Source of the DNA: Escherichia phage ECp13 | Sequence record: PP274704.1 | Strand: one strand, 5' to 3' | DNA: 64,000 bases | Shown: one piece after another, positions 1-64,000 of the stretch | Position numbering within the stretch: position 1 is the first letter of the stretch | Layout: every line of letters starts with the position of its first letter | Notes under the pieces: model-generated | The model's database searches: none | What the model was told of the DNA's origin: nothing | What the model saw: the letters and a program-made list of their open reading frames with translations, nothing else | Made by a program: the position numbers and the translations under genes

Positions 1-1
1 T

Positions 2-1621
2 GATATTGATTATTCCCCTGCTCTTCCATTTACTAATTGCTGTTTAGTAGATTTAAAAGGAATGCTTGAGAACGGATTTAAGCTCGGTAATGCGCAGATT
101 GAAACTCCTAAATCAATCGGCGTTGCTACTGCAATTATGGCACAAATTACTGCGCAGGTTGCTTCTCATCAATATGGCGGAACGACTTTTGCGAATGTAG
201 ATAAAGTACTTTCTCCTTATGTTAAACGCACCTATGCAAAACATATTGAGGATGCAGAAAAATGGCAAATCGCTGATGCGTTGAATTACGCCCAGTCTAA
301 AACAGAAAAAGACGTATACGATGCATTCCAAGCTTATGAATATGAAGTAAATACTCTCTTTAGTTCAAACGGACAAACACCTTTTGTAACAATTACGTTT
401 GGTACGGGAACTGACTGGACTGAACGAATGATTCAGAAAGCAATTCTGAAAAATCGTATTAAAGGCCTTGGTCGCGATGGGATAACTCCTATTTTCCCTA
501 AGCTTGTTATGTTCGTTGAAGAGGGCGTCAATCTTTATAAAGATGATCCGAACTATGATATTAAGCAGCTTGCTCTAGAGTGTGCAAGCAAAAGAATGTA
601 TCCTGATATTATTTCAGCTAAGAATAATAAAGCTATCACCGGTTCATCTGTTCCTGTTTCTCCAATGGGTTGCCGCAGTTTCTTGAGTGTATGGAAAGAT
701 TCGACTGGTAATGAAATTCTTGATGGACGTAATAATCTTGGCGTTGTAACACTGAATCTTCCTCGCATTGCACTAGATTCTTATATTGGAACACAGTTCA
801 ATGAACAGAAATTTGCCGAATTGTTCAATGAACGAATGGATTTGTGTTTTGAAGCTTTGATGTGTAGAATTAGTTCCTTAAAAGGAGTTAAAGCGACTGT
901 TGCTCCTATTCTTTACCAAGAAGGTGCATTCGGGGTTCGTCTTAAACCTGATGATGACATAATTGAGTTATTTAAAAACGGTAGAAGTTCAGTGTCTTTA
1001 GGATACATTGGTATTCACGAATTGAATATTCTTGTCGGTCGTGATATTGGACAGGAAATTTTAACTAAAATGAATGCTCGTCTTAAGCAGTGGACTGAAA
1101 GAACCGGTTTTGCTTTTAGCTTGTATTCTACTCCTGCTGAAAACCTTTGCTATCGCTTCTGTAAACTTGATACTGAAAAATATGGAAGTGTAAAAGATGT
1201 TACTGATAAAGGCTGGTACACTAATAGTTTCCATGTTTCAGTAGAAGAAAATATTACTCCATTTGAAAAGATTTCCCGCGAAGCTCCATATCATTTCATT
1301 GCGACAGGTGGTCACATTTCTTATGTTGAACTTCCTGATATGAAAAATAACCTAAAAGGTCTTGAGGCTGTATGGGATTATGCTGCACAGCATTTAGATT
1401 ATTTTGGCGTTAATATGCCAGTAGATAAGTGTTTTACATGCGGAAGTACACATGAAATGACTCCTACTGAAAACGGATTTGTTTGTTCTATTTGTGGAGA
1501 AACTGATCCTAAAAAGATGAACACAATAAGAAGAACTTGTGGTTATTTGGGAAATCCGAATGAACGCGGATTTAATCTCGGCAAAAATAAAGAAATCATG
1601 CATAGGGTTAAACACCAATGA
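2..1621 (+). CDS. nrdD: Anaerobic ribonucleoside-triphosphate reductase NrdD, C-terminal ~540 codons (5' end lies outside window)
   Basis: Frame is open from window edge; C-terminal Zn-ribbon CFTCGS...CSICGE and glycyl-radical motif RTCGYLG; followed by nrdG as in T4. Confidence 0.9.
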   Translation, partial: DIDYSPALPFTNCCLVDLKGMLENGFKLGNAQIETPKSIGVATAIMAQITAQVASHQYGGTTFANVDKVLSPYVKRTYAKHIEDAEKWQIADALNYAQSKTEKDVYDAFQAYEYEVNTLFSSNGQTPFVTITFGTGTDWTERMIQKAILKNRIKGLGRDGITPIFPKLVMFVEEGVNLYKDDPNYDIKQLALECASKRMYPDIISAKNNKAITGSSVPVSPMGCRSFLSVWKDSTGNEILDGRNNLGVVTLNLPRIALDSYIGTQFNEQKFAELFNERMDLCFEALMCRISSLKGVKATVAPILYQEGAFGVRLKPDDDIIELFKNGRSSVSLGYIGIHELNILVGRDIGQEILTKMNARLKQWTERTGFAFSLYSTPAENLCYRFCKLDTEKYGSVKDVTDKGWYTNSFHVSVEENITPFEKISREAPYHFIATGGHISYVELPDMKNNLKGLEAVWDYAAQHLDYFGVNMPVDKCFTCGSTHEMTPTENGFVCSICGETDPKKMNTIRRTCGYLGNPNERGFNLGKNKEIMHRVKHQ

Positions 1622-2088
1622 ATTATGATAGATTTTATCCTTGCGATTTTGTGAATGGCCCTGGATGCAGGGTCGTTCTTTTCGTTACGGGGTGTTTGCA
1701 TAAATGCGAAGGGTGTTATAATAAATCAACATGGAATGCTAGAAATGGCGTTCCATTCACTGGTGAAACACTAGAACAATTAATTGAATGTTTGAATAAT
1801 GATTATATAGAAGGATTAACTATAACTGGAGGAGACCCTCTCTATCCTGATAACCGAGATGCTGTTCATTGCATTGTTCAAACAGTAAAAAATCTTTATC
1901 CAAATAAAAGCATTTGGTTGTGGACAGGATATAAGTTTGAAGATATTAAACAACTAGAAATGCTTAAATATGTTGATGTTATTATTGATGGGAAGTATGA
2001 GAAAAATCTTCCGACCAAAAAGCTGTGGCGAGGATCAGATAATCAGCGACTTTGGTCAAATACCGATGGGGTGTGGAAACATGATTAA
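1618..2088 (+). CDS. nrdG: Anaerobic RNR activating enzyme NrdG (radical SAM)
   Basis: 156 aa; CLHKCEGC (CxxxCxxC) cluster motif; ATGA overlap with nrdD stop. Confidence 0.9.
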   Translation: MNYDRFYPCDFVNGPGCRVVLFVTGCLHKCEGCYNKSTWNARNGVPFTGETLEQLIECLNNDYIEGLTITGGDPLYPDNRDAVHCIVQTVKNLYPNKSIWLWTGYKFEDIKQLEMLKYVDVIIDGKYEKNLPTKKLWRGSDNQRLWSNTDGVWKHD

Positions 2089-2203
2089 ATTGAATTATAT
2101 TATGGACACTATAAATGATATGATTTTTCATTTTGGTCCAGAATTTTATTCGCAATATAGTTTAGTGCTTATCAATGCTTGGTTAATCAATTAAGGGTAA
2201 AAT

Positions 2204-2416
2204 ATGTATAAATTTCGCAAAGGTTTAGCTGATTTTCTTACAACTGTAACATTCTTTCTGTTTATGGCAGTTGGAGCTATTTTCCTTATTCCTTTTATTG
2301 CTATATTTTTCGTGATTAGTTTGATTTCTCCAGAAAAAGGACTGTCTTCTAGCGAGTTCAATGAGCGTCTGGATAAAATTACTAATAAGCTGAATTCTGC
2401 TCTTAGTAAGGAATAG
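2204..2416 (+). CDS. Hypothetical small membrane protein (70 aa)
   Basis: ATG with upstream AAGGG; hydrophobic core FFLFMAVGAIFLIPFIAIFFVI. Confidence 0.5.
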   Translation: MYKFRKGLADFLTTVTFFLFMAVGAIFLIPFIAIFFVISLISPEKGLSSSEFNERLDKITNKLNSALSKE

Positions 2417-2418
2417 TT

Positions 2419-2727
2419 GTGAAACAGAACAAGATTGAAGTCTATGGAATTCCAGATGAAGTAGGTCGTTGTCCTGGATGTCAATCAGTTACAAAACTTC
2501 TAAAGGAGCTCAATGCTCCTTTTACTTTCTATAAAGTTCTTACAAATAATGGTAAGATTGAGTATGATCGTCCACTGATTGTATCTCTTGCTAAACGCGC
2601 TGGATTCACATCTCTTAACATTCGTTATCCAGTCATTTTCATCAATGATTCTAGACAAAAGAATATTAAACACTTCAAAGAAACTCTCATTTCACTTGGA
2701 TATGATAGAGATATCATAGAAGATTAA
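2419..2727 (+). CDS. nrdH: Glutaredoxin-like protein NrdH (GTG start)
   Basis: 102 aa with CPGC redox motif; position next to nrdG. Confidence 0.7.
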   Translation: MKQNKIEVYGIPDEVGRCPGCQSVTKLLKELNAPFTFYKVLTNNGKIEYDRPLIVSLAKRAGFTSLNIRYPVIFINDSRQKNIKHFKETLISLGYDRDIIED

Positions 2728-2729
2728 GA

Positions 2730-2752
2730 CGGGCCCTCTGGGCCTTTCTTTC
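2730..2752 (+). terminator. Hairpin GGCCC-tct-GGGCC followed by T-rich tract
   Basis: Inverted repeat immediately after nrdH stop. Confidence 0.45.
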
Positions 2753-2780
2753 TCACATTCTGTATATTACCATTCTAAGC

Positions 2781-2819
2781 TATCGTTCCCTTCTTATCGT
2801 TCCCTTCTTATCGTTCCCT
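2781..2819. repeat. Tandem direct repeat, 14-nt unit TATCGTTCCCTTCT x ~2.8
   Basis: Read directly: tatcgttcccttct tatcgttcccttct tatcgttccct. Confidence 0.9.
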
Positions 2820-2832
2820 AAAATAATTTTCA

Positions 2833-2872
2833 CAAAGTTGTTTACAACAAGTTCAAACTGTGGTATTATTAA
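2833..2872 (+). promoter_or_regulatory. T4-type early promoter (GTTTAC -35, 18 nt, TATTAT -10)
   Basis: aaagttGTTTACaacaagttcaaactgtggTATTAT. Confidence 0.55.
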
Positions 2873-2899
2873 CATATGAATTGCCTTTGAGGATTTGAT

Positions 2900-3076
2900 A
2901 TGGTTGATAAAGAGATTAAAAGAGATCAGTATTATCGTGTTAACGGACATATTGTTATTGTTACAGCAGTAGATGATCTAGATGTTCATTATACTGTACT
3001 TAAATGGAATAAACAGATGATTTGCGATCGTGCTGTATTTAGTTCAGTTGCTAAGGAAATTAAACTCCATGGGTAA
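2900..3076 (+). CDS. Hypothetical protein (58 aa)
   Basis: ATG-initiated ORF downstream of early promoter, below ORF-track size cut-off. Confidence 0.3.
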   Translation: MVDKEIKRDQYYRVNGHIVIVTAVDDLDVHYTVLKWNKQMICDRAVFSSVAKEIKLHG

Positions 3077-3362
3077 AACGTATCGTCGTAAAGATTTAAA
3101 AGTACGTGATTATGACTATTTCGGAAAGCGTAAAGCTCCTGATGGTGTAAGTCATAAAGATATGGTTGAAAACATTTTTCGCTCTGATAAATGGCGTAGA
3201 ATGAAAGGCATTGATTCAGAAGTTAAAGATGAGCTAAATCGCCAATTACGTGGTGAAGTAAGAAAGTTGAAAAAATCAGTTTACATTGATGATGATTTTG
3301 ATTATAATACTTCTCAACGAGTTGCTAAGCGCAAATCAAACGAGTGCTATCGTTACAGCTGA
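3069..3362 (+). CDS. Hypothetical basic protein (97 aa from first ATG)
   Basis: ORF track 3030..3362; first in-frame ATG at 3069. Confidence 0.5.
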   Translation: MGKTYRRKDLKVRDYDYFGKRKAPDGVSHKDMVENIFRSDKWRRMKGIDSEVKDELNRQLRGEVRKLKKSVYIDDDFDYNTSQRVAKRKSNECYRYS

Positions 3363-3369
3363 GGAAAAT

Positions 3370-3501
3370 ATGAATATCAAACGCATGCTTTTTAAACAAG
3401 GATTATACACTTTAAATGTTGCTCCAAAAGGCGATACGACCAAGTGGTCAGTAAATGATTGGATTAAATTTATTGATGAAAATGGTAACTGGAAAATTTA
3501 A
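3370..3501 (+). CDS. Hypothetical protein (43 aa)
   Basis: ATG preceded by GAGGAAAA Shine-Dalgarno; in frame with ORF 3286..3501. Confidence 0.4.
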   Translation: MNIKRMLFKQGLYTLNVAPKGDTTKWSVNDWIKFIDENGNWKI

Positions 3502-3702
3502 ATGAATCCTGAATCTAAATTATCGCAACGAATTGCTGAAGCTCGTCGTCAGTTCTTTGAAAATATGATAGCCCAAGGTATTGATGACGAAGTTTTTCTA
3601 AATTGGTTTTGGAATCACAAATATTCAAGTTGCTCAGGAGCAATATTAATATCAGCTGCAATGATGTACGAAGGCTGGAAGGGTGCCAAACAGTTTAGCT
3701 AA
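3502..3702 (+). CDS. Hypothetical protein (66 aa)
   Basis: ORF track; tight packing with flanking genes; terminator follows. Confidence 0.5.
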   Translation: MNPESKLSQRIAEARRQFFENMIAQGIDDEVFLNWFWNHKYSSCSGAILISAAMMYEGWKGAKQFS

Positions 3703-3720
3703 GGGCTTCGGCCCTTTTTG
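3701..3720 (+). terminator. Intrinsic terminator, GGGC-UUCG-GCCC hairpin plus T-run
   Basis: aagggcttcggccctttttg. Confidence 0.65.
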
Positions 3721-3754
3721 GATAATAAAATTTTAATGAAATTGAGGATAATGT

Positions 3755-4081
3755 ATGACTATTCAAATTAAAAACGCCATCAATTCTTACGCATATGATA
3801 AAGTAGTTTCTTTGCTAGAAAAAGGCAATATTGTAACTCCTCAAATTTTGGATAAATGGGAAAAAGAGCTTCATCAGACGATGAAACAGAATGATCAGAA
3901 AATTGGTCGCAATACTGTCCGTGAATTGTTGGTTCAATATATCTTGTCAGAATTTGATGTTAAAGCTTTTGGCGTAGAATCTAAAGCTTATCAAAAGCAT
4001 GAAATTTCTGATAAAACTATTCGTCGTATGAAAAATCAACGCAAGAAAAAATTTGCTGATCTGAAAATTGCTAAGGTATGA
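3755..4081 (+). CDS. Hypothetical protein (108 aa)
   Basis: ORF with GAGGA SD; unassigned small ORF block between nrdH and gene 55. Confidence 0.55.
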   Translation: MTIQIKNAINSYAYDKVVSLLEKGNIVTPQILDKWEKELHQTMKQNDQKIGRNTVRELLVQYILSEFDVKAFGVESKAYQKHEISDKTIRRMKNQRKKKFADLKIAKV

Positions 4082-4299
4082 ATATGAACGAAGCTCTTAT
4101 TAACGATTTACGTCTTGCCGGATATGAAGTAAATACAAATGGCATTGGTTTAACTCAAATTGAAGGAAATGGATTCATCCTTGAGTATGAATTTAGCCAA
4201 TGGTGGTTATATGCTAATTATGGCGAATTGATTGAATACGTTGACCAGTTTGATTCACTAGATGCAGCTCTTGAAGCGGCTAAGTTGATGAATGTATGA
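4078..4299 (+). CDS. Hypothetical protein (73 aa)
   Basis: ORF track; ATGA-type overlap with upstream ORF. Confidence 0.5.
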   Translation: MNMNEALINDLRLAGYEVNTNGIGLTQIEGNGFILEYEFSQWWLYANYGELIEYVDQFDSLDAALEAAKLMNV

Positions 4300-4565
4300 A
4301 ATTTATTAATATTTCTATTACTATTGAAAATTATGGCATTTTCTATGTTGATCAATATATGAAAATTTCATTTTTCCCAAATAAGACTGGGGTTGGATAT
4401 TGGGAAAGCCATGTTTCTGAATTAAATGAAAGTGAATATGTTAGCACGCATGAAAAGTTTTTAGACTTTTTATATCACGCTGATTTAACTAGTCATTATA
4501 TAGATATTCATGAATTTAAAAAGATGATGGAGAAAGTGTTCCAAGCATACTGCTTACTTAGATAA
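4296..4565 (+). CDS. Hypothetical protein (89 aa)
   Basis: ORF track; overlapping start/stop with upstream ORF. Confidence 0.5.
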   Translation: MKFINISITIENYGIFYVDQYMKISFFPNKTGVGYWESHVSELNESEYVSTHEKFLDFLYHADLTSHYIDIHEFKKMMEKVFQAYCLLR

Positions 4566-4643
4566 TTGATATCCTCTATGCTTTAAGATAGATCTTCAAA
4601 TATTATGATATAATAGATCTATGAATTGAGCTAAGAGGTGAAA

Positions 4644-5201
4644 ATGTCAGAAACTAAGCCTAAATATAATTACGTAAACAATAAAGAGCTTTTACAAGCT
4701 ATTATTGATTGGAAAACAGAATTAGCAAATAATAAAGACCCAAATAAAGTAGTTCGTCAGAATGATACTATCGGATTAGCCATTATGCTTATTGCAGAAG
4801 GCTTATCTAAACGTTTCAACTTTTCAGGATACACCCAATCCTGGAAACAAGAAATGATTGCAGATGGTATAGAAGCTTCTATTAAGGGGCTTCATAATTT
4901 TGATGAAACGAAATATAAAAACCCACATGCATATATAACTCAAGCTTGTTTTAATGCATTCGTCCAACGTATTAAAAAAGAACGTAAGGAAGTTGCAAAG
5001 AAATACAGTTACTTCGTTCACAATGTCTATGACAGTCGTGACGACGATATGGTTGCGTTAGTGGATGAAACTTTTATTCAAGACATCTACGATAAAATGA
5101 CGCATTACGAAGAATCAACCTATAGAACACCGGGGGCTGAAAAGAAAAGTGTTGTAGACGATTCTCCTAGTTTGGATTTTTTATATGAGGCTAACGATTA
5201 A
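4644..5201 (+). CDS. 55: Late-transcription sigma factor gp55
   Basis: 185 aa from ATG 4644 ([23 protein letters not shown]...), matches remembered T4 gp55 N-terminus and length. Confidence 0.9.
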
Positions 5202-5403
5202 CCTCTCCGGATTCTTGGAAGAAATACCTGAAGTTGAAGCTATTCCCTATTTACTTAAAATGTATCTCAGGGAAGTTTTAGCTCTTGACATTGATATTGA
5301 TCCAGAAAATCCGTATGATACCGCTTTTAAATCTAATGGTGTAGAATTAAACTATCGGTATCATTTAACAGATGATGATTTTTATTTTATATTAGAGAAA
5401 TAA
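5185..5403 (+). CDS. Hypothetical protein (72 aa)
   Basis: ORF track; overlaps 3' end of gene 55. Confidence 0.45.
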
Positions 5404-5404
5404 T

Positions 5405-5722
5405 ATGACTGATAAACCCGAAATTAATGATGAAGTGGAAAAGCTTATTTCTTCTATTGAAGAAAAGAACCGTCTTGAAGCAGAAAGAAAAGCAAATAAG
5501 TTATTGTCTAAAAACAAACGCGAACTGAACCGTCTTTATAAGCACGCTCAGATTGCAGCTGAAAACAATAATTTTGCTCAATACGAATATGCTATCAAGA
5601 AAAGTCGGGATATTCTAAAACAGCCATATAACGATGAACTCATTAGTATTCTTTGGAAGACTACTAGATCGCAGATTGAGGATATGATTGATGCTTACAC
5701 ACGTAAAATTCAAGCGTCTTAA
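5405..5722 (+). CDS. Hypothetical protein (105 aa), predicted coiled coil
   Basis: ORF track. Confidence 0.55.
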   Translation: MTDKPEINDEVEKLISSIEEKNRLEAERKANKLLSKNKRELNRLYKHAQIAAENNNFAQYEYAIKKSRDILKQPYNDELISILWKTTRSQIEDMIDAYTRKIQAS

Positions 5723-5894
5723 AATTAATGCAGGATTTACTGAATCTTTGAATGGTCATCTTTGCGTGAAAATTTCTGAAAAAGAATACCATGATAGTTC
5801 AATTAAAGAAGTTAATCCTCCTATTGTAAGAGCAGACCCTAATATGAAAGTGTGGGTTGATTCCTATCAAGTCAAAAAATGGTGGCAACTGTGA
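5691..5894 (+). CDS. Hypothetical protein (67 aa from ATG)
   Basis: ORF track 5688 start is TTG; ATG at 5691. Confidence 0.4.
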   Translation: MLTHVKFKRLKINAGFTESLNGHLCVKISEKEYHDSSIKEVNPPIVRADPNMKVWVDSYQVKKWWQL

Positions 5895-5897
5895 AAG

Positions 5898-6071
5898 ATG
5901 AACACCCAGACTTCTGAAATAGATTATAATAAAATTCGTTCCTCTAAAGTAGAAATGATGAGACGCTTTAAAGAGTCTCATGATAAAGCTAAAGCAGAAG
6001 GAACTATAACATATAAGCGTATAAAATTTAGAAGCTCTAATGAGCCTCTGTATGGTGTATTATGCGGATAG
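5898..6071 (+). CDS. Hypothetical protein (57 aa)
   Basis: ATG ORF ending at hairpin GGAGC-UUCG-GCUCC; below ORF-track cut-off. Confidence 0.35.
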   Translation: MNTQTSEIDYNKIRSSKVEMMRRFKESHDKAKAEGTITYKRIKFRSSNEPLYGVLCG

Positions 6072-6090
6072 GAGCTTCGGCTCCTATATT
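6069..6090 (+). terminator. Hairpin GGAGC-UUCG-GCUCC
   Basis: ggagcttcggctcc followed by tatatt. Confidence 0.45.
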
Positions 6091-6114
6091 GCTTTATAAA
6101 TTTTTGGTAAAATA
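6086..6114 (+). promoter_or_regulatory. Middle promoter: MotA box TGCTTTA, 11 nt, -10 TAAAAT
   Basis: tatTGCTTTAtaaatttttggTAAAATaaacc upstream of agt. Confidence 0.5.
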
Positions 6115-6137
6115 AACCAAAACAATGAGGATATTAA

Positions 6138-7340
6138 ATGAAAGTATGCATTTTTATGGCTCGAGGTCTTGAAGGTTGCGGCGTAACTAAATTTTCTCTC
6201 GAGCAGCGTGATTGGTTTATTAAAAATGGTCATGAAGTAACTTTGGTTTATGCTAAAGATAAATCATTTACCCGTAATTGCGCGCATGATTATAAATCAT
6301 TTTCAATTCCGGTTTTATTGGCAAAAGAATACGATAAAACACTTAAGCTGGTAAATGATTGTGATATTCTAATTATCAATTCAGTTCCTGCTACTTCAGT
6401 CGAAGAAGACACTATTAATAACTATAAAAAAATTATTGATAACATTAAACCTTCAGTTCGTGTTGTAGTTTATCAACATGACCATTCTTCTCTTTCTTTG
6501 CGCCGAAATTTGGGATTAGAAGAAACTGTTCGTCGAGCTGATGTTATTTTTAGTCATTCTGATAATGGCGATTTTAATAAAGTTTTGATGAAAGAATGGT
6601 ATCCAGAAACAGTTTCTCTGTTTGATGATATTGAAGAAGCACCGACTGTATACAACTTTCAGCCTCCTATGGATATTGCGAAGGTTCGATCAACCTACTG
6701 GAAAGATGTTTCTGAAATTAATATGAATGTCAACCGTTGGATCGGTCGTACGACTACATGGAAAGGTTTTTATCAGATGTTTGATTTTCACGAAAAACAT
6801 CTTAAACCTGCGGGATTAAGTACTATTATGGAAGGTCTGGAACGTTCTCCTGCGTTCATTCCTATTAAAGAAAAAGGAATTCCATACGAATATTATCGTC
6901 TTCATCAAGTAGACCAAATTAAAATTGCTCCTAATTTGCCGACGCAAATTCTCGACCGTTATGTAAATAGCGAAATGCTTGAACGCATGAGTAAATCCGG
7001 ATTTGGTTATCAGCTGAGTAAGTTGGATAAAAAATATCTACAACGTTCTTTAGAATATACTCATCTCGAGCTTGGTGCGTGTGGAACAATTCCAGTATTT
7101 TGGAAATCTACTGGCGAAAATTTAAAATTCCGTGTTGATAATACTCCGTTAATTTCTCATGATAGCGGTATCGTTTGGTTTGATGAAAATGACATGGAAT
7201 CAACATTTGAGCGTATTAAAGAACTGTCATCTGACCGAAATCTTTATGACCGTGAACGCGAAAAAGCTTATGAATTTTTGTATCAGCATCAAGATTCAAG
7301 CTTCTGCTTTAAAGAACAGTTTGACATTATTACAAAATAA
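6138..7340 (+). CDS. agt: DNA alpha-glucosyltransferase
   Basis: 400 aa; N-terminus MKVCIFMARGLEGCGVTKFSLEQ matches remembered T4 alpha-gt; between 55 and 47. Confidence 0.85.
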   Translation: MKVCIFMARGLEGCGVTKFSLEQRDWFIKNGHEVTLVYAKDKSFTRNCAHDYKSFSIPVLLAKEYDKTLKLVNDCDILIINSVPATSVEEDTINNYKKIIDNIKPSVRVVVYQHDHSSLSLRRNLGLEETVRRADVIFSHSDNGDFNKVLMKEWYPETVSLFDDIEEAPTVYNFQPPMDIAKVRSTYWKDVSEINMNVNRWIGRTTTWKGFYQMFDFHEKHLKPAGLSTIMEGLERSPAFIPIKEKGIPYEYYRLHQVDQIKIAPNLPTQILDRYVNSEMLERMSKSGFGYQLSKLDKKYLQRSLEYTHLELGACGTIPVFWKSTGENLKFRVDNTPLISHDSGIVWFDENDMESTFERIKELSSDRNLYDREREKAYEFLYQHQDSSFCFKEQFDIITK

Positions 7341-7358
7341 AGGGCTTCGGCCCTTTAG
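7340..7358 (+). terminator. Intrinsic terminator GGGC-UUCG-GCCC plus T-run
   Basis: agggcttcggcccttt directly after agt stop. Confidence 0.6.
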
Positions 7359-7379
7359 CTTTATACGGAGTTTGATATA

Positions 7380-7520
7380 ATGATATTTCTTGGATATGTG
7401 ATACTTTTTCTCGCGTTTTATCTATTCACTAGAGCATGTTGGATTGGGTTCTTTAGCACTCCAGATGGATTTATTTCAATAATTTTATTTTGCATTTCAA
7501 TGACGGTTCTTGATATATGA
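7380..7520 (+). CDS. Hypothetical hydrophobic peptide (46 aa)
   Basis: ATG ORF filling the agt-47 gap; stop overlaps gene 47 ATG. Confidence 0.35.
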   Translation: MIFLGYVILFLAFYLFTRACWIGFFSTPDGFISIILFCISMTVLDI

Positions 7521-8536
7521 AAATTTTAAATTTAGGTGATTGGCATTTAGGTGTTAAAGCCGACGACGAGTGGGTTCAATCCATTCAGTTGGATGGAATT
7601 AAACAAGCAATAGAATATTCTAAGAAAAACGGAATTACTACATGGATTCAATACGGCGATATTTTTGATGTGCGAAAAGCAATCACGCATAAAACTATGG
7701 AGTTCGCTCGTGAAATAGTTCAAATGCTTGATGATGCTGGTATTATCCTACATACTGTTGTAGGAAACCATGATATGCACTTTAAAAATACTTTAACTCC
7801 AAATGCTTCTACTGAGCTTTTGGCTAAATATCCTAATGTTAAAGTATATGATAAGCCTACTACAGTAGATTTTGACGGATGTTTGATTGATTTAATTCCT
7901 TGGATGTGTGAAGAAAATACTGGTGAAATTCTTGAACACATCAAAACTTCATCTGCTTCTTTTTGTGTTGGTCACTGGGAGCTGAATGGATTTTATTTTT
8001 ATAAAGGAATGAAATCTCACGGTCTTGAACCTGATTTCCTTAAGACTTATAAAGAAGTGTGGTCTGGTCACTTCCATACTATCTCTGAGGCTGCTAACGT
8101 CAGATATATTGGGACACCATGGACACTAACTGCGGGTGACGAGAATGACCCTCGCGGGTTCTGGATGTTTGATACAGAAACAGAACGAATGGAATTTATT
8201 CCAAACAACACTACCTGGCATCGTCGAATTCAATATCCATTTAAGGGAAAAATTGACTATAAAGATTTTACAAATCTATCAGTGCGTGTTATAGTAACTG
8301 AAGTAGACAAAAATCTAACGAAGTTCGAATCTGAACTAGAAAAAGTTGTGCATTCATTACGAGTTGTGTCAAAGATTGATAACTCTGTTGAGTCAGATGA
8401 TAGTGAAGAAGTTGAAGTTCAATCTCTTCAGACGTTAATGGAAGAATACATTAATGCAATTCCAGACATCACTGATTCTGATCGCGAAGCACTTATTCAA
8501 TATGCAAACCAGTTATATGTAGAGGCAACACAATGA
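7517..8536 (+). CDS. 47: Recombination endonuclease subunit gp47 (Mre11-like)
   Basis: 339 aa; phosphoesterase motifs GDWHLG and VVGNHDMH. Confidence 0.9.
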   Translation: MKILNLGDWHLGVKADDEWVQSIQLDGIKQAIEYSKKNGITTWIQYGDIFDVRKAITHKTMEFAREIVQMLDDAGIILHTVVGNHDMHFKNTLTPNASTELLAKYPNVKVYDKPTTVDFDGCLIDLIPWMCEENTGEILEHIKTSSASFCVGHWELNGFYFYKGMKSHGLEPDFLKTYKEVWSGHFHTISEAANVRYIGTPWTLTAGDENDPRGFWMFDTETERMEFIPNNTTWHRRIQYPFKGKIDYKDFTNLSVRVIVTEVDKNLTKFESELEKVVHSLRVVSKIDNSVESDDSEEVEVQSLQTLMEEYINAIPDITDSDREALIQYANQLYVEATQ

Positions 8537-8796
8537 CTTTTGATGAATTTAAAAATGTTATGATGAGTCAGCATTTTGAATGCGAAGTAAAAGATGATAT
8601 TGGGCATAAAGAAATTATTGAATATTGGTTTGAACCGCTAGAGGTTGAAGATAATTGTATTAAAAAGGTTACGGTCTGCACTGACTGGGCTGTATCTTTT
8701 AACTTCAACATTTTAGATAATGACACACCTAAATCATTACAAGATATGGCTGTATCTTGTATTAAGGATGCATATTGTGAAGTTTTCGACATTTGA
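8533..8796 (+). CDS. Hypothetical protein (87 aa)
   Basis: ORF track; ATGA overlap with gene 47 stop. Confidence 0.5.
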   Translation: MTFDEFKNVMMSQHFECEVKDDIGHKEIIEYWFEPLEVEDNCIKKVTVCTDWAVSFNFNILDNDTPKSLQDMAVSCIKDAYCEVFDI

Positions 8797-8983
8797 CATT
8801 AACGATGAATTCATAGCAAATATTGATTACACCGAAGAAGATTCTAGATATGTTGGAATAATTTATATCACATCAAAAGCAGCGCAAGGTGTTGTTTGCA
8901 TGGCTGAATTTGATGAATACTTTTTAGATTATGATGATATGATAGAATGGTCTAAAAGATACATTAAAAGGAATCTTTTGTGA
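8768..8983 (+). CDS. Hypothetical protein (71 aa from ATG 8768)
   Basis: ORF track 8720..8983; first ATG at 8768; stop overlaps gene 46 GTG start. Confidence 0.45.
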   Translation: MHIVKFSTFDINDEFIANIDYTEEDSRYVGIIYITSKAAQGVVCMAEFDEYFLDYDDMIEWSKRYIKRNLL

Positions 8984-10662
8984 AGAATTTTAAACTAAAC
9001 CGAGTTAGGTATCAAAATATAATGTCAGTAGGTGGAAATCCTATTGACATTCAACTAGATAAGGTTCAAAAAACTCTTATTACTGGACGAAATGGCGGTG
9101 GTAAGTCTACTATGTTAGAAGCCATCACATTTGGGCTTTTTGGCAAGCCATTCCGTGATGTAAAGAAAGGCCAATTAATAAACAGCACAAATAAGAAAGA
9201 ACTTTTAGTTGAACTGTGGATGGAATATGATGAGAAAAAGTACTATATCAAAAGAGGACAAAAACCAAATGTTTTCGAAATCACCGTTAACGGTACACGT
9301 CTTAATGAATCTGCCAGCAGTAAAGATTTCCAAGCAGAATTTGAACAGCTTATCGGAATGTCATATGCCAGTTTCAAGCAGATTGTTGTCCTTGGTACAG
9401 CAGGGTATACCCCTTTCATGGGTTTGTCGACCCCTGCACGAAGAAAGCTTGTGGAAGACCTGCTCGAGGTAGGAACATTAGCTGAAATGGATAAGCTTAA
9501 TAAAGCACTAATACGTGAATTAAATTCACAAAACCAAGTGCTTGATGTTAAAAAAGATAGTATTATCCAACAAATTAAAATATATAATGATAACGTTGAA
9601 CGCCAGAAAAAATTAACTGGTGATAACCTTACTCGTCTACAGAATATGTATGATGATTTGGCAAAAGAAGCCAGAACGTTAAAATCGGAAATAGAAGAAG
9701 CTAATGAAAGATTAGTTAATATTGTTTTGGATGAAGACCCGACTGATGCATTTAATAAAATCGGTCAAGAAGCATTTTTAATTAAATCAAAAATTGACTC
9801 GTATAATAAAGTCATTAATATGTATCACGAAGGTGGATTATGTCCAACCTGTTTGTCACAATTAAGTTCCGGTGATAAAGTTGTTTCTAAAATTAAAGAT
9901 AAAGTTTCTGAATGCACGCATTCGTTTGAACAGCTTTCAACACATCGTGATAATTTAAAAGTTCTCGTTGATGAATACCGAGATAATATTAAAACCCAAC
10001 AGACGTTGGCAAATGATATTCGCAATAAAAAGCAATCTCTAATCACGACTGTAGATAAAGCTAAAAAAGTTAAAGCAGCTATAGAAAAAGCATCATCTGA
10101 GTTTATTGACCATGCTGATGAAATAGCACTGCTTCAAGAAGAACTTGATAAAATTGTTAAGACAAAAACTAATTTAGTAATGGAAAAATACCACAGAGGA
10201 ATTTTGACTGATATGCTCAAAGATTCTGGTATTAAAGGTGCTATTATTAAAAAGTACATTCCATTATTTAATAAGCAGATTAACCATTATCTTAAAATAA
10301 TGGAAGCGGATTATGTGTTTACATTAGATGAAGAATTTAATGAGACAATTAAATCCCGCGGTCGTGAAGATTTTAGTTATGCTTCATTTAGTCAAGGCGA
10401 AAAAGCACGAATTGATATTGCTCTTTTATTTACTTGGCGTGATATTGCTGAAAAAGTTTCAGGTGTTAAAATAAACACATTAATTCTTGACGAAGTTTTT
10501 GATTCAGCAACTGATGTTGAAGGTGTAAAAGCTATTTCAACTATTTTAGATAGTTTAAAAAATACTAATGTTTTTGTTATTTCGCATAGAGACCATGATC
10601 CACAAGCATACGGTCAGCATCTTCAAATGAAGAAAGTTGGTCGATTTACTGTAATGGTTTAA
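8980..10662 (+). CDS. 46: Recombination ATPase gp46 (Rad50/SbcC-like), GTG start
   Basis: 560 aa; Walker A GRNGGGKST; zinc-hook CPTC within long coiled coil. Confidence 0.9.
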   Translation: MKNFKLNRVRYQNIMSVGGNPIDIQLDKVQKTLITGRNGGGKSTMLEAITFGLFGKPFRDVKKGQLINSTNKKELLVELWMEYDEKKYYIKRGQKPNVFEITVNGTRLNESASSKDFQAEFEQLIGMSYASFKQIVVLGTAGYTPFMGLSTPARRKLVEDLLEVGTLAEMDKLNKALIRELNSQNQVLDVKKDSIIQQIKIYNDNVERQKKLTGDNLTRLQNMYDDLAKEARTLKSEIEEANERLVNIVLDEDPTDAFNKIGQEAFLIKSKIDSYNKVINMYHEGGLCPTCLSQLSSGDKVVSKIKDKVSECTHSFEQLSTHRDNLKVLVDEYRDNIKTQQTLANDIRNKKQSLITTVDKAKKVKAAIEKASSEFIDHADEIALLQEELDKIVKTKTNLVMEKYHRGILTDMLKDSGIKGAIIKKYIPLFNKQINHYLKIMEADYVFTLDEEFNETIKSRGREDFSYASFSQGEKARIDIALLFTWRDIAEKVSGVKINTLILDEVFDSATDVEGVKAISTILDSLKNTNVFVISHRDHDPQAYGQHLQMKKVGRFTVMV

Positions 10663-10669
10663 TTTATAA

Positions 10670-10700
10670 GAGATTATGCTTTAATTTATTAGAGTATAAT
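10670..10700 (+). promoter_or_regulatory. Middle promoter: MotA box TGCTTTA, 11 nt, TATAAT
   Basis: attaTGCTTTAatttattagagTATAAT. Confidence 0.5.
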
Positions 10701-10717
10701 CTCTATGGAGGAAAAAC

Positions 10718-10906
10718 ATGGAATATTCAACTGGACAGCATCTATTAACTATTCCTGAAATAAAACGATATATTCTGAGAAATAATTTTTCTAATGAAGA
10801 GCATATAGTTACTGAATCTATGCTTAAGAATGCATTTAAAGCAGAATATACGAAAATAATGTCCAACAGAAATGAAGCTTGGACTGTTACTGATTATTAT
10901 GACTAA
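10718..10906 (+). CDS. Hypothetical protein (62 aa)
   Basis: ORF with GGAGGAAAAAC SD. Confidence 0.5.
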   Translation: MEYSTGQHLLTIPEIKRYILRNNFSNEEHIVTESMLKNAFKAEYTKIMSNRNEAWTVTDYYD

Positions 10907-10915
10907 AGGTGTATT

Positions 10916-11305
10916 ATGACTAAAATTACTGTGAATTATACTGTTGATGTAAAAGATATTCAGCCAAAACACGTGCGTTCTGAATCAAATCCACAAAACC
11001 AAAATAAAATTCGTCGAGCATGGGTTTTGTCTCTTTCTGATAACGCGATGGAAGTTATTCAGAGCAAAATTAAATCTGCACCTGCTCGTCATGCGTATTA
11101 TGAAGCTATCGATCGTGAAGTAAGCAATAAATGGATTGAACTAATGCGCAAACATACGGCAGAATCTCTAAATGCTGGTGCTAAATTTATTATGACTTCA
11201 TGTGGTGAACGCCTTGAAGACGATTATTGTGGTAATGCAGATGAACGTCTAATTGTTGCTGCTCAAATTGTTGCAGAAACAATTGCTGCCGATTTTAATC
11301 GTTAA
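10916..11305 (+). CDS. rpbA: RNA polymerase-binding protein RpbA (probable)
   Basis: 129 aa ORF between 46 and 45, same length and position as T4 rpbA. Confidence 0.6.
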
Positions 11306-11330
11306 TTGCTTTATTAAATTAGTTATAAAA
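11304..11330 (+). promoter_or_regulatory. Probable middle promoter upstream of gene 45 (MotA-box-like TGCTTTA plus TATAAA)
   Basis: aatTGCTTTAttaaattagtTATAAA. Confidence 0.4.
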
Positions 11331-11360
11331 TTAAATCTCATTTGAATTGAAGGAAATTAC

Positions 11361-12047
11361 ATGAAACTGTCTAAAGATACTACTGCTCTGCTTAAAAATT
11401 TCGCTACTATTAACTCTGGTATTATGCTTAAATCTGGTCAATTTATTATGACTCGCGCAGTTAATGGTACAACTTATGCGGAAGCAAATATTTCTGACAC
11501 TATTGATTTTGATGTAGCGATTTACGATTTGAACGGTTTTCTCGGTATTCTGTCTCTAGTTAATGATGATGCAGAAATTTCCCAGTCAGAAGATGGTAAT
11601 ATTAAAATTGCTGATGCCCGTTCAACAATTTTTTGGCCAGCAGCCGATCCGAGTACAGTAGTTGCTCCTAATAAACCAATTCCATTCCCGGTAGCATCTG
11701 TTGTTACCGAAATTAAAGCTGAAGACCTTCAACAGCTGTTGCGTGTATCTCGCGGTCTGCAGATTGATACAATTGCTATCACAGTAAAAGAAGGTAAAAT
11801 CGTAATTAACGGTTTTAATAAAGTAGAAGATTCTGCTTTGACTCGTGTTAAATATTCTTTGACTCTTGGTGATTATGATGGTGAAAATACATTTAATTTC
11901 ATTATCAATATGGCAAATATGAAAATGCAACCAGGAAATTATAAACTTCTGCTCTGGGCAAAAGGTAAACAGGGTGCTGCTAAATTTGAAGGTGAACACG
12001 CGAATTATGTAGTAGCTCTTGAAGCTGATTCTACCCACGACTTTTAA
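11361..12047 (+). CDS. 45: Sliding clamp gp45
   Basis: 228 aa; position and length as T4 gp45. Confidence 0.85.
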   Translation: MKLSKDTTALLKNFATINSGIMLKSGQFIMTRAVNGTTYAEANISDTIDFDVAIYDLNGFLGILSLVNDDAEISQSEDGNIKIADARSTIFWPAADPSTVVAPNKPIPFPVASVVTEIKAEDLQQLLRVSRGLQIDTIAITVKEGKIVINGFNKVEDSALTRVKYSLTLGDYDGENTFNFIINMANMKMQPGNYKLLLWAKGKQGAAKFEGEHANYVVALEADSTHDF

Positions 12048-12048
12048 T

Positions 12049-12068
12049 AAAGGGCTTCGGCCCTTAAA
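12049..12068 (+). terminator. Hairpin GGGC-UUCG-GCCC after gene 45
   Basis: aaagggcttcggccctt. Confidence 0.5.
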
Positions 12069-12096
12069 TTTACACTAAAACTTGAATGAGGAAATT

Positions 12097-13056
12097 ATGA
12101 TTACTGTAAATGAAAAAGAACACATTCTTGAACAGAAATATCGTCCATCTACTATCGATGAATGTATTCTTCCCGCCTTTGATAAAGAAACCTTTAAATC
12201 TATTACAAGTAAAGGTAAAATTCCACATATTATTCTTCATTCTCCTTCTCCAGGAACAGGTAAAACAACTGTAGCAAAAGCATTGTGTCATGATGTAAAT
12301 GCTGATATGATGTTTGTGAATGGATCAGATTGTAAAATTGATTTCGTTCGTGGTCCTTTGACTAATTTTGCTAGTGCAGCTTCATTTGATGGTCGTCAAA
12401 AAGTAATCGTTATTGATGAATTTGACCGTTCAGGGTTAGCAGAGTCTCAGCGACATCTTCGTTCCTTTATGGAAGCTTATAGTTCAAACTGTAGTATTAT
12501 TATTACTGCTAACAATATTGATGGTATTATTAAACCGCTTCAGTCACGCTGCCGAGTTATTACATTCGGTCAACCGACCGATGAAGATAAAATTGAAATG
12601 ATGAAGCAGATGATTCGTCGATTGACTGAAATCTGCAAGCATGAAGGAATTGCTATAGCTGATATGAAAGTTGTAGCAGCTTTGGTTAAAAAGAATTTTC
12701 CTGATTTTCGTAAAACTATTGGTGAGCTCGATAGTTATTCATCTAAAGGTGTTTTGGATGCTGGTATTTTATCACTGGTTACTAACGATCGTGGTGCTAT
12801 TGATGATGTTCTTGAGTCTCTCAAAAATAAAGATGTTAAACAGCTCAGAGCTTTAGCACCAAAATATGCAGCTGATTATTCGTGGTTCGTAGGTAAACTT
12901 GCCGAAGAAATCTATACACGTGTAACTCCGCAAAGTATTATTCGTATGTATGAAATTGTTGGTGAAAATAACCAGTATCATGGAATTGCGGCTAATACGG
13001 AATTACATTTAGCATATCTTTTCATTCAATTAGCATGCGAAATGCAGTGGAAGTGA
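12097..13056 (+). CDS. 44: Clamp loader large subunit gp44 (AAA+)
   Basis: 319 aa from ATG 12097 (MITVNEKEH...); Walker A GTGKTT; SRC motif QSRCRV; ORF track start 12082 is TTG. Confidence 0.9.
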
Positions 13057-13057
13057 T

Positions 13058-13621
13058 ATGAGCTTATTTGAAGATGATATTCAATTAAACGAGCATCAAG
13101 TTGCTTGGTATTCAAAAGATTGGACAGCTGTCCAATCTGCTGCTGATTCTTTTAAGGAAAAAGCTGAAAATGAATTTTTTGAAATAATTGGAGCTATTAA
13201 TAATAAAACTAAATGCTCTATTGCTCAAAAAGATTATTCAAAATACATGGTTGAGAATGCATTATCACAATTTCCTGAATGCATGCCAGCTGTATATGCT
13301 ATGAATTTAATTGGATCAGGTTTAAGCGATGAAGCCCATTTTAATTATCTGATGGCTGCTGTTCCTCGTGGTAAAAGATATAGTAAATGGGCAAAACTGG
13401 TTGAAGATTCTACCGAAGTATTGATTATTAAGTTACTTGCTAAGCGGTATCAAGTTAATACAAATGATGCAATTAACTATAAATCAATTCTTACTAAAAA
13501 TGGAAAACTACCTTTAGTATTAAAAGAACTAAAAGGTTTAGTCACGGATGATTTTTTGAAAGAAGTGACTAAGAACGTAAAAGAACAGAAACAACTCAAA
13601 AAACTAGCATTGGAATGGTAA
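13058..13621 (+). CDS. 62: Clamp loader small subunit gp62
   Basis: 187 aa immediately after gp44. Confidence 0.85.
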
Positions 13622-13622
13622 A

Positions 13623-13991
13623 ATGATTGAAATTACTCTTAAAAAACCTGAAGATTTTCTGAAAGTAAAAGAAACTTTGACTCGTATGGGAATTGCTAAT
13701 AATAAAGATAAAGTTCTGTATCAGTCCTGCCACATTCTTCAGAAAAAAGGACTATACTATATCGTCCATTTTAAAGAAATGCTTCGTATGGATGGTCGCC
13801 AGGTTGAAATGACAGAAGAAGATGAAGTTCGCCGTGATTCGATTGCGTGGCTGTTAGAAGATTGGGGGCTGATTGAAATCGTTCCTGGTCAAAGAACTTT
13901 TATGAAAGATTTAACTAATAACTTCCGAGTTATTTCTTTTAAACAAAAACACGAATGGAAACTCGTTCCTAAATATACGATTGGTAATTAA
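13623..13991 (+). CDS. regA: Translational repressor RegA
   Basis: 122 aa between 62 and 43. Confidence 0.85.
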   Translation: MIEITLKKPEDFLKVKETLTRMGIANNKDKVLYQSCHILQKKGLYYIVHFKEMLRMDGRQVEMTEEDEVRRDSIAWLLEDWGLIEIVPGQRTFMKDLTNNFRVISFKQKHEWKLVPKYTIGN

Positions 13992-13993
13992 GC

Positions 13994-14016
13994 AAGGGGC
14001 TTCGGCCCCTTATTTG
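13994..14016 (+). terminator. Hairpin GGGGC-UUCG-GCCCC plus U-rich tail
   Basis: aaggggcttcggccccttattt. Confidence 0.6.
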
Positions 14017-14029
14017 GAGTATAATATAT

Positions 14030-14069
14030 CAAGAGCCTAATAACTCGGGCTATAAACTAAGGAATATCT
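14030..14069 (+). promoter_or_regulatory. Possible gene 43 translational operator (hairpin plus SD region)
   Basis: AGCC-taataactcg-GGCT hairpin 20 nt upstream of AAGGAA SD; gp43 autoregulation is known in T4. Confidence 0.4.
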
Positions 14070-16766
14070 ATGAAAGAATTTTATATCTCTATCGAAACAG
14101 TCGGAAATAACATTGTTGAGCGTTATATTGATGAAAATGGAAAGGAACGTACTCGTGAAGTAGAATATCTTCCGACTATGTTTAGGCATTGTAAGGAAGA
14201 GTCAAAATACAAAGACATTTATGGTAAAAATTGTGCTCCTCAAAAATTTCCATCAATGAAAGATGCACGAGACTGGATGAAGCGAATGGAAGACATCGGT
14301 CTCGAAGCTCTTGGTATGAACGATTTTAAACTCGCTTATATCAGTGATACATATGGTTCAGAAATTGTTTATGACCGAAAATTTGTTCGTGTAGCTAACT
14401 GTGACATTGAGGTTACTGGCGATAAATTTCCTGACCCAATGAAAGCAGAATATGAAATTGATGCTATCACTCATTACGATTCAATTGACGACCGTTTTTA
14501 CGTCTTTGATTTGTTGAATTCAATGTACGGTTCAGTATCAAAATGGGATGCAAAGTTAGCTGCTAAGCTTGACTGTGAAGGTGGTGATGAAGTTCCTCAA
14601 GAAATTCTTGACCGAGTAATTTATATGCCATTCGATAATGAGCGTGATATGCTCATGGAATATATTAATCTCTGGGAACAGAAACGACCTGCTATTTTTA
14701 CCGGTTGGAATATTGAGGGATTTGACGTTCCGTATATTATGAATCGCGTTAAAATGGTTCTCGGTGAACGCAGTATGAAACGCTTCTCTCCAATCGGTCG
14801 AGTAAAATCTAAACTAATTCAAAATATGTACGGTAGCAAAGAAATTTATTCTATTGATGGCGTATCTATTCTTGATTATTTAGATTTGTACAAGAAATTC
14901 GCATTTACTAATTTGCCATCGTTCTCTTTGGAATCAGTTGCTCAACATGAAACCAAAAAAGGTAAATTGCCGTACGATGGTCCTATTAATAAACTTCGTG
15001 AAACTAATCATCAACGATACATTAGTTATAACATCATTGACGTAGAATCAGTTCAAGCAATTGATAAAATTCGTGGGTTTATCGATCTAGTTTTAAGTAT
15101 GTCTTATTACGCTAAAATGCCTTTTTCTGGTGTAATGAGTCCTATTAAAACTTGGGATGCTATTATTTTTAACTCACTGAAAGGTGAACATAAGGTTATT
15201 CCTCAACAAGGTTCGCACGTTAAACAGAGTTTTCCAGGTGCATTTGTGTTTGAACCTAAACCGATTGCTCGTCGATACATTATGAGTTTTGACTTGACGT
15301 CTCTGTATCCTAGCATTATTCGTCAGGTTAACATTAGTCCTGAGACTATTCGCGGGCAGTTTAAAGTTCATCCAATTCATGAATATATCGCAGGAACAGC
15401 TCCTAAGCCAAGTGATGAATATTCTTGCTCTCCGAATGGATGGATGTATGATAAGCACCAAGAAGGTATCATTCCAAAGGAAATCGCTAAAGTATTTTTC
15501 CAGCGTAAAGATTGGAAAAAGAAAATGTTCGCGGAAGAAATGAATGCCGAAGCTATTAAAAAGATTATTATGAAAGGTGCAGGGTCTTGCTCAACTAAAC
15601 CAGAAGTTGAACGATATGTTAAGTTCAGTGATGATTTCTTAAACGAATTATCGAATTACACCGAATCTGTTCTTAATAGTCTGATCGAAGAATGTGAAAA
15701 AGCAGCTACACTTGCTAACACAAATCAGCTGAACCGTAAAATTCTTATTAACAGTCTTTATGGTGCTCTTGGTAATATTCATTTCCGTTACTATGATTTG
15801 CGAAATGCTACTGCTATCACAATTTTCGGTCAAGTCGGTATTCAGTGGATTGCTCGCAAAATTAATGAATATCTGAATAAAGTATGTGGAACTAATGGTG
15901 AAGATTTCATCGCAGCAGGTGATACTGATTCGGTATATGTTTGTGTAGATAAAGTTATTGAAAAAGTAGGTCTTGATCGCTTTAAAGAACAAAATGATTT
16001 AGTTGAATTCATGAATCAGTTTGGTAAGAAAAAGATGGAACCTATGATTGATGTTGCATATCGTGAGTTATGTGATTATATGAATAACCGCGAGCATCTG
16101 ATGCATATGGACCGTGAAGCTATTTCTTGCCCTCCGCTTGGTTCAAAGGGTGTTGGTGGATTTTGGAAAGCGAAAAAACGTTATGCTCTGAACGTTTATG
16201 ATATGGAAGATAAGCGATTTGCCGAACCGCATCTAAAAATCATGGGTATGGAAACTCAGCAGAGCTCAACACCAAAAGCAGTACAAGAAGCTCTCGAAGA
16301 AAGTATTCGTCGTATTCTTCAGGAAGGCGAAGAGTCTGTCCAAGAATACTACAAGAACTTTGAGAAAGAATATCGTCAACTTGACTATAAAGTTATTGCT
16401 GAAGTAAAAACTGCGAACGATATAGCGAAATATGATGATAAAGGTTGGCCAGGATTTAAATGCCCGTTCCATATTCGTGGCGTACTAACTTATCGTCGAG
16501 CTGTTAGCGGTTTAGGTGTAGCTCCAATTTTGGATGGAAATAAGGTAATGGTTCTTCCATTACGTGAAGGAAATCCATTTGGTGATAAGTGCATTGCTTG
16601 GCCATCAGGCACAGAACTTCCAAAAGAAATTCGTTCTGACGTACTGTCTTGGATTGACTACTCAACTTTGTTCCAAAAATCGTTTGTTAAACCGCTTGCG
16701 GGTATGTGTGAATCGGCAGGTATGGACTATGAGGAAAAAGCTTCGTTAGACTTCCTGTTTGGCTGA
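14070..16766 (+). CDS. 43: DNA polymerase gp43 (family B)
   Basis: 898 aa; motifs DLTSLYPS and AAGDTDSVY; 3'-5' exo domain. Confidence 0.95.
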   Translation: MKEFYISIETVGNNIVERYIDENGKERTREVEYLPTMFRHCKEESKYKDIYGKNCAPQKFPSMKDARDWMKRMEDIGLEALGMNDFKLAYISDTYGSEIVYDRKFVRVANCDIEVTGDKFPDPMKAEYEIDAITHYDSIDDRFYVFDLLNSMYGSVSKWDAKLAAKLDCEGGDEVPQEILDRVIYMPFDNERDMLMEYINLWEQKRPAIFTGWNIEGFDVPYIMNRVKMVLGERSMKRFSPIGRVKSKLIQNMYGSKEIYSIDGVSILDYLDLYKKFAFTNLPSFSLESVAQHETKKGKLPYDGPINKLRETNHQRYISYNIIDVESVQAIDKIRGFIDLVLSMSYYAKMPFSGVMSPIKTWDAIIFNSLKGEHKVIPQQGSHVKQSFPGAFVFEPKPIARRYIMSFDLTSLYPSIIRQVNISPETIRGQFKVHPIHEYIAGTAPKPSDEYSCSPNGWMYDKHQEGIIPKEIAKVFFQRKDWKKKMFAEEMNAEAIKKIIMKGAGSCSTKPEVERYVKFSDDFLNELSNYTESVLNSLIEECEKAATLANTNQLNRKILINSLYGALGNIHFRYYDLRNATAITIFGQVGIQWIARKINEYLNKVCGTNGEDFIAAGDTDSVYVCVDKVIEKVGLDRFKEQNDLVEFMNQFGKKKMEPMIDVAYRELCDYMNNREHLMHMDREAISCPPLGSKGVGGFWKAKKRYALNVYDMEDKRFAEPHLKIMGMETQQSSTPKAVQEALEESIRRILQEGEESVQEYYKNFEKEYRQLDYKVIAEVKTANDIAKYDDKGWPGFKCPFHIRGVLTYRRAVSGLGVAPILDGNKVMVLPLREGNPFGDKCIAWPSGTELPKEIRSDVLSWIDYSTLFQKSFVKPLAGMCESAGMDYEEKASLDFLFG

Positions 16767-16777
16767 TAGAAAAAATC

Positions 16778-16802
16778 TAGGGACCTCCGGGTCCCTTTTT
16801 CA
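16778..16802 (+). terminator. Intrinsic terminator GGGACC-UCCG-GGUCCC plus T5
   Basis: tagggacctccgggtcccttttt. Confidence 0.65.
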
Positions 16803-16869
16803 TACAAGTAATATAAATCTATACTTAGGAAAAATAGATGATTCTAGGTCCTGTAAATTCATTAAAAAT

Positions 16870-16915
16870 TTTTTCACAAAACTGTTTACAAGACTGTTCC
16901 TCTGTGGTACTATTA
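16870..16915 (+). promoter_or_regulatory. Early promoter (GTTTAC, 18 nt, TACTAT); near-identical copy at 43590-43632
   Basis: aaactGTTTACaagactgttcctctgtggTACTATtac. Confidence 0.55.
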
Positions 16916-16947
16916 CTCTATCAACCAATACAAATTTGGAGAATGAA

Positions 16948-17328
16948 ATGAAAATTGCTATTTTGGTTATTGCATTGGGTCTTACTGGTTGTGTAGCTCA
17001 AGGACCAGTAGTAAATCAGTCTGATGCAGGAAAAATTGTAAACTGTTCAAGCAAATTTTATAATCCTAACGTCAAGTGTTATAAAGAAGCTCCAAAACAG
17101 ACAGTAGAACAAATGCAGGCGAATTTTGACGAAGCTATTCGTCCAGATGAATCTGCTCAAGCATATCGTAATTCAGATGTAATTACACGCGAAGAAAAAA
17201 TTGAAAACTACTGCGCCGAACTTTGGGCTAATTGGGCTAATAATTACCAATGGCGAACTGGTAAAAATGCTCCAATGGAGTATGTAGTGAATTCTTATAA
17301 TTCATGTGTAAAAAATTTGACTAAGTGA
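16948..17328 (+). CDS. Putative lipoprotein (126 aa)
   Basis: Signal peptide with lipobox LTGC; ORF track N-terminal extension 16759.. runs through the promoter and is rejected. Confidence 0.6.
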   Translation: MKIAILVIALGLTGCVAQGPVVNQSDAGKIVNCSSKFYNPNVKCYKEAPKQTVEQMQANFDEAIRPDESAQAYRNSDVITREEKIENYCAELWANWANNYQWRTGKNAPMEYVVNSYNSCVKNLTK

Positions 17329-17335
17329 GGAAAAG

Positions 17336-17587
17336 ATGGAAACTTTAGTAGCAGGTTCAATTTTTATGGTTTTAGTTTCATGCGTGTTGGCTATTATTAT
17401 ATACATGCTTCCATGGTTCATCGCCTTGATGCGCGGGTCAAAATCGACAGTAGGAATCTTTTTCACATCTTTACTGTTTAACTGGTCAATTATTGGTTGG
17501 TTTATTACATTTATTTGGTCAATTGCGGGTGAAACTAAAAAATCTGTGCAGCAAAATCAAGTAATTATCATCAGAGAGAAGGAATGA
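17336..17587 (+). CDS. imm: Superinfection immunity protein Imm
   Basis: 83 aa two-helix membrane protein between 43 and 42. Confidence 0.8.
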   Translation: METLVAGSIFMVLVSCVLAIIIYMLPWFIALMRGSKSTVGIFFTSLLFNWSIIGWFITFIWSIAGETKKSVQQNQVIIIREKE

Positions 17588-17733
17588 AAAGCAAAATTTT
17601 AACAGTATTGCTTTTAATCTTGATGATTATAATAAGTATATACTATAGCGTAACGGTTCCTTGTATGATTCCAACGCTTATTATAGGGTGGAGTTTATTA
17701 CTGTTACAAGTTAAATATGAATGTATCAATTGA
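17584..17733 (+). CDS. Hypothetical hydrophobic peptide (49 aa)
   Basis: ATGA overlap with imm stop; fills gap before gene 42. Confidence 0.35.
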   Translation: MKSKILTVLLLILMIIISIYYSVTVPCMIPTLIIGWSLLLLQVKYECIN

Positions 17734-17740
17734 GGTTTAA

Positions 17741-18481
17741 ATGATTAATGACTCTTTGACAGTTGAAGAAACTCGTCTTCATTTGGGAATTGCGTTAAAG
17801 GAAAAAGATTTCGTAATTGATAAAACTGGCGTTAAAACTATTGAAATTATTGGCGCATCATTTGTAGCAGATGAACCGTTTATTTTTGGCGCTCTTAATG
17901 ATGAATACATTCAGCGTGAACTTGAATGGTATAAATCTAAAAGTTTGTTTGTTAAAGATATTCCGGGTGAAACACCGAAGATTTGGCAACAGGTAGCATC
18001 TTCTAAAGGCGAAATTAACTCGAATTATGGTTGGGCCATCTGGTCAGAAGATAACTATGCCCAGTATGATATGTGTTTAGCTGAACTTGGTCAAAATCCT
18101 GATTCTCGACGTGGTATCATGATTTATACTCGTCCATCCATGCAGTTTGACTACAATAAAGATGGTATGTCAGATTTCATGTGTACGAATACAGTACAGT
18201 ACCTGATTCGTGATAAGAAAGTCAATGCAGTAGTAAGCATGCGTTCAAATGACGTGGTCTTCGGATTCCGTAATGATTATGCATGGCAAAAATACGTACT
18301 AGATAAATTAGTATCTGATTTGAATGCAGGTGATTCAACTCGTCAGTATAAAGCAGGTTCCATTATATGGAATGTCGGGAGCCTTCATGTGTATTCCCGT
18401 CATTTTTATTTGGTTGACCATTGGTGGAAAACTGGCGAAACTCATATTGCGAAAAAAGATTATAACGGTGAGTGGAAATGA
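17741..18481 (+). CDS. 42: dCMP hydroxymethylase gp42
   Basis: 246 aa; thymidylate-synthase-like; position next to imm. Confidence 0.85.
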   Translation: MINDSLTVEETRLHLGIALKEKDFVIDKTGVKTIEIIGASFVADEPFIFGALNDEYIQRELEWYKSKSLFVKDIPGETPKIWQQVASSKGEINSNYGWAIWSEDNYAQYDMCLAELGQNPDSRRGIMIYTRPSMQFDYNKDGMSDFMCTNTVQYLIRDKKVNAVVSMRSNDVVFGFRNDYAWQKYVLDKLVSDLNAGDSTRQYKAGSIIWNVGSLHVYSRHFYLVDHWWKTGETHIAKKDYNGEWK

Positions 18482-19320
18482 TTCAATTCGTAATTCCAAG
18501 CTATCAACGCGTAGGGGCAGTTTCTGCCCTTGATATGTTTCCGACTGATTATGAACCTCATATTGTAGTACGTGAACACGAAGAAAAAGCTTATTATGAC
18601 GCTTACGGGTCTAGAGCTAAAATTATAACTATTCCTGATGATGTTAATGGAATTGCTGGTACTCGTAAAGCAATTACTGATATGTATGCAGGTCAACGAA
18701 TTTGGATGATTGATGATGATACTACTATTCGTATGAGTTCAATGCGAAAGAAAGATGATCGTCGCTGCGTAGATAAAATTAATCAGTTAACTCGTGAACA
18801 GTTCTATGAATTGATTCAATACGTTGAAGATGCCATGGATTGCGGGTATTATCACGGTCATGCTCGTCTACCTATTTTTAAAATTACTTCATCTTGGGGT
18901 AATTATCGTGAAAATTCATATGGATTCACGAATACTTGGTATGACCTCGGGAAACTTACAACAGAACAAATTGGGTATGGAAAAATTGATTTATGCGAAG
19001 ATATGTATGCATTTCTCAATTTAATTAATCAAGGTTATCCGCATTTGGCCTTGTTCAAATATCTGGTTGTGTCTGGAAAAGCACAGGCTCCTGGCGGATG
19101 TAGTTCAATTCGTAGTAATTCAAAACATAATAGAGCTCTTGAGCAAATCAATAGAGAGTTTCCAGAGCAAGCTCGTTGGAAAACATCGAATATCGAAAAG
19201 AGAAAATCGTTGGGTGAAGAAGACGAGCCATTAAAAGTTCTTCGCATGTGTGTTTCGCGCAAAGAAAAATCAGAAGCATTTCATAAGTTTAATGCTATTC
19301 ATCCAATAGCAGTTGATTAA
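18478..19320 (+). CDS. Putative DNA glycosyltransferase at the bgt locus (possibly T2/T6-type beta-glucosyl-HMC-alpha-glucosyltransferase)
   Basis: 280 aa from ATG 18478 (ATGA overlap with gene 42); DxD-like WMIDDDTTI; unlike the 351 aa T4 beta-gt as I recall it. Confidence 0.45.
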   Translation: MIQFVIPSYQRVGAVSALDMFPTDYEPHIVVREHEEKAYYDAYGSRAKIITIPDDVNGIAGTRKAITDMYAGQRIWMIDDDTTIRMSSMRKKDDRRCVDKINQLTREQFYELIQYVEDAMDCGYYHGHARLPIFKITSSWGNYRENSYGFTNTWYDLGKLTTEQIGYGKIDLCEDMYAFLNLINQGYPHLALFKYLVVSGKAQAPGGCSSIRSNSKHNRALEQINREFPEQARWKTSNIEKRKSLGEEDEPLKVLRMCVSRKEKSEAFHKFNAIHPIAVD

Positions 19321-19397
19321 TGCCTAAATTTATTGTGTTATAATTACTCTATCTTTAACCAGTGAGGAAAATATAATGTTGCCTATGGAAAAAATGA

Positions 19398-20579
19398 ATG
19401 TCTATTGCAGATTTAAAATCCCGTTTGATTAAAGCTTCCACTTCTAAAATGACTGCTGAACTGACTACATCTAAATTCTTTAATGAAAAGGATGTAATCC
19501 GTACAAAAATTCCAATGCTTAATATCGCTATTTCTGGTGCGATTGATGGTGGTATGCAGTCTGGTTTAACCATTTTTGCAGGTCCTTCTAAACACTTTAA
19601 ATCAAATATGTCTTTGACTATGGTTGCGGCGTATTTGAACAAATATCCTGACGCGGTATGTCTATTCTATGATAGCGAATTTGGTATTACTCCAGCTTAT
19701 TTGCGATCCATGGGAGTTGACCCGGAACGAGTAATTCATACACCAATCCAGTCAGTTGAACAGCTGAAAATTGATATGGTGAATCAGCTTGAAGCTATTG
19801 AGCGTGGTGAAAAAGTTATTGTATTCATCGACTCAATTGGTAATATGGCTTCTAAGAAAGAAACGGAAGATGCCTTGAATGAAAAATCTGTGGCAGATAT
19901 GACTCGTGCTAAATCACTGAAGTCATTATTCCGTATTGTTACTCCTTATTTTAGTATTAAAAACATTCCATGCGTTGCGGTTAACCATACAATTGAAACA
20001 ATTGAAATGTTTAGTAAAACCGTGATGACAGGTGGTACAGGCGTAATGTATTCGGCTGATACCGTATTCATTATCGGTAAGCGCCAGATTAAAGATGGTT
20101 CTGATCTTCAGGGGTATCAATTTGTTCTAAATGTAGAAAAATCTCGTACCGTTAAAGAAAAAAGTAAATTCTTTATTGATGTTAAATTTGACGGTGGTAT
20201 CGATCCTTATTCTGGATTGTTAGATATGGCTCTTGAATTAGGATTTGTGGTAAAACCTAAAAATGGCTGGTATGCTCGTGAATTTCTTGACGAAGAAACC
20301 GGCGAGATGATTCGCGAAGAAAAATCTTGGCGTGCAAAAGATACCAACTGCACTACATTCTGGGGTCCTTTATTTAAGCATCAGCCATTCCGAGACGCTA
20401 TTAAACGTGCTTATCAGTTAGGTGCTATTGATAGTAATGAAATTGTTGAAGCTGAAGTTGATGAATTGATTAACTCAAAGGTTGAAAAATTTAAATCTCC
20501 AGAAAGTAAAAGTAAATCAGCAGCTGATTTAGAAACTGACCTAGATCAGTTAAGTGATATGGAAGAATTTAATGAATAA
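19398..20579 (+). CDS. uvsX: Recombinase UvsX (RecA-like)
   Basis: 393 aa; Walker A GPSKHFKS; close match to remembered T4 UvsX. Confidence 0.9.
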   Translation: MSIADLKSRLIKASTSKMTAELTTSKFFNEKDVIRTKIPMLNIAISGAIDGGMQSGLTIFAGPSKHFKSNMSLTMVAAYLNKYPDAVCLFYDSEFGITPAYLRSMGVDPERVIHTPIQSVEQLKIDMVNQLEAIERGEKVIVFIDSIGNMASKKETEDALNEKSVADMTRAKSLKSLFRIVTPYFSIKNIPCVAVNHTIETIEMFSKTVMTGGTGVMYSADTVFIIGKRQIKDGSDLQGYQFVLNVEKSRTVKEKSKFFIDVKFDGGIDPYSGLLDMALELGFVVKPKNGWYAREFLDEETGEMIREEKSWRAKDTNCTTFWGPLFKHQPFRDAIKRAYQLGAIDSNEIVEAEVDELINSKVEKFKSPESKSKSAADLETDLDQLSDMEEFNE

Positions 20580-20916
20580 AGATGATTTAGATTTAGATCT
20601 AGAAATTATCGATGAATCCCCCTCTTCGGAGGGGGAAGAAGAAAGAAAAGAACGTCTTTTTAATGAATCTCTTAAGATAATTAAATCTGCCATGGAAAAT
20701 GTTATCCAGGAGATTGTTATTAAACTAGAAGACGGTTCTACACACATTGTGTATGTGACAAAATTAGATTGGGTTGATGGAAAAGTCGTAATGGACTTTG
20801 CTGTTCTTGACCAAGAAAGAAAAGCTGAGTTAGCTCCTCATGTAGAAAAATGTATTACAATGCAACTACAAGATGCATTTAATAAAAGGTCAAAGAAAAA
20901 ATTTAAATTCTTTTAA
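20572..20916 (+). CDS. 40: gp40-like head assembly protein (assigned by position)
   Basis: 114 aa from ATG 20572 overlapping uvsX stop; between uvsX and 41. Confidence 0.5.
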   Translation: MNKDDLDLDLEIIDESPSSEGEEERKERLFNESLKIIKSAMENVIQEIVIKLEDGSTHIVYVTKLDWVDGKVVMDFAVLDQERKAELAPHVEKCITMQLQDAFNKRSKKKFKFF

Positions 20917-20925
20917 GGAGTAAGT

Positions 20926-22353
20926 GTGGTAGAAATTATTCTTTCTCATCTCATATTTGATCAAGCTTATTTTTCAAAAGTTTGGCCATATATGGATTCA
21001 GAATATTTTGAAAGTGGTCCAGCTAAAAATACATTCAAATTAATTAAATCTCATGTTAATGAGTACCATAGCGTTCCATCTATTAATGCGTTAAATGTTG
21101 CATTAGAAAATAGTTCATTTACTGAAACAGAATATTCTGGTGTAAAAACACTTATTTCGAAACTAGCCGATTCTCCAGAAGACCACAGCTGGTTAGTAAA
21201 AGAAACAGAAAAATATGTTCAGCAAAGGGCGATGTTTAATGCTACGTCTAAAATAATTGAAATTCAAACCAATGCTGAGCTTCCTCCGGAAAAACGAAAT
21301 AAGAAAATGCCGGATGTTGGTGCTATTCCTGACATTATGCGCCAAGCATTATCAATTTCATTTGATAGCTACGTTGGTCATGATTGGATGGATGACTACG
21401 AAGCACGTTGGCTATCTTATATGAATAAAGCTCGTAAGGTTCCATTTAAACTCAAAATTCTAAATAAAATTACTAAAGGCGGAGCTGAAACTGGAACACT
21501 AAACGTTTTAATGGCTGGTGTTAACGTTGGTAAGTCATTAGGTCTGTGTTCATTGGCAGCAGATTATTTACAGCTCGGTCATAATGTTCTTTACATTTCA
21601 ATGGAAATGGCAGAAGAAGTCTGTGCTAAGCGTATTGACGCTAATATGCTTGATGTTTCTCTTGATGACATTGATGACGGGCATATTTCTTACGCTGAGT
21701 ATAAAGGAAAAATGGAAAAATGGCGTGAGAAATCTACTCTCGGCCGTTTAATCGTTAAGCAATATCCTACTGGTGGAGCAGACGCTAACACATTTCGATC
21801 GCTTTTAAACGAATTGAAGCTCAAGAAGAATTTTGTTCCAACAATCATTATTGTTGACTATCTGGGTATTTGTAAATCTTGCCGCATTAGAGTTTATTCA
21901 GAAAATAGTTACACAACTGTTAAAGCTATCGCAGAGGAATTGCGTGCTCTGGCTGTTGAAACTGAAACTGTTCTTTGGACTGCAGCACAGGTTGGTAAAC
22001 AAGCTTGGGATTCTTCTGATGTTAACATGAGCGATATCGCAGAATCTGCCGGTCTTCCAGCAACAGCCGATTTTATGCTTGCGGTCATTGAAACCGAGGA
22101 GTTAGCAGCTGCTGAACAACAACTCATTAAGCAAATCAAATCACGATATGGTGATAAGAATAAATGGAATAAGTTTTTGATGGGTGTTCAAAAAGGAAAT
22201 CAGAAATGGGTAGAAATTGAACAAGATTCTACTCCAACTGAAGTGAACGAAGTAGCAGGTTCACAGCAGATTCAGGCTGAACAGAATCGCTATCAAAGAA
22301 ACGAATCTGCTCGAGCTCAGTTAGATGCTTTGGCAAATGAATTAAAATTTTAG
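20926..22353 (+). CDS. 41: Replicative helicase gp41 (DnaB-like), GTG start
   Basis: 475 aa; Walker A GVNVGKS; N-terminus VEIILSHLIFDQAYF. Confidence 0.9.
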   Translation: MVEIILSHLIFDQAYFSKVWPYMDSEYFESGPAKNTFKLIKSHVNEYHSVPSINALNVALENSSFTETEYSGVKTLISKLADSPEDHSWLVKETEKYVQQRAMFNATSKIIEIQTNAELPPEKRNKKMPDVGAIPDIMRQALSISFDSYVGHDWMDDYEARWLSYMNKARKVPFKLKILNKITKGGAETGTLNVLMAGVNVGKSLGLCSLAADYLQLGHNVLYISMEMAEEVCAKRIDANMLDVSLDDIDDGHISYAEYKGKMEKWREKSTLGRLIVKQYPTGGADANTFRSLLNELKLKKNFVPTIIIVDYLGICKSCRIRVYSENSYTTVKAIAEELRALAVETETVLWTAAQVGKQAWDSSDVNMSDIAESAGLPATADFMLAVIETEELAAAEQQLIKQIKSRYGDKNKWNKFLMGVQKGNQKWVEIEQDSTPTEVNEVAGSQQIQAEQNRYQRNESARAQLDALANELKF

Positions 22354-22383
22354 TTTACAAGCTGACAAGACTATGGTATAGTA
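22345..22383 (+). promoter_or_regulatory. Early promoter (GTTTAC, 18 nt, TATAGT)
   Basis: tagtttacaagctgacaagactatggtatagt upstream of dmd. Confidence 0.5.
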
Positions 22384-22411
22384 GTCTTGTTGGTTAAATG
22401 AGGAGATTGTT

Positions 22412-22594
22412 ATGGAATTGGTAAAGGTAGTTTTTATGGGGTGGTTTAAGAACGAAAGCATATTTGCTAAAGAAATCACAATGATGAAAGATGACGTTCA
22501 ATGGGCTACTACTCAATATGCTGAAGTTAATAAAGCGCTAGTTAAAGCTTTCATTGATGACAAGAAAGTATGTGAAGTGGATTGCCGAGGATAA
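22412..22594 (+). CDS. dmd: Dmd antitoxin (inhibitor of host RnlA/LsoA RNases)
   Basis: 60 aa; sequence agrees with remembered T4 Dmd; first gene after 41. Confidence 0.7.
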   Translation: MELVKVVFMGWFKNESIFAKEITMMKDDVQWATTQYAEVNKALVKAFIDDKKVCEVDCRG

Positions 22595-22595
22595 T

Positions 22596-22853
22596 ATGCA
22601 TATTGTTTTATTTAAACCTACTCCGTATAATGTCAGGAAAAATACTCAATTCAAAGCACTTATTGCAGATACGTGGGAATTAGTATTAGATATTCCAGCA
22701 GAAGAAAGTCCTCCATTTGGTCGAGTGGAATTTATTAAGTTTGCTGTGCGCCCTACGAAGCGACAGATTCGTCAATGCAAAAGATACTTTCGTAAAATCG
22801 TCAAGTTAGAGAAACAGTTTGTAACATGTGATTATACAGAAGTTTTAAAATAA
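22596..22853 (+). CDS. Hypothetical protein (85 aa from ATG)
   Basis: ORF track 22554..22853; first ATG after dmd stop at 22596. Confidence 0.5.
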   Translation: MHIVLFKPTPYNVRKNTQFKALIADTWELVLDIPAEESPPFGRVEFIKFAVRPTKRQIRQCKRYFRKIVKLEKQFVTCDYTEVLK

Positions 22854-22911
22854 TTGTTTACTTTTATTGGAAATTGAGATACTATAAACATAAACTACTG
22901 AGGAGATTATC

Positions 22912-23205
22912 ATGAAAAAATTTATCTTTGCTGCAATTTTTGCTTTATCTTCTTGCGCTGCTCAGCCTGCTATGGCGGGTTATGACAAAGATTTGTGTGA
23001 ATGGTCTATGACTGCAGATCAGACTGAAGTTGAAACTCAAATTGAAGCGGATATTATGAATATCGTTGAGCGTGATCATCCTGAAATGAAAGCTGAAGTG
23101 CAAAAACAACTTAAGTCTGGTGGTGTAATGCAGTATAATTACGTTCTGTATTGCGATAAAAACTTTAATAATAAAAATATCATCGCTGAAGTGGTAGGTG
23201 AGTAA
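22912..23205 (+). CDS. sp: Periplasmic protein Spackle (probable)
   Basis: 97 aa with N-terminal signal peptide; position between 41 and 61. Confidence 0.6.
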   Translation: MKKFIFAAIFALSSCAAQPAMAGYDKDLCEWSMTADQTEVETQIEADIMNIVERDHPEMKAEVQKQLKSGGVMQYNYVLYCDKNFNNKNIIAEVVGE

Positions 23206-23217
23206 TTAGAGGTTAGT

Positions 23218-23574
23218 ATGTACAGTTCTGAATTTTCATATTTAAAAATGGAAAAAATTTCATACGATTTCATAGATGAAAAGATTTATTACAGCTTCCA
23301 TGAACCGCGTTTTAATAGTGAGGTTGGGTTTATTGTAGTAAAAGACAATTTCATTTTAAAGATATATTCGGCATTAAAGGATTTTCATTACGAAAATATT
23401 AACCTAAAATTTGATAAAGAAAACGTTCGTAATTGTGCAGTAACAATTACAGGAAATAAAGGTACATGTGTTATGCTATCTGATGAAATTAATGATTTGT
23501 TAAATGATGTAGAAAAGGTTGCTATTCCATCTATTGATGACCAAATTTTTAATGCTTTTATGAATAGAGGTTAA
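23218..23574 (+). CDS. Hypothetical protein (118 aa)
   Basis: ORF track. Confidence 0.55.
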   Translation: MYSSEFSYLKMEKISYDFIDEKIYYSFHEPRFNSEVGFIVVKDNFILKIYSALKDFHYENINLKFDKENVRNCAVTITGNKGTCVMLSDEINDLLNDVEKVAIPSIDDQIFNAFMNRG

Positions 23575-23575
23575 T

Positions 23576-23740
23576 ATGAAAACATATAAAGAATTTATTA
23601 AAGAAGATATGGTAGCTGGAGATTCAGGTGGTAATCCTGAAAATATCTCCACTGGAACAACGTCAGGTGCTGTAGTAAATAAAGGTCCTGAACAGATTCC
23701 TAAAAAGAAAAAAGAGGAATCTAAAGAAAAAGAAGAGTAA
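23576..23740 (+). CDS. Hypothetical protein (54 aa), lysine/glutamate-rich tail
   Basis: ATG ORF exactly filling the gap before gene 61. Confidence 0.4.
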   Translation: MKTYKEFIKEDMVAGDSGGNPENISTGTTSGAVVNKGPEQIPKKKKEESKEKEE

Positions 23741-23742
23741 AA

Positions 23743-24771
23743 ATGTCATCAATACCTTGGATTGATAATGAGTTTGCATACCGTGCATTAGCTCATTTAC
23801 CTAAATTCACACAAGTAAATAATAGTTCAACTTTTAAATTGCGGTTTAGATGCCCTGTTTGTGGAGATTCAAAAACCGACCAAAATAAAGCCCGTGGATG
23901 GTATTATGGTGATAATAATGAAGGAAATATTCATTGTTATAACTGCAACTATCATGCACCAATCGGAATATATTTAAAGGAGTTTGAACCTGATTTATAT
24001 CGTGAGTATATCTTTGAAATAAGAAAAGAAAAAGGTAAAAGTCGTCCAGTAGAAAAACCTAAAGAACTTCCTAAACAACCTGAGAAGAAAATAATTAAAT
24101 CTCTTCCGTCATGCATTAGATTAGATAAACTGGCGGAAGACCATCCAATTATAAAATATGTAAAAGCTCGTTGTATTCCAAAGAATAAATGGAAATATCT
24201 TTGGTTTACAACCGAATGGCCTAAATTAGTTAATAGTATAGCGCCAGGAACATATAAAAAGGAAATACCTGAGCCTCGTCTTGTTATTCCAATTTATAAT
24301 GCTAACGGAAAAGCTGAGTCTTTTCAAGGACGTGCATTAAAGAAAGATGCTCCTCAAAAATATATCACCATCAAAGCTTATCCTGAGGCAACAAAAATTT
24401 ATGGAGTTGAACGGGTTAAAGATGGTGATGTATATGTTCTAGAAGGACCTATAGATTCACTTTTTATTGAAAATGGTATAGCTATTACGGGCGGTCAATT
24501 AGACCTAGAAATTGTTCCATTTAAAGATAGACGTGTATGGGTTTTAGATAATGAACCTCGTCATCCTGACACTATTAAACGAATGACTAAATTGGTCGAT
24601 GCAGGAGAAAGGGTTATGTTTTGGGACAAATCTCCCTGGAAATCAAAAGATGTTAATGATATGATTAGAAAGGAAGGTGCAACCCCTAAACAAATTATGG
24701 AATATATGAAAAATAATATTGCCCAAGGGTTGATGGCTAAAATGCGGCTATCTAAATATGCTAAGATTTAA
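23743..24771 (+). CDS. 61: DNA primase gp61
   Basis: 342 aa; Zn ribbon CPVCGDS...CYNC; TOPRIM domain. Confidence 0.9.
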   Translation: MSSIPWIDNEFAYRALAHLPKFTQVNNSSTFKLRFRCPVCGDSKTDQNKARGWYYGDNNEGNIHCYNCNYHAPIGIYLKEFEPDLYREYIFEIRKEKGKSRPVEKPKELPKQPEKKIIKSLPSCIRLDKLAEDHPIIKYVKARCIPKNKWKYLWFTTEWPKLVNSIAPGTYKKEIPEPRLVIPIYNANGKAESFQGRALKKDAPQKYITIKAYPEATKIYGVERVKDGDVYVLEGPIDSLFIENGIAITGGQLDLEIVPFKDRRVWVLDNEPRHPDTIKRMTKLVDAGERVMFWDKSPWKSKDVNDMIRKEGATPKQIMEYMKNNIAQGLMAKMRLSKYAKI

Positions 24772-24968
24772 ATTAACCCAACTAAAGCAAATGCTAAATC
24801 TACGAATGTATCAAGAGTAATTACTGGAATATTAACGCCATGAGCAATAGCAATTGGCGATAAAACAAAATTCCAGAGTAAAATTCCTACCATAGCAGAA
24901 ATAGTAAAAGCTATACGTTTTTTATTACCTTTTATGGCATTAACAAGTGCCATTAATTTTTGTACCAT
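24768..24968 (-). CDS. Hypothetical two-helix membrane protein (66 aa) on the opposite strand
   Basis: Minus-strand ATG preceded by AAGGAGG; convergent with gene 61. Confidence 0.5.
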   Translation of the reverse strand: MVQKLMALVNAIKGNKKRIAFTISAMVGILLWNFVLSPIAIAHGVNIPVITLDTFVDLAFALVGLI

Positions 24969-24977
24969 ATGTCCTCC

Positions 24978-25006
24978 TTATTGCTTTATATATTTATTGT
25001 ATAATT
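24978..25006 (+). promoter_or_regulatory. Middle promoter: MotA box TGCTTTA, 11 nt, TATAAT
   Basis: ttaTTGCTTTAtatatttattgTATAAT upstream of gene 56. Confidence 0.5.
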
Positions 25007-25039
25007 AATCTACTAACCCATGAATTGAAAGGAAAAATA

Positions 25040-25557
25040 ATGGCTTACTTTAATGAATGTAGTCAACTGATTGAAGGCGCTGATAAAGCTCAAAATGAAT
25101 ACTGGGATATTCTCGGCGATGAAAAAGACCCGCTGCAGGTTATGCTTGATATGCAGAAATCTCTGCAGGTTCGTTTAGCTAAAGATAAACCTGAATATAA
25201 CCGTCATCCTGATGATTTGGCTACTGCAGGTGAAGTTGTTGATTGGCTGCGTAATCAGAAAGATTATATTGATGATGAATTCCGCGAACTTCTGACTTCT
25301 CTTGGTGGTATGAGCAATGGCGAAAAAGATGCATCTGCTGTATGGAAGCTTGGAAGTCGCAACACGGTGAACGTCGTGAAACTCTGATTACTGACTTATC
25401 TCCACAAGACCAGTTGGAAATTAAATTCGAAATGATTGATATTCTTCATTTCGTTCTGAACATGTTCCAAGGTCTCGGTCTTACGGCTGAAGAAATCTTT
25501 AAACTTTATTATCTGAAAAATGCTGAAAACTTCGCTCGTCAAGACCGAGGTTATTAA
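25040..25557 (+). pseudogene. 56: dCTPase/dUTPase gp56, interrupted by apparent 1-nt deletion near 25346-25350
   Basis: Frame A ends ...ASAVWK then runs to a stop at 25387; frame B resumes (E)AWKSQ...ARQDRGY; the two pieces sum to ~172 aa, the intact length. Confidence 0.6.
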
Positions 25558-25591
25558 TATAAACGACGGCTTAAAAGCTGTGAGAATTTAT

Positions 25592-25599
25592 TATAAATA
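25592..25599 (+). promoter_or_regulatory. Late promoter TATAAATA
   Basis: ttaTTATAAATAgtc about 30 nt upstream of soc. Confidence 0.55.
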
Positions 25600-25629
25600 G
25601 TCATGTAATTTAAATAAAAGGAGAATTAC

Positions 25630-25875
25630 ATGGCTAGTACTCGCGGTTATGTTAATATTAAAACATTTGAGCAGAAATTAGATGGAAATAAGAAAATTGA
25701 AGGAAAGGAAATTTCTGTAGCTTTCCCTCTTTATTCTGACGTTCACAAAATTTCTGGTGCTCATTACCAGACATTCCCTTCAGAAAAAGCAGCATATACT
25801 ACTGTATACGAAGAAAATCAACGTGATGCATGGATTGCTGCAAACGAAGATCTGTGGAAAGTAACTGGTGGTTAA
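25630..25875 (+). CDS. soc: Small outer capsid protein Soc
   Basis: 81 aa; MASTRGYVNIKTFEQKLDGNKKIEGKEISVAFPLY matches remembered T4 Soc. Confidence 0.85.
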   Translation: MASTRGYVNIKTFEQKLDGNKKIEGKEISVAFPLYSDVHKISGAHYQTFPSEKAAYTTVYEENQRDAWIAANEDLWKVTGG

Positions 25876-25882
25876 TAAATTC

Positions 25883-25910
25883 AAGGACTCCTTCGGGAGT
25901 CCTTTTTTCA
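25883..25910 (+). terminator. Intrinsic terminator GGACUCC-UUCG-GGAGUCC plus T6
   Basis: aaggactccttcgggagtcctttttt. Confidence 0.7.
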
Positions 25911-25974
25911 TTTTACCGGTTTACTTTCCAAAACAAGTATGGTATAATAAAATTATCTTATAGAGGAGAGCACT

Positions 25975-26187
25975 ATGTTAAATCGTTGGATTAAACCAAA
26001 TGAAGACCTCCAGAAGGTTCTTGATAAAGCTATCTCTGATAAATGGGGTATGAAAAGCTGGGATTGTGATATCGTCACGCATTCATTCATGATGCATGCA
26101 GATGGTTCAGTCGAGTTCAATGCTGAAATGCGATACACTGACTGGGGTGGATTTCAAAGAGTCGAATTTCAAAGAGGCTTTTTGTAA
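25975..26187 (+). CDS. Hypothetical protein (70 aa)
   Basis: ORF track; GAGGAGAG SD. Confidence 0.5.
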   Translation: MLNRWIKPNEDLQKVLDKAISDKWGMKSWDCDIVTHSFMMHADGSVEFNAEMRYTDWGGFQRVEFQRGFL

Positions 26188-26307
26188 TGTTTATCTTTAA
26201 TTGGTTTAAAAGTTTCTTTACGGATTTTTTTCTCTACAACTCCCGGAGAAGGTGTAGTTCCTATTTCAAATGACTACCTTCCTTTAACTGTAGTTGAATA
26301 TGTTTAT

Positions 26308-26526
26308 ATGGGAGATGGAACAGTAGAAGCGGTTACTATGACTTATGAAGAAGCCCAGGAATATTATAAAAATCCTTGGCGCTGGTCAACACCTACATCA
26401 TCTAATGCGCAGAATACACAGTCTAGTTCTGATTCATATGACACTAATGTTCCTGTTCATGTATGGACGGGCGATTCATGTGGAAGTTCTTGTGATTCTA
26501 GTTGTTCATCTACATCTTGTGATTGA
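26308..26526 (+). CDS. Hypothetical protein (72 aa), Ser/Cys-rich C-terminus
   Basis: ORF track; tail [18 protein letters not shown]. Confidence 0.45.
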
Positions 26527-26534
26527 GGAAAATT

Positions 26535-27020
26535 ATGGAAGCGATTTTGTTTGAAATGTATATTAGCAGTAATAGTTTGTCGTTTGCTAAAGACGTTCCA
26601 ATTACCGTAGCAGTAATGATTGATAAGGGTTATTGTGACCCAATGTATCTTGTAGAAAATTTCGTTTCAATGCCAGTTCCAGAAGATGCTGAAATAAAAC
26701 TTAAAAAGATTGGTATTATTGAAACTGTACCAAATATTCCATTTAGAGCAATTGAAGCATTTACTAAATCAGAATACATTAATGTTAGCGCAGAACAATA
26801 TAATGATAATCCTTTATCTTTCTATTCGTATGATTCAGTATATAGTTGGAAAATAGATAAAGGAAATAAATTTATAATTGCGAGTGAAGATGCTTTATCA
26901 TACTTTATTTCTTCTGTATGGAATAGTTTACATCCAAATTTGCTAAAAATTCATGAATTTGATGATGCTCCTACTGTTATTTTAGGTAAAACAAATGAAA
27001 GTTCTGAAGAAGATGCTTGA
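26535..27020 (+). CDS. Hypothetical protein (161 aa), possibly Mrh by length and position
   Basis: ATG 26535 with GAGGAAAA SD; ORF track start 26523 is TTG. Confidence 0.45.
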
Positions 27021-27198
27021 ATGGTTCAATAGACCAAACTCAATGTATATTGACGATGGTTGGGTTGAACAAGCAAATAAAGAAATGCAGAACGAATCGG
27101 AAGAATGGATGAAATCAATGATTAGTGCTGAGAAAGAAAAGAAATTAGAACGCTCAGCACTTAAATTAATGAGAGACATCTATGGGGATAAATCGTGA
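26995..27198 (+). CDS. Hypothetical protein (67 aa)
   Basis: ORF track. Confidence 0.45.
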
Positions 27199-27206
27199 AC
27201 AAAGAT

Positions 27207-27359
27207 ATGACATTAGAAGAGGCTAAAGCTAAAGCAAACGAAGCACTGGATTTGCTTCTTAAAATCGGTAGTAAAATGATGGAAGAAAATGAGAAATATA
27301 TCCAGGAAAACAAAATTCCTGACGGCCCATTAGTAGGCAAGAGGAAATCACATGATTGA
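27207..27359 (+). CDS. Hypothetical protein (50 aa)
   Basis: ATG ORF bridging the gap between flanking ORFs; below track cut-off. Confidence 0.3.
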
Positions 27360-27822
27360 AGTAGCAAAACGATATTCAATAGAATTTATGTCTAAAGAAG
27401 GTAAATCAGTAAATACACTTAATAAAAATTGCTCATTAATTATTCCTTTAGCAGAAAATCCGGATCGTTTAATTAAAGATATAAAAGAAAGAAAATATCC
27501 AGAAAATGTTATTCTAGTTATAAAGCATACTGAAGATATTTTGCATAATACAGATTCACCGTTTTCTTCTTCTGAAGCTTTAACTATTAAAGGCTATAAA
27601 AGAGCTCATGAATATAGTCTTTTTGACCTGTTTGAAGACGATAAAGTTAAATTAGCTAGTCAACCTTCTAAAAGTAAAACATTCATTATTGAAGATATTA
27701 AAGATATAAATGCATTTATTAAGATGGTCTGGGCTCATTTTGATGTTGGACTACGCTGGAGAATGTCCGAAGAAGAAAGAAAGATTATTGAAGCTAATCG
27801 TCATTTTGGTTTTTATCGCTAG
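27352..27822 (+). CDS. Hypothetical protein (156 aa)
   Basis: ORF with GAGGAAA SD; no motif recognised. Confidence 0.55.
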
Positions 27823-27830
27823 GAATTAAT

Positions 27831-28013
27831 ATGGATTTATTTGAGATGTTAGAAGATAATCATTCTACGAATATCCAGAATGATTCTAGTGATTATAAGA
27901 AAGAGTACCGTATAGTATTACAGAATTATGGAATTGAAGCCCCAGATGCTCTTCTAGAAGAACTAGCTTCATACCATCTTGACCCTCCGCCCTGGGCTCC
28001 CTGGGCAAAATAA
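27831..28013 (+). CDS. Hypothetical acidic protein (60 aa)
   Basis: ORF track. Confidence 0.45.
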   Translation: MDLFEMLEDNHSTNIQNDSSDYKKEYRIVLQNYGIEAPDALLEELASYHLDPPPWAPWAK

Positions 28014-28056
28014 TTCAAAAAGTTGTTTACTTTCCTTCCTAACAATGATATGATAG
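28014..28056 (+). promoter_or_regulatory. Early promoter (GTTTAC, 18 nt, TATGAT)
   Basis: aaagttGTTTACtttccttcctaacaatgaTATGAT. Confidence 0.5.
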
Positions 28057-28080
28057 CTTCTGAAGTATATGGAGGCTATC

Positions 28081-28704
28081 ATGATTATTAATCTCGCAGA
28101 TGTTGAACAGTTATCTATAAAAGCTGAAAGTGTCGATTTTCAATATGATATGTATAAAAAGGTCTGTGAAAAATTTACTGACTTTGAACAGTCAATTCTT
28201 TGGCAATGTATGGAAGCCAAAAAGAATGAAGCTCTTCATCGGCAGTTGAATAAAATCGTTAAAAAGCATTTAACTAAATCGCCTTATCAGCTATATCGTG
28301 GTATATCAAAATCGACAAAAGAACTCATTAAAGATTTACAAGTTGGAGAAGTGTTTTCAACGAACAGAGTAGATTCATTTACTACTAGTTTGCATACAGC
28401 ATGTGGTTTTTCTTATGTTGAATATTCCACTGAAATAATATTTCGCTTAAAAACTGATAAAGCTTTTAATTATTCTGACCATATCAGCGATATTATACTT
28501 TCTTCTCCTAATACTGAGTTTAAGTATACATATGAAGATACTGATGGATTAGATTCAGAACGTACTGATAACTTAACGATGATTGTACGTGAACAAGAAT
28601 GGATGATTCCAATTGGAAAGTATAAAATAACTTCTATTTCAAAAGAAAAATTACACGATTCATTTGGAACATTTAAAGTGTATGATATTGAGGTAGTTGA
28701 ATGA
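28081..28704 (+). CDS. modB: ADP-ribosyltransferase ModB
   Basis: 207 aa from ATG 28081 (GGAGG SD); R-S-E triad LYRG / STN / EQEWMIP. Confidence 0.75.
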   Translation: MIINLADVEQLSIKAESVDFQYDMYKKVCEKFTDFEQSILWQCMEAKKNEALHRQLNKIVKKHLTKSPYQLYRGISKSTKELIKDLQVGEVFSTNRVDSFTTSLHTACGFSYVEYSTEIIFRLKTDKAFNYSDHISDIILSSPNTEFKYTYEDTDGLDSERTDNLTMIVREQEWMIPIGKYKITSISKEKLHDSFGTFKVYDIEVVE

Positions 28705-29303
28705 AATATTCAGCAATGCAATTAAAAGATTTTAAAATCAAATCAATGGATGCATCGGTGCGTGCTTCTATTCGCGAAGAATTACTTTCTGAAGGATTTA
28801 ATTTATCCGAAATTGAACTTTTAATTCATTGTATTACTAATAAGCCAGACGATCATTCTTGGTTAAATGAAATAATCAAATCTCGTTTGGAACCAAACGA
28901 TAAACCTCTTTGGAGAGGTGTTCCAGTTGAGACTAAGCAGGTGTTAAATCAAGGAATTGATATTATTACATTTGATAAAGTAGTATCAGCTTCATATGAT
29001 AAAAATATAGCTCTACATTTTGCTTCTGGATTAGAATACAATACACAAGTTATTTTTGAATTCAAAGCTCCTATGGTATTTAATTTCCAGGAGTATGCTA
29101 TAAAAGCTCTACGTTGTAAAGAATATAGTCCGAGTTTTAAGTTTCCAGATAGCCATCGCTATCGTAATATGGAATTAGTTTCAGATGAACAAGAAGTAAT
29201 GATACCTGCTGGAAGTGTATTTAGAATTGCGGATAGATACGAGTATAAAAAGTATTCAACATACACTATCTATACTCTTGATTTTGAAGGATTTAATCTA
29301 TAA
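28701..29303 (+). CDS. modA: ADP-ribosyltransferase ModA
   Basis: 200 aa; paralog of ModB; LWRG / SAS / EQEVMIP; ATGA overlap. Confidence 0.75.
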   Translation: MKYSAMQLKDFKIKSMDASVRASIREELLSEGFNLSEIELLIHCITNKPDDHSWLNEIIKSRLEPNDKPLWRGVPVETKQVLNQGIDIITFDKVVSASYDKNIALHFASGLEYNTQVIFEFKAPMVFNFQEYAIKALRCKEYSPSFKFPDSHRYRNMELVSDEQEVMIPAGSVFRIADRYEYKKYSTYTIYTLDFEGFNL

Positions 29304-29349
29304 TGGAAGGACTTAGATTCATTATACCACGAAAGTTTTAAAGCATTTT

Positions 29350-29392
29350 TCATAAAGTTGTTTACAAACTGAAGTAAAAATGTTATAGTATA
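29350..29392 (+). promoter_or_regulatory. Early promoter (GTTTAC plus TATAGT)
   Basis: cataaagttGTTTACaaactgaagtaaaaatgtTATAGT. Confidence 0.5.
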
Positions 29393-29419
29393 AGTAGTTA
29401 ACCCGTCCGTGAGAAAAAT

Positions 29420-30166
29420 ATGAAACTGTCTAAAAATCAAATTCGTAAAATTACACGTCGTCTAGAGCATACCCAGGCATCTGCTAAAAGACGTTCTAAA
29501 GATTTTAACTTAGACTTCAATTACATTAAGAACATTTTAGATCAGAAAGTTTGCGCTTACTCAGGAGAACCTTTTGATAATCGTATTGAAGGAGAGAAAT
29601 TATCATTAGAACGTTTTGATAATAACGTTGGATACATTAAAGGGAATGTTATTGCAGTAAAGAAAAAGTACAATACATTTCGTTCTGATTATACTTTAGA
29701 AGAGTTGATTGAAAAGCGTGATTTATTTGCTTTGCGAATTGGTCGTTCATCTGCGAAAAAGGTTCATAAACTAAATTTAGATGAAAAGAAATGGGCTAAA
29801 ATCAAAAAGACTTATAATCAAATTAAAGCTATACAGAAAAAACGTGAAAACCGAATTGAACACATTTCTCAGCTTTCTAAATCAAAACAAACCTCTGACA
29901 TTAAGCTAACGATTGTAGCACTCAAAGCTCGTATTGATGGTTCTCGTATAGCAGAAGGAACTGAAGTTGTTAAATTGAACGTTCTTCTTAAAGGCTCTGA
30001 TTGGAAAACTGTGAAAAAGTTGTCAGAAGCAGAAATGCAATATGATATGTGTGATAAAATTATTCAAGGTGTAGAGCGGTATCAAAACTTGTCTTTTATT
30101 GATAAACTTAAACTGAAAAGAGGATACCCGCTAAATTGTTCAATTTTTAAACTTATCCGAGGATAA
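29420..30166 (+). CDS. srd: Srd-like protein (assigned by position)
   Basis: 248 aa basic protein between modA and dda.1. Confidence 0.5.
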   Translation: MKLSKNQIRKITRRLEHTQASAKRRSKDFNLDFNYIKNILDQKVCAYSGEPFDNRIEGEKLSLERFDNNVGYIKGNVIAVKKKYNTFRSDYTLEELIEKRDLFALRIGRSSAKKVHKLNLDEKKWAKIKKTYNQIKAIQKKRENRIEHISQLSKSKQTSDIKLTIVALKARIDGSRIAEGTEVVKLNVLLKGSDWKTVKKLSEAEMQYDMCDKIIQGVERYQNLSFIDKLKLKRGYPLNCSIFKLIRG

Positions 30167-30167
30167 T

Positions 30168-30479
30168 ATGTTTTATGTATATGCGATAGTGTATAGAGAC
30201 AAAGATGGATTTGCAGTGCCTGTTCCTCTTGATGAACATCGTCCTGCTGTATTTTTTGAAAGGGAGATTGCTGATAAAGTTTTTACAACTCTTAAAGAGC
30301 AGTATCTACTAGCTTTAGGTATGGGAATTCCTAGATTAGTTGAGACTCCACGCAAGTTTTGGTTTAATAAAATAGAAGTTAAACATGTTAAGCCTGATGT
30401 AGACACACAAAGATTATATCGGCGAATTTTAGATACTGGGCGTATTGTTAGTATACCAATTGCAGGGAATTTACGATGA
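30168..30479 (+). CDS. Hypothetical protein (103 aa), dda.1 position
   Basis: ORF track; coupled to dda. Confidence 0.55.
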   Translation: MFYVYAIVYRDKDGFAVPVPLDEHRPAVFFEREIADKVFTTLKEQYLLALGMGIPRLVETPRKFWFNKIEVKHVKPDVDTQRLYRRILDTGRIVSIPIAGNLR

Positions 30480-31795
30480 CATTTGATGATTTGACAGAAG
30501 GCCAGAAAAATGCCTTTAACATCGTTATGAGGGCTATTAAAGAAAAGAAACATCATGTAACTATTAATGGACCTGCTGGTACTGGTAAGACTACTCTTAC
30601 TAAGTTCATCATTGAAGCCTTAATATCTACGGGCGAAACTGGCATTATTTTAGCAGCTCCTACTCATGCAGCTAAAAAGATTCTTTCAAAACTGTCAGGG
30701 AAAGAAGCGAGTACTATTCACAGTATTCTCAAAATTAACCCGGTAACATATGAAGAAAACGTTCTTTTTGAACAAAAAGAAGTACCGGATTTAGCTAAAT
30801 GTAGAGTATTAATCTGCGACGAAGTGTCAATGTATGATAGAAAGCTATTTAAAATTCTGCTTTCAACTATCCCGCCGTGGTGTACTATAATTGGAATAGG
30901 CGATAATAAGCAAATTAGACCTGTTGACCCAGGAGAAAACACCGCTTATATCAGTCCGTTCTTTACACATAAAGATTTTTATCAGTGTGAACTCACTGAA
31001 GTTAAACGCAGTAATGCTCCTATTATTGATGTAGCTACTGATGTTCGCAACGGTAAGTGGATTTATGATAAAGTTGTTGACGGGCATGGAGTACGTGGAT
31101 TTACTGGTGATACCGCTTTACGTGATTTTATGGTAAATTATTTTTCAATCGTAAAATCACTAGACGATTTGTTTGAAAATCGCGTAATGGCATTTACGAA
31201 TAAATCTGTTGATAAGTTAAATAGCATTATTCGCAAAAAGATTTTTGAAACTGATAAAGATTTTATCGTTGGTGAAATTATTGTAATGCAGGAACCATTA
31301 ATTAAAACATATAAAATTGATGGAAAGCCTGTGTCAGAAATTATTTTTAATAACGGACAATTAGTTCGTATTATAGAAGCAGAGTATACATCAACATTTG
31401 TTAAAGCTCGTGGTGTTTCTGGAGAATATCTAATTCGTCATTGGGATTTAACGGTAGAAACTTACGGCGATGATGAATATTATCGTGAAAAGATTAAAAT
31501 AATTTCATCTGATGAAGAGCTGTATAAGTTTAACTTATTTTTAGGTAAAACGGCAGAAACGTATAAAAATTGGAATAAAGGTGGAAAAGCTCCGTGGAGT
31601 GATTTTTGGGATGCTAAATCACAGTTTAGTAAAGTGAAAGCACTTCCTGCATCAACATTCCATAAAGCTCAGGGCATGTCTGTAGACCGTGCTTTCATCT
31701 ATACACCTTGTATTCATTATGCAGATGCTGAATTGGCTCAGCAGCTTCTTTATGTTGGTGTCACTCGTGGTCGTTATGATGTGTTTTATGTGTGA
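30476..31795 (+). CDS. dda: DNA helicase Dda (SF1B)
   Basis: 439 aa; Walker A GPAGTGKTT; close match to remembered T4 Dda. Confidence 0.9.
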   Translation: MTFDDLTEGQKNAFNIVMRAIKEKKHHVTINGPAGTGKTTLTKFIIEALISTGETGIILAAPTHAAKKILSKLSGKEASTIHSILKINPVTYEENVLFEQKEVPDLAKCRVLICDEVSMYDRKLFKILLSTIPPWCTIIGIGDNKQIRPVDPGENTAYISPFFTHKDFYQCELTEVKRSNAPIIDVATDVRNGKWIYDKVVDGHGVRGFTGDTALRDFMVNYFSIVKSLDDLFENRVMAFTNKSVDKLNSIIRKKIFETDKDFIVGEIIVMQEPLIKTYKIDGKPVSEIIFNNGQLVRIIEAEYTSTFVKARGVSGEYLIRHWDLTVETYGDDEYYREKIKIISSDEELYKFNLFLGKTAETYKNWNKGGKAPWSDFWDAKSQFSKVKALPASTFHKAQGMSVDRAFIYTPCIHYADAELAQQLLYVGVTRGRYDVFYV

Positions 31796-31801
31796 GGATA
31801 T

Positions 31802-32062
31802 ATGATTAACATCAATTCAAAATATTTAAATCGTCTAATAGATGGTATAAAGAAGCACACTGATAAGCAAGATAACCTCAGTGTTATGGTAACAGGAGCT
31901 GAGCTCCTTTATAAGCTTAATCTTATAAGTGATACTATACTAGCAATTAAACGAATTGAAAAACAATCATATCACAGTAATACAGACACGGTAATTACGC
32001 TAGATGAAAGTGTCTGTAAGCTGTTGATTAAATTTGAGGAAGCTATTCGTGGAAATAACTAA
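31802..32062 (+). CDS. Hypothetical protein (86 aa), member 1 of a tandem paralog trio
   Basis: ORF track; C-terminal region resembles the next two ORFs. Confidence 0.5.
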   Translation: MININSKYLNRLIDGIKKHTDKQDNLSVMVTGAELLYKLNLISDTILAIKRIEKQSYHSNTDTVITLDESVCKLLIKFEEAIRGNN

Positions 32063-32294
32063 AGACCAGTTTTATCTGCTTCAAGATAAAGTGAGCGAAA
32101 TTTATGAAATAGCTTATAGTAAAAATCGTACAAATGTAAAAATTGAATCAGGCAAGTTAATGCTTCAATTGGAAGAAATTGAACGAGATTTGATTGCGTT
32201 AGAATTCTTTTGCGGTGAAGTGAAAACTGTTACAATCAGTGATTATGTTTTAGGTGAAATTAGCCATCTTTATAAGGCGGTTATTAATGATTGA
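32034..32294 (+). CDS. Hypothetical protein, paralog 2 (start uncertain: TTG 32034 or GTG 32049)
   Basis: ORF track; ...LQLEEIERDLIALEFF...VTISDYVLGEISHLYKAV. Confidence 0.4.
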   Translation: MRKLFVEITKDQFYLLQDKVSEIYEIAYSKNRTNVKIESGKLMLQLEEIERDLIALEFFCGEVKTVTISDYVLGEISHLYKAVIND

Positions 32295-32529
32295 ATTAAG
32301 TTTGCATCAGTTTAAGTCTCTTATGGCAAATGTTAAAGCTGTCATTCAAGAAAATTCAGGACCTGATAATGTTACTATTCGCGAAAAAGCTTTAAAGATA
32401 GTATACAGTCTTGAAGAGATACAAAAAGATATTGAATCTATGGCAAAATTTATTGATGAGCCCATTAATAAAGTTTATATCCAAGATTATACTGTAGGTC
32501 AAATTCGCGATTTAGCGAGGAAAATTTAA
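32287..32529 (+). CDS. Hypothetical protein, paralog 3 (80 aa from ATG 32287; ORF track starts 32254)
   Basis: ...SLEEIQKDIESMAKF...VYIQDYTVGQIRDLARKI. Confidence 0.4.
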   Translation: MIELSLHQFKSLMANVKAVIQENSGPDNVTIREKALKIVYSLEEIQKDIESMAKFIDEPINKVYIQDYTVGQIRDLARKI

Positions 32530-33212
32530 TGTTTGATTTTATTATAGATTTTGAAACAATGGGAAGCGGTGAAAAGGCAGCTGTTATTGATTTGGCTGTT
32601 ATTGCCTTTGACCCTAATCCAGAAGTAGTTGAAACATTTGATGAATTAGTTTCACGCGGCATTAAAATCAAGTTTGATTTAAAAAGCCAAAAAGGACATC
32701 GTCTTTTTACTAAAAGCACTATCGAATGGTGGAAAAATCAATCTCCTGAAGCTCGAAAAAATATTGCACCATCAGATGAAGATGTAAGCACTATCGATGG
32801 TATTGCAAAATTTAATGATTACATCAATGCGCATAATATCGATCCTTGGAAATCTCAAGGCTGGTGCCGTGGAATGTCGTTTGATTTTCCAATTTTAGTT
32901 GATCTCATTCGTGATATTCAGCGTCTTAACGGCGTTTCCGAGAATGAGCTTGATACGTTTAAGTTAGAACCTTGTAAATTCTGGAATCAACGCGATATTC
33001 GCACCAGAATTGAAGCACTTCTGCTTGTTCGTGATATGACCACATGTCCTCTTCCAAAGGGAACTTTAGACGGGTTCGTTGCGCATGATTCTATTCATGA
33101 CTGTGCGAAAGACATCCTGATGATGAAGTATGCTTTGCGATATGCTATGGGTCTTGAAGATGCTCCGTCAGAGGAAGAGTGCGATCCTCTATCTCTTCCA
33201 ACAAAACGATAA
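32529..33212 (+). CDS. dexA: Exonuclease A DexA (DEDD family)
   Basis: 227 aa; N-terminal DFETMG motif. Confidence 0.85.
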   Translation: MFDFIIDFETMGSGEKAAVIDLAVIAFDPNPEVVETFDELVSRGIKIKFDLKSQKGHRLFTKSTIEWWKNQSPEARKNIAPSDEDVSTIDGIAKFNDYINAHNIDPWKSQGWCRGMSFDFPILVDLIRDIQRLNGVSENELDTFKLEPCKFWNQRDIRTRIEALLLVRDMTTCPLPKGTLDGFVAHDSIHDCAKDILMMKYALRYAMGLEDAPSEEECDPLSLPTKR

Positions 33213-33252
33213 AAAGTTGTTTACTTCCTCGGTTAGTTGTGGTATTATAACA
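33210..33252 (+). promoter_or_regulatory. Early promoter (GTTTAC plus TATTAT)
   Basis: aaaagttGTTTACttcctcggttagttgtggTATTATaac. Confidence 0.5.
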
Positions 33253-33275
33253 CCATAGCTACTGAGGATAATAAA

Positions 33276-33785
33276 ATGAAAATTTATCGTGTTGAATCAT
33301 CGTTTAGTATTCTTGATTATGAAGATGCTATAACAATACGTCGAAATCTTTGTGTTCAAATAACGCCGTACAGGAGTATAATAGATTCATGGAGCGAAGA
33401 GTGGCTATTACGTGTAGGTTATAGTAGACCTAATTTTATGCATCATAGCGATAATAATAAAAGAATTCCTCTTCCGCGCGAAGACAAATTATTAGTTAAA
33501 AATGCTAATATAGCAATTAATACTAAATTTGAGAAAGAGGAATATGTAGGCGTAGATCACTATATTCCAGGATGGTTTATAGCTCTTTATCATTTTGCTT
33601 TCGCTAGTGAATATGATATGATGAGATGGTTCACACGAGAAGAGCGTGAAGAATTATCTTCTAAAGGATTTTATCTCGCTGTATACGAAGTTCCTGAAGA
33701 TGAAGTTATCATTGGCGGACACCAAGTAATGTTCCGTAAATCCCATGCTGAACTTGTAGATTTTATTGAAATGAGACAATTATGA
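33276..33785 (+). CDS. Hypothetical protein (169 aa)
   Basis: ATG 33276 with GAGGATAA SD; track start 33237 is TTG inside the promoter -10. Confidence 0.55.
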   Translation: MKIYRVESSFSILDYEDAITIRRNLCVQITPYRSIIDSWSEEWLLRVGYSRPNFMHHSDNNKRIPLPREDKLLVKNANIAINTKFEKEEYVGVDHYIPGWFIALYHFAFASEYDMMRWFTREEREELSSKGFYLAVYEVPEDEVIIGGHQVMFRKSHAELVDFIEMRQL

Positions 33786-34324
33786 AATTTAATTATAATC
33801 CTGAATACACCCCAAATCCTATAGATAAAATATTTGATATGGATACAGCAAGCATGTACGGCACTCTTGTTAAACCATTAGAAATTAAGGAAACCTTTAT
33901 GACTGCTCGGATCATCGAAATTGGCAAAACCTACAAACTGGTTGAAACTGAAATTAAAACTACTGAACTAAGTTTGGGTTATAAAGCATTGACCAGTGTT
34001 TTGGGTGAAGGCGAGTTTGTGGTTAAAAGTTTTTCAAAAAGTAATTGGCATGATAAGAATAAAGCTTACGTGATTCGAGCACAACGCTTAGATAATGATG
34101 AAGTAATTAAAACTATAGTCTTTGAAGTAGAGCTTATCCTCTTCCAAGAATGCGATCCTACTGACCTTCTAACTCGTGCTGTAGCTATCAAGACTCCATT
34201 TGTTTCGGTCTATGGTTGGGTAACAGACCAGTGGATTGAAGATGGTGTTGAACTTCTGAACGTGGTTCATGCAGGCGATTTTAGCGTAGTACCTCGTAGT
34301 GCAGTGGTAGCTATTTTGAATTAA
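33782..34324 (+). CDS. Hypothetical protein (180 aa), paralog of 34401..34898
   Basis: C-termini align: VTDQWIEDGVELLNVVHAGDFSVVP vs ITDQWVEDGVKLYNAVFLGTYKVIP. Confidence 0.55.
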   Translation: MKFNYNPEYTPNPIDKIFDMDTASMYGTLVKPLEIKETFMTARIIEIGKTYKLVETEIKTTELSLGYKALTSVLGEGEFVVKSFSKSNWHDKNKAYVIRAQRLDNDEVIKTIVFEVELILFQECDPTDLLTRAVAIKTPFVSVYGWVTDQWIEDGVELLNVVHAGDFSVVPRSAVVAILN

Positions 34325-34358
34325 TAGTTTACAAACTCTTGGGACCAGAGTATAATGG
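34320..34358 (+). promoter_or_regulatory. Early promoter (GTTTAC, 18 nt, TATAAT)
   Basis: tagtttacaaactcttgggaccagagtataat. Confidence 0.55.
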
Positions 34359-34400
34359 TCCCGTGGAGTATAAAATCTTTTTAACAAGTGAGAGATAACT

Positions 34401-34898
34401 ATGATTATTAATATTGGTGAAATTGCTCGTGTATCTGATAAATCCCGTTCTAAAGCAGCAGGAAAATTGGTTGAAATTGTAAGCATTCAGCTTAAACACG
34501 GTGTTAAAGATGAAGATTCTGAAGTAAAAGTGCGTATCATTCCTAAAGATGGAAAATCTAAACCTCAGTTTGGCTATGTTCGTGCGAAATTTATTGAGTC
34601 TGCGTTTTTGAAAGCTGTTCCTGCTAAAGGAATTGAAACGATTGATACTTCGCATGTAGGCGTAGACTTTAAGTGGAAACTCGGTCAAGCTATTAAGTTC
34701 GTTGCTCCTTATGAATTCGAATTTACTGAAGATGAGGAAGGGGTTGTTCAAAAACACCGTACTCGCGCTATGTGTGCATACATTACCGATCAGTGGGTAG
34801 AAGATGGCGTTAAGTTGTACAACGCGGTATTTTTAGGAACATACAAAGTCATTCCAGAAAGTTGGATTAAACACTATAGCAAAGCCCGCTGTGCATAA
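34401..34898 (+). CDS. Hypothetical protein (165 aa), paralog of 33782..34324
   Basis: ORF with GAGAGATAA SD. Confidence 0.55.
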   Translation: MIINIGEIARVSDKSRSKAAGKLVEIVSIQLKHGVKDEDSEVKVRIIPKDGKSKPQFGYVRAKFIESAFLKAVPAKGIETIDTSHVGVDFKWKLGQAIKFVAPYEFEFTEDEEGVVQKHRTRAMCAYITDQWVEDGVKLYNAVFLGTYKVIPESWIKHYSKARCA

Positions 34899-34927
34899 AG
34901 TTTAAAATTTTTTCATAAAACTATATA

Positions 34928-34972
34928 CATCAGTAGTTGATTATGGTACTATATCAATATCAACTACTGATA
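34928..34972 (+). promoter_or_regulatory. Promoter-embedded stem-loop: 11-bp inverted repeat flanking a -10-like TATGGTACTATAT
   Basis: tcagtagttga (34930-40) pairs with tcaactactga (34960-70). Confidence 0.4.
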
Positions 34973-34995
34973 CAGAAAACAACTTGGAGAATAAA

Positions 34996-35265
34996 ATGGA
35001 AAACTTAATTATCATCGAACAATCTTTCAACGATTATGGTATGGCTTACGGTTATCGTGCGATAATGGAAGATTCTCGTGGATGTGTTATCGATATTGCT
35101 GAATGTAAAGATTTACTGCAGCTTTTGAAGATTGTTCGTAAAAATTGGGATTGTGAAAACATTAAAGTTCGTGTTGTAACGGAAGAAGAAACTGTTTTTC
35201 ATGATGTAAAATTCGCCAAAGGTGCTGCCACTCTTCTGAAACGCATCGCTCCAATGTTCAATTAA
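34996..35265 (+). CDS. Hypothetical protein (89 aa)
   Basis: ATG with GGAGAATAAA SD; track start 34984 is TTG. Confidence 0.5.
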   Translation: MENLIIIEQSFNDYGMAYGYRAIMEDSRGCVIDIAECKDLLQLLKIVRKNWDCENIKVRVVTEEETVFHDVKFAKGAATLLKRIAPMFN

Positions 35266-35278
35266 TGAGGAAATTGTA

Positions 35279-35494
35279 ATGAAACGTAAAAATGTTCAGA
35301 ATTGCACTAATGACGAATTTGAAGATGTATTATTCGATCCAGATTTGGTAGTAGTTCAAAAGGAACACACCGTTAAGTTTACTCACTTGACTTCGGTTTA
35401 TGTGTATGAAAAGGTTGGTGATAAACAACCCATTTACGGTGTATTCCGTGAAATTACTGAAAATGGCACAACTTACTGGAAGGAAATTTATTAA
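35279..35494 (+). CDS. Hypothetical protein (71 aa)
   Basis: ORF track; GAGGAAA SD. Confidence 0.5.
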
Positions 35495-35913
35495 TGGCTA
35501 TTAGATTTGAAGTTAATAAATGGTATCAATTTAAAAATAAACAAGCTCAAGAAAATTTTATTAAAGACCATACTGATAACGGAATCTATGCACGCCGTTT
35601 AGGTATGCATCCTTTTAAAATTTTAGATGTTGACCATCTTGGTCGTCCTACTAAAATTGTGACATCTACTGGCACAGTTGGATATGCAAAACATGGTGAT
35701 ATCCTTGATGAAAACTTTATCTGGCTCTCTACCAACGAAGCTGGGTTCTTTGATGAAGTGGAAAATCCATATCAGGCAGCTGAAGAGCAAGAGCAGGAAG
35801 AGCAAGAACAAATAGAAGATTTCACAGAATTTCCTATCATGAAAGTTACTATTGAAAATAATGAACAGGCATGGTCCTTGTATCAGATGTTGAAAGCACA
35901 CTTTAAGGAATAA
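35494..35913 (+). CDS. Hypothetical protein (139 aa) with acidic EQ-repeat
   Basis: ORF track; internal [15 protein letters not shown]. Confidence 0.55.
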
Positions 35914-35915
35914 TT

Positions 35916-36092
35916 ATGCCAATGTATGATTATAAATGCCAATCCGAAGATTGCGGGCATGAATATGAAAAAATTAAAAAGATTTCTGAACGAGAAAATG
36001 ATGTTTGTCCTAAATGTCATCGTCTGTCTACTCGTCGGCCTTCTGCTCCTAAGCATGTGAATGGTGGATTTTACGACTTACTTAAAGGGTGA
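35916..36092 (+). CDS. Small zinc-ribbon protein (58 aa), FmdB-like CxxC...CxxC
   Basis: MPMYDYKCQSEDCGHEYE...DVCPKCH; ATG follows previous stop. Confidence 0.45.
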   Translation: MPMYDYKCQSEDCGHEYEKIKKISERENDVCPKCHRLSTRRPSAPKHVNGGFYDLLKG

Positions 36093-36094
36093 TT

Positions 36095-36466
36095 ATGTTT
36101 AAAATCGGTAAGAAATATCGTGTTCGTGAAGGTGAAGAAAAGAAATATCTGCTTTCTTCTATTTATAGGAATGGTTCTATTAATGCCGTAATATCTACAA
36201 GCGAATTTATCGTTGAAGATATGAAAGGTAATAATGTTACAATGATTAGTACAGCATCTGGAAATGACGGAAAAATTCTTCACAGTTTTCAGAGTAATGT
36301 TCTAATATATGATGAAGAATTTGACTTCTTCGAAGAAGTTCCTGAAGATTTTAGTTTTGAATGCACTATCACTATGAAATCTGGCGACCCTCTTTCTTTT
36401 ACGGTTAAAGATGAAAGAAGCCGCTTGAGAATTATTAGTCTCCTTCAAGCCATTAAATTTGAGTGA
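36095..36466 (+). CDS. Hypothetical protein (123 aa)
   Basis: ORF track (GTG 36089 / ATG 36095). Confidence 0.5.
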   Translation: MFKIGKKYRVREGEEKKYLLSSIYRNGSINAVISTSEFIVEDMKGNNVTMISTASGNDGKILHSFQSNVLIYDEEFDFFEEVPEDFSFECTITMKSGDPLSFTVKDERSRLRIISLLQAIKFE

Positions 36467-36470
36467 AATT

Positions 36471-36731
36471 ATGAAATATGTTAATCGTTCTATCGCGGCA
36501 TTAGTATTAGCAGTGTCTTTAGCAGGATGTACTGATGCTGATAATGCAACCAAAGTTTTGTCTTCAAGTGGGTTTACTAATATTGAAATCACTGGATACA
36601 ATTGGTTCGGTTGCTCTGAAAATGATTTCCAACATACTGGATTTCGTGCTATTGGACCTACCGGGCAGAAAGTAGAAGGAACCGTATGTTCTGGTCTATT
36701 CTTCAAGGATTCGACTATCCGTTTTAAATAA
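36471..36731 (+). CDS. Putative lipoprotein (86 aa)
   Basis: Signal peptide with lipobox LAGC; ATG 36471. Confidence 0.5.
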   Translation: MKYVNRSIAALVLAVSLAGCTDADNATKVLSSSGFTNIEITGYNWFGCSENDFQHTGFRAIGPTGQKVEGTVCSGLFFKDSTIRFK

Positions 36732-36750
36732 AAGGCCTTCGGGCCTTTAG
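36731..36750 (+). terminator. Hairpin AGGCC-UUCG-GGCCU plus U-rich tail
   Basis: aaaggccttcgggccttt. Confidence 0.55.
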
Positions 36751-36800
36751 CTTTATGATTACCGGAGTATAATATTCCCGAAACCAAACGAGGATAAGTG

Positions 36801-38618
36801 ATGATTAAGAATGAAATTAAAATTCTGAGCGATATTGAACATATCAAAAAGCGTAGCGGCATGTACATTGGCTCTTCCGCTAATGAAATGCATGAGCGCT
36901 TTCTGTTTGGTAAATGGGAAAGTGTTCAGTATGTACCTGGTCTTGTTAAGCTTATTGATGAAATTATCGATAACTCAGTAGATGAAGGTATTCGTACTAA
37001 GTTTAAATTCGCGAATAAAATTAATGTTACTATCAAAAACAATCAAGTAACAGTTGAAGATAACGGTCGTGGTATTCCACAAGCGATGGTTAAAACACCT
37101 ACTGGTGAAGAAATTCCCGGTCCTGTTGCCGCCTGGACTATTCCAAAAGCAGGTGGTAACTTCGGTGATGATAAAGAACGTGTCACTGGCGGTATGAACG
37201 GTGTTGGTTCTAGTTTAACTAACATTTTTTCTGTGATGTTTGTCGGTGAAACTGGCGACGGTCAAAATAATATTGTAGTTCGTTGTTCAAATGGCATGGA
37301 AAATAAATCATGGGAAGATATTCCCGGAAAATGGAAAGGAACTCGTGTTACTTTCATTCCTGATTTTATGTCATTTGAAACTAATGAGCTGTCTCAAGTT
37401 TATCTTGACATTACACTGGATCGTCTCCAGACACTTGCAGTAGTTTATCCTGATATTCAATTTACCTTTAATGGTAAAAAGGTTCAGGGTAATTTTAAGA
37501 AATATGCACGCCAATATGATGAGCATGCTATTGTTCAAGAACAAGAAAATTGTTCTATTGCGGTTGGTCGTTCACCAGATGGTTTTCGTCAATTAACATA
37601 CGTCAATAACATTCATACTAAGAATGGTGGCCATCACATTGACTGCGTTATGGATGATATTTGTGAAGACCTTATTCCACAAATCAAACGTAAGTTCAAA
37701 ATTGATGTAACTAAAGCACGTGTTAAAGAATGTTTGACTATCGTTATGTTTGTTCGTGATATGAAAAACATGCGATTTGATTCTCAGACTAAAGAGCGTT
37801 TGACTTCTCCATTTGGTGAAATTCGTAGTCATATTCAGCTTGATGCTAAAAAGATTTCACGTGCTATTTTAAATAATGAAGCAATTTTAATGCCAATTAT
37901 TGAAGCTGCCTTGGCTCGTAAATTGGCAGCAGAAAAAGCAGCAGAAACTAAAGCAGCTAAAAAGGCTTCTAAAGCTAAGGTTCATAAACATATTAAAGCG
38001 AATCTTTGTGGTAAAGACGCTGACACTACTCTTTTCTTGACTGAGGGTGATTCTGCTATCGGATATCTTATTGATGTTCGTGATAAAGAACTTCATGGTG
38101 GTTATCCATTGCGTGGTAAAGTTCTCAACAGTTGGGGTATGTCATATGCTGATATGCTTAAAAACAAAGAACTGTTTGATATTTGTGCAATTACTGGATT
38201 AGTTCTTGGTGAAAAAGCTGAAAACTTGAATTATCATAATATTGCTATTATGACCGATGCTGACCATGATGGTCTAGGAAGCATTTATCCTTCTCTGCTC
38301 GGATTTTTTAGTAATTGGCCAGAACTGTTTGAACAAGGAAGAATTCGCTTCGTCAAAACTCCTGTAATCATCGCTCAGGTCGGTAAAAAACAAGAATGGT
38401 TTTATACAGTCGCTGAATATGAGAGTGCCAAAGATGCTCTACCTAAACATAGCATCCGTTATATTAAGGGACTTGGCTCTTTGGAAAAATCTGAATATCG
38501 TGAGATGATTCAAAACCCAGTATATGATGTTGTTAAACTTCCTGAGAACTGGAAAGAGCTTTTTGAAATGCTCATGGGAGATAATGCTGACCTTCGTAAA
38601 GAATGGATGAGCCAATAG
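36801..38618 (+). CDS. 39: Topoisomerase II large subunit gp39, uninterrupted full-length form (includes the part T4 encodes as gene 60)
   Basis: 605 aa; GHKL ATPase N-domain; TOPRIM LTEGDSAIGY; PLRGK. Confidence 0.9.
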   Translation: MIKNEIKILSDIEHIKKRSGMYIGSSANEMHERFLFGKWESVQYVPGLVKLIDEIIDNSVDEGIRTKFKFANKINVTIKNNQVTVEDNGRGIPQAMVKTPTGEEIPGPVAAWTIPKAGGNFGDDKERVTGGMNGVGSSLTNIFSVMFVGETGDGQNNIVVRCSNGMENKSWEDIPGKWKGTRVTFIPDFMSFETNELSQVYLDITLDRLQTLAVVYPDIQFTFNGKKVQGNFKKYARQYDEHAIVQEQENCSIAVGRSPDGFRQLTYVNNIHTKNGGHHIDCVMDDICEDLIPQIKRKFKIDVTKARVKECLTIVMFVRDMKNMRFDSQTKERLTSPFGEIRSHIQLDAKKISRAILNNEAILMPIIEAALARKLAAEKAAETKAAKKASKAKVHKHIKANLCGKDADTTLFLTEGDSAIGYLIDVRDKELHGGYPLRGKVLNSWGMSYADMLKNKELFDICAITGLVLGEKAENLNYHNIAIMTDADHDGLGSIYPSLLGFFSNWPELFEQGRIRFVKTPVIIAQVGKKQEWFYTVAEYESAKDALPKHSIRYIKGLGSLEKSEYREMIQNPVYDVVKLPENWKELFEMLMGDNADLRKEWMSQ

Positions 38619-38650
38619 TTTACTTTACCACAAGGATGTGGTATAATTAA
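38610..38650 (+). promoter_or_regulatory. Early promoter (GTTTAC, 18 nt, TATAAT)
   Basis: tagtttactttaccacaaggatgtggtataat. Confidence 0.55.
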
Positions 38651-38672
38651 TTGGGCAAATGAGGATATTGAA

Positions 38673-38876
38673 ATGAAATCATATAGAGTAAATTTAGAAC
38701 TTTTTGATAAAGCAGTTCATCGAGAATATAGAATCATTCAACGCTTTTTCGATATGGGAGAAGCTGAAGAGTTTAAAAACCGCTTTAAGGATATTAGAGA
38801 TAAAATTCAATCCGACACCGCAACTAAAGATGAACTACTAGAAGTTGCTGAAGTTATTAAACGCAATATGAATTAA
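38673..38876 (+). CDS. Hypothetical protein (67 aa), rIIA.1 position
   Basis: ORF track; GAGGATATTG SD. Confidence 0.5.
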
Positions 38877-38886
38877 TGAGGAAATT

Positions 38887-41063
38887 ATGATTATCACCAC
38901 TGAAAAAGAAACAATTCTTGGTAATGGTTCTAAATCAAAAGCATTTAGCATCACAGCATCTCCTAAAGTATTCAAAATTCTGTCATCTGATTTGTATACA
39001 AACAAGATTCGCGCAGTAGTCCGTGAATTGATTACCAACATGATTGATGCCCATGCTCTCAATGGAAATCCTGAAAAATTTATCATTCAAGTTCCAGGAC
39101 GATTAGATCCGCGATTTGTTTGTCGAGATTTTGGTCCAGGTATGAGCGATTTTGATATTCAAGGTGATGATAATTCTCCTGGGTTGTATAATTCATACTT
39201 TAGTTCATCTAAGGCTGAATCTAACGATTTCATTGGTGGATTTGGTTTAGGTTCTAAATCTCCGTTTAGTTATACTGATACATTTAGTATTACTTCATAT
39301 CATAAAGGCGAAATTCGTGGTTATGTAGCTTACATGGATGGCGATGGTCCACAAATTAAACCTACATTTGTAAAAGAAATGGGTCCAGATGATAAAACTG
39401 GTATTGAAATCGTAGTTCCAGTTGAAGAAAAAGACTTTAGAAACTTTGCTTATGAAGTTTCTTATATCATGCGACCATTCAAAGATTTAGCTATCATTAA
39501 TGGTCTTGACCGCGAAATTGATTATTTTCCGGATTTTGATGACTATTACGGCGTAAATCCAGAAAGATACTGGCCAGATCGTGGTGGATTGTATGCTATC
39601 TATGGCGGTATTGTTTATCCTATCGATGGTGTTATTAGAGACCGTAACTGGTTAAGCATCCGTAATGAAGTGAATTACATTAAGTTTCCAATGGGTTCAC
39701 TTGATATTGCTCCATCACGCGAAGCTCTTTCACTAGATGATCGTACTCGTAAAAATATTATTGAGCGTGTTAAAGAGCTTAGTGAGAAGGCATTCAATGA
39801 AGATGTAAAACGATTTAAAGAATCTACATCTCCTCGTCATACATACCGTGAATTGATGAAGATGGGATATTCTGCTCGAGATTATATGATTAGTAATTCA
39901 GTCAAATTTACGACTAAAAATCTGTCATATAAGAAGATGCAAAGCATGTTTGAACCAGATAGTAAGCTATGCAATGCAGGAGTTGTGTATGAAGTAAATC
40001 TTGACCCTCGACTGAAACGCATTAAGCAAAGTCATGAAACTTCAGCCGTTGCATCAAGTTATCGTCTGTTCGGTATTAATACAACAAAAATTAATATCGT
40101 TATTGATAATATTAAAAATCGCGTTAATATTGTCCGTGGATTAGCGCATGCGTTAGATGATAAAGAATTTAATAACACTTTAAATATTCATCACAACGAG
40201 CGTCTTCTGTTTATTAATCCGGAAGTAGAATCGCAGATTGATTTACTCCCTGATATTATGGCAATGTTTGAAAGTGATGAAGTTAACTTCATCACTTGTC
40301 AGAAATTGAAGCTTTAGTTAAAAGTTATATTCCGAAGGCAGTTAAAAGTAAAGCTCCTCGTCCTAAAGCTGCTACTGCGTTTAAGTTTGAAATTAAAGAC
40401 GGGCGCTGGGAAAAAGAGGAACTGTTTACACTTACGTCAGAAGCAGATGAAATTACTGGTTATGTAGCATACATGCATCGTTCTGATATTTTCTCTATGG
40501 ATGGTACTACATCGCTCTGTAATCCGTCTACGAGTATTTTGACTCGTATGGCTAATCTTATTGGCATTAATGAATTTTATGTTATTCGTCCACTTTTGCA
40601 GAAAAAGGTAAAAGAACTTGGTCAGTGCCAATGTATTTTTGAAACTCTACGTGATTTATATGTAGATGCTTTTGATGATGTAGATTATGATAAGTATGTA
40701 GGTTATTCAAGTTCAGCTAAACGATATATTGATAAAATTATCAAGTATCCTGAGTTAGATTTTATGATGAAGTACTTCAGTGTAGATGAAGTTTCCGAAG
40801 AATATACACGACTCGCTAATATGGTTAGTTCATTACAGGGTGTATATTTCAACTGTGGAAAAGATACCATCGGTCATGACATCTGGACAGTAACTAATCT
40901 TTTTGATGTATTATCAAACAATGCTTCAAAAAACAGTGATAAAATGGTTACTGAGTTTACTAAGAAATTCCGTATTGTTTCCGACTTCATCGGTTATCGC
41001 AACTCTTTAAGTGATGATGAAGTTTCCCAAATCGCTAAAACTATGAAGGCCCTTGCGGCCTAA
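38887..41063 (+). pseudogene. rIIA: rIIA, split by apparent 1-nt deletion between 40284 and 40296
   Basis: ORF 38887..40317 (476 aa) plus ORF 40296..41063 (255 aa) together match remembered 725 aa rIIA; frame changes at ...FESDEV / [10 protein letters not shown]. Confidence 0.7.
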
Positions 41064-41074
41064 TAAGGAAAATT

Positions 41075-42013
41075 ATGTACAATATTAAATGCCTGACCAA
41101 AAACGAACAATCTGAAATTGTCAAACTGTATTCAAGTGGTAATTACACCCAACAGGAATTGGCTGATTGGCAAGGTGTATCGGTGGACACAATCCGTCGT
41201 GTTTTGAAAAATGCTGAAGAAGCTGAGCGCTCTAAAGTTACTATTAGTGGTGATATTACAGTTAAAGTTAATAGCGATGCAGTTATTGCTCCAGTTGCTA
41301 AATCTGACATTATTTGGAATGCATCTAAAAAATTCATTTCAATTACTGTTGACGGTGTAACTTATAACGCAACTCCTAATACTCATTCAAACTTCCAGGA
41401 AATTCTTAATCTGCTTGTTGCAGATAAATTGGAAGAAGCGGCACAAAAAATTAATGTTCGACGCGCTGTTGAAAAATATATTTCCGGTGATGTTCGAATT
41501 GAAGGTGGAAGCTTGTTCTATCAAAATATTGAATTGCGATCTGGTTTAGTTGATCGTATTCTCGATTCGATGGAAAAAGGCGAAAACTTTGAATTTTATT
41601 TTCCGTTCTTGGAAAATCTGTTGGAAAACCCGAGCCAAAAAGCGGTATCTCGACTCTTTGATTTCTTGGTAGCAAACGATATTGAAATCACAGAAGATGG
41701 TTACTTCTATGCTTGGAAAGTAGTTCGCAGTAATTACTTTGATTGTCATTCAAATACTTTTGATAACAGTCCTGGTAAAGTAGTTAAAATGCCACGTACT
41801 CGTGTGAATGACGATGATACACAAACTTGTTCTCGTGGTCTGCATGTGTGTTCTAAATCTTATATTCGTCACTTTGGCAGTTCAACCAGCCGAGTTGTAA
41901 AAGTTAAAGTACATCCTCGCGATGTAGTATCAATTCCGATTGATTACAATGATGCTAAAATGCGTACCTGCCAATACGAAGTAGTTGAAGACGTTACTGA
42001 ACAATTTAAATAA
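41075..42013 (+). CDS. rIIB: rIIB
   Basis: 312 aa; MYNIKCLTKNEQSEIVKLYSSGNYTQQELADWQGVS matches remembered T4 rIIB. Confidence 0.8.
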   Translation: MYNIKCLTKNEQSEIVKLYSSGNYTQQELADWQGVSVDTIRRVLKNAEEAERSKVTISGDITVKVNSDAVIAPVAKSDIIWNASKKFISITVDGVTYNATPNTHSNFQEILNLLVADKLEEAAQKINVRRAVEKYISGDVRIEGGSLFYQNIELRSGLVDRILDSMEKGENFEFYFPFLENLLENPSQKAVSRLFDFLVANDIEITEDGYFYAWKVVRSNYFDCHSNTFDNSPGKVVKMPRTRVNDDDTQTCSRGLHVCSKSYIRHFGSSTSRVVKVKVHPRDVVSIPIDYNDAKMRTCQYEVVEDVTEQFK

Positions 42014-42030
42014 GGGCTTCGGCCCTTAAC
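42011..42030 (+). terminator. Hairpin GGGC-UUCG-GCCC
   Basis: taagggcttcggccctt overlapping rIIB stop. Confidence 0.45.
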
Positions 42031-42041
42031 TAAGGAAAATT

Positions 42042-42236
42042 ATGTTAGGTTATCAAGCACGAGTAAAAGAAGAATACGATCAATTAATGCTCAAAATTAA
42101 TGCACTGAGCAAATTTTTAGAAAGCACAAAGTTTCTAACGATTAATGAAGTTGAGCAAGAACTGCTGCTTTCGCAGCTCATCTCAATGAAATCTTACGCA
42201 GATTGTTTAGAAAAAAGAATTGCACAATTCAAATAA
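42042..42236 (+). CDS. Hypothetical protein (64 aa)
   Basis: ORF track; AAGGAAAA SD. Confidence 0.45.
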   Translation: MLGYQARVKEEYDQLMLKINALSKFLESTKFLTINEVEQELLLSQLISMKSYADCLEKRIAQFK

Positions 42237-42239
42237 AAT

Positions 42240-42262
42240 AAGGGGCTTCGGCCCTTTTGTTT
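42240..42262 (+). terminator. Intrinsic terminator GGGC-UUCG-GCCC plus T4
   Basis: aaggggcttcggcccttttg. Confidence 0.6.
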
Positions 42263-42274
42263 TAAGGAAAAATT

Positions 42275-42604
42275 ATGATTTATTGTATGAATATCGGTGA
42301 TTCCGACATAAAAGAGATTAAACTGCACGGAAATCATCATGCTAATATTGTGTACTGCAATAAATTTGAGTTTGGTCACGAAAAACTTGGGTTTCTTTAC
42401 TGCAATGATATTATAGTCATGGATAAAAAGGAACTCGATGAACTTGACCATGAGTCTTTAGATGAAAATGACCGAATTTATTACGGCACTCTTAAAGTAT
42501 ATAACGCTTATCTCAGCGGTAAAAAGGAAAGTCTAAATGCAGAAAACGAATCCGGGTTTACAGAGACTATTTCAGATTCCGACATTTACCCTATCGAACA
42601 GTGA
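42275..42604 (+). CDS. Hypothetical protein (109 aa); 3' end overlaps denB by 68 nt
   Basis: ORF track; AAGGAAAAA SD. Confidence 0.45.
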   Translation: MIYCMNIGDSDIKEIKLHGNHHANIVYCNKFEFGHEKLGFLYCNDIIVMDKKELDELDHESLDENDRIYYGTLKVYNAYLSGKKESLNAENESGFTETISDSDIYPIEQ

Positions 42605-43094
42605 CTTGACTAGTGAAATGAAGGTCAAAATTGCTGATACAGCAAGATACTCTTTAAAACAAAATCCAAATCAGGATAAAGCAGAAGTTATTGAAAGATG
42701 TCGTATCGCGGTGTACGCAGAATTTTTTGTAGCAGATTGGCTAAGTGGGTATGTTAACAAAGGCCAAGAAGATGTTAATGACCCGTATACATATGCATGG
42801 GATGTATTGGCGCATCCAAGATACTGCGGGCTTCGTGTAGAAGTTAAGACACATCAAACTGACTCACGTTGGATTTCTGTAACAACAGGATGCAGCGGAG
42901 AGTATCCATATGGTTCTGGAATAAATCTAGGGCCCATTCTGAATCATCAGGTCGCTGACTGTATAATTATATTCAACACTAAAGAAATTCATCCAGGTGT
43001 CATCCAGTACACTCCGAAGTTCATTGGTGATAGAGAAGACCTTCGTAAGGTTGTAAGAAAAAGCAACTACAACGGATGGTATCTTTCCATTTAA
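42537..43094 (+). CDS. denB: Endonuclease IV DenB (probable, by length and position)
   Basis: 185 aa ATG ORF with AGGAAA SD between rIIB and ndd. Confidence 0.55.
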   Translation: MQKTNPGLQRLFQIPTFTLSNSDLTSEMKVKIADTARYSLKQNPNQDKAEVIERCRIAVYAEFFVADWLSGYVNKGQEDVNDPYTYAWDVLAHPRYCGLRVEVKTHQTDSRWISVTTGCSGEYPYGSGINLGPILNHQVADCIIIFNTKEIHPGVIQYTPKFIGDREDLRKVVRKSNYNGWYLSI

Positions 43095-43145
43095 AAAATT
43101 TTCACAAAACGGTTTACATACCACAAGGACTGTGGTACTATACAA
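43095..43145 (+). promoter_or_regulatory. Early promoter cassette (GTTTAC, 18 nt, TACTAT) with conserved upstream AAAATTTTCACAAAACG
   Basis: Same cassette family at 46885-46935 and 63565-63612. Confidence 0.55.
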
Positions 43146-43175
43146 CTATCAACTGATACGGATTTGGAGAATAAA

Positions 43176-43382
43176 ATGTTTACTACAGCTGAATTAAAAC
43201 GAGCAAAAGCTAAGAAAGGGCAAGGAAAATATAAAGCTGAATTAGTTAAAGAACTTCAGTTTGCTGAGGCTGAATTGAATTCAATGATTATTCAAAATGC
43301 TCCAGAAACTGAAATTGCTCTTAAACGTATTGCGAATAAGTGTCTTCGTGATGCAATCGTCGATCTTTTAGCAGATTATTGA
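43176..43382 (+). CDS. Hypothetical protein (68 aa)
   Basis: ATG with GGAGAATAAA SD; track start 43164 is TTG. Confidence 0.5.
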   Translation: MFTTAELKRAKAKKGQGKYKAELVKELQFAEAELNSMIIQNAPETEIALKRIANKCLRDAIVDLLADY

Positions 43383-43589
43383 GTAAAATGAAAATCATTG
43401 AGATTGAACTATGAGTTCATTGTGGTGGTGTTTTGTTTGGTTAATTAGTATTCCATTAATTTGTTTAACATTTACTTTTGTAATGAGGTTATTATGAAAA
43501 TTTTGAATTCTGTGCTTATTGCTTGTGCGTGGTGGGTTGCGCAAGTTTCGGCAGTGGTGATTGGTATTCACATTTATTACGAATATTTT

Positions 43590-43632
43590 TAAAAAAGTTG
43601 TTTACAAGACTGTTCCTCTGTGGTATTATTAC
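43590..43632 (+). promoter_or_regulatory. Early promoter, near-identical copy of the 16870-16915 cassette
   Basis: aaagttGTTTACaagactgttcctctgtggTATTATtac. Confidence 0.55.
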
Positions 43633-43657
43633 CCTATCAACTACGGAGGAACAGAAA

Positions 43658-43771
43658 ATGAAAAAGATTGTTAAAGCTATATGGAATGTAGTTATAATAC
43701 TAGTAGTTTTGAGTATATTCCCAATCGTTTTAATGATTGATGTATTAAACGCTTACTTTGGATTTATGTGA
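43658..43771 (+). CDS. Hypothetical membrane peptide (37 aa)
   Basis: ATG with GGAGGAACAG SD; single predicted TM helix. Confidence 0.4.
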   Translation: MKKIVKAIWNVVIILVVLSIFPIVLMIDVLNAYFGFM

Positions 43772-43778
43772 GGAAAAT

Positions 43779-43976
43779 ATGAAGCGTAAACGCAGTGCTT
43801 TTACATTTATTGAATGGTTTTTCGATAATATTTTTCCAGCTTTATTCATTTTCATGCTGATTTTTGCCTTAGGTTCAGTTGTAGTTGGAATTTATTTGAT
43901 GGCAGTTGTCGGAATGGACATTCATCAAAATGGCTTAAAATCTGTTGTTGAAACAATTTGGAATGGTGTAAAATAA
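43779..43976 (+). CDS. Hypothetical membrane protein (65 aa)
   Basis: ATG with GAGGAAAA SD; in frame with ORF track 43758..43976. Confidence 0.45.
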   Translation: MKRKRSAFTFIEWFFDNIFPALFIFMLIFALGSVVVGIYLMAVVGMDIHQNGLKSVVETIWNGVK

Positions 43977-44091
43977 TGAATTTACTAAGCATTTGGTTTT
44001 ATATTTTCATGTTTTACGTTGGTGCAAATTTTCCGTATTGGATGGGATGGTCAACAACTGCATTTGGATTTTATACTCCCTGAGGTGAATT

Positions 44092-44307
44092 ATGAAAATT
44101 TTTAAAGATGTAAAAGTTGGTGAAATTTTTTGCTTGGATAGTGGTGATCAGTTAATTCGTATTTCACCTCTTAAGAGCACTAGCGAGAAAATGACAGTTA
44201 ATGCTACTTTAGCAAATAACAGTAATGAACGTTTCTGTATTGAAAACGATACTGAAACTTATACTGTAGAAGAGTTCTGGGAATTGAGCGTCGACTGCGA
44301 CGATTAA
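44092..44307 (+). CDS. Hypothetical protein (71 aa)
   Basis: ORF track; GAGGTGAA SD. Confidence 0.5.
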   Translation: MKIFKDVKVGEIFCLDSGDQLIRISPLKSTSEKMTVNATLANNSNERFCIENDTETYTVEEFWELSVDCDD

Positions 44308-44366
44308 TTTATCGGCCGTGTGTATTCATGCGGCCTTGGAGTAGAAAATAATTAGAGGAAATTAAT

Positions 44367-44822
44367 ATGAAATACATGACTGTTACTGATTTGAATAATG
44401 CAGGTGCTACTGTTATTGGTACAATCAAGGGCGGTGAATGGGTTTTTGGAACTCCACATAAAGACATTTTATCTACACCTGGATTTTACTTTTTAGTGAG
44501 TAAATTTGGTGGTCCATTTGATAGTCCGTGTGTATCTGCACGATTTTATGTAGGTAATCAGCGTTCTAAGCAAGGATTCAGTGCAGTTCTAAGTCATATT
44601 CGTCAGCGTCGGTCTCAGCTTGCGCGTACTATTGCAAATAATAATGTTCCATATACAGTATTTTATCTTCCTGCTTCTAAGATGAAACCTTTGACGACAG
44701 GATTTGGAAAAGGTCAGTTAGCTTTAGCGTTTACTCGTAATCATCATTCTGAGTATCAAACACTTGAAGAAATGAATCGTATGTTGGCTGATAACTTTAA
44801 ATTTGTTTTACAGGCATACTAA
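44367..44822 (+). CDS. ndd: Nucleoid disruption protein Ndd
   Basis: 151 aa; position and length as T4 ndd. Confidence 0.75.
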
Positions 44823-44995
44823 TGAAAGCTCTATTTGTAATGGGTTACCTATTAGTTTTAGCCTTATTCACAGTGACCGGAATCTTTATGGCTTTAGGTC
44901 TACCTCTTAATGATAATGCGGCTGTCGTGATGTGTGTAGGTGGCGGATTTATCTGTTTTGAACGTTTATGCAAAATGTGTGGTGTGTATGAGTAA
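44822..44995 (+). CDS. Hypothetical membrane protein (57 aa)
   Basis: ATG overlapping ndd stop; hydrophobic. Confidence 0.4.
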
Positions 44996-45068
44996 TTTCC
45001 ATAACGAACATGTGATGCAGTTCTATCGTAACAATCTTAAAACCAAAGGCGTCTTCGGACGCCAGTGA
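44988..45068 (+). CDS. stp: Stp peptide (26 aa), activator of host PrrC anticodon nuclease
   Basis: [26 protein letters not shown], 26 codons, next to ac and 52. Confidence 0.75.
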
Positions 45069-45075
45069 GGAAAAT

Positions 45076-45234
45076 ATGAATATCGCAAAATTATTAGGAG
45101 TTATTTCATTTATTTGTTGGATAGTAGCATGTGTTTTAACTATCTGTATCGATGCTAGCAGTGTGTTTTCACAAGCTTTAGCCCAGGGTATGTGTGCATA
45201 TTTAACATTTGTGTTGTTATCTACTAATGATTAA
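45076..45234 (+). CDS. ac: Ac (acridine sensitivity) membrane protein, probable
   Basis: 52 aa hydrophobic ORF with GAGGAAAA SD between stp and 52. Confidence 0.6.
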   Translation: MNIAKLLGVISFICWIVACVLTICIDASSVFSQALAQGMCAYLTFVLLSTND

Positions 45235-45367
45235 GAAAATCTTGGGCTATTCATTAGCCCTTGCTACTTTATTGGTAGCACTATATTATGGAGTAATGTT
45301 CGGATTAATTCAAGTCGTGCTTTTCATTTCTGATGTTATTATGGCACTACATTCACTAGTATGGTAA
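45227..45367 (+). CDS. Hypothetical membrane peptide (46 aa), 52.1 position
   Basis: ATG overlapping ac stop; ends 4 nt before gene 52. Confidence 0.4.
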   Translation: MIKKILGYSLALATLLVALYYGVMFGLIQVVLFISDVIMALHSLVW

Positions 45368-45371
45368 ATTT

Positions 45372-46700
45372 ATGCAACTGAATAATCGCGATTTAAAAAG
45401 TATCATTGATAATGAAGCATTGGCTTATGCTATGTACACGGTTGAAAATCGTGCTATCCCAAATATGATTGATGGATTTAAGCCAGTTCAACGATTTGTT
45501 ATTGCTCGAGCTCTTGATTTGGCACGAGGAAATAAAGATAAGTTTCACAAACTCGCTTCTATTGCAGGTGGTGTAGCAGACCTTGGATATCATCATGGTG
45601 AAAACTCTGCACAAGATGCTGGGGCTTTGATGGCTAATACTTGGAATAATAACTTTCCTTTGTTAGACGGTCAAGGAAACTTTGGTTCTCGTACCGTTCA
45701 AAAAGCAGCGGCAAGTCGTTATATTTTTGCTCGTGTAAGTAAAAATTTCTATAACGTATATAAAGATACTGAATATGCTCCGGTACATCAAGATAAAGAA
45801 CACATTCCGCCTGCTTTCTATTTGCCTATTATTCCTACTGTTCTTCTTAATGGTGTTTCCGGTATTGCAACTGGTTATGCAACTTACATTCTTCCTCATA
45901 GTGTTTCTTCTGTCAAGAAAGCTGTATTGCAAGCTCTTCAAGGAAAGAAAGTAACTAAACCGAAGGTAGAATTCCCAGAATTTCGCGGTGAAGTCGTTGA
46001 AATTGACGGTCAATATGAAATTCGTGGAACATACAAGTTTACTTCACGAACTCAAATGCATATCACTGAGATTCCATATAAGTATGATCGTGAAACTTAC
46101 GTGAGTAAAATCTTAGACCCGCTTGAAGATAAAGGTTTCATTACGTGGGATGATGCTTGCGGTGAGCATGGTTTTGGCTTTAAAGTTAAATTCCGTAAAG
46201 AATACTCTTTGAGTGATAACGAAGAAGAACGTCATGCAAAAATTATGAAAGACTTCGGGTTGATTGAGCGTCGTTCCCAGAATATTACCGTTATTAATGA
46301 GAAAGGAAAACTACAAGTTTACGATAACGTAGTTGATTTAATCAAAGACTTCGTTGAAGTTCGTAAAACTTATGTCCAAAAACGAATTGATAACAAAATC
46401 AAAGAAACTGAATCAGCATTTCGTTTAGCCTTTGCCAAGGCACATTTCATTAAGAAAGTAATTTCAGGTGAAATTGTTGTACAGGGTAAAACTCGCAAAG
46501 AACTGACCGAAGAACTTTCTAAAATTGATATGTATTCTTCTTATGTTGATAAACTAGTTGGAATGAATATTTTTCATATGACTTCCGACGAAGCAAAGAA
46601 ACTTGCTGAAGAAGCTAAAGCTAAAAAAGAAGAAAACGAATATTGGAAAACTACTGATGTAGTTACAGAATACACCAAAGATTTAGAGGAAATCAAATGA
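45372..46700 (+). CDS. 52: Topoisomerase II medium subunit gp52 (GyrA/ParC-like)
   Basis: 442 aa; MQLNNRDLKSIIDNEALAYAMYTVENRAIPNMIDGFKPVQRF matches remembered T4 gp52. Confidence 0.9.
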   Translation: MQLNNRDLKSIIDNEALAYAMYTVENRAIPNMIDGFKPVQRFVIARALDLARGNKDKFHKLASIAGGVADLGYHHGENSAQDAGALMANTWNNNFPLLDGQGNFGSRTVQKAAASRYIFARVSKNFYNVYKDTEYAPVHQDKEHIPPAFYLPIIPTVLLNGVSGIATGYATYILPHSVSSVKKAVLQALQGKKVTKPKVEFPEFRGEVVEIDGQYEIRGTYKFTSRTQMHITEIPYKYDRETYVSKILDPLEDKGFITWDDACGEHGFGFKVKFRKEYSLSDNEEERHAKIMKDFGLIERRSQNITVINEKGKLQVYDNVVDLIKDFVEVRKTYVQKRIDNKIKETESAFRLAFAKAHFIKKVISGEIVVQGKTRKELTEELSKIDMYSSYVDKLVGMNIFHMTSDEAKKLAEEAKAKKEENEYWKTTDVVTEYTKDLEEIK

Positions 46701-46846
46701 GTCCATTCATAGGTATTACAAGCGCTGCATTAGTATCTGGTAGCATTTTACTGGCGGGTTTAGGTGTTGTTCCTGCCGTAGCAGGAGGTCTTCTTGCGTT
46801 CGGAATTCAACGTGTTATCATGACAGTTATCACAGTCATGCAGTAA
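46697..46846 (+). CDS. Hypothetical membrane peptide (49 aa)
   Basis: ATGA overlap with gene 52 stop; terminator follows. Confidence 0.35.
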   Translation: MSPFIGITSAALVSGSILLAGLGVVPAVAGGLLAFGIQRVIMTVITVMQ

Positions 46847-46849
46847 TTT

Positions 46850-46880
46850 TAGGGAGAGCCAAGGCTCTCCCTTTTTTATT
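46850..46880 (+). terminator. Intrinsic terminator GGGAGAGCC-AA-GGCTCTCCC plus T6
   Basis: agggagagccaaggctctccctttttt. Confidence 0.7.
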
Positions 46881-46884
46881 TCAA

Positions 46885-46935
46885 AAATTTTTTCACAAAA
46901 CGGTTTACAACCAAAGCATACTGTGGTATTATACA
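46885..46935 (+). promoter_or_regulatory. Early promoter cassette (GTTTAC, 18 nt, TATTAT)
   Basis: ttttttcacaaaacgGTTTACaaccaaagcatactgtggTATTAT. Confidence 0.55.
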
Positions 46936-46973
46936 ACTATCAACTACTGATACAGAATTACGGAGATTAGAAA

Positions 46974-47609
46974 ATGTCTAAAGTAACTTACATCATCAAA
47001 GCTTCTAACGATGTTCTGAATGAAAAAACTGCTGCGATTTTAATTACCATTGCTAAGAAAGATTTCATTACAGCTGCAGAAGTTCGTGAGGTGCATCCAG
47101 ATTTAGGTAACGCAGTAGTTAATAGTAATATTGGGGTATTGATTAAAAAAGGCCTGGTGGAGAAATCTGGTGATGGATTAATCATTACAGGTGAAGCTCA
47201 GGATATTATTTCAAATGCAGCAACTTTATATGCGCAGGAAAATGCTCCTGAACTGCTGAAAAAACGAGCAACTCGTAAAGCTCGTGAGATTACTTCCGAT
47301 ATGGAAGAAGATAAAGACTTCATGTTAAAACTTTTAGATGAAAATGGATTTGTTCTTAAAAAGGTTGAAACTTACCGCAGTAACTATCTTGCTATTTTAG
47401 AAAAACGCACTCACGGAATTCGTAATTTTGAAATTAATAACAATGGAAATATGCGAATTTTTGGATACAAAATGATGGAACACCATATTCAGAAATTTAC
47501 TGATATCGGAATGTCATGTAAAATCGCTAAAAACGGCAATGTGTATCTTGACATTAAACGCTCAGCAGACAACATTGAAGCAGTAATCACCGTAGCATCC
47601 GAACTGTGA
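46974..47609 (+). CDS. motA: Middle-transcription activator MotA
   Basis: 211 aa; position next to gene 52. Confidence 0.8.
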   Translation: MSKVTYIIKASNDVLNEKTAAILITIAKKDFITAAEVREVHPDLGNAVVNSNIGVLIKKGLVEKSGDGLIITGEAQDIISNAATLYAQENAPELLKKRATRKAREITSDMEEDKDFMLKLLDENGFVLKKVETYRSNYLAILEKRTHGIRNFEINNNGNMRIFGYKMMEHHIQKFTDIGMSCKIAKNGNVYLDIKRSADNIEAVITVASEL

Positions 47610-47619
47610 GGAATAAATA

Positions 47620-47949
47620 ATGAACAAGTTAGAAATTGTTAATGAACTTCGTCGTTGTGCAGAACCCACTCAAGAGGGGTGGGACATCTGGTACCATGGA
47701 GCTTATCTTGGAAGTATCGTAAAGATTAAGACTGGTAAATACATGATTATTCGTGAAAGTAAAGATGCTCCAGTAGGTATTCGCAATAATTTTATGGCAG
47801 CGATAAGTTCCTTTACAGATTCAGCTTATGAAATTTATCTCGCCGATTGTAAAGAATTCCAGGAATCTCAACCGGTTATTCGCTCAATTGGTGTTAACAA
47901 AGCACAGCAGAAAACTTTGTGGCAGCGTATTAAAGGATGGTTTAAATGA
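47620..47949 (+). CDS. Hypothetical protein (109 aa)
   Basis: ORF track. Confidence 0.5.
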
Positions 47950-48407
47950 ACCCATTTATTAATCGTTTAAAAATGCTGAATGTGCCTTTATCTCGTGAAA
48001 CTCCAGAAAGTCTTGTTGAAAAATTTAAAGCGCATGGTTATAAATGCACAGAAGAAGATATTCTTACAGAAGTTCCTGAAATCTGTTGGCAGACTGCGTA
48101 TTGGGACGAAAACCAAAAATATCAACGACGAATTGTTTGCGCAGCCAACCGTTTTAAATTAAAAGATGGACGAACTCTTGTTATTCCGGGTGCTCGTCAT
48201 TATTCTAAAGATATGGCAGAAGTTTTAGATGTAGTTAAACCTCAATTAGTTACTCAACAAGTTTGTGATGATGACCAAGGGTTTATTGATCAGTATAGTA
48301 ATTATTGGACACGTGAAGAAGCAATGATTATTGCAACTTACGCCGGACAAGTACGTATTGAACGCGGTGGTAGTGAAAAAGAACTTTACTCTGAGGACCT
48401 TTACTAA
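47946..48407 (+). CDS. Hypothetical protein (153 aa)
   Basis: ORF track; ATGA overlap. Confidence 0.55.
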
Positions 48408-48703
48408 TGAATATTAAAAAGTTTCAAATTGATGGAATTAAGAATCAAATCCAGGCGTTGGAATATGCCAATAAAATGATGTCAACTAATTGGGGAATTT
48501 ATGCCAATGAACCGGCATTTCAATTCTGTAATATGGAATTCACGAAAAAGCTCGTAGGAAAAGATTATGTATGTCCATTTAGTTCTCCAGTAAATGGAAT
48601 GTTAAAACCTGCTTTACGCGATCTTTATATTGCGATGAACGAAGAAATGATAAAAGAACTAAAACGTCAACTGAAGGTGATTCAATTTGGCCAGGGAAAT
48701 TAA
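48407..48703 (+). CDS. Hypothetical protein (98 aa)
   Basis: ORF track. Confidence 0.5.
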   Translation: MNIKKFQIDGIKNQIQALEYANKMMSTNWGIYANEPAFQFCNMEFTKKLVGKDYVCPFSSPVNGMLKPALRDLYIAMNEEMIKELKRQLKVIQFGQGN

Positions 48704-48905
48704 TTCAAAATCCGATTATTTTAATTCTCTCAATGATAAAGATAAAAATTTAATACGGCATTTTATTGTTGAGATGGGATATACTGACACACGTGATTTA
48801 AGAGAACATATATTTGAATGTGGTGTAGCTAAAAAGTTTTCATTCACATGCAAATGTTTGAGAGAGGTAATTCAGCACTATGAACAATTTAGTCGCAAAA
48901 CATAA
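48687..48905 (+). CDS. Hypothetical protein (72 aa), TTG start only
   Basis: ORF track; no ATG near 5' end. Confidence 0.3.
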   Translation: MAREINSKSDYFNSLNDKDKNLIRHFIVEMGYTDTRDLREHIFECGVAKKFSFTCKCLREVIQHYEQFSRKT

Positions 48906-48988
48906 TTTTAATAAAGCTTCTGTCCATAAGGATAAGAAGAAAGCGTTTAAAGAATCTAATCGCAAACAGAAACATAAGGGGAAGGTCT

Positions 48989-49267
48989 ATGATTATTGAT
49001 TCTCAGTCTGTGGTTCAATACACAATCAAAATTGATATTCTAGAAAAGCTATATAAGTTTTTACCAAATTTATACCACTCAATTGTTAATGAATTAGTTG
49101 AAGAACTGCATCTTGAGAATAATGATTTCTTGGTTGGAACTTATAAAGACCTCTCAAAAGCAGGATATTTTTACGTAATTCCAGCTCCAGGAAAAAGTAT
49201 TGATGATGTATTAAAAACTATAATGATTTATGTCCATGATTATGAAATTGAAGATTATTTCGAATGA
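48989..49267 (+). CDS. arn: Arn (anti-restriction nuclease, McrBC inhibitor), probable
   Basis: 92 aa ORF with AAGGGGAAGG SD, two genes upstream of asiA. Confidence 0.5.
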   Translation: MIIDSQSVVQYTIKIDILEKLYKFLPNLYHSIVNELVEELHLENNDFLVGTYKDLSKAGYFYVIPAPGKSIDDVLKTIMIYVHDYEIEDYFE

Positions 49268-49416
49268 GTCATAATCTTGAAAAGGTAATCGAGCATAATG
49301 TAGCTCAGGAACGTAAGTCGTTCAAGGAATTCGTAGAAAAAATTTTTGAAGAAAATACTACAGACCAGTTTACAAATCAAGCGTCTGATGATATTATAAC
49401 AAAGTCAACTAATTGA
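49264..49416 (+). CDS. Hypothetical protein (50 aa)
   Basis: ATGA overlap with arn stop. Confidence 0.3.
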   Translation: MSHNLEKVIEHNVAQERKSFKEFVEKIFEENTTDQFTNQASDDIITKSTN

Positions 49417-49428
49417 GTGGTATAGTTA

Positions 49429-49701
49429 ATGAATAAAAATATTGATACAGTTCGTGAAATTATTACTGTTGCGTCTATTTTGATTAAATTTTCCAGAGAA
49501 GATATTGTTGAGAATCGCGCTAATTTTATTGCATTTCTGAATGAGATTGGAGTAACGCATGAAGGTAGAAAGTTAAATCAGAATTCATTCCGTAAAATTG
49601 TTTCTGAATTAACTCAAGAAGATAAGAAAACCCTCATCGACGAATTCAACGAGGGTTTTGAGGGTGTATATCGATATCTAGAGATGTATACAAACAAATA
49701 A
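49429..49701 (+). CDS. asiA: Anti-sigma70 factor AsiA
   Basis: 90 aa; MNKNIDTVREIITVASILIKFSREDIVENRANFIAFLNEIGVTHEG matches remembered T4 AsiA. Confidence 0.85.
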   Translation: MNKNIDTVREIITVASILIKFSREDIVENRANFIAFLNEIGVTHEGRKLNQNSFRKIVSELTQEDKKTLIDEFNEGFEGVYRYLEMYTNK

Positions 49702-50358
49702 TTATTTAGCCCTTCCTAATATTCTGGCCGCCTGAGCACATATTGATTCAAGGCGGTCATTACTTATATGATCATTTCTATACCAGTACATGGTTATTGT
49801 TCCAGCATAGATATTATCCAAATTGAAATATGGACAACTGTACATGTAATTTATTTCGGGAGTAGGCTTTTTAGTCGGTAAAAAAGCAAATTTTGAGTTG
49901 GAATAATAATGACGTCCATTTAAATGAACTGCATATTCATCCATAGTTTTATCAACAGGATATCCTCCAAGTGATTTTTCACTTATTGTTGAAGGTAATT
50001 TTCCTTCATATGCTATAATATCAACAAAATAGTTTAAGTTTTTAGGGCGGAAAGAATACACCGCACTAAAGTCTGCCTCAGATGATATATGAACTATCTG
50101 GAGTTGTTCCAGGGCGACAGATTCAAAGCGTGCATTTCTTTCCTTTTCAATAATTTCACTGTATGTTTCATACTTTGATTGCTTATAGTACTCAAAGAAA
50201 CTATCTCCCCTATACCAAACAATCGCCATTATAAACAAAAGAATTACGACAGCTACCCGGGAAGCAAGAACTTTCCCGGTAGCGTTATCTTTGAACAAGC
50301 GATCTAGAACACCAAACAGAACATCAGAGGGCGAAAATGATATTCTAGGTGCTGCCAT
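49702..50358 (-). CDS. t: Holin T
   Basis: 218 aa; MAAPRISFSPSD...; one N-terminal TM helix plus large periplasmic domain. Confidence 0.9.
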   Translation of the reverse strand: MAAPRISFSPSDVLFGVLDRLFKDNATGKVLASRVAVVILLFIMAIVWYRGDSFFEYYKQSKYETYSEIIEKERNARFESVALEQLQIVHISSEADFSAVYSFRPKNLNYFVDIIAYEGKLPSTISEKSLGGYPVDKTMDEYAVHLNGRHYYSNSKFAFLPTKKPTPEINYMYSCPYFNLDNIYAGTITMYWYRNDHISNDRLESICAQAARILGRAK

Positions 50359-50388
50359 AGACCCTCCTTTTAAGGATATTTATTCAAA

Positions 50389-54511
<4,123 letters not shown>

Positions 54512-54519
54512 AAGTCCTC

Positions 54520-55176
54520 TTAATAATAGCCGAAATCTTGAACAGAATCCTTAATAACAATTTGATCAAATCGTGGAACATGCGAAGGTTGAGATGCAGG
54601 ATTCTGTGAAAAAAGGTTTGGCGCGGTTAAGTTACCTGTCATAGTATCTCCAGAGCGTAATACCCTAGAGTTTGCGTTTGCTGTAACAATATTTATTGCT
54701 CCATCGACATAATCTTTCCGCGTGAGGTCATAATTATTTACTGGAGATAATGAAGTTGCGCGTATTTGTGATGCTTCAATTACGCCCTTTGAGCTAATAT
54801 CTCCATTTCGTGTGTTAATTACTACAGTTCTACCTGCTGTTCCTTGTGATGATTTAAAACCAATACCATACCACGAAACAATATCCATATTTGTAGTATC
54901 ATACGTGGCATTATCACCAGGACCAGCAAAAATACCATTGTCACCTGACCCTGCACCGGGAACAGTCATTCCTTTATTAAAAATTACTTTATTTAAATAC
55001 GTGCCACCATTAGCTTTAGAAACGAAATCATTATCAGCAGCTTGTGGTTTATTATATTCTGAATATATTTTAAATGATTTATAGAGTACATCGTCACCGG
55101 CTGGATTCAATGGAAAATTTCCTTGATGCCAAATGACAGAGCCTCCAGTTGTTGAACCTACTTTTAAATCAGCCAT
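54520..55176 (-). CDS. 36: Long tail fiber subunit gp36
   Basis: 218 aa; immediately upstream of gp37. Confidence 0.8.
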   Translation of the reverse strand: MADLKVGSTTGGSVIWHQGNFPLNPAGDDVLYKSFKIYSEYNKPQAADNDFVSKANGGTYLNKVIFNKGMTVPGAGSGDNGIFAGPGDNATYDTTNMDIVSWYGIGFKSSQGTAGRTVVINTRNGDISSKGVIEASQIRATSLSPVNNYDLTRKDYVDGAINIVTANANSRVLRSGDTMTGNLTAPNLFSQNPASQPSHVPRFDQIVIKDSVQDFGYY

Positions 55177-55199
55177 TGTATGCCCCTTTATTTTAATAG

Positions 55200-55207
55200 T
55201 ATTTATA
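55200..55207 (-). promoter_or_regulatory. Late promoter TATAAATA (minus strand) for gene 36
   Basis: plus strand TATTTATA, 24 nt upstream of gp36 ATG. Confidence 0.5.
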
Positions 55208-55210
55208 AAG

Positions 55211-55234
55211 AAAAAGGGAACCCGAAGGCTCCCT
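55211..55234 (-). terminator. Hairpin with UUCG loop and T-run downstream of gene 35 (minus strand)
   Basis: plus strand gggaacccgaaggctccc with flanking A-run. Confidence 0.5.
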
Positions 55235-55238
55235 CAAT

Positions 55239-56354
55239 TTAAACTTCTCTAAATTCTTGTCCAAACACTTTACCAGTTTTAGACGATGCTTGTGTAGGAA
55301 GTACCATTATATCCGGAGGTGAAGCAGATTCACAGACATAATTAACTCGAATACCATTGACGCCAAATTCAGCAGGTTTTGAAATTCCGCCATTTCTTGA
55401 TACTTCAGAAAAGCTTAAATTTTTCATGCCACCTTGACCTGCTTGCGCAGTTCTTTGTGCATATATCGTAAATCCTACTGCATTTTCTGGAATAACTACA
55501 TAATCTTCCTTTAATTCCCATGACCCAGCTTGTCCAGTAAACTCGGCATGTGTTGAAGAAATATATCCATTCGATTCATCATAAAAACGGATAGATATAT
55601 TTGTAGTTCCAAGCGCAAGTAAATCTGCATCAGCATATAACTGCGCTTTAAGATAAAGAACATCGCCAGGAATTAAATTATAATCAGAGAGTTTACTTAT
55701 TGCGGATGAAGTTGGTAAACGTGCAATTTCGTTATTAGTTCCACCGACTGCTGACATAAATTGCTCCACGCTTTCATATGTTCTTTTAGGAAATCCCGTA
55801 GCTCCAACGTCTTCTAAACTGTCAAATACAACATCTAAAATAGTTTGATAGTCATCTGTGCTTTTTCTATTACTTAGTTTAACATGTTCTAATGCAATAG
55901 CTCCTTTGGAAGAAGTATAAAAGGCAGCATATGATACGTCAAATCTTGACAATAAAGAATCAGATGGAAAAGCAGACGTTCCTGCTGCTCTTAACCAAGA
56001 TACTACTTCAGGAGGAAAATTAACCTTTCCGCTAGTTAATATAGCAACAAGTCTGTTATTCGCCAAAGAATTCATGAAACTAACAAAAGCAGCTGATGTA
56101 GTATCATTTGAAGTCGAAAAAGCATATGACTTACTATCAACTAATGCTCCAGTGGAAGGGTCAAAAACTCTTAAATGAAGACCTGCGCTAAATGTTTGGC
56201 TTCCAACAAGATTATCCTGAAATTTAACATATGGACCTGCTGTAGAAAGCGGGCAAGAACCCGCTATACTTATTTTATATCTTACTGAATTGCTTTCCGA
56301 TAAAAATGGCGTTTGGACATATCCTTGTCCAAACTCTGCCATAAATTTTTCCAT
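55239..56354 (-). CDS. 35: Long tail fiber hinge protein gp35
   Basis: 371 aa; between 34 and 36. Confidence 0.8.
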   Translation of the reverse strand: MEKFMAEFGQGYVQTPFLSESNSVRYKISIAGSCPLSTAGPYVKFQDNLVGSQTFSAGLHLRVFDPSTGALVDSKSYAFSTSNDTTSAAFVSFMNSLANNRLVAILTSGKVNFPPEVVSWLRAAGTSAFPSDSLLSRFDVSYAAFYTSSKGAIALEHVKLSNRKSTDDYQTILDVVFDSLEDVGATGFPKRTYESVEQFMSAVGGTNNEIARLPTSSAISKLSDYNLIPGDVLYLKAQLYADADLLALGTTNISIRFYDESNGYISSTHAEFTGQAGSWELKEDYVVIPENAVGFTIYAQRTAQAGQGGMKNLSFSEVSRNGGISKPAEFGVNGIRVNYVCESASPPDIMVLPTQASSKTGKVFGQEFREV

Positions 56355-56362
56355 AATACCTC

Positions 56363-59300
56363 TTATTCAACCCATTCAAATTTAACCGTTTTATTCACTG
56401 GGTCAGGAATAATGCGAACATTACCAATTCGTAAGAAATCACGAATAGTAAGATTCCCCATTATAGCATTATCAGATGGTAAAGCACCGATATCAGATGG
56501 CTGAGGAGGGTTACCTCCATCAAATACCTGAACAAAACTTGACCAAGAGTTTTTGGTTTTCTGCCATGTACGCGTCCAGCGAGTGGTACGTGCTTCTGGA
56601 GTCGTTGGATAAGTAATCCAATCTTGGTAAAGTGAATCGAGTGTGTTACCAAACTGAGTCAATGTACCAGGAGATTTAACCTCTTCGCCACGTTCTAAGT
56701 ATGGAAGCCCAGTCACTTCATTAGTTTTTTCAACCATTTCAAAATAACCCGGGAACTGGTTATAAGTGGCTGAATCATTAATATCGATTGACCAGAATCC
56801 TACAGTATCAGATGTTGGCGCACGGGTATATAAGTCAGATGTTTTAACACCTTGAGAACGAATTCTCGAGTTAACAGTCAAACCACCTGAATTTATAGTA
56901 GCACCTTTGGCAATGATTAAGCTTTCACCAATCGTTACTTGACCAGATGCATTATTAATAGTTAATGGACGTAATCCATTAAATCCACCAGTCTGATCGC
57001 CCGATGCAGTAAGCATAAAATTCGTTACTGACCCGTCATTGCGAACAATAAAACCATAATTTCCGTTAATAGCACGGAAAGCATTTGCGCTTCGAGAAAT
57101 AATTTCACCACTTGCAGTGACTGAATTACCAAATGTTGCTACACCATTTGCATTCAATGTTCCTAAAGCATTCACATTTATTGGCATTACAGTACCATTA
57201 ATGCTAAATGCTATATTACCATCTTTATCGCGTTGAGAATAAAAGTGATAAGATGTTTCATCACTAACTTCAAATACGGTAGAACGTGTTGTGTTTGATT
57301 CCCCACTAAATTGATTCCCCCACACGCTGACTGTCATCGTTTGAGCCGGGTTCGTTCCAGTTTGAGGTCCTTTCTCAAAAATCAGACGAGTTGCTGTTCC
57401 ATCAGTATTAGAAATAGTTAGTGTACTATTTGCCGAAACTGATCCACCAAACGTAGCAGTACTAGATGATACAAGAGGGGCACTCAGATTCGTTTGTTGT
57501 GTTAAGGTTAGTGAACCATTAACCGTCTGCGCAATATCCCTACGAATGAACTGGGATGAATCTAGACCATCCAATAAATTACTATCTGCAGCTTTTGCTT
57601 TTAACGGCAAATAATTTGCTAATACACGGTTTAATTCATATGGCGATACTGCATAGCTATTTTTTTCGTATAATTCTAATGACTGTGTTGAACCAACGGT
57701 ATCATTACCAACGAATGTAATTGAACCAGATGAAGTTTTAACAAAACCTCTTACCAGAGTAGTTGCTGCCCAAGTAGGTTCACTCTGTACAATCCATTTT
57801 AAATTTTTTGGAGATACAGCAGTATTTGCTGACGTTCCAGCTACAGTTTCAACCTGAGTTGCAACTTTAATAACGCCTTCTTGCGCTTCAGTAGATTTAG
57901 TACCTAAAAGCTTTTTAGGAGTTATTAGAACATTATCTAATGTTCCTGCAGCAGCTTCAACTTGTGTAGCCACACGAAGTGTACCACGCTGTGTCTCATT
58001 TGCTTCAAGAATATTAAGGGTATAATGGTCCCAGAGAGTTCCTGATTCAACTAATCCAGATAGAGCAACAACAGAAGTACGATCAGTACTATTAAATCTA
58101 GTTTTAATTTTTAATGGTGTAGAGATACGAGTATCGTCGACGCCTGCGTCGAATTCAACTTGTGTAGCAATTTCAGCTATACCACTTAAACTTTCAGTTG
58201 CTTTACGGTCATTTAAAGTTTTAGGAGTGACTGCACGAGTATAATCAGTTCCAGTATTAACTTCACTTTGCGTAGCAATTTCAATTAAACCAATTCTTCC
58301 ATCAGTTGATGTCTTTTTATGTAACGTTTCTGGCGTTACAACCGCATTTGCCCATCCTTCTTGACTCTGTCCAGCAATTACTTCACTTTCAACTGCTAAA
58401 ATTACTGCGCCTTGCTGTGTTGGAGTAGCTTTATACTGATCCAGTGCTTTAGGCGAAACAACTAAATTATTAGTGTTTTTATTGTAAACATTTGTACCAT
58501 TTAATTCACGACTAGAAGCTGGAGTAGCTCCTGCAGTAGATACAAAGGTTACAATACCAGATAATGATTCAGAACCTTGTCGAGCTTGAAGCTTTTTAGG
58601 AGTGATGATTGTAGTATCATCAGTACCTGCGTTAGTTTCTTGCTGTGTAGCAATTTCAGCAACACCTCTACGAGTTTCTGTAGCAGTTCTTTCATTCAGC
58701 TTTTTAGGAGTGATGATAATATCGTCAGCAAAAGAGAACGTAGTATCCTGATTCACTTGAGCGGTAGTTGCTATTCTTGCGATACCTCTACGAGTTTCTG
58801 TAGCAGTACGGTTAGCTAATGTTTCTGGAGTAATTGCTAATTCTTTTTGTGGAGAATTTTCTAAATCGACGTTAGCTTGAGCTTGTGTAGCTAAAGCAAT
58901 TACACCTAATCTTGCTCTAGTAGAATTATTTAAAGAATCGACTCTTTCAACCGTTGGAACGTTTTGCTGTACAACCCAGTATTTTCCGTCAGAATCTTCG
59001 ATATAAGCAAGTTGTAAAACTGGAACATAATTAGTTTCACCGTTAAAAACTAATTCTTGAACAGTCACCCATTCAGCCTCAGGCGGATATTCTGAACGTT
59101 TTGGGAATTGCAGCAATTGAACTGAAGAAGCAATTTTATCTTCACCGGCAGCTTTGATTTTAACTGTTTGGCCTTTTCTCATGTAATTCATGGAAATTTT
59201 AACAGTATCACCAATTGAAATATCGGTCGGAAGCTGAAGCTCAATCGTTTGAGTTGTTCCGTTATTCGCACCAAATACCATAACTTCTTCATTTGGACGA

Positions 59301-60235
59301 ATATTAGAATTAGTTGTTATAACGCGTAAACGTGCTTTACTATCCCCGTCAAATAATCTCCATAATTTCTCATTATCATCATACATCAAGAAACCATCAA
59401 TAGATGTACGGCCTTCAATGGAATGAGTTCCATCTTCTTGTACTGATGTAGTTTCATCATATGTAGTAACAATTGTATGATAAAGAGGATTTAATTTATC
59501 TAAATCAACGAAATTAATAATATCGCCATGATTAGCAAATCTCGGAAGTTTAATATTTATCGGTGCAGCAGAAGTAAATCTGCGCACGATAAAATCGTTT
59601 GACTGCGCCTGGTAGAGACTTGCTGGCGTCACAACTACCGCTTCTCTGCTATAATCAGCCACATACATTTGCCACAGACGATTACTAAAAATTAAAACTA
59701 TCTGTGATTTTGGATGTGTCATTAGTACTGATCGTACTTGTTCGCCTCTAAAGTTTACAATACTTTGCACTGGAGCTACAATTAAAACTTGGTTAACTCC
59801 GGGTTTTCCACCAATATCTTGAAGAACGATAGTATCTCCATCAATTGGAGAAGTTGGCAAAGTAAATGTGATATCATTTCCTGCTGCAGTATTAACTGAA
59901 ATTGATTCACCTGACTTTAATTGATAAGGTCCTGACGAAACAGTTGTCCAGTTTGCATCAGTACGTAATGCTCTCCAGCGCACGCTATTAAAAGCTCCTG
60001 CCGGTTTTGGAATATCATTTATAGCAGCCCAAAAGCGGTTATCATAAATGATTACAAAATCTTTTAAATATCCACGAGTTGGATCGTATTGTTGAACTGT
60101 GTTTTCTTGAATTAGGTAATCAACGTTAACACCGTCAGTTCCTACGGCACGATCAGCTAAAGCTACGTTGATTATTTTATCGCCACCTGCGTCCAGACCA
60201 TCTTCTGCTCTGAACTTTCTTTTAATCTCGGCCAT
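56363..60235 (-). CDS. 34: Long tail fiber proximal subunit gp34
   Basis: 1290 aa; repetitive beta-rich sequence. Confidence 0.85.
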   Translation of the reverse strand: MAEIKRKFRAEDGLDAGGDKIINVALADRAVGTDGVNVDYLIQENTVQQYDPTRGYLKDFVIIYDNRFWAAINDIPKPAGAFNSVRWRALRTDANWTTVSSGPYQLKSGESISVNTAAGNDITFTLPTSPIDGDTIVLQDIGGKPGVNQVLIVAPVQSIVNFRGEQVRSVLMTHPKSQIVLIFSNRLWQMYVADYSREAVVVTPASLYQAQSNDFIVRRFTSAAPINIKLPRFANHGDIINFVDLDKLNPLYHTIVTTYDETTSVQEDGTHSIEGRTSIDGFLMYDDNEKLWRLFDGDSKARLRVITTNSNIRPNEEVMVFGANNGTTQTIELQLPTDISIGDTVKISMNYMRKGQTVKIKAAGEDKIASSVQLLQFPKRSEYPPEAEWVTVQELVFNGETNYVPVLQLAYIEDSDGKYWVVQQNVPTVERVDSLNNSTRARLGVIALATQAQANVDLENSPQKELAITPETLANRTATETRRGIARIATTAQVNQDTTFSFADDIIITPKKLNERTATETRRGVAEIATQQETNAGTDDTTIITPKKLQARQGSESLSGIVTFVSTAGATPASSRELNGTNVYNKNTNNLVVSPKALDQYKATPTQQGAVILAVESEVIAGQSQEGWANAVVTPETLHKKTSTDGRIGLIEIATQSEVNTGTDYTRAVTPKTLNDRKATESLSGIAEIATQVEFDAGVDDTRISTPLKIKTRFNSTDRTSVVALSGLVESGTLWDHYTLNILEANETQRGTLRVATQVEAAAGTLDNVLITPKKLLGTKSTEAQEGVIKVATQVETVAGTSANTAVSPKNLKWIVQSEPTWAATTLVRGFVKTSSGSITFVGNDTVGSTQSLELYEKNSYAVSPYELNRVLANYLPLKAKAADSNLLDGLDSSQFIRRDIAQTVNGSLTLTQQTNLSAPLVSSSTATFGGSVSANSTLTISNTDGTATRLIFEKGPQTGTNPAQTMTVSVWGNQFSGESNTTRSTVFEVSDETSYHFYSQRDKDGNIAFSINGTVMPINVNALGTLNANGVATFGNSVTASGEIISRSANAFRAINGNYGFIVRNDGSVTNFMLTASGDQTGGFNGLRPLTINNASGQVTIGESLIIAKGATINSGGLTVNSRIRSQGVKTSDLYTRAPTSDTVGFWSIDINDSATYNQFPGYFEMVEKTNEVTGLPYLERGEEVKSPGTLTQFGNTLDSLYQDWITYPTTPEARTTRWTRTWQKTKNSWSSFVQVFDGGNPPQPSDIGALPSDNAIMGNLTIRDFLRIGNVRIIPDPVNKTVKFEWVE

Positions 60236-60269
60236 TCTCCCGGGCTCCTATTGTGTTTTCAATAATAAG

Positions 60270-60277
60270 TATTTATA
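60270..60277 (-). promoter_or_regulatory. Late promoter TATAAATA (minus strand) for gene 34
   Basis: plus strand TATTTATA; AGGAG SD before gp34 ATG. Confidence 0.55.
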
Positions 60278-60312
60278 CTTGTTTACTTTAAGATTTGGAT
60301 AGTATATAATAG
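60275..60312 (+). promoter_or_regulatory. Early promoter (GTTTAC, 18 nt, TATAAT) for rnh
   Basis: gtttactttaagatttggatagtatataat; divergent from gene 34 late promoter. Confidence 0.5.
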
Positions 60313-60339
60313 AAATCTCACTAATTGAACGAGGTTCAT

Positions 60340-61257
60340 ATGGATTTAGAAATGATGCTGGATGAAGATTACAAAGAAGGAATCTGCTTAATTGACTTTA
60401 GTCAGATTGCGCTTTCAACTGCTTTGGTAAACTTTCCAGATAAAGAAAAAATTAATTTATCAATGGTTCGTCATTTGATATTGAACTCAATTAAGTTTAA
60501 TGTCAAAAAAGCAAAAACTCTTGGATACACTAAAATTGTACTGTGTATTGATAACGCGAAATCTGGATACTGGCGTCGTGATTTTGCTTATTATTATAAG
60601 AAAAACCGTGGAAAAGCACGAGAAGAATCTACTTGGGATTGGGAAGGTTATTTTGAATCCAGTCATAAAGTTATAGATGAACTGAAAGCTTATATGCCAT
60701 ACATCGTTATGGATATTGATAAGTATGAAGCAGATGACCATATTGCTGTTCTTGTTAAAAAGTTCTCTTTAGAAGGACATAAGATTTTAATCATTTCGTC
60801 GGATGGTGACTTTACTCAACTTCACAAATACCCAAATGTTAAGCAATGGTCACCAATGCACAAGAAATGGGTTAAAATTAAAAGCGGTTCTGCTGAAATT
60901 GACTGTATGACTAAAATCCTTAAAGGTGACAAAAAGGATAACGTTGCTTCAGTTAAAGTACGATCTGACTTTTGGTTTACCAGAGTTGAAGGTGAACGAA
61001 CTCCTTCAATGAAAACATCTATTGTCGAAGCTATTGCTAATGACCGCGAGCAAGCTAAGGTGCTTCTTACCGAATCTGAATATAATCGTTATAAAGAAAA
61101 TTTAGTTCTAATTGATTTTGATTATATTCCTGATAATATTGCTTCAAACATTGTGAATTACTATAATTCATATAAATTACCACCACGTGGCAAAATTTAT
61201 TCATATTTTGTAAAAGCGGGTCTTTCTAAATTAACTAATAGCATTAATGAATTTTGA
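60340..61257 (+). CDS. rnh: RNase H (5'-3' exonuclease, FEN-1 family)
   Basis: 305 aa from ATG 60340; track start 60325 is TTG. Confidence 0.85.
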   Translation: MDLEMMLDEDYKEGICLIDFSQIALSTALVNFPDKEKINLSMVRHLILNSIKFNVKKAKTLGYTKIVLCIDNAKSGYWRRDFAYYYKKNRGKAREESTWDWEGYFESSHKVIDELKAYMPYIVMDIDKYEADDHIAVLVKKFSLEGHKILIISSDGDFTQLHKYPNVKQWSPMHKKWVKIKSGSAEIDCMTKILKGDKKDNVASVKVRSDFWFTRVEGERTPSMKTSIVEAIANDREQAKVLLTESEYNRYKENLVLIDFDYIPDNIASNIVNYYNSYKLPPRGKIYSYFVKAGLSKLTNSINEF

Positions 61258-61265
61258 GGTGAATA

Positions 61266-61535
61266 ATGGCTAAAAAAGAAATGGTTGAATTTGATGAAGC
61301 TATCCATGGCGAAGATTTGGCTAAATTTATTAAAGAAGCATCTGATCATAAACTGAAAATTTCTGGTTATAATGAATTGATTAAAGATATTCGAATTCGT
61401 GCCAAAGATGAACTTGGTGTTGATGGTAAGATGTTTAATCGTCTGTTAGCTTTGTATCATAAAGATAACCGTGATGTGTTTGAAGCTGAAACTGAAGAGG
61501 TAGTTGAACTTTATGACACAGTTTTCTCTAAATGA
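61266..61535 (+). CDS. dsbA: Double-stranded DNA binding protein DsbA
   Basis: 89 aa; between rnh and 33. Confidence 0.75.
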   Translation: MAKKEMVEFDEAIHGEDLAKFIKEASDHKLKISGYNELIKDIRIRAKDELGVDGKMFNRLLALYHKDNRDVFEAETEEVVELYDTVFSK

Positions 61536-61851
61536 TATTCGTCCGGTCGATGAGACCGGTCTTTCAGAAAAAGAACTTTCAATTAAGAAAGAAAAGGATG
61601 AAATTGCAAAGCTTCTTGACCGCCAAGAAAATGGATTTATTATTGAAAAAATGGTAGAAGAGTTTGGAATGAGTTATCTTGAAGCTACAACAGCATTCTT
61701 AGAAGAAAATTCTATTCCTGAAACTCAATTTGCTAAATTTATTCCTTCGGGTATAATTGAAAAAATTCAGTCAGAAGCTATTGACGAAAATCTTTTACGT
61801 CCTTCTGTTGTTCGTTGTGAAAAAACTAATACATTAGATTTTCTACTATGA
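61513..61851 (+). CDS. 33: Late transcription co-activator gp33
   Basis: 112 aa from ATG 61513; track start 61504 is TTG. Confidence 0.8.
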   Translation: MTQFSLNDIRPVDETGLSEKELSIKKEKDEIAKLLDRQENGFIIEKMVEEFGMSYLEATTAFLEENSIPETQFAKFIPSGIIEKIQSEAIDENLLRPSVVRCEKTNTLDFLL

Positions 61852-62501
61852 TTAAACTCCGCATGCCTGCTGGTGGTGAAAGATACATTGATGGTAAATC
61901 AGTTTATAAATTATACTTAATGATAAAACAACATATGAATGGAAAGTATGATGTAATTAAGTATAATTGGTGCATGCGGGTGTCTGATGCCGCTTATCAA
62001 AAGCGAAGGGATAAGTATTTTTTCCAGAAGTTATCAGAAAAATATAAATTAAAGGAACTTGCTTTAATCTTTATAAGCAATCTGGTTGCTAACCAAGATG
62101 CTTGGATTGGTGACATCTCTGACGCTGATGCACTTGTGTTTTATCGTGAATATATCGGACGCTTAAAGCAAATTAAATTTAAGTTTGAAGAAGATATTCG
62201 CAACATTTATTATTTTAGTAAAAAAGTTGAAGTTTCTGCTTTTAAAGAAATCTTTGAGTATAATCCAAAAGTTCAATCAAGTTATATTTTTAAACTACTT
62301 CAATCGAATATAATTTCGTTTGAGACGTTTATCTTGCTTGATTCGTTTTTAAATATAATCGATAAACATGATGAACAGACTGATAATTTAGTCTGGAATA
62401 ATTATTCTATAAAGTTAAAGGCTTATAGAAAAATTTTAAATATTGATTCACAGAAAGCTAAAAGTGTTTTCATTGAAACCGTGAAATCTTGCAAGTATTA
62501 A
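61848..62501 (+). CDS. 59: Helicase loader gp59
   Basis: 217 aa; ATGA overlap with gene 33. Confidence 0.85.
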   Translation: MIKLRMPAGGERYIDGKSVYKLYLMIKQHMNGKYDVIKYNWCMRVSDAAYQKRRDKYFFQKLSEKYKLKELALIFISNLVANQDAWIGDISDADALVFYREYIGRLKQIKFKFEEDIRNIYYFSKKVEVSAFKEIFEYNPKVQSSYIFKLLQSNIISFETFILLDSFLNIIDKHDEQTDNLVWNNYSIKLKAYRKILNIDSQKAKSVFIETVKSCKY

Positions 62502-62509
62502 TTGCTTAT

Positions 62510-62517
62510 TATAAATA
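62510..62517 (+). promoter_or_regulatory. Late promoter TATAAATA upstream of gene 32
   Basis: attgcttatTATAAATAgat. Confidence 0.45.
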
Positions 62518-62534
62518 GATTATAATTATCTCAC

Positions 62535-62600
62535 TGACCAGCTATGAGGTCATACATCGTCATAGCACCAACTGTTAATTAAATTAAAAAGGAAATAAAA
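62535..62600 (+). promoter_or_regulatory. Gene 32 autoregulatory operator: H-type pseudoknot plus A/U-rich gp32 binding tract
   Basis: TGACC(62535-39) pairs GGTCA(62548-52); GCTATGA(62541-47) pairs TCATAGC(62560-66); then ttaattaaattaaaaaggaaataaaaATG. Confidence 0.65.
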
Positions 62601-63509
62601 ATGTTTAAACGTAAATCTACTGCTGAACTCGCTGCACAAATGGCTAAACTGGCTGGAAATAAAGGTGGTTTTTCTTCTGAAGATAAAGGCGAGTGGAAAC
62701 TGAAACTCGACAATGCGGGTAACGGTCAAGCAGTAATTCGTTTTCTTCCGTCTAAAAATGATGAACAAGCACCATTCGCAATTCTTGTAAATCACGGTTT
62801 CAAGAAAAATGGTAAATGGTATATTGAAAACTGCTCATCTACCCACGGTGATTACGATTCCTGTCCAGTATGTCAGTACATCAGTAAAAATGATTTGTAC
62901 AATACTGACAATAAAGAGTACGGTCTTGTTAAACGTAAAACTTCTTACTGGGCTAACATTCTTGTAGTAAAAGACCCAGCTGCTCCAGAAAATGAAGGTA
63001 AAGTATTTAAATACCGTTTCGGTAAGAAAATCTGGGATAAAATCAATGCAATGATTGCAGTTGATGTTGAAATGGGTGAAACTCCGGTTGATGTAACTTG
63101 TCCGTGGGAAGGTGCTAACTTTGTACTGAAAGTTAAACAAGTTTCTGGTTTTAGTAACTACGACGAATCTAAATTCCTGAATCAATCTGCGATTCCAAAC
63201 ATTGATGATGAATCTTTCCAGAAAGAACTGTTCGAACAAATGGTTGACCTTTCTGAAATGACTTCTAAAGATAAATTCAAATCGTTTGAAGAACTGAGCA
63301 CTAAGTTCAGTCAAGTTATGGGAACTGCTGCTATGGGTGGTGCCGCAGCGACTGCCGCTAAGAAAGCTGATAAAGTTGCTGATGATTTGGATGCATTCAA
63401 TGTTGATGACTTCAATACAAAAACTGAAGATGATTTTATGAGCTCAAGCTCTGGCAGTTCATCTAGTGCTGATGACACGGACCTGGATGACCTTTTGAAT
63501 GACCTTTAA
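62601..63509 (+). CDS. 32: Single-stranded DNA binding protein gp32
   Basis: 302 aa; Zn site HGF...[14 protein letters not shown]; acidic Ser/Asp-rich C-terminus. Confidence 0.95.
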
Positions 63510-63529
63510 TAGATTATATTACTAATTAA

Positions 63530-63558
63530 TTGGGGACCCTAGAGGTCCCCTTTTTTAT
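63530..63558 (+). terminator. Intrinsic terminator GGGGACC-loop-GGTCCCC plus T6
   Basis: ggggaccctagaggtcccctttttt. Confidence 0.7.
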
Positions 63559-63564
63559 TTCAAA

Positions 63565-63612
63565 AATTTTTTCACAAAACGGTTTACATACTATAAGAAC
63601 TGTGGTACTATA
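63565..63612 (+). promoter_or_regulatory. Early promoter cassette (GTTTAC, 18 nt, TACTAT)
   Basis: ttttttcacaaaacgGTTTACatactataagaactgtggTACTAT. Confidence 0.55.
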
Positions 63613-63654
63613 CAACTATCGGCAATACTGCTGATGATTAAAGAGGAAAATAAT

Positions 63655-63882
63655 ATGGCTAAAGTTGATATTGACATCGTTGATTTTGAATATATTGAAG
63701 AAGTTATTCGTAATCGTTATCCTGAACTTAGTATCACAAGCGTACAAGATTCTAAGTTTTGGAGTATTCAAATCGTTATTGAAGGTCCTCTTGAAGACCT
63801 CACTCGTTTTATGGCTAATGAATATTGTGATGGTATGGATTCTGAAGACGCAGAATTTTACATGGGACTGATTGAACAATAA
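63655..63882 (+). CDS. Hypothetical acidic protein (75 aa), frd.3 position
   Basis: ATG 63655 with AAAGAGGAAAA SD; track start 63634. Confidence 0.5.
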
Positions 63883-63925
63883 TTATCAAGGGCTTTATAG
63901 CCCCTATTAAAATGAGGAAAACGTA

Positions 63926-64000
63926 ATGTATAATGGCAAAAAGTATGAGCTTGTTCCAAGACTTATTGATACATTTATTAGTTATCGCCCACGTTCTAAT
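63926..64000 (+). CDS. Hypothetical protein, 5' fragment (runs off window end)
   Basis: ATG with GAGGAAAA SD; 25 codons visible. Confidence 0.3.
   Translation, partial: MYNGKKYELVPRLIDTFISYRPRSN

Follow-up and report, generated by a model that had tools for sequence, protein, structure and literature searches.

A third, very diverged gene of the DexA.1/DexA.2 family probably lies between dda and dexA in a T4-like phage genome

Introduction

Bacteriophage T4 carries two small genes, dexA.2 and dexA.1, in the slot between dda and dexA. Both have long been annotated, and their products (DexA.2, NP_049631, Y00H; DexA.1, NP_049630, Y00G) are grouped by Pfam as PF26837 Phage_T4_Y00H_G. In T4, the genes from dda.1 to dexA.1 are expressed as a single transcript, with an NAD-capped dda.1 (bioRxiv 10.1101/2024.04.04.588121). 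The DexA.2 protein has been detected in T4 infection with cGAS conjugated on Lys5; just one other T4 protein was found to form a covalent conjugate with CBASS cGAS (PMC10097602). A literature search returned dexA.1 and dexA.2 only through this conjugate and the NAD-capped transcript, and PF26837 nowhere.

Comparable genes are found in other genera. The phrog_5263 genes of Gaprivervirus (VR25_014), Karamvirus (CC31p016), Jiaodavirus (Mexia_015) and Tegunavirus (TG1 gp022) share the slot, the strand, the size (76–84 aa) and the tight coupling to dexA. They occur as a single copy (with a second, very diverged one in Tegunavirus), as against three genes in the DNA studied here, and their products are only 16–27% identical to the proteins described below. 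A further group, phrog_4967, comprises 86-aa proteins recorded as "hypothetical protein" or "Phage protein" in T6, RB68, AR1, KNP5, Sf25 and other Tequatroviruses. The databases hold it apart from the DexA.1/DexA.2 family, without a Pfam domain.

The window analysed here, a stretch of 64,000 nucleotides from Escherichia phage ECp13 (PP274704.1), is a Tequatrovirus (T4-like) genome. In its dda–dexA interval there are probably three homologues from a single small Straboviridae-specific family, namely ORF1, dexA.2 and dexA.1. The new element is ORF1, which belongs to phrog_4967, is without a counterpart in T4 and is, on profile and fold evidence, a very diverged and unrecorded third member of a known family.

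Results and Discussion

Organization of the dda–dexA interval

The gene order around the interval is srd–dda.1–dda–ORF1–dexA.2–dexA.1–dexA. As the initial annotation had stated, positions 31802–32529 are filled by three consecutive same-strand ORFs of 80–86 codons (Table 1). The T4 annotation places dexA.2 and dexA.1 in the same slot, and their translations match ORF2 and ORF3, with 90% amino-acid identity for DexA.2 (tblastn) and about 90% for DexA.1. Position, lengths and start codons (GTG and ATG) are as in T4, and so is the way in which the two genes overlap one another and dexA. The two pairs are alleles with no difference of kind; the window carries ORF1 upstream in addition, a gene missing from T4. 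The same layout of small single-domain genes (76–86 aa) packed on one strand between dda and dexA was also observed in T4, WG01, VR25, CC31, Mexia and TG1, and dexA itself was found by tblastn across 1520 phage records.

Table 1. Features of the dda–dexA region, in window coordinates
Feature	Coordinates	Strand	Evidence
Probable promoter and transcription start of the dda.1–dda–ORF1–dexA.2–dexA.1 transcript	30034..30067	+	Sequence reading; position match to T4
dda, Dda DNA helicase, 439 aa, upstream neighbour	30476..31795	+	ORF list, sequence; annotation of T4 and relatives
232-bp segment missing from T4 and RB32, TGA at each end	31796..32027	.	Alignments of the window with T4, RB32 and RB14
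ORF1, 86 aa, ATG start, phrog_4967, pI 7.9	31802..32062	+	PHROG, HMM, hhalign, AF2, Foldseek, dN/dS
dexA.2 (ORF2), 81 aa, GTG start, pI 4.7, orthologue of T4 dexA.2 (Y00H)	32049..32294	+	T4 annotation/translation, tblastn, phrog_1700
dexA.1 (ORF3), 80 aa, ATG start, pI 5.8, orthologue of T4 dexA.1 (Y00G)	32287..32529	+	T4 annotation/translation, phrog_1700, AF2
dexA, exonuclease A, 227 aa, downstream neighbour	32529..33212	+	ORF list, T4 annotation, tblastn

The genes are joined end to end. The TGA stop of dda overlaps the ORF1 Shine-Dalgarno sequence (TGAGGATATATG), the 3' end of ORF1 overlaps dexA.2 by 14 nt, the ATG of dexA.1 overlaps the dexA.2 stop as ATGATTGA, and the dexA.1 stop and dexA start share TAATG. 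These overlaps imply translational coupling down to dexA. The start codons had been considered uncertain on the grounds that two of the three ORFs lacked a clean ATG. This count proved incorrect, as ORF1 and dexA.1 both begin with ATG and only dexA.2 has a non-ATG start, and the starts are less uncertain than had been stated. The GTG of dexA.2 is preceded by GAGGAA 8–13 nt upstream and is the start annotated in T4; the N-terminus that it gives is the one required by the published cGAS conjugate on Lys5 of T4 DexA.2 (PMC10097602).

A putative promoter was located inside the 3' end of srd. It consists of a MotA-box-like sequence, AATGCAATA, a −10 element TAAAAT at 30055–30060 and a start near A30067, which lies 101 nt upstream of the dda.1 ATG (30168) and has an A at −1, exactly the T4 arrangement (bioRxiv 10.1101/2024.04.04.588121). 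The match in position makes it the probable promoter of the dda.1–dexA.1 transcript, from which ORF1, dexA.2 and dexA.1 would be made as in T4. A search with a strict MotA-box pattern returned no site anywhere in the operon, this putative promoter included, and a scan for sigma-70 promoters and terminators between dda and dexA gave nothing beyond chance.

DexA.2 and DexA.1 form one family

The initial annotation had proposed that all three proteins share a C-terminal pattern, a claim to be refuted if the similarity were not significant relative to shuffled controls. For DexA.2 and DexA.1 the similarity was confirmed over the full length: BLASTP aligned them at 25% identity over 79 aa (E 4e-8), and the phmmer score of 22.3–22.7 bits was reached by none of 5000 composition-preserving shuffles (maximum 11.8). 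Both proteins match phrog_1700, DexA.2 at its positions 1–80 (E 1.5e-49) and DexA.1 at positions 80–159 (E 7.8e-42), and they belong to one PHROG and one Pfam family. Judged by sequence, the two are clearly homologous.

A 159-aa dexA.2–dexA.1 "fusion" recorded for ime09 was considered as a Rosetta-stone sign of a heterodimer and rejected, as it results from a single 1-nt deletion in one record.

ORF1 is a distant member of the same family

For ORF1, the pairwise part of the claim failed. BLASTP gave no match to DexA.2, a match at E 0.2 to DexA.1, and nothing significant against WG01 and VR25. In the shuffle test, its scores against DexA.2 and DexA.1 were reached by 1978 and 269 of 5000 shuffles, respectively. 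The best pairwise match was to VR25, where the phmmer score was reached by a single shuffle in 5000.

Kinship was instead detected by profiles. ORF1 matches phrog_4967 at E 6.5e-57 and also phrog_5263, over the full length, at E 1.6e-6; DexA.2 and DexA.1 likewise match phrog_5263 along their full length, at E 5e-8 and 2e-4, so that ORF1 fits this profile better than DexA.1 does. Two family HMMs built without ORF1 scored it at 18.9 and 20.3 bits, values reached by 0 of 5000 and 0 of 3000 shuffles. When all six frames of the window were scanned, ORF1 (E 2.5e-5) was the only match besides DexA.1 and DexA.2, the next sequence being at E 0.012. For ORF1, hhalign gave E 0.0014 with a probability of only 17%. 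The profile alignment of ORF1 is weak and covers residues 1–52 only, although it starts at residue 1 and is collinear.

The C-terminal pattern LIKFEEAIRG, which had been offered as the ORF1 version of a common motif, lies outside these aligned residues and does not support the relationship. In an alignment of 11 family sequences including DexA.2 and DexA.1, D67, Y68, I73 and L76 are invariant and G71 is nearly so. The resulting D-Y-x-x-G-x-I-x-x-L motif, at the β2/α3 junction, is present in DexA.2 and DexA.1 and is missing from ORF1, which reads D-E-S-V-C-K-L-L at the aligned position and retains just the D and the hydrophobic spacing.

The predicted structures pointed in the same direction as the profiles. 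The AF2 model of DexA.1 (pLDDT 94.4) has β2–5, α6–22, α26–56, β62–65 and α67–79, and that of ORF1 (pLDDT 87, from an input of four near-identical sequences) has β2–5, α6–21, α26–52, β64–67 and α69–84, the same β-α-α-β-α order. Each gene product is a single-domain protein of ~80 aa (~9 kDa), with a predicted fold in which a sheet of two strands closes a bundle of three helices. In reciprocal Foldseek searches of BFVD, ORF1 and DexA.1 each returned the homologues of the other and the proteins encoded between dda and dexA in CC31, Tegunavirus and Dhakavirus. With ORF1 as the query, DexA.2 and the Dhakavirus and CC31 homologues were found at TM 0.73–0.79; the BFVD model of DexA.2 reached TM 0.86 to the DexA.1 query and 0.73–0.77 to ORF1. 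The models of the CC31 and Tegunavirus phrog_5263 proteins match those of DexA.1 and ORF1 alike. Generic three-helix bundles of the PDB, such as the CheA P1 domain, bundles designed de novo and the myosin VI lever-arm extension, are only 1–16% identical, without sequence similarity, and apparently have no functional site in common with the window proteins.

We conclude that ORF1 is a distant family member as judged by profiles and predicted fold, and not by a C-terminal motif. The family is PF26837, corresponding to phrog_1700 plus phrog_5263, and ORF1 is a member without a database record. Precomputed Pfam assignments place PF26837 on DexA.1-type and VR25-type proteins and give no domain ("-") for ORF1 homologues, which suggests that ORF1 falls below the PF26837 threshold. 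A local Pfam scan returned no match for any of the three proteins, the known-family DexA.1 and DexA.2 included; the PF26837 model was apparently missing from the copy scanned. The link to phrog_4967 made here is new, and its value is mostly a tidying of the record. The finding is real but ordinary, and nothing at the locus would surprise a T4 specialist.

Distribution and selection

A tblastn search of 50,697 phage records found ORF1 in 309 of ~496 Tequatrovirus-level records. The search returned only relatives with at least 93% identity, and 308 of the 309 records were at least 90% identical. A sequence identical to ORF1 is recorded for Shigella phage ESh36 and others. T4 and RB32 are without the gene: one common 232-bp deletion removes ORF1 codons 1–75 and spares its last 35 nt, which carry the ribosome-binding site and start of dexA.2. 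T4 is probably a deletion derivative at the dda–dexA locus. In RB14, ORF1 is frameshifted by an 8-bp duplication.

Across Straboviridae the copy number in the slot ranges from 0 to 3; RB69 and Riv-10 retain both flanking genes, dda and dexA, around an empty slot. The slots of Slopekvirus and Krischvirus hold small genes without detectable sequence similarity to the family. An exhaustive HMMER search of 1.84 billion representatives returned 11 matches, which were family members or fragments and one repeat protein at E 5.5e-4. Aeh1 was read to learn which of dda and dexA the family accompanies where these are separated, and neither dda nor the fold relatives were located within the 24 kb read; its dexA adjoins the primase and a dUTPase-like ORF. 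The fold relatives in genomes such as Aeh1 and phiAS5 are Q76YD5/6 and E1A2I7-9.

The dN/dS comparison proposed in the initial annotation gave 0.05–0.16 for ORF1 (comparisons with amino-acid changes), 0.06–0.19 for dexA.2 and 0.16–0.29 for dexA.1, relative to 0.00–0.04 for dda and at most 0.02 for dexA. All three small genes are under purifying selection, looser than that on their neighbours. They are real genes as judged by these dN/dS values, the DexA.2 protein seen in T4 infection and the T4 transcript running from dda.1 to dexA.1. The suggestion that ORF1 is not a real gene was likewise rejected in view of its dN/dS, conservation and confident predicted fold.

Possible functions

The three proteins showed neither a catalytic motif nor a match to an enzyme family. 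Searches of Pfam and NCBIfam for an enzyme signature returned no significant or above-cut-off match (the best NCBIfam hits, from E 0.005, were to unrelated families far below curated cut-offs), and when PDB sequences were searched with the family profile, no match fell below E 0.03 and the hits were just coiled or helical noise. The same Pfam, NCBIfam and PDB searches found no glycoside-hydrolase or nuclease domain and no catalytic motif in DexA.2 or DexA.1. The labels "dextranase" and "exonuclease" carried by these proteins in RefSeq, UniRef and many phage records are evidently artefacts of the gene symbols dexA.1 and dexA.2, and we flag them as widely propagated misnomers. PHROGs labels every matching family "unknown function".

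Our tentative proposal is that the three proteins may act as non-enzymatic binders that assist or regulate the neighbouring nucleic-acid enzymes, in the first place DexA and in the second Dda. The divergence in surface charge among the paralogues (pI 7.9, 4.7 and 5.8) suggests partly different partners. Against this proposal, RB69 and Riv-10 have no slot gene, T4 copes without ORF1, and constraint on the small genes is looser than on their two neighbours. These three observations agree at least as well with a role that is accessory and dispensable, or directed at the host.

A host-directed role would make the three proteins takeover or anti-defence factors, small binding proteins by which some bacterial protein is neutralised or decoyed, with copies kept or lost according to host range. 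We regard this as possible, though on the unlikely side. It would explain the varying copy number, the presence, absence and pseudogene polymorphism of ORF1 within one genus, and dN/dS values several-fold to more than ten-fold above those of dda and dexA; the proteins are also made early to middle in infection, and DexA.2 is among just two T4 proteins conjugated to CBASS cGAS (PMC10097602). That conjugate, the sole experimental link to counter-defence, may however be a bystander, and the proteins show no similarity to any named protein family. The dN/dS values are well below 1, with no sign of an arms race, and the same slot and fold recur in phages that infect Acinetobacter, Yersinia, Klebsiella and Enterobacter, which points to a target that is either internal to the phage or very conserved.

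A bolder form of the partner proposal is doubtful. Here, dda, a variable number of DexA.1-type genes and dexA would constitute an ancient module in which the small proteins tune or target DexA or Dda, the three diverged copies of most Tequatroviruses giving three specificities; or else DexA.2 would be a target of CBASS conjugation or sensing. Either would be the first function for a T4 ORFan family annotated for decades. If the proteins are partners of DexA or Dda, or are involved in CBASS, the series of 0 to 3 copies in natural phages is a ready-made comparative system.

Origin of the three genes

The initial annotation had explained the three genes by local duplication and divergence. The tandem homologous genes agree with duplication, whereas tree and identities indicate that the duplications were probably old and not recent local events. 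In an unrooted tree of ~78 columns, DexA.1 first joins the Dhakavirus gene, a single-copy one (92% bootstrap), and only then DexA.2 (96%). ORF1 is 20–27% identical to the single-copy genes of Gaprivervirus (VR25, 27%), Karamvirus, Jiaodavirus and Tegunavirus, whereas its identity to DexA.2, DexA.1 and the Dhakavirus gene is only 13–15%, with 14–15% for its two neighbours in the window. The slot would at first have had a single ancestral gene, duplicated more than once, long ago, and lineages would afterwards have retained 0, 1, 2 or 3 copies. ORF1 would then have been lost from T4 and RB32 through the one deletion, and inactivated in RB14 through the 8-bp duplication.

These identities could also mean that ORF1 is a xenologue and not a local tandem duplicate, a slot allele that came from a different T4-like lineage, was placed beside dexA.2 and dexA.1 through unequal or illegitimate recombination during co-infection, and is still homologous to its neighbours. 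The best pairwise match to VR25 and the phrog_5263 score, higher than that of DexA.1, would fit such an origin. We consider it unlikely, since old duplication with differential loss explains the same pattern, the unrooted tree rests on few columns, and no donor more than 27% identical was found in the 50,697 phage records or in protein collections.

It is very improbable that ORF1 has no kinship with DexA.1 and DexA.2 and is a small helical ORFan of independent origin in a hyperplastic slot, whose profile and topology likeness reflects convergence of amphipathic helical proteins: the background-level pairwise scores, the low hhalign probability, the missing D-Y-x-x-G motif and the dissimilar slot genes of Slopekvirus and Krischvirus speak for it, and small helical bundles can converge on one fold, but three independent profiles detect ORF1 far above shuffled and genomic backgrounds, the match is collinear from its first residue, Foldseek over the whole viral structure library returns specifically slot proteins at probability 1.0, and the secondary-structure boundaries of ORF1 and DexA.1 agree within 1–4 residues before the longer α2–β2 loop of ORF1, with an offset of 2–5 residues after it.

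Old duplication within one family remains our preferred reading. Foldseek also returned similar models from T4-like phages of Acinetobacter, Erwinia and Aeromonas, and two genes of Acj9 sit in the dda–dexA slot. The family fold, and for Acj9 the slot too, reaches further than sequence searches see.

Locus organization and gene identities

The window derives from a close relative of T4, and a megablast search with region 31700-32650 matched 499 phage records, nearly all of Tequatrovirus, at 90-99% identity. The genes from srd to dexA form a tightly packed block. The initial annotation had claimed three tandem paralogous genes of unknown function between dda and dexA (hereafter, the slot), and the gene layout bore out three ORFs in this interval. 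In the T4 reference, two genes are annotated there, dexA.2 (246 nt) and dexA.1 (243 nt). Because their translations agree with ORF2 and ORF3, and T4 was ~90% identical to each by tblastn, ORF2 was assigned as dexA.2 and ORF3 as dexA.1. These two genes are already known and are already united in Pfam as PF26837 (Phage_T4_Y00H_G). New is the recognition of ORF1 (phrog_4967) as a cryptic third member of the family, deleted in T4.

Coordinates of the features of the locus, with dN/dS of the window against seven relatives
Feature	Position	Strand	dN/dS
srd	29420-30166	+	
Promoter region inside srd	30034-30067		
-10 element (TAAAAT)	30055-30060		
dda.1	30168-30479	+	
dda	30476-31795	+	0.00-0.04
Terminator-like hairpin	31726-31743	+	
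Gap in T4 and RB32	31796-32027		
ORF1	31802-32062	+	0.05-0.16
Equivalent of the RB14 duplication	about 31820-31827		
dexA.2 (ORF2)	32049-32294	+	0.06-0.19
Equivalent of the A missing in ime09	32283		
dexA.1 (ORF3)	32287-32529	+	0.16-0.29
dexA	32529-33212	+	0.00-0.02
64-aa helical-looking ORF	42042-42236	+	

ORF1 begins with an ATG, with a GAGGA overlapping the dda stop codon. The start of dexA.2 is a GTG with GAGGAA 8-13 nt upstream, and the same GTG is used in the T4 annotation; a TTG at 32034, taken from a mechanical ORF list, was rejected in its favour. Every homologue opens with M-x-φ-x-φ at this GTG, and the cGAS conjugate published on Lys5 of T4 DexA.2 (PMC10097602) fits its M-E-I-T-K N-terminus. 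The clean ATG of dexA.1 overlaps the dexA.2 stop (ATGATTGA), and the dexA.1 stop overlaps the dexA ATG (TAATG). Only one gene, dexA.2, is without an ATG, not two of the three as previously annotated.

ORF1 as a distant member of the DexA.1/DexA.2 family

The similarity of DexA.2 and DexA.1 is beyond chance, with 25% identity over 79 residues by BLASTP (E 4e-8) and 22-23 bits by phmmer, above all 5000 shuffles (maximum 11.8). For ORF1, BLASTP gave no match to one neighbour and E 0.2 to the other, and the observed scores were attained by 1978 and 269 of 5000 shuffles, respectively. The pairwise similarity of ORF1 to its neighbours is therefore at the background of the shuffled controls; as the initial annotation had itself named this outcome as refuting, ORF1 would not pass on pairwise comparison. 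The string quoted for ORF1, LIKFEEAIRG, does not serve as evidence for ORF1 either, as it sits in the C-terminal helix, where ORF1 has only hydrophobic spacing in common with the family, and the profile signal is confined to residues 1-52. ORF1 further carries D-E-S-V-C where the family has a D-Y-x-x-G motif.

Four independent lines, namely PHROGs, HMMs, predicted structure and Foldseek, place ORF1 in the family, and the reading of three tandem paralogues is supported on these grounds. Besides belonging to phrog_4967, ORF1 matched phrog_5263 over its full length (E 1.6e-6), a family of single-copy slot genes from VR25, CC31, Mexia and TG1 that was also matched by DexA.2 (5e-8) and DexA.1 (2e-4). 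An HMM built without ORF1, from DexA.1, DexA.2, Dhakavirus and Gaprivervirus sequences, assigned ORF1 18.9 bits (single-comparison E 6e-8), which none of 5000 shuffles reached (maximum 11.6); an enlarged core HMM, again without ORF1, gave 20.3 bits (0/3000 shuffles). When the six-frame translation of the window was scanned with the first HMM, the only matches among all 373 segments were DexA.1, DexA.2 and ORF1 (E 2.5e-5). The next-best match (10.2 bits, E 0.012) was the 64-aa ORF, probably a chance likeness of amphipathic helices. With hhalign, ORF1 obtained E 0.0014 at a probability of only 17%.

The predicted structures of DexA.1 (β2-5, α6-22, α26-56, β62-65, α67-79; pLDDT 94.4) and ORF1 (β2-5, α6-21, α26-52, β64-67, α69-84; pLDDT 87.1, from just four near-identical sequences) present the same order of elements. 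When searched against BFVD with Foldseek, the DexA.1 model retrieved DexA.2, the Dhakavirus gene, CC31, Tegunavirus and others, as well as the 86-aa Sf25 homologue of ORF1 (TM 0.82, probability 1.0). The ORF1 model retrieved the Sf25 homologue as its top match, and the next six included CC31, Tegunavirus, the Dhakavirus gene and DexA.2 (TM 0.73-0.88, probability 1.0).

Probable deletion and decay of ORF1

ORF1 was found in 309 phage records, 308 of which were at least 90% identical, and DexA.2 at ≥80% identity in about 496, which puts the share of sequenced Tequatroviruses with the full set of three at roughly 60%. The same 232-bp gap, edged by TGA on either side, occurs in T4 and RB32; across it, the dda stop codon is fused to what is left of ORF1, its final 35 nt, where the dexA.2 ribosome-binding site lies. 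Since ORF1 is of long standing in the family and its C-terminal helix extends across the junction, we infer that the gap is one deletion in the T4 lineage. In RB14 (NC_012638, locus about 584-600), an 8-bp tandem duplication (AAATATTT AAATATTT) at codons 7-9 shifts the frame, and all that RefSeq annotates of the gene is 58 aa read from an internal ATG (RB14ORF15, with the remark 'conserved in RB51'); the RB14 copy looks like a natural pseudogene. Given the gap in T4 and RB32 and the frameshift in RB14, ORF1 is dispensable, at least in the laboratory.

The slot across lineages

The family is tiny at the sequence level, with 11 matches found by HMMER in 1.84 billion representative proteins. Mosigvirus (RB69) and Biquartavirus (Riv-10) have no small slot gene; Dhakavirus (WG01), Gaprivervirus (VR25), Karamvirus (CC31) and Jiaodavirus (Mexia) have one; T4, RB32, Tegunavirus (TG1) and Acinetobacter phage Acj9 have two, and the window has three. 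In Aeh1, dexA does not adjoin dda, and the slot genes of Slopekvirus and Krischvirus showed no detectable sequence similarity to the family.

The two tandem slot genes of TG1 and of Acj9 parallel the relation of ORF1 to DexA.1/DexA.2. In Yersinia phage TG1 (locus 1350-1804), gp022, with its match to phrog_5263, is the canonical copy, and gp021 (phrog_24548) has diverged past easy sequence detection. Neither Acj9 protein (locus 8782-9275; 92 and 71 aa; BFVD E5EPF6 and E5EPF5 by organism and length) matched phrog_5263, and fold was the only link for the two, as Foldseek pairs both with DexA.1. This suggests repeated asymmetric divergence after duplication, in TG1 at least. In a neighbour-joining tree, DexA.1 and the Dhakavirus gene paired at 92% bootstrap and were then joined by DexA.2 (96%), and ORF1 was 27% identical to VR25 versus 14-15% to its own neighbours, which fits old duplications with differential loss. 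Alternatively, ORF1 may have been acquired by recombination from another lineage, and the data are compatible with either history.

Selection and expression

Nei-Gojobori dN/dS, the analysis proposed with the initial annotation, was calculated for the window against T4 and six further Tequatroviruses. Purifying selection acts on each of the three small genes (0.05-0.29 overall), less tightly than on dda and dexA.

The product of dexA.2 has been observed in infected cells (PMC10097602). In a preprint on NAD capping, T4 dda.1, dda, dexA.2 and dexA.1 are reported to share one transcript, initiated at a single site 101 nt ahead of dda.1 (bioRxiv 10.1101/2024.04.04.588121). The corresponding region of the window contains the -10 element, an imperfect MotA-box-like element (AATGCAATA) upstream of it, and A30067, which follows another A and lies at the same 101-nt distance from the dda.1 ATG; judged by position, the T4 promoter and transcription start appear to be conserved. 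In the interval between dda and dexA, no candidate promoter or terminator rose above chance. The sole terminator-like hairpin detected over 29-33.7 kb, inside the dda 3' end (6-bp stem, tail GCTTCTTTAT), is part of the gene's coding sequence and does not exceed what chance would give (2.4 expected).

Possible function

The three proteins had no Pfam match and only sub-threshold NCBIfam noise. The Pfam negative is uninformative, as the local Pfam-A was silent on DexA.1 and DexA.2 too and seemingly lacks PF26837, which precomputed annotation lists for their homologues. Every matching PHROG is labelled 'unknown function', and no solved structure of any relative was found. Across hundreds of records, in RefSeq, UniRef and PHROG-based annotations, the name 'dextranase' is attached to DexA.2 and 'exonuclease' to both proteins (NP_049631 and NP_049630 in T4). 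Neither name is supported by any domain in these 80-aa helical proteins; the labels seem to derive from gene symbols and to have been propagated.

Our tentative proposal is that the three may be non-enzymatic binding proteins working with the flanking enzymes, DexA first, because the slot is conserved and coupled translationally to dexA in every verified member. The charge differences (pI 7.9, 4.7 and 5.8 for ORF1, DexA.2 and DexA.1) are consistent with diverged partners. The main rival, a host-directed or anti-defence role, would fit the variable copy number, the faster evolution and the cGAS–DexA.2 conjugate, and we consider it only slightly less probable.

Anomalous database records

The 159-aa 'dexA.1' of ime09 (JN202312, 964-1443) is a dexA.2–dexA.1 fusion through a single missing A (GGTTATTAATG to GGTT-TTAATG), whose absence may stem from faulty sequencing or from an isolated mutation; the fusion accounts for the 160-column phrog_1700 profile and the two-domain BFVD G1FHL1. 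A representative-library match, P0075 (81 aa), resembles DexA.2 as it would read with A in place of G, apparently throughout (E->K, D->N, V->I, A->T, G->N, R->H, C->Y). This suggests that the contig was built from T4 control DNA reads after bisulfite or deaminase conversion and, if so, that the public collection contains an artefactual 'protein'. In P0068 (112 aa; ENA, 618-bp contig), the final 40 residues of DexA.1 follow 72 N-terminal residues of unrelated sequence; the probable cause is chimerism or misassembly of the short contig, not a genuine fusion of domains.

Follow-up and report, generated by a model that had tools for sequence, protein, structure and literature searches.

Two consecutive genes in the 64-kb stretch of DNA analysed here (the window) are read, with a probability of about 80%, as the motB.1-type/motB pair of a T-even phage, in which the two genes belong to separate early transcription units and encode proteins with a common C-terminal barrel, and in which a stem-loop at the promoter between them would insulate the second unit from the first. 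The window corresponds to the Tequatrovirus early region dda-dexA-motB-gene 39, and the 180-aa open reading frame (ORF180) and the ORF following it (Table 1) are the motB.1-type gene and motB of the non-essential early region located between dexA and gene 39 in T-even phages (Tequatrovirus). These identities are based on Pfam and PHROG matches, on synteny with T4 and annotated relatives, and on adjacency in IMG/VR: the gene order dexA, motB.2-like gene, ORF180 and motB is the same in T4 and SA20RB, and a MotB.1-type ORF is present directly upstream of motB in 15 of 17 IMG/VR loci, the remaining two being left unresolved by the ORF filter. Coordinates, lengths and peptides of both ORFs agreed with the preliminary description, but its statement that their function is unknown does not hold for the second gene, motB, the product of which is a nonspecific DNA-binding protein, toxic to E. 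coli, that copurifies with H-NS and changes the footprints of H-NS (PMC6070864, PMC7827196). The pair itself adds little, as both genes, the domain and their adjacency have already been published and are in current annotations ("MotB-like transcriptional regulator"); MotB and MotB.1 were reported to have the C-terminal domain in common and different N-terminal domains (Patterson-West et al. 2021, PMC7827196, section 3.2), and the RB69 pair and its common domain have also been published (PMC1524935).

Table 1. Features of the motB.1-type/motB locus, with positions in the window and the evidence for each.
Feature	Position	Strand	Evidence
Early-type promoter (GTTTACT...TGTGGTATTAT) of the motB.2-like and ORF180 unit	33220..33248	+	Promoter scan; also in T4
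motB.2-like gene	33276..33785	+	phrog_1106; synteny of relatives
ORF180, MotB.1-type early protein	33782..34324	+	phrog_2333, E 4.4e-73
Conserved linear motif DMDTASMYGTLVKPL, ORF180 aa 19-33	33836..33880	+	Invariant D19, D21, Y26, P32, L33
ORF180 N-terminal small beta-barrel domain (predicted), aa 45-123	33914..34150	+	AlphaFold2, hhalign, PMC12152347
ORF180 MotB-type C-terminal domain, aa 125-180 (DPTDLL...GWVTDQWIEDGVELLNVVHAGDFSVVPRSAVVAILN)	34154..34321	+	BLASTP, Pfam, PHROG, AlphaFold2, profiles
Early-type promoter of motB, GTTTAC(A)-TATAAT	34327..34356	+	Scan; identical in T4
Stem-loop TGGGACC [AGAGTATAAT] GGTCCCG enclosing the -10 hexamer	34340..34363	+	Pairing kept across lineages
Shine-Dalgarno-like GAGAG of motB	34390..34394	+	Sequence; conserved in alignment
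motB, 165 aa	34401..34898	+	PF17613, E 1.9e-98
Hairpin downstream of motB, 13-bp stem and short inner helix	34929..34971	+	Folding

Regarding MotB, the second ORF scores 327.4 bits against PF17613, covering positions 1-160 of the 162 in the profile, and is orthologous to T4 MotB, its position and upstream intergenic sequence being those of T4 motB. The protein is predicted to have an N-terminal beta-barrel (aa 1-67), a disordered linker (aa 70-83) and a C-terminal domain (aa 86-165). It has 165 aa compared with 162 aa in T4 MotB, from which it differs slightly in the hairpin inserted into the C-terminal domain and in nothing functionally distinctive, and the closest homologues among the matches listed are 85-98% identical to it. 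Published HHpred analysis assigned a KOW-like N-terminal domain and an eIF5A-like OB domain at the C-terminus (PMC7827196); KOW or OB families in Pfam gave no match to either domain at E values up to 0.1.

The ATG of ORF180 overlaps the stop codon of the upstream motB.2-like gene (ATGA), and the gene terminates in a double stop (TAATAG). It occupies the same slot between motB.2 and motB, and belongs to the same phrog_2333, as T4 MotB.1 and the 'Category 2/4' MotB.1-like proteins (Patterson-West et al. 2021), but differs from T4 MotB.1 in having the extra conserved N-terminal linear motif DMDTASMYGTLVKPL, which lies in a stretch predicted to be disordered by AlphaFold2. The N-terminal barrel is modelled as a helix (61-74) followed by strands 78-86, 95-102, 108-114 and 121-123 with a pLDDT of about 80, the model of the whole protein being of moderate confidence only (pLDDT 70.6). 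[quoted passage not shown] 2025), the wild-type members of which are not known to have an RNA-related activity. The barrel appears to be remotely related to the LSm-like GoF/39.1-like (phrog_622) family: hhalign aligned aa 45-123 with the 39.1-like phrog_622 protein of the window at a probability of 76% and E 2e-5, a weak relationship, and the window's own GoF gave no significant alignment with this domain. The C-terminal domain (DPTDLL...GWVTDQWIEDGVELLNVVH) is nearer to MotB.1 than to MotB, the C-terminal 74 aa having 66% identity to full-length T4 MotB.1 versus 47% over 32 aa to MotB, and no other part of the ORF180 family is as well conserved, nearly every residue from 145 to 165 being invariant among 46 sequences. 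BLASTP found no alignment between the N-terminal modules of ORF180 and T4 MotB.1; the ORF180-type N-terminal region was detected in 386 phage records and the T4-type in 160. Knock-outs of T4 motB.1 had no laboratory phenotype (PMC12152347).

The C-terminal similarity of the two proteins, first noticed in the preliminary description, was borne out in pairwise and in structural comparison. BLASTP aligned ORF180 142-173 with MotB 123-154 (15/32 identities, E 2e-9), and the last four strands of the AlphaFold2 models are in exact register (143-153/156-163/166-171/175-179 in ORF180 and 124-134/137-144/147-152/156-159 in MotB). Profile-profile comparison of 46 ORF180 and 63 MotB homologues aligned 37 columns with a probability of 98.6% (E 7.9e-16) and nothing in the N-terminal halves, and PF17613, which has a curated gathering cut-off of 25 bits, matched ORF180 residues 143-175 at 29.6 bits over profile positions 121-153, making it a member at the level of the domain only. 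A chance similarity is ruled out by the BLASTP, Pfam and profile-profile statistics. In a hand-selected alignment the homology spans the whole C-terminal domain, which measures about 57 aa in ORF180 and, with an insertion of approximately 20 residues, about 77 aa in MotB; the core motif of the common barrel is (W/Y)(V/I)TDQW(I/V)EDGV.L.N.V..G.(F/Y).V(V/I)P.S. The term paralog pair is thus appropriate for the C-terminal domain but not for the N-terminal domains, which have no detectable sequence similarity, and "duplicate copy" overstates the case, the paralogy being confined, as judged from sequence, to the C-terminal domain.

An HMM search of the 64-kb window for a third copy of the domain found just the two. 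Among 1.84 billion representatives, a profile search detected the domain in only 33 protein clusters, with varied N-terminal modules, and the family therefore looks narrow, comprising T4-like phages and close relatives; five long matches with multiple stretches (361-862 aa, E 3e-5 to 4e-4) are probably repeat proteins. No sequence relatives of ORF180, MotB or the domain profile were detected in the PDB. The best Foldseek matches in the PDB for both AlphaFold2 models were tandem Tudor, KOW6-KOW7 and eIF5A, all weak (E about 3e-3, TM 0.3-0.5); these two-barrel proteins agree with the published HHpred call for MotB, but the resemblance is in fold only, with no sequence similarity, and does not indicate family membership. 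ORF180 and MotB are each predicted to consist of two small beta-barrels in tandem, of which only the C-terminal barrel is common to both.

The family forms a mosaic of exchanged modules. Fusions of MotB-type N-terminal with MotB.1-type C-terminal domains, proteins with single or double ORF180-type modules and one deletion fusion were found, the ORF180-type modules occurring once or twice and either ahead of or behind the linear motif, and at the same locus T4 and the window phage have different N-terminal modules on an almost identical C-terminal domain. The fusions, the module repeats and the N-terminal swap at one locus point to repeated recombination at domain boundaries. Alternatively, a whole two-barrel gene could have been duplicated in tandem, with the N-terminal barrels subsequently diverging past recognition. 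Duplication of one gene to give the other was suggested by Patterson-West et al. (PMC7827196), and is consistent with the same layout of tandem small beta-barrels predicted for both proteins, both of which match tandem Tudor/KOW, and with the adjacency of the genes in all 15 resolved IMG/VR loci; however, this origin appears unlikely given that the profiles align in C-terminal columns only, that MotB-type N-terminal domains are found fused to MotB.1-type C-terminal domains, that the ORF180-type modules vary in number and order, and that the N-terminal module differs between T4 and the window phage. Less certainly, the common C-terminal barrel might give both proteins one activity, be it the binding of nucleic acid or docking onto DNA coated with H-NS, in which case the functions of the individual proteins would be diversified by their variable N-terminal modules.

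Regarding transcription, the early promoter motif proposed to separate the two ORFs is present, with GTTTAC at 34327-34332 separated by 18 nt from TATAAT at 34351-34356. Taken as TTTACA-17 nt-TATAAT, it has 11/12 matches to the sigma-70 consensus and is the top-scoring site in 33000-35400, and it conforms to the T4 early promoter pattern of GTTTAC (-36 to -31), a TAnnnT -10 and sigma-70 spacing. It has no GT-rich extended -10 (gtggTAttAT / TGn), CCAGAG preceding the -10, whereas most of the window's other early-type promoters have the TGTGG extended -10; further upstream, GAATTAATA is rich in A and T but is not an A-tract, so that it does not qualify as an A-rich UP region. The 82-nt intergenic sequence is identical in T4, and of the 737 phage records that match it 433 do so with an identity of 95% or more, compared with just 36 of 600 records for the surrounding 1.8 kb. 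Two early units can be defined from sequence, one comprising the motB.2-like gene and ORF180 and served by the promoter at 33220, the -10 of which lies within a 9-bp imperfect palindrome, and the other comprising motB and served by the promoter at 34327. Of the earlier claim that the second gene is independently transcribed, the promoter motif is confirmed, and transcription as a unit of its own is plausible, to the extent that sequence and conservation indicate it; no mapped transcription start for the motB promoter was found in the searchable literature. A late promoter at a second TATAAA box (34369-34374) was rejected, since TATAAAAT mismatches TATAAATA and other lineages have not preserved the box.

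The -10 of the motB promoter sits in the loop of a conserved stem-loop. Eight sequence variants all retain a 7-bp stem; among them are a compensatory C-G to T-A change and, in one lineage, a wholly different stem, GAGAGCC/GGCTCTC, around the same -10. Stems of 6 or 7 bp were scored directly by script because MAFFT shifted pairs out of register at a one-base length difference. In 5.6% of shuffles of a single sequence, a -10 is likewise enclosed by a stem of 7 bp or more, and it is therefore the changes seen between lineages, in about ten sequences, that carry the case for the stem. The 3' end of the stem-loop should lie approximately at the predicted motB transcription start, so that the complete hairpin would form only in transcripts reading through from upstream. 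By analogy with the proposals made for PeSL cassettes, the hairpin most likely attenuates or ends the read-through transcript or stabilises its 3' end, and expression of motB would thereby be insulated from the upstream unit. An intrinsic terminator between the genes is unsupported, as the stem lacks a U-run on its 3' side (GGTCCCGTGGAGTATAAAATC...) and a terminator scan found none there, although one public record does annotate a terminator at this position.

PeSL cassettes of T4-like phages have the consensus TTTACW-N17-TAYWAT for T4/PST (PMC2839356, PMC4122927). The window element fits this consensus and, as in these cassettes (Arbiol 2010; Comeau 2014), is intergenic, has an AT-rich upstream region and a stable stem-loop, and lies in a plastic region beside a swapped module, with the composite unit of AT-rich region, sigma-70-like promoter, stem-loop, Shine-Dalgarno sequence and ATG complete within 34322-34403. 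However, the PeSL stem-loop is located just upstream of the promoter and acts as a terminator, whereas the window stem encloses the -10 and is not ahead of the -35, and the stem type reported for PST/T4 is AGNA/TCNT, compared with GGGACC/GGTCCC here. PeSL cassettes are repeated elements that flank variable genes and mediate the exchange of modules; no second copy of the motB promoter/stem-loop element is present in the window, and in some phage genomes segments of it also match elsewhere. A promoter within a stem-loop kept by compensatory changes provides a compact example of possible early-unit insulation in T-even phages.

The inverted repeat could instead be a DNA operator, involving no RNA structure, for a dimeric protein that tunes or shuts off the motB promoter; its centre falls on the -10 hexamer, a position from which a bound protein would keep RNA polymerase out, and the shut-off of T4 early promoters is not fully explained (PMC2988021). 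The variants GGGACC/GGTCCT, GGGATC/GGTCCT, GGGGCC/GGTCCC and GAGAGCT/GGCTCTC, however, pair only via G·U, which is valid on the sense strand only and keeps the sense-strand RNA helix yet breaks the dyad symmetry of the DNA, and the different stem around the same -10 in one lineage fits selection for pairing and not for a recognition sequence, making an operator improbable.

Comparison with the reference records revealed that T4 MotB.1 is almost certainly misreported there as a protein of 119 aa, without three of the five strands of the conserved domain, owing to one extra G that places the stop inside the domain motif. Among 50,697 phage records the extra G is found only in AF158101.6 and NC_000866.4, at about position 7304 of the latter; motB.1 is in frame in eleven other T4 records, encoding a 143-aa protein with the complete domain, and in over 100 other phages, and T4T and MT984581 annotate the 143-aa MotB.1. 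The T4 reference was the source of the synthetic constructs ordered for at least one recent functional study. In the RB69 reference, two frameshifts in this region leave an ORF of 29 aa, and intact RB69-type proteins are encoded by P0254, L017 and L022. The interrupted T4 and RB69 reference copies would suit a functionless, decaying remnant of a motB duplication as the source of the C-terminal similarity of ORF180, but this is exceedingly improbable in view of the intact copies elsewhere and of the near invariance of this domain across the ORF180 family.

A broader reading, which is put forward tentatively and seems doubtful as a whole, is that the C-terminal barrel would be a portable module for docking onto H-NS-coated DNA or other host nucleoprotein, from which T-even phages build, by recombination, a small combinatorial set of host-takeover proteins. 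If so, its interchangeable partners would be KOW-like MotB-type barrels, one or two GoF/LSm-like barrels and a movable peptide, DxDxxSMYGTLxKPL, the published null results for T4 MotB.1 may reflect the truncated 119-aa form and not the native 143-aa protein, and the covarying -10 hairpin would represent a separate kind of PeSL cassette, with the insulator built into the promoter.

Upstream of the pair, the true start of the motB.2-like gene is probably the ATG at 33276 (MKIYRVESS...), the mechanical ORF beginning at a TTG at 33237, within the promoter; T4 motB.2 likewise begins with MKIYRVESS. Downstream of motB, the central unpaired/inner-helix region of the hairpin at 34929..34971 carries TGGTACTAT, the -10-like element of the next promoter-like site.

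As the preliminary description proposed, the 180-aa ORF of MotB.1 type (ORF180) and the adjacent 165-aa ORF share a C-terminal domain; both ORFs, their lengths and the peptides quoted for them were correct, and BLASTP aligned the two domains with 15/32 identities (E 2e-9). Comparison of the family profiles (46 vs. 63 sequences) gave a probability of 98.6% (E 7.9e-16, 37 columns), residues 143-175 of ORF180 exceed the gathering cut-off of the Pfam motB model, and alignment of the C-terminal regions showed that homology extends over the whole domain, with DPTDLLTRAVAIKTPF..GWVTDQW... of ORF180 aligned to DFKWKLGQAIKFVAP, an insertion of ~20 residues and AYITDQW... of the second ORF. Judged from these alignments, the similarity is well above chance. 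A domain HMM found exactly two copies in the 64 kb, and a tblastn copy-number survey located the domain at 1631 places in 780 phage records, equivalent to about two per genome (one to three copies among the matches listed).

The promoter motif between the ORFs was likewise present as described, whereas the statement that function is unknown holds only in part, as the second ORF is MotB (PF17613, E 1.9e-98), for which functions have been reported. In T4, MotB is produced early; its DNA binding is tight and nonspecific, it copurifies with H-NS and alters H-NS footprints, and its overexpression upregulates part of the H-NS regulon. The protein is toxic to E. coli, and phage fitness is improved by it (PMC6070864, PMC7827196). 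The relationship of the two genes has also been published: RB69ORF010c was described as a paralogous duplication of the adjacent motB (Nolan et al., 2006; PMC1524935), and an alignment of 102 phage homologues (section 3.2) showed a common C-terminal domain but differing N-terminal domains in MotB and MotB.1, distinguished two more categories keeping the C-terminal domain with other N-terminal domains, reported both genes in 40 other genomes and considered that one gene is possibly a duplicate of the other (Patterson-West et al., 2021; PMC7827196). Thus, the observation is confirmed and its interpretation is partly right, but it rediscovers known biology, and what the analysis adds are modest but checkable by-products: a reference frameshift, a covarying stem at the -10, a module mosaic and a movable peptide.

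The two genes lie in the early region of a Tequatrovirus, a T-even phage, whose gene order here matches that of T4 and SA20RB. The 1.8 kb around ORF180 and motB matches 600 phage records, IME339 with 96% identity. Gene 39 is a single ORF lacking the gene 60 split and mobA, unlike the divided topoisomerase subunit of T4; at this locus the phage is more like RB69 and SA20RB. The mechanically called ORF of the motB.2-like gene begins at a TTG (33237-33275 stretch) inside its early promoter; translation almost certainly begins at the ATG at 33276, which gives the same MKIYRVESS start as in T4. GoF (E 4e-41) and the 125-aa 39.1-like protein (E 1e-29) both match phrog_622, and form a second related gene pair in the same early region, belonging to a published LSm-like family.

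Features of the ORF180/motB region of Escherichia phage ECp13 (PP274704.1)
Feature	Position	Strand	Remarks
dda	30476-31795	+	followed by three small ORFs
dexA	32529-33212	+	directly before motB.2-like gene
motB.2-like gene		+	between dexA and ORF180
ORF180	33782-34324	+	between motB.2-like gene and motB
motB promoter		+	GTTTACA-17 nt-TATAAT; starts 3 nt past the double stop codon of ORF180
7-bp stem	34340-34363	+	TGGGACC[AGAGTATAAT]GGTCCCG; -10 hexamer in loop
motB	34401-34898	+	downstream of ORF180
93-aa ORF		+	3' of motB
cef		+	after 93-aa ORF
goF	35494-35910	+	after cef
39.2		+	after goF
39.1-like gene	36089-36466	+	after 39.2
gene 39, unsplit	36798-38618	+	606 aa

In genomic position ORF180 corresponds to T4 motB.1, with which it shares a PHROG family (phrog_2333, E 4e-73). 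Full-length T4 MotB.1 has 66% identity with the last 74 residues of ORF180 but gave no BLASTP alignment with its N-terminal 110 residues; at the DNA level, T4 and this phage are near-identical in the stretch that runs from the C-terminal domain across the intergenic region into motB, and unrelated upstream of the domain boundary. The difference between the two phages suggests a module exchange at a single locus. In tblastn searches, 386 phage records had the ORF180-type N-terminal region and 160 had the T4 type.

A search of 1.84 billion representative proteins with the C-terminal domain profile detected only 33 clusters at E up to 1e-3 (22 at E up to 1e-10), in proteins that are 100-250 aa long and have the domain at their C-terminus or close to it. 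The cluster representatives are mosaics. In MotB itself, a MotB-type N-terminal domain is joined to a MotB-type C-terminal domain, and in eight clusters the same N-terminal type precedes a MotB.1-type C-terminal domain. Other representatives combine ORF180-type modules, either one or two, with the C-terminal domain, or fuse the motB.2 N-terminus to the tail of the domain in a 43-aa protein resembling a deletion product. In this last representative (P0260, MKIYRVESSFSILDYEDGVELLNVVHAGDFSVVPRSAVVAILN), residues 1-17 of MotB.2 are followed by a MotB.1-type domain tail; the protein appears to derive from a deletion between short ...YED and ...IED matches, with most of motB.2 and motB.1 gone. The peptide DxDxxSMYGTLxKPL (ORF180 residues 19-33, window 33836-33880), in which D19, D21, Y26, P32 and L33 are invariant in the ORF180 family, belongs, despite this conservation, to a part of the protein for which AlphaFold2 predicts disorder. 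It is present in about half of the family representatives, either preceding the LSm-like barrel (the ORF180 arrangement) or ~16 residues ahead of PTDLL, the start of the C-terminal domain, and therefore behaves as a movable linear motif. Together, the mosaic and the movable peptide form a sequence pattern better explained by recurrent recombination at module boundaries than by one duplication of the whole gene.

Both proteins were modelled with AlphaFold2, MotB with family alignments. The MotB model (pLDDT 81, pTM 0.70) has an N-terminal barrel (1-67), a disordered linker (70-83) and C-terminal strands at 97-112, 115-134, 137-144, 147-152 and 156-159; that of ORF180 (pLDDT 70.6) is disordered over residues 1-41, followed by a helix (61-74), strands up to residue 123 and C-terminal strands at 133-136, 143-153, 156-163, 166-171 and 175-179. 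The last four strands coincide exactly between the models at the 19-residue BLASTP offset. The top Foldseek PDB matches of both were tandem Tudor domains (53BP1, UHRF1), DSIF KOW6-KOW7 and eIF5A, with weak scores (E ~3e-3, TM 0.3-0.5), and each model can be read as a tandem of two small beta-barrels. Such an arrangement agrees with the published KOW-plus-eIF5A-like assignment of MotB, at a level too weak for a choice between SH3-like and OB-like folds for the shared domain. The N-terminal domains of MotB.1, GoF and Frd.2 have been placed in an LSm-like/SH3-like fold family (Kim et al., 2025; PMC12152347); in hhalign the ORF180 N-terminal barrel aligned with the 39.1-like protein of the window (probability 76%, E 2e-5), and profile comparison with the window's GoF gave no alignment.

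In the T4 reference (NC_000866.4/AF158101.6), motB.1 terminates as ...GWVTDQWIGRWR* at 119 aa. One extra G (ATTGGAAGATGG vs. ATTGAAGATGG) breaks the frame within the TDQWIEDG motif (positions 4292-4330, minus strand, of the extracted T4 locus; T4 genome ~7291-7330; equivalent to window 34223-34240), and the next frame still encodes EDGVELLNVVHAGEYSVVPRSAVVAILN*. A 50-nt probe across the extra G matched only these two accessions among 50,697 phage records, whereas the in-frame probe matched 119, including 11 other T4 records, RB55 and RB59. The in-frame gene encodes 143 aa, the length at which T4T and MT984581 annotate MotB.1. Since the extra G occurs in only two records, the 119-aa, 13.8-kDa MotB.1 most likely reflects either an error in the reference sequence or a mutation specific to one stock. 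Kim et al. (2025; PMC12152347) had motB.1 synthesised commercially, citing NC_000866.4 coordinates and reporting a 13.8-kDa product; term searches of this study and of the 2018 MotB paper turned up no mention of a frameshift. The RB69 reference (NC_004928.1; 4877-5373, minus strand, of the extracted locus) has two frameshifts in the motB.1 C-terminal domain, leaving a 132-aa ORF and the 29-aa ORF012, which explains the 29-aa 'Category 3' peptide. Relatives encode intact 164-aa RB69-type proteins (P0254, a cluster representative, and motB loci L017 and L022); the RB69 frameshifts are either sequencing errors or the mark of a strain-specific pseudogene.

The motB promoter was the best sigma-70-type match in the region in a promoter scan and fits the consensus TTTACW-N17-TAYWAT of T4/PST promoter-early stem-loop (PeSL) cassettes (PMC4122927); the TGTGG extended -10 present at most other GTTTAC promoters in the window is absent here. 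T4 carries the identical 82 nt between the genes, and this sequence has at least 95% identity in 433 of 737 matching phage records, a level reached by the surrounding 1.8 kb in only 36 of 600. In the intergenic regions extractable from 15 IMG/VR loci, a small set, the stem around the -10 is kept in eight sequence variants, four of which hold pairing via G·U; one variant has a compensatory change (TGGGGTC/GACCCCA), and one lineage has another stem entirely (GAGAGCC/GGCTCTC) around the same TATAAT. Mosigvirus-like loci differ in spacing, and the stem enclosing their -10 is weaker, with only 5 bp; a short hairpin is possible between their -35 and -10. Among the 16 GTTTAC-type promoters in the window, only those at 33220 and motB have their -10 enclosed by a stem of 7 bp or more, with the caveat that a stem of such length arises there in 5.6% of single-sequence shuffles. 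The G·U pairs are valid on the sense strand only, an asymmetry that speaks for an RNA structure and against a DNA operator. Transcripts from the motB promoter would start approximately at the 3' end of the stem, so that the complete hairpin would form only in read-through RNA from the 33220 promoter; without a U-run 3' of it, the stem is not a classical intrinsic terminator. By analogy with PeSL cassettes, for which such roles have been proposed (PMC2839356), the hairpin probably attenuates the upstream transcript or stabilises its 3' end.

The early promoter of the motB.2-like gene (33220) has its -10 in a palindrome (33219-33261; TAGTTGTGG [TATTATAACA] CCATAGCTA, 9 bp with G·U). Downstream of motB, a hairpin at 34929-34971 (13-bp stem plus a short inner helix) is centred on the -10-like TGGTACTAT, with TATACA upstream at -35 spacing; motB thus lies between two promoter/stem-loop cassettes. 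Just 3' of the motB stem-loop, a GGAG followed by a (T/A)ATAAA box (34364-34375) is conserved in most lineages (GTGGAGTATAAA, CTGGAGAATAAA, ATGGAGAATAAA) and could be a putative RegB cleavage site near the 5' end of the motB mRNA or a vestigial second -10.

Follow-up and report, generated by a model that had tools for sequence, protein, structure and literature searches.

Genes of fewer than 60 codons are easily lost from automated lists of open reading frames (ORFs), and the plus-strand ORF at positions 35916 to 36092 of a 64,000-nucleotide stretch of the Escherichia phage ECp13 genome (PP274704.1; hereafter the window, from whose first letter all positions are counted) is such a case. With 58 codons it fell just below the cut-off of the first-stage ORF track, and the initial annotation described it as an unannotated zinc-ribbon ORF resembling FmdB-type regulators. 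The locus raises two questions: whether so short a frame is a gene at all and, if it is, what its product does. Here, we report that it is an already known and named gene with a published function in phages T4 and RB69. Taken as a whole, the reading that we favor, and consider very probable, is that T4 early gene 39.2 (Gp39.2, or NwgI) has its orthologue in this ORF, whose product, a zinc ribbon with a C-terminal tail, is expressed early from a polycistronic unit and modulates GroEL.

The ORF and its coding status

The 58-codon frame on the plus strand was confirmed as first described, and the peptides quoted from it then were exact; its translation is MPMYDYKCQSEDCGHEYEKIKKISERENDVCPKCHRLSTRRPSAPKHVNGGFYDLLKG. 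The features needed to place it are as follows.

35916 to 36092, plus strand: gene 39.2 (NwgI) orthologue, 58 codons, ATG at 35916, TGA at 36090 to 36092
35905 to 35909, plus strand: Shine-Dalgarno sequence AAGGA, 6 nt before the 39.2 ATG, within the last codons of goF

The start had been placed 3 nt after the upstream stop, and the A of the ATG at 35916 is indeed the third base after the goF stop codon (TAA, 35911 to 35913), with 2 bases (TT) between them. This goF/39.2 junction, TTTAAGGAATAATTATG, is identical in phages PP01 and T4.

The frame is under purifying selection. Nei-Gojobori estimates of dN/dS for 39.2 were 0.076 against RB69 and 0.16 against T4, and the 39.2 gene of the window differs from that of PP01 by synonymous changes only, in four codons. 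The same region lists many spurious ORFs of 30 to 60 codons, as would fit a frame that arose by chance in AT-rich intergenic DNA and is not a gene. Against this stand the low dN/dS values (0.08 to 0.16), the Shine-Dalgarno sequence, scores above curated family cut-offs (see below), and the phenotype of a T4 39.2 deletion, as published in the account of PMC5153855. In addition, the 39.2 frame is intact in all orthologues examined, which span several genera, whereas the alternative frames do not stay open in relatives: the overlapping plus-strand ORF in the +1 frame (35926 to 36060) is interrupted by stops in T4, and the overlapping antisense ORF at 35883 to 36056 (minus strand) is interrupted in both T4 and RB69. 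These stops ruled out an overlapping gene in another frame as well as a chance ORF, and we give the latter practically no credence.

Orthology and gene neighborhood

The window is part of a Tequatrovirus (T4-like) genome. Its 39.2 region was 96 to 97.6% identical to many Tequatrovirus genomes (best match, Shigella phage ESh26), and 693 phage records matched a query of 1.4 kb from the region. Searched with tblastn, the 39.2 protein matched 885 phage records (E, 3e-33); in 851 of these the match covered 80% or more of the protein, and in 215 the identity was 99% or higher. Protein identity was 100% to gp39.2 of PP01, about 93% to ORF006c of RB69, and 79% to the 58-amino-acid (aa) Gp39.2 of resequenced T4 (MT984581). 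Many of these homologues are annotated in phage records as gp39.2, "FmdB-like transcriptional regulator," or "zinc ribbon domain protein"; "unannotated" therefore holds only for the first-stage ORF track, since public T4-like genomes annotate gene 39.2.

The window protein has the same length as T4 Gp39.2 (58 aa; the RB69 orthologue has 59 aa) and has in common with both a Cx4C-x17-CxxC ribbon, the C-terminal tail SAPKHVNGGFYDLLKG, and a location between goF and gene 39. Residues that differ from T4 Gp39.2 number 12 of 58 and lie mostly in the loop between the zinc knuckles and at residues 37 to 42, and the window differs from T4 in an extra goF-like ORF between 39.2 and 39.1. The neighboring genes, all on the same strand, are listed here.

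35494 to 35913, plus strand: goF (comC-alpha) homologue, 139 aa, annotated goF at the same position in PP01, T4, and RB69; PHROG 622
36095 to 36466, plus strand: distant goF-family paralogue, 123 aa, with a PP01 annotation that maps to 36095; PHROG 622 (E, 5e-29)
36471 to 36731, plus strand: gp39.1 homologue, 86 aa, from the PP01 annotation; PHROG 902
36801 to 38618, plus strand: gene 39, DNA topoisomerase II large subunit, fused 39+60 type

The collinear genes of PP01 are motB, cef, goF, 39.2, a hypothetical gene, 39.1, 39 (topoisomerase II large subunit), rIIA.1, and rIIA, and PHROG scans of the neighbors in the window confirmed MotB, Cef, and GoF. The genes around the ORF had been taken for an operon of unknown genes, but most of them are T4 early genes that already have names (motB, cef, goF, 39.1, and topoisomerase gene 39). 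The order goF-39.2-(39.1)-39 is the same in PP01, T4, and RB69, and in T4-like phages 39.2 is anchored on its downstream side by the conserved gene 39: in Tegunavirus TG1, Krischvirus RB49/Makalu_003, and Pseudotevenvirus RB43, too, 39.2 lies just upstream of the gene for the topoisomerase large subunit. In the window, as expected of a 39.2 gene, the ORF follows goF (dexA/motB.2 in more distant phages) and precedes gene 39 on the same strand. The ORF, its orthology, its synteny, and its purifying selection, together with the family membership described below, are results of the present analysis.

The downstream junction had been read as a stop overlapping the next start. This is correct for a GTG at 36089 (GTGA), which the mechanical ORF list takes as the downstream start, but the conserved and annotated start is the ATG at 36095, which begins 2 nt after the 39.2 stop. 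The GTG is absent from PP01 and T4 because the 39.2 stop is TAA there, and it was rejected in favor of the ATG. The conserved form of the junction is GGGT(A/G)ATTATG. What stood of the earlier suggestion of translational coupling is the tight packing itself: both sides of 39.2 have the arrangement stop-NN-ATG, with Shine-Dalgarno sequences inside the preceding genes, which would be compatible with coupling or with re-initiation.

Near-identical strings recur at successive junctions, namely, TAATTATG (35909 to 35918), TGATTATG (36088 to 36097), and TGAAATTATG (36462 to 36473). Because the junction downstream of 39.2 is kept although the gene that follows it differs between T4 and this phage, the arrangement suggests that gene cassettes may be exchanged at such boundaries. 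The ORF at 36095 to 36466 and goF both match PHROG 622 (E, 5e-29 and 4e-41, respectively) with a pairwise identity of only 22%; by this shared family, 39.2 is flanked in this phage by two distant goF-family paralogues. T4 is without the second goF-like gene, and its 39.1 lies directly after 39.2.

Two further observations concern the downstream genes. The start of the gp39.1 homologue (36471 to 36731), MKYVNRSIAALVLAVSLAGC, resembles a lipoprotein signal peptide with an LAGC lipobox, and the product may therefore be a small phage lipoprotein. Gene 39 (36801 to 38618) encodes an uninterrupted topoisomerase large subunit of 605/606 aa, as in RB69 and PP01, and has none of the T4-specific 39/60 split, mobA/60.1 insertion, or translational bypass.

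Zinc ribbon, predicted structure, and tail

That the ORF codes for a small zinc ribbon of the FmdB/Zn_ribbon_8 family was borne out by searches with hidden Markov models, which passed curated cut-offs for Pfam PF09723 (Zn_ribbon_8; E, 6.7e-12; 45.7 bits versus a cut-off of 34.4) and for NCBIfam TIGR02605 (FmdB family zinc ribbon protein, CxxC_CxxC_SSSS; 44.9 bits versus 31.3). The protein also matched PHROG 1076 (7e-12). The cysteine pattern, first given as CxxC-x~25-CxxC, had to be corrected to C8-x4-C13-x17-C31-x2-C34. Four Cys/His ligands are thus present in two knuckles, of which the first is Cx4C and not the nominal CxxC; both were read from the sequence.

35937 to 35954, plus strand: first zinc knuckle, Cys8-x4-Cys13 (KCQSEDCG)
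36006 to 36017, plus strand: second zinc knuckle, Cys31-Pro-Lys-Cys34 (CPKC)

In an alignment of 74 sequences, C8, C13, C31, and P32 were each at least 90% conserved and C34 was invariant. Conservation of the four cysteines in related phages had been put forward as the deciding check, and what is kept is four metal ligands, not four identical Cys positions. Among eight aligned phage sequences, C8 and C34 were invariant, with the pattern C-x2-H...CxxC in RB49/Makalu (the second ligand being His) and CxxC...CxC in RB43 and Pectobacterium phage CB7 (the third ligand being shifted by one residue). Zinc binding by the 39.2 protein is our inference, and so are the promoter and, for this phage in particular, the shared activity, both discussed below.

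An exhaustive phmmer search of 1.84 billion representatives returned 155 matches at an E value of 1e-3 or less, 146 of them short. An N-terminal P-x-Y-x-[YFL]-x-C motif, ending in the first cysteine, was found in 130 of the 146 short representatives, CxxC-x17-CxxC in 58, and Cx4C-x17-CxxC, as in the window, in 32. The window protein thus has in common with the FmdB family the MPxYxYxC start, knuckles about 17 residues apart, a second knuckle of the form CPxC, and a glycine/aromatic motif that follows the ribbon. It differs from the family in its first knuckle (Cx4C, whereas CxxC is the commonest), in a tail of the phage type xGG(F/Y)YD where bacterial members have KGxG(F/W)Y...TDY, and in the absence of the serine-rich C terminus of many bacterial members. 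Gp39.2-like zinc ribbons also occur outside Straboviridae, in the Certrevirus Pectobacterium phage CB7 (locus 1501 to 1677, beside a pyrophosphatase gene) and in 350-kb jumbo phages.

An AlphaFold2 model, built from the 74-sequence alignment, had a mean pLDDT of 79 (about 87 over residues 1 to 40, which contain four short strands). As modeled, residues 1 to 40 would form a four-stranded FmdB/Zn_ribbon_8 zinc ribbon with Cys8, Cys13, Cys31, and Cys34 as its ligands, and residues 41 to 58 would form a flexible, conserved tail.

36042 to 36089, plus strand: C-terminal tail SAPKHVNGGFYDLLKG, predicted flexible (pLDDT, about 60 over residues 41 to 58)

The tail carries the motif (S/T)AP-x3-xGG(F/Y)YD, present in the window protein as SAPKHVNGGFYD, shared with T4, RB69, TG1, and RB49, and found in a diverged form in RB43. 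The subfamily with this motif comprises about 19 representative clusters, among them all the T-even-type sequences; bacterial members have a related motif, KGxG(F/W)Y, after the ribbon. Foldseek found no significant match for the model in the PDB (best E, 0.3), and its top entries, all nonsignificant (E, at least 0.3), were zinc-ribbon modules (MCM N-terminal domain, RbpA, Rpo12, and aRF1). A profile search of PDB sequences returned generic zinc fingers and ribbons only (Aart, Rpo12/RpoP, L32, L31, and eL43), with neither a true 39.2 homologue nor a GroEL complex among them.

Function

The gene was reportedly first selected from RB69 by Ang and Georgopoulos, and its T4, RB43, and RB49 homologues are said to act alike; overproduction is said to be lethal to the host, and suppression of groEL and groES mutants is said to be allele specific. 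In the account by Georgopoulos, the product of T4 39.2 is a 58-aa peptide with a subtle modulating effect on GroES/GroEL (PMC5153855, citing Ang and Georgopoulos 2012, Genetics 190:989). Genetics and biochemistry, according to that account, suggest that Gp39.2 moves GroEL toward an open conformation that binds host and phage co-chaperonins, and a T4 39.2 deletion is described there as completely blocked on specific groEL mutant hosts (PMC5153855). The role of Gp39.2 with GroEL/GroES is summarized alike in PMC4396842.

The GroEL effect, like early transcription, comes from this literature on the orthologues. With an identity of about 93% to the RB69 protein, the same activity is the most likely function of the window protein, which by orthology with T4 and RB69 most likely binds, or otherwise acts on, the GroEL of its host. 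It would shift GroEL to the open conformation that accepts a co-chaperonin (host GroES or phage Gp31), and, on hosts with a suboptimal GroEL, this shift would aid folding of the major capsid protein. Members of the same fold family are common in bacteria, where none is known to have a chaperonin role, and the GroEL activity may therefore be specific to the phage subfamily. The co-chaperonins T4 Gp31 and RB49 CocO have the same host target and the same purpose, the folding of phage capsid protein. They are GroES-like heptameric lids of about 110 aa without a zinc ribbon, whereas Gp39.2 is a 58-aa accessory protein, nonessential on wild-type hosts, with no relation in sequence or fold to either of them.

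A different function is implied by the name that many records carry. FmdB itself was described as a "putative regulatory protein" beside a formamidase gene and is not known to have been shown to regulate anything; the "regulator" of the initial annotation was a name inherited from FmdB by homology. A role as an FmdB-like transcriptional regulator, acting on the transcription of the phage or its host through binding to DNA or RNA polymerase, would agree with the "FmdB-like transcriptional regulator" records, with the filing of PHROG 1076 under "transcription regulation," and with the place of 39.2 among early genes that modify transcription (motB). A likeness to the zinc ribbons of RbpA and the RNA-polymerase subunit Rpo12 in Foldseek points the same way, though it is weak and not significant (E, 0.9 to 1.4). 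However, the label is a transitive annotation, no DNA-binding motif was found beyond the ribbon, and the sole experimental data on the orthologous group, as given in PMC5153855 and PMC4396842, point to GroEL. A full-text literature search for FmdB with "zinc ribbon" returned a single, unrelated paper and no experimental support for the regulator label, and we regard this function as improbable. The product name is widespread although unsupported, while the experiment-based name, NwgI/GroEL modulator, is almost never propagated.

A related alternative keeps the small zinc-ribbon host-takeover protein and gives it a main target other than GroEL, such as another chaperone, a protease, or a defense protein, so that the GroEL phenotypes would be indirect. 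The reported lethality of overproduction suggests broad effects of this sort, and the homologues outside Straboviridae (Certrevirus CB7 and the jumbo phages) would be in keeping with it; the reported allele specificity of groEL and groES mutant suppression argues against it. Further against it, genetics and biochemistry both support the shift in GroEL conformation, and the block to the T4 deletion is confined to specific groEL mutant hosts, both according to PMC5153855. We allow this alternative a slim chance and retain GroEL modulation as the function of the protein.

How the protein might reach GroEL is a more speculative matter. The tail sequence NGGFYDLL could conceivably dock in the apical groove of GroEL, with the ribbon as a mere handle, an idea drawn from a motif resemblance, from the low pLDDT of the tail, and from its conservation. 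The comparison is with the GroEL-binding mobile loop of GroES (GGIVL) and with the loop of Gp31. Because bacterial FmdB proteins have a KGxGFY/GWY motif after the ribbon, the whole FmdB family might, on the same idea, consist of chaperonin modulators and not of regulators. We consider this combined proposal a long shot.

Expression

Gene 39.2 of T4 is classed as early by its transcript in Table S2 of PMC9697503; the same table lists the T4 39.2 protein as undetected, in a study that used the truncated 45-aa reference annotation. The best plus-strand promoter candidate upstream of 39.2 in the window also lies upstream of goF.

34328 to 34356, plus strand: best sigma-70-like promoter match upstream, TTTACA-17-TATAAT (11/12)

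A scan of the plus strand from 32000 to 39000 found no terminator. As no plus-strand terminator-like site lies between this match and 39.2, the match is a candidate early promoter for the polycistronic unit. The pattern of the MotA-box middle promoter occurs at 13 sites in the window, none of them on the plus strand between 25005 and 40922; the site nearest 39.2 is a minus-strand match at 38691 to 38714. Gene 39.2 would thus most likely be transcribed early, within a polycistronic motB-cef-goF-39.2-...-39 unit, and would be translated from its own Shine-Dalgarno sequence in close coupling to goF.

The T4 reference sequence and other public records

The RefSeq genome of T4 (NC_000866.4) annotates 39.2 as a protein of 45 aa (5702 to 5839). 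Compared with the MT984581 locus at 401 to 577, positions 5650 to 5840 of the reference have one T too many (GCT[T]CCTAAG) as well as several substitutions, and these differences, with an apparent frameshift at the extra T, account for the 45-aa product. MT984581 annotates an intact 58-codon 39.2, and all the other T4 records listed (T4T HM137666, KJ477684-6, OL964735, OZ209023, and others) gave a full-length tblastn match of 58 residues in a single piece. Further on, the reference retains ...PKH.N.GFYDLLKG in its downstream frame. The truncation in NC_000866.4 is almost certainly a sequencing error, and it continues to spread, for instance into omics studies based on the reference annotation.

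The value of the ORF at 35916 to 36092 for discovery is small; its practical value lies in curation. A 60-codon cut-off in the ORF track misses a functional, conserved host-takeover gene. A few public records hold a frameshifted 39.2, whose gene calls switch between its own frame and the +1 frame and give either a product ending in ...VCPNVIVCLLVGLLLLSM or one in which MIINVNQK... is joined onto the C terminus of 39.2. These calls are probably assembly or sequencing errors and not a second product.

Follow-up and report, generated by a model that had tools for sequence, protein, structure and literature searches.

An unsplit gene 39 encodes the topoisomerase II large subunit in the T4-related phage ECp13

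Gene 39 and its neighbours

The DNA analysed here is a 64-kb window of the approximately 167-kb genome of Escherichia phage ECp13. Gene 39 occupies positions 36801–38618 of this window as an uninterrupted open reading frame of 605 codons (1818 nt), from an ATG at 36801 to a stop codon at 38616–38618; this strand (+) also carries all the features of gene 39 described below, the promoter-like site that follows it, rIIA.1, rIIA and gene 52. The original prediction of a single full-length gene of 605 codons is upheld by this frame and by the alignments to T4, T2 and T6, but the end at 38876 that it gave is that of the next gene, rIIA.1. A GAGGA ribosome-binding site lies 5' of the ATG, which is the start used by the gp39 proteins of T2, T4 and T6 (MIKNEIK...); there is an alternative in-frame GTG at 36798, one codon 5' of it. 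The reading frame, its alignments, Pfam and a match to PDB entry 8ylu (chain C) identify the product as the GyrB/ParE-like large subunit of a phage type IIA topoisomerase, of the unsplit "39+60" type.

The N-terminal part of the protein contains a GHKL ATPase domain (AAs 47–149, nt 36939–37247; Pfam PF02518 HATPase_c, E = 2e-9, above the cut-off), in which the N-box, G1 (DxGxG) and G2 (GxxGxG) motifs of that fold are all present; the GHKL motifs read EIIDNSVDE (AAs 54–62), DNGRGIP (AAs 87–93) and GGMNGVG (AAs 130–136). It is followed by a transducer domain (AAs 250–384, nt 37548–37952; Pfam PF00204 DNA_gyraseB, E = 1.4e-13), whose QTK loop has its lysine (QTKERL, AAs 329–334), and by a short Ala/Lys-rich linker at about AAs 372–400. 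The first half of the TOPRIM region (nt 38043–38120, placed by motif positions and by alignment with T4) includes EGDSA (AAs 415–419, nt 38043–38057) and PLRGK (AAs 436–440, nt 38106–38120), and the acidic TOPRIM motif IMTDADHDG lies at AAs 483–491 (DADHDG at AAs 486–491). The glutamate of EGDSA and the DxD acidic cluster thus share one reading frame, and a complete TOPRIM is present on one polypeptide. The C-terminal TOPRIM-associated domain (AAs 519–604, nt 38355–38612; Pfam PF16898 TOPRIM_C and gp60 alignment) has its T4 counterpart in the product of gene 60. Pfam and the motifs agree with the earlier claim that ATPase and TOPRIM regions lie in one frame; EGDSA and PLRGK, which had been offered as the signs of fusion, do not serve as such, since both sit before AA 473, in the first half of TOPRIM that T4 also encodes in its gene 39. 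Judged from the alignments, the parts diagnostic of the unsplit state are those encoded by gene 60 in T4, IMTDADHDG and the C-terminal tail.

Downstream of gene 39 there is a spacer of 54 nt, then rIIA.1 (67 AAs, nt 38673–38876; Pfam PF24210 T4_RIIA1, E = 2e-33 over its full length), which has the same position in T2, T4 and T6, then a spacer of 10 nt and rIIA. The predicted order of gene 39, a 67-codon frame and rIIA is therefore correct (starts at 38673 and 38887), with the difference that rIIA is interrupted by a 1-nt deletion. The 54-nt spacer includes a promoter-like site, TTTACT-17-TATAAT with an extended -10 TG (nt 38619–38647); it is the best consensus match of the region, and may be an early-type promoter placed directly after gene 39. 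Gene 52, which encodes the GyrA-like partner of gp39 (442 AAs, nt 45372–46700; Pfam DNA_topoisoIV, E = 9e-77, and tblastn), has a product 99.8% identical to T4 gp52 by tblastn. On the upstream side, an extra 125-AA frame (nt 36089–36466) lies between genes 39.2 and 39.1; it is missing from T4, and its counterpart in T2 and T6 is annotated as RB32ORF005c-like. The homologue of 39.1 has the N-terminus MKYVNRSIAALVLAVSLAGC, a lipoprotein-type signal, and the annotated T4 39.1 is shorter.

Comparison with the split genes of T4

Positions 1–9000 of NC_000866, with their annotation, served as the T4 reference, in which gp39 has 516 AAs and gp60 has 160 AAs when joined across the 50-nt gap. In blastp alignments, AAs 1–473 of the ECp13 protein correspond to T4 gp39 1–473 (466/473 identical, 99%) and AAs 472–605 to T4 gp60 27–160 (128/134 identical, 96%); the segments that the T4 proteins have in common with it are gp39 1–473 and gp60 47–160. 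These alignments, and those with T2 and T6 below, came out as had been predicted, and the C-terminus is clearly related to gp60; this gp60-like part is 134 AAs long, not the roughly 90 AAs first given for it. Neither the 43-AA C-terminal extension of T4 gp39 (AAs 474–516) nor the unique N-terminus of gp60 (AAs 1–26; 26–30 AAs) had a counterpart in the window by blastp or tblastn.

The DNA alignment breaks at the same place. By blastn, T4 5661–3911 matches window positions 36469–38218 (95.8% identity) and T4 2793–1 matches 38283–41074 (95.7%), and between these two blocks T4 has 1117 nt and ECp13 has 64 nt (38219–38282). The 1117 nt of T4 comprise the C-terminal extension of gp39, mobA/60.1, the 5' end of gene 60 and the 50-nt coding gap. 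Thus the coding DNA that flanks the insertion in T4 (genes 39, mobA/60.1 and 60) is 96% identical to that of the window, whereas the 43-AA gp39 extension, the mobA/60.1 frames, the gp60 N-terminus, the take-off GGA-TAG, the hairpin and the 50-nt gap are T4 features which the window lacks.

All searches for the T4 elements covered the 64-kb window, and the absence of mobA and gene 60 refers to that window; a stray copy of either outside it would be redundant. When T4 positions 2780–3790 were compared with it, blastn-short found only chance 13–14-mers besides the homologous 3' edge, and tblastx found no match beyond that edge. With tblastn, T4 gp39 matched a single locus and gp60 likewise a single one, inside gene 39, so that no second copy of gene 60 was found in the 64 kb; the 60.1 protein had no match in the same 64 kb. 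No mobA HNH endonuclease gene or pseudogene lies between the topoisomerase parts in the window. The take-off hairpin pattern had no match in the 64 kb even with up to 3 mismatches, and the combination of a take-off GGA plus stop, a hairpin and a 50-nt gap with a landing GGA was found neither at gene 39 nor elsewhere in the window. The prediction that gene 60 and mobA are absent thus holds across the 64 kb in the blastn-short, tblastx and tblastn searches, and the search for the bypass take-off sequence, which had been proposed with it, turned up no match and no separate gene 60 homologue there.

The 64-nt segment at the MobA insertion point

The segment at 38219–38282 is the stretch that T4 replaces by the 1117-nt mobA/gene 60 cassette, as delimited by the blastn break points, a four-phage alignment and the published 64-nt deletion. 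In the four-phage alignment it is identical to T2 at 63 of 64 nt, the single difference being synonymous, and by this sequence likeness it is a T2-type uninvaded MobA homing site. A codon-level comparison places the DADHDG acidic motif and the leucine after it at 38256–38276 (GAT GCT GAC CAT GAT GGT / CTA). Where T4 has its coding gap, its sequence is GAT GGA (TAG ... 50 nt ... GGA) TTA GGT TCT, whereas ECp13 reads GAT GGT CTA GGA AGC continuously, with no stop codon and no hairpin, and with GGT where T4 has the take-off GGA. Near the bypass point the window differs from the element-borne copy in T4 at 17 of 54 positions (about 69% identity), nearly all of them synonymous, and identity rises to about 96% in the flanks; this agrees with the diverged homologous stretch, "homR", that the MobA element has been reported to supply (bioRxiv 10.1101/2022.08.31.505936).

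The same study describes a MobA element of 1097–1106 nt which deletes 55–75 nt of the parental gene (64 nt in phage HY01), adds a C-terminal extension of about 44 AAs to ORF1, gives ORF2 an N-terminal extension of 44–46 AAs together with the bypass cassette, and separates parental parts of 472 and 117 AAs (bioRxiv 10.1101/2022.08.31.505936). The 64 deleted nt and the 472- and 117-AA parts match the break points found here quantitatively, and so support the reading of the ECp13 gene as unsplit. The T2 site is a published MobA substrate for which a homing experiment has been reported, and the MobA nick lies approximately 20 nt 5' of the point where the bypass is inserted (bioRxiv 10.1101/2022.08.31.505936). 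From that experiment and the 63/64 identity to T2 we infer that 38219–38282 would be a functional MobA target, susceptible to nicking and homing; if a mobA+ phage infects the same cell, a nick about 20 nt upstream of 38273/38274 could lead to acquisition of the cassette.

Unsplit homologues in other phages and in solved structures

The gp39 of ECp13 differs from that of T2 at one AA (F70L; 604/605 identical, gene DNA 95.8% identical), from that of T6 at two (D173T and Q526H; 603/605, DNA 96.5%) and from that of Sfk20, whose gene is the closest DNA match, at three (P100L, D173T and A543S; 602/605, DNA 98.6%). The T2 and T6 genes are also 1818 nt long and encode 605 AAs that align without gaps; they differ from the ECp13 gene at 64–76 nt, mostly synonymously (95.8–96.5% nt identity). 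Both phages have gene 39 of 1818 nt, a 54-nt spacer, rIIA.1 of 204 nt, a 10-nt spacer and rIIA of 2178 nt, with spacers identical in length to those of the window and with the same neighbours, 39.1 upstream and rIIA.1 and rIIA downstream. The earlier assignment to a T2/T6/RB-type arrangement is thus confirmed in gene length, spacers and neighbours by T2 and T6, and RB14 annotates its unsplit gene as "60plus39".

A PDB search gave alignments over the whole length of the ECp13 protein with T6 gp39 in 8ylu (chain C) and five other entries, whereas an artificial T4 gp39-gp60 fusion matched it in two stretches; cryo-EM structures of T6 gp39/gp52 include 8ylu, 8yo1 and 8yo5. Full-length matches were also found to structures of human TOP2A/B, yeast Top2, ParE and GyrB (E = 1e-59 to 1e-36). 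The bacterial GyrB/ParE proteins and the N-terminal halves of the eukaryotic Topo II enzymes have in common with ECp13 gp39 the domain order GHKL, transducer, TOPRIM, tail; unlike them, it belongs to a phage, has a short linker and pairs with a small GyrA-like gp52. T6 gp39 has been assayed and its structure solved; the T4/T6 topoisomerase relaxes rather than supercoils DNA, and a T4-specific TOPRIM insertion of about 70 AAs has little effect on activity (PMC11461880). The enzyme has two subunits in T2 and T6 (gp39 and gp52) and three in T4, where the mobA insertion has split it (bioRxiv 10.1101/2022.08.31.505936; PMC11461880).

The frequency of the unsplit state was estimated with a 161-nt junction query (38170–38330) against a phage collection. 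A contiguous, unsplit junction was present in 449 of the 492 matching phage records, and the other 43 match only the 3' 48 nt (T4 type). The reciprocal query, the 1117-nt T4 segment, matched 43 records, which include T4 strains, RB55, RB59, HY01, vB_EcoM_112 and pSe_SNUABM_01. A figure of 493 unsplit genomes, taken from 493 colinear records, was rejected because pieces up to 1.9 kb apart had been joined in that count, so that records with the cassette were included. An unsplit gene 39 is thus the majority state among the T4 relatives and is already annotated as such.

Taxonomic position of ECp13

The phage had also been placed outside T4 sensu stricto, and comparison of the whole window agrees. 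The best matches over 25 kb are the Shigella phages ESh26 and Sfk20 (97.2–97.5% identity, 98–100% coverage), and the best relatives are Sfk20, pSs-1 and ESh26, of which Sfk20 is classified as Tequatrovirus pss1. T4 aligns with 88% of the window at a mean identity of 94.0%. The ICTV convention for a species is at least about 95% nucleotide identity over genome length, and the T4 values over the 64 kb (94.0% identity, 88% coverage) fall short of it. By tblastn, the 64-kb window lacks T4 mobB, mobC, segA, segF, segG, I-TevII, dam, β-glucosyltransferase and the T4-type gp38; its gp38 is a T2-type adhesin (Pfam GP38, E = 6e-72), and it has a different glycosyltransferase frame at 18472–19320. By sequence comparison over the window, this phage belongs to Tequatrovirus, where the pSs-1/Sfk20 group, and not T4, is nearest to it. 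The lack of the cassette rules out wild-type T4; since the cassette is mobile and is also present in non-T4 species (HY01, vB_EcoM_112 and pSe_SNUABM_01), its absence is not in itself a taxonomic character.

Frameshift and palindrome in rIIA

The rIIA gene (nt 38887–41063) is 2177 nt long instead of 2178 and is split by a -1 frameshift, as seen from the list of open reading frames, the comparison with T4 and a frame scan; its pieces are a 476-AA frame at 38887–40317 and a 255-codon frame at 40296–41063 in another frame. Positions 40272–40297 read AAGTGATGAAGTTAAC-TTCATCACTT, where T4, T2, T6 and Sfk20 all have AAGTGATGAAGTTAACATTCATTATTT. There are three private changes, the loss of one A and two T-to-C substitutions, all in the right arm, and together they make perfect what is otherwise an imperfect inverted repeat; the resulting 26-nt palindrome (40272–40297) is the longest perfect one in the window. 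These changes lower the predicted energy of the hairpin, computed with RNA parameters, from -9.4 to -17.6 kcal/mol. The private changes were found in none of the 492 phage records, and the 26-nt palindrome had no match in IMG/VR. The second-longest palindrome of the window (13117–13138) was considered as another private change and dismissed as unremarkable, as it is largely conserved in T4.

Mutation templated by a quasipalindrome through template switching was first proposed by Ripley with data on T4 rIIB and yeast CYC1 (PMC7202029), and the rIIA changes look like a complex mutation of this type. That three changes are coordinated argues for a real mutation over a base-calling error. Widespread indel errors as the source of the frameshift were rejected, since a scan of 83 T4-homologous reading frames showed frame changes in no more than two, rIIA and gene 56. 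Provided that the rIIA changes do not stem from a sequencing error, the isolate would be a spontaneous rII mutant with a textbook example of the template-switch mechanism in its genome.

Compared with Sfk20, gene 56 (dCTPase), which is essential in T4, has lost 1 nt at 25348 (GCC to GC) and is thereby split into two frames. Although gene 39 is intact, the 1-nt deletions in rIIA and gene 56 mean that the sequence may hold some errors or mutations.

Origin of the unsplit gene

We conclude that 36801–38618 is almost certainly an intact T-even gene 39 which was never split (or has been restored). The continuity of its frame, its homology, the missing cassette and the T2 identity of the site are direct observations; its function and history are judged from homologues. 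The 605-AA subunit, with GHKL ATPase, transducer, complete TOPRIM and C-terminal tail, would combine with gp52 (45372–46700) into a two-subunit-type (A2B2) type IIA topoisomerase, gp39(2)gp52(2), by homology to T6; from the 603/605 identity to the characterised T6 gp39 we infer this A2B2 assembly and ATP-dependent relaxation of DNA as its probable activity. In T4, a MobA homing-endonuclease element of about 1.1 kb cuts TOPRIM between the Glu motif (EGDSA) and the DxD motif (DADHD), and brings with it the C-terminal extension of gp39, the new N-terminus of gp60 and the 50-nt bypass gap. As the element is missing from ECp13 and the 64-nt T2-type target is in place, translation of its gene 39 should be ordinary and colinear.

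Conceivably the present gene is a reversion and not the primitive state: the MobA/bypass cassette would have been there in an ancestor, and either precise excision or recombination with an unsplit relative would have removed it. T-even phages recombine freely, which favours such a restoration, and an exchange with an unsplit phage would be traceless. For a clade of Aeromonas phages, moreover, a "hit and run" loss of the element has been described (bioRxiv 10.1101/2022.08.31.505936). The fused Topo2L of that clade is a single frame that keeps an insert derived from the CTE/NTE, however, and ECp13 gp39 has no such insertion: it has exactly 605 AAs and is colinear, without gaps, with T2 and T6. 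Against restoration there is also the 64-nt segment, which is of the T2 type (63/64) and not of the diverged T4 homR type (about 69% over 54 nt), as well as the fact that the unsplit gene is the majority state (449 of 492 records); we consider restoration very improbable. A single joint judgement was also formed on gene 39 as a restored site and the rIIA frameshift as a natural template-switch mutation, and that combination we hold to be possible but rather doubtful.

An artefact of assembly or annotation, in which the phage has the cassette and the sequence has collapsed or omitted it, is more improbable still, to the point of being negligible. The two single-base deletions elsewhere in the window do mean that the sequence is imperfect, or that the phage is a mutant. 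But the junction is in frame and encodes, codon for codon, the same protein as T2 and T6, the same structure is found in 449 independent records, and the window holds 64 nt that are missing from cassette-bearing genomes; collapse of a cassette could not create this T2-type sequence, and its presence makes an artefact very unlikely. A gene 39 that is intact and most probably was never split thus accounts for the locus.

Implications

For annotation, the best name of the frame is topoisomerase II large subunit (gp39, unsplit type), with no recoding event to annotate, and the genome can be assigned to the pSs-1/Sfk20-like Tequatrovirus group and not to T4. The finding is already known, and the unsplit gene is the common state: sequenced Tequatrovirus genomes that have it number about 450, it is the form of T2 and T6, and a structure of its product has been solved. 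It is the 39/60 split that is peculiar, to T4 and about 40 sequenced relatives, and a mobile homing-endonuclease cassette is its cause. Were the ECp13 site a restored one, its fully MobA-sensitive target would be a snapshot of the cycle of gain and loss of a homing element. With its T2-type site in place, this phage is predicted to act as the recipient of MobA-driven homing when infections are mixed.

Gene content relative to T4

Comparison of the whole window with phage T4 shows that all of the T4 homing endonuclease genes and introns that map to this span are missing; mobA, mobB, mobC, segA, segF, segG and I-TevII are all absent from it, as are the dam and β-glucosyltransferase genes (example window positions in the comparison are 339/342, 1618–1638, 6122–6147, 18464–19409, 24979–25000, 25520–25592 and 62502–62538). 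Where T4 carries segA and the β-glucosyltransferase gene, ECp13 has instead a different, glycosyltransferase-like ORF (18472–19320; Pfam TAGT).

Upstream of gene 39, an additional plus-strand ORF of 125 codons (36089–36466) lies between genes 39.2 and 39.1. Its product belongs to no Pfam family, and T4 has no counterpart, whereas those of T2 and T6 are annotated "similar to RB69ORF005c / RB32ORF005c". The adjacent 39.1 homologue (36471–36731, plus strand) encodes 86 amino acids counted from its ATG, with an N-terminal lipoprotein-type signal and lipobox (...LAVSLAGC...), while T4 39.1 is annotated as only 65 amino acids. Homologous T4 DNA continues further upstream, so the annotated T4 gene may, from the sequence, be too short at its upstream end. 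The T4 reference (NC_000866) also differs within gp39, where it reads MRLIRQTKERL and both ECp13 and T6 read MRFDSQTKERL; the differing residues, 326–328, directly precede the conserved QTK loop, and the mismatch may reflect a long-standing sequencing discrepancy in the record for T4.

The tail-fibre genes 38 and 37 occupy 50389–51180 and 51200–54511, both on the minus strand. The ECp13 gp38 is a tail-fibre adhesin of the T2/T6 type (Pfam GP38 and Gp38_N), unlike T4 gp38, which is of the assembly chaperone type, and no DNA match to T4 was found for the distal part of gp37 (1103 amino acids).

Frameshifts in gene 56 and rIIA

Among the 83 T4-homologous ORFs only gene 56 and rIIA have changes in frame. 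Gene 56 (25040–25557), which encodes the dCTPase/dUTPase and is essential in T4, lacks one nucleotide at 25348 relative to Shigella phage Sfk20 (GCC to GC), and this deletion splits it into ORFs 24947–25387 and 25342–25557; either a genuine mutation or an error in sequencing could account for the missing base.

The −1 frameshift in rIIA (38887–41063) lies at 40272–40297, is private to ECp13, and consists of three clustered changes in the same arm, the loss of one A and two T to C substitutions. Together the three produce a perfect 26-nucleotide palindrome, AAGTGATGAAGTTAACTTCATCACTT, from a quasipalindrome that is retained in T2, T4, T6 and Sfk20. No other perfect palindrome in the window is as long, and no match to this one was found in 492 phage records or in IMG/VR. 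Judged by sequence, the change looks like a Ripley-type template-switch mutation, a quasipalindrome-templated class first inferred from T4 rII mutants. If genuine, this frameshift would mean that the phage is an rIIA mutant with a truncated product of 476 amino acids.

Follow-up and report, generated by a model that had tools for sequence, protein, structure and literature searches.

Is rIIA truly broken in Escherichia phage ECp13, or is it broken only in the sequence record? In the 64,000-nt stretch of record PP274704.1 analysed here, referred to below as the window, this rapid-lysis gene runs in frame 1 from 38887 to 40317 and in another frame onward to 41063. An earlier note on this DNA had taken two open reading frames (ORFs), 38887..40317 and 40296..41063, to cover rIIA between them; both are present in the ORF list, with lengths of 476 and 255 aa, and the recomputed frames give the same text at the split as the translations it had quoted. 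The note proposed that a single-base deletion had split the gene, and that the phage was either a genuine rII frameshift mutant or the victim of an assembly indel.

The rII region and its relatives

The window is a segment of a Tequatrovirus (T4-like) genome, in an orientation opposite to that of the T4 map, and has the gene order nrdD ... 43 ... 41, 61, 56, soc ... dda ... 39, rIIA.1, rIIA, rIIB, denB ... 52 ... tail-fibre genes. Among public genomes it comes closest to the pSs-1-like phages of Shigella and Escherichia, namely Sfk20, KNP5, pSs-1 and ESh16, at 97-98.7% identity. The window resembles T2/T6-type phages in encoding the large topoisomerase subunit gp39 (36798..38618) in one ORF of about 605 codons, and the T4 gene 39/60 split, the mobA insertion and the translational bypass of gene 60 are all missing from the window. 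Features of the rII region are listed in Table 1. A change is called private here when it differs from the aligned relatives; for indels, four relatives were compared over nearly the whole window.

Table 1. Features at and around the rIIA lesion (window coordinates)
Feature	Position	Strand	Description
rIIA.1	38673..38876	+	intact, 67 codons, upstream of rIIA; Pfam T4_RIIA1 in relatives
rIIA, 5' part	38887..40317	+	467 native codons, then 9 out-of-frame codons FITCQKLKL and TAG at 40315-40317
Perfect 26-bp palindrome AAGTGATGAAGTT|AACTTCATCACTT	40272..40297	.	centred on GTTAAC; from inverted-repeat search
Missing-A site	40287..40288	+	from alignment with relatives
Two private T>C	40293..40295	+	each makes a G.C pair where the quasi-palindrome has a G.T mismatch
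rIIA, 3' part	40288..41063	+	codons 468-725, displaced by one base; listed ORF starts at TTG 40296
rIIB	41075..42013	+	intact, 312 codons, own start codon (ORF list)

Three private changes in rIIA

Alignment with ESh16, pSs-1, sb1, sb4, Sfk20, KNP5, ESh17 and T4 shows that a single A is absent between 40287 and 40288, where the window reads GTTAAC-TTCAT and the relatives read GTTAACATTCAT. This position lies within the interval 40284-40296 to which the earlier note had assigned the junction, and the comparison with T4 rIIA that it had suggested finds one A fewer in the window. Putting the A back yields one rIIA ORF of 725 codons with no other stop. The last native codon before the gap is that of Asn467 (AAC at 40285-40287), and a tblastn comparison with Sfk20 rIIA gives 100% identity over residues 9-472 in frame 1. 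The segment 40230-40345 is 117 nt long in every match listed and 116 nt long in the window, while rIIA as a whole spans 2178 nt in the best 40 of 499 matches, against 2177 nt in the window.

The missing base has close company. At 40293 and again at 40295 the window has C where the relatives have T, and these two T>C substitutions together convert TAT (Tyr470) to CAC (His), counted in the repaired frame; both, like the deletion, are private to the window. The single-base deletion of the earlier note is therefore an incomplete description: one A has indeed been lost, but the two adjoining substitutions had been overlooked and the lesion is a complex event of three changes. Each of the 422 phage records matching 40230-40345 differs from the window in at least three places, and none of them carries a subset of the three changes. 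Beyond 40293 and 40295, the 3' part of the gene shows no private change, and it has no internal stop once the frame is repaired.

A quasi-palindrome turned into a perfect palindrome

The unmutated (ancestral) form of the site is GTTAACATTCATTAT and the mutant-allele form is AACTTCATCAC. In the relatives, T4 included, the ancestral form can be written AAGTGATGAAGTTAAC-A-TTCATTATTT, an imperfect inverted repeat (AAGTGATGAAGTT AAC A TTCAT T A T TT) that has the self-complementary GTTAAC at its centre and whose arms make 10 Watson-Crick pairs with two G.T mismatches and one bulged A. This quasi-palindrome, at rIIA codons 463-471, is identical in T4 and the aligned pSs-1-like relatives (sb1 is off by one arm base); it was present in the ancestor before the changes seen in the window. 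The lost A, flanked by C and T, is the bulged base. Its loss removes the sole bulge, and the two substitutions correct the sole two mismatches. All three differences fall within 9 nt of one arm, the right one, and each raises its complementarity to the left arm, of which it is now the exact complement.

The product has arms of 13+13 nt that are 100% complementary and have no spacer, and it is the longest perfect palindrome in the 64-kb window; an arm of at least 13 nt appeared in 1 of 200 shuffles. The hairpin formed by the derived sequence in single-stranded DNA comes to -10.5 kcal/mol (z -5.3); the ancestral form reaches -2.0 kcal/mol, no different from shuffles. A second perfect palindrome, of 22 bp (AGATTGGACAGCTGTCCAATCT, 13117..13138), lies within gene 62 (clamp-loader small subunit); it is unchanged in Sfk20, pSs-1 and ESh16, and so is not the result of a recent event.

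Taken as a pattern of bases, the rIIA footprint is a signature of quasi-palindrome template-switch mutagenesis. In such a switch the nascent strand briefly copies the other arm, and an imperfect repeat becomes perfect or more nearly so (PMC7202029).

One concerted event on one background

Did the three changes arise together? The most direct evidence comes from Logan contig ERR14760790_83654, which shares the haplotype of the window but has the parental allele: over 38687..41877, a stretch of 3.2 kb that takes in the whole of rIIA, it departs from the window at these three sites and nowhere else. The rIIB protein of the window points in the same direction: an exact-protein look-up returned six other contigs that encode it, all of them with an intact 725-aa rIIA next to it. 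The three changes thus arose together on one background. Chance would seldom arrange them in this way: when one deletion and two substitutions within 10 nt of each other were placed randomly in the window, a perfect arm of at least 13 nt resulted in 1 of 200,000 trials (~5e-6).

Other sources of a clustered change were considered. A recombination patch from an unsampled relative is rejected, since the Logan contig differs at three sites only and ESh17/ESh18, which share the nearby 40194C and 40197C that look private against the four relatives, retain the ancestral quasi-palindrome. An ectopic donor elsewhere in the window is rejected as well, the only copy of at least 12 nt that spans the junction being the site's own left arm. 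Nor does the window display template-switch activity, or some general artefact, along its length: among 42 clusters of private substitutions, only the rIIA site has a local direct or inverted copy of at least 10 nt spanning the changes, and that copy is again its own left arm. Together, these observations make it very probable that the allele arose by templated copying.

Gene 56 and the quality of the record

Two private 1-bp indels, and no more, set the window apart from the four relatives, and each of them disrupts a gene: the one in rIIA and another in gene 56 (dCTPase/dUTPase; 25040..25557). In the latter, one C of a CC pair is lost at 25349 (GGAAGCCTTGG to GGAAGCTTGG), which splits the gene into ORFs 24947..25387 and 25342..25557. 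The best matches among 297 phage records differ from the window by the one-base gap alone, and the mutant junction was found in none of the IMG/VR or GTDB contigs. In T4, a gene 56 mutant requires inactivation of both denB and alc for stable DNA synthesis and plaques (PMC1635256). The denB gene is intact in the window (185 codons, 42537..43094), while alc lies outside it; with denB intact, a true gene 56 frameshift should be lethal, and the lesion is therefore probably an error of the record. A template switch is rejected as its source, because the deletion has no direct or inverted copy of at least 8 nt within 2 kb and creates only AAGCTT, which is not significant alone. In the absence of a nearby templating copy at gene 56, the two lesions share no obvious mechanism. 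The gene 56 frameshift is a curation problem in its own right and needs re-checking.

The rest of the window looks biologically clean. Its 353 private substitutions (270 synonymous, 80 non-synonymous) have the appearance of natural divergence, codon position 3 accounting for 268 of the 350 that lie in ORFs, and no other gene is split or has an internal stop within the window. Two private insertions are in frame: one of 15 bp (2779..2793, against three relatives), which lies in the small ORF 2709..2879 and resembles a partial local duplication, and one of 3 bp (33537..33539, against four relatives). A dense private patch, with 51 substitutions in the 2-kb bin 32000..34000 where 2-20 per bin is typical, and densest in 33820..33867, suggests a mosaic segment from an unsampled relative; an exact-protein look-up of ORF 33782..34324 found no match.

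The comparison genomes likely hold indel errors too. Sfk20 (MW341595.1) has 1-bp length differences of its own in short homopolymers opposite 16829, 29401 and 43098, where the window agrees with pSs-1, and its record leaves gene 34 (proximal tail-fibre subunit, by T4 gene order) unannotated over about 4.6 kb. The rIIA loci of sb1 (PQ666539.1, 1501..3678; in-frame stops at codons 8, 279 and 282) and sb4 (PQ666542.1, 1501..3678; in-frame stops at codons 6 and 256) are both annotated as split, so that broken or low-quality rIIA sequence also occurs in other public Tequatrovirus records.

Error in the record or mutation in the phage?

The gene 56 deletion is an implausible indel in the same record and suggests that indel errors are present there. 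Could the rIIA gap be another, a random assembly or base-call indel that fell beside two unrelated natural T>C polymorphisms? The lost A stands alone between C and T, so the context is not a homopolymer, and the two substitutions linked to it are private: both are missing from all 422 matching records and from the contig that is otherwise identical over 3.2 kb. A combined search of IMG/VR for forms with and without the A found no instance of GTTAACATTCATCACTT, in which the A is present together with CAC. Such an accident would also have to yield the perfect 26-bp palindrome that only one simulated triple in 200,000 produced. A simple indel error as the sole cause is rejected on the grounds of the linked substitutions and the palindromic outcome, and the version that adds two polymorphisms is highly improbable. 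Of the two options in the earlier note, the frameshift and its effect on RIIA stand, while random indel error proves very unlikely. A complex lesion of three changes in one arm shifts the balance toward a real polymerase-templated mutation, and a real rII mutation is more likely than a random sequencing error.

Templated copying could, on the other hand, have taken place outside the phage. Strand switching or fold-back copying in vitro or in a cloning host may have reached the consensus while the rIIA of the phage itself is intact; it could have come from end-repair polymerases acting once the DNA had been fragmented enzymatically or by sonication, from PCR, from whole-genome amplification of the hypermodified DNA, or from shotgun or PCR clones. 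Library preparation makes SNVs and indels at near-perfect palindromes through partial single-strand pairing, and the artefacts described by the PDSM model have the same footprint as the rIIA change, a natural quasi-palindrome perfected by SNVs and indels (PMC10908179). The suspicious frameshift in the essential gene 56 of the same window fits such an origin, since a probably artefactual indel there raises the prior for an artefact in rIIA. The rIIA allele is also unique to this record among the collections searched: it was found in none of the 422 phage records, IMG/VR, the JGI metagenomes, the GTDB genomes or the protein collection (the JGI metagenome and GTDB searches used the A-less window sequence only), and an exact-protein look-up of the truncated RIIA returned no match.

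Several observations weigh on the other side. The documented artefacts are calls of low variant allele frequency in reads (PMC10908179), whereas the rIIA change is in an assembled consensus, a level that an artefact made in vitro would reach only through a clonal bottleneck; with PCR or clone-based sequencing, a templated artefact could become fixed in this way. Substitution quality is high elsewhere in the window, and the gene 56 lesion, lacking a templating copy, offers no obvious mechanism common to both. A technical origin is thus unlikely, if far from negligible, and the reading that we favour, with some reserve, is that the templated change occurred in the phage lineage in vivo and made a true rIIA mutant.

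A template-switch model for the rIIA lesion

How could the switch have proceeded? Because only the right arm has changed, the mutant strand was probably the + (rIIA-sense) strand, made from left to right. Having just passed ...GAAGTTAAC, the nascent + strand would leave its template and re-pair through the 6 bp of GTTAAC with the same-sense strand, either in an intermolecular switch across the fork or in an equivalent hairpin-directed repair. A simple intramolecular fold-back is sterically unlikely, given the lack of a spacer and the position of the lost A beside the centre, and it cannot explain the removal of that A, which is why one of these two routes is assumed. Some 8-10 nt would then be copied from the left arm, giving TTCATCACTT (TTCATCAC[TT]), before the strand returned to its own template; the copied tract would end before 40298, since the window keeps the ancestral G at that position. 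To our knowledge, T4-type phages have no conventional mismatch repair, and for this reason the following round of replication would segregate a mutant from the heteroduplex. What the window contains is a right arm that is the exact reverse complement of the left one, with one A gone, a -1 frameshift after codon 467 and TAT replaced by CAC. The lack of decay downstream of the frameshift indicates that the event was most likely very recent, for example during isolation or propagation of the phage.

Comparison with known quasi-palindrome mutations

By the account given in PMC7202029, the quasi-palindrome template-switch model goes back to work on yeast CYC1 and T4 rIIB (Ripley 1982). As far as that account describes them, the T4 rIIB mutations (Ripley 1982; de Boer & Ripley 1984) are the closest parallel: they come from the same phage group and the same rII locus, and in them, too, an imperfect repeat was perfected by a simultaneous frameshift and substitutions in one arm. 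They differ in their place and in how they came to light, since the present site lies in rIIA codons 463-471 and was found in a pSs-1-like Tequatrovirus genome from a database, not in a mutant hunt. No published report of the rIIA palindrome site was found, the older literature being outside the reach of the search. The E. coli thyA and lacZ hotspots (Viswanathan et al. 2000; Dutra & Lovett 2006; Seier et al. 2011), as summarised in PMC7202029, are explained by the same proposed switch and return and likewise end in a more perfect palindrome. These hotspots are bacterial chromosomal reporters with spacers and a known leading/lagging bias, whereas the rIIA palindrome has no spacer and is known from sequence alone.

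A different route to the same end has been described in rIIA itself. The A6-run hotspot or contingency locus (bioRxiv 10.1101/2025.10.21.683753) likewise inactivates the gene by frameshift, with the same predicted trade-off between rapid lysis and RexAB sensitivity. Changes in the A6 run occur by simple slippage and are readily reversible, whereas here a lone A was lost together with two substitutions and no reversion by the same route is available.

At the level of bases, the event has the features that define the T4 rIIB, thyA and lacZ quasi-palindrome cases. Both the gene and the mechanism were already known, and what the event adds is one more instance at a new site; a specialist would not be surprised by it, and its practical value is for the curation of this genome, gene 56 included.

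Consequences for RIIA and for the phage

The lesion in rIIA is of a type that should inactivate the gene, a frameshift after codon 467 of 725. The predicted RIIA has 467 native and 9 foreign residues and lacks 258 C-terminal residues, which would reduce it from about 83 kDa to about 54 kDa. It would retain the N-terminal region that resembles a GHKL ATPase, a resemblance suggested by a weak Pfam match (HATPase_c_3 at residues 43-143, E 4e-5), just under the gathering score.

Could full RIIA be made nonetheless, by recoding (a -1 frameshift or a gene-60-like bypass), or could the two halves function as separate polypeptides? Translational bypassing is classically exemplified by T4 gene 60, the new hairpin folds stably, and a TTG opens the downstream ORF at 40296. 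Reading on into the 3' part would take a -1 ribosomal shift, however, and the only permissive interval, 40287-40314, contains neither an X XXY YYZ heptamer nor matched take-off and landing codons. The hairpin is upstream, not downstream, of any candidate site, and 40296 is not preceded by a Shine-Dalgarno sequence. More than 400 relatives all have an unbroken gene, and the parental allele is one event away, so there is no evident selection for a recoding device. Programmed frameshifting or bypass is rejected, given the lack of a motif in the overlap and of conservation of the split arrangement, and RIIA function kept up by recoding or by separate halves is barely credible.

The more plausible outcome is a loss of RIIA function, with rIIB presumably still expressed. 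Null mutants of rIIA lyse E. coli B rapidly and are excluded by RexAB (bioRxiv 10.1101/2025.10.21.683753; 10.1101/2023.05.28.542683), and the phage should behave as such a mutant, with rapid lysis on B-type hosts and RexAB exclusion by lambda lysogens. Reversion would need a +1 insertion within 40287-40314, an interval bounded by TAA at 40284-86 in the downstream frame and by TAG at 40315-17 in the upstream frame. If the lesion is real, the deposited phage is an rIIA-null strain, and in the timing of lysis, in plaque type and in host range on lysogens it would then not be representative of the wild type, which bears on those who use it for phage therapy or host-range work.

For annotation, the lesson is to look for local inverted repeats wherever substitutions cluster next to an indel, before the indel is put down to sequencing error. 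For the biology of template switching, the lesion offers a natural case of unusual clarity, in which three changes were made in concert and an independent sample supplies the exact parental allele, and it sits at rII, the locus where the model was first proposed. T4 shares the quasi-palindrome, which makes the site a candidate hotspot. That rIIA codons 463-471 are a recurrent natural hotspot which seeds T-even populations with rIIA nulls, and that the window holds its first captured natural product, is a long shot. Together with the A6 contingency tract, such a hotspot could maintain a standing reservoir of nulls for escape from hosts or defences by which the rII proteins are sensed or penalised.
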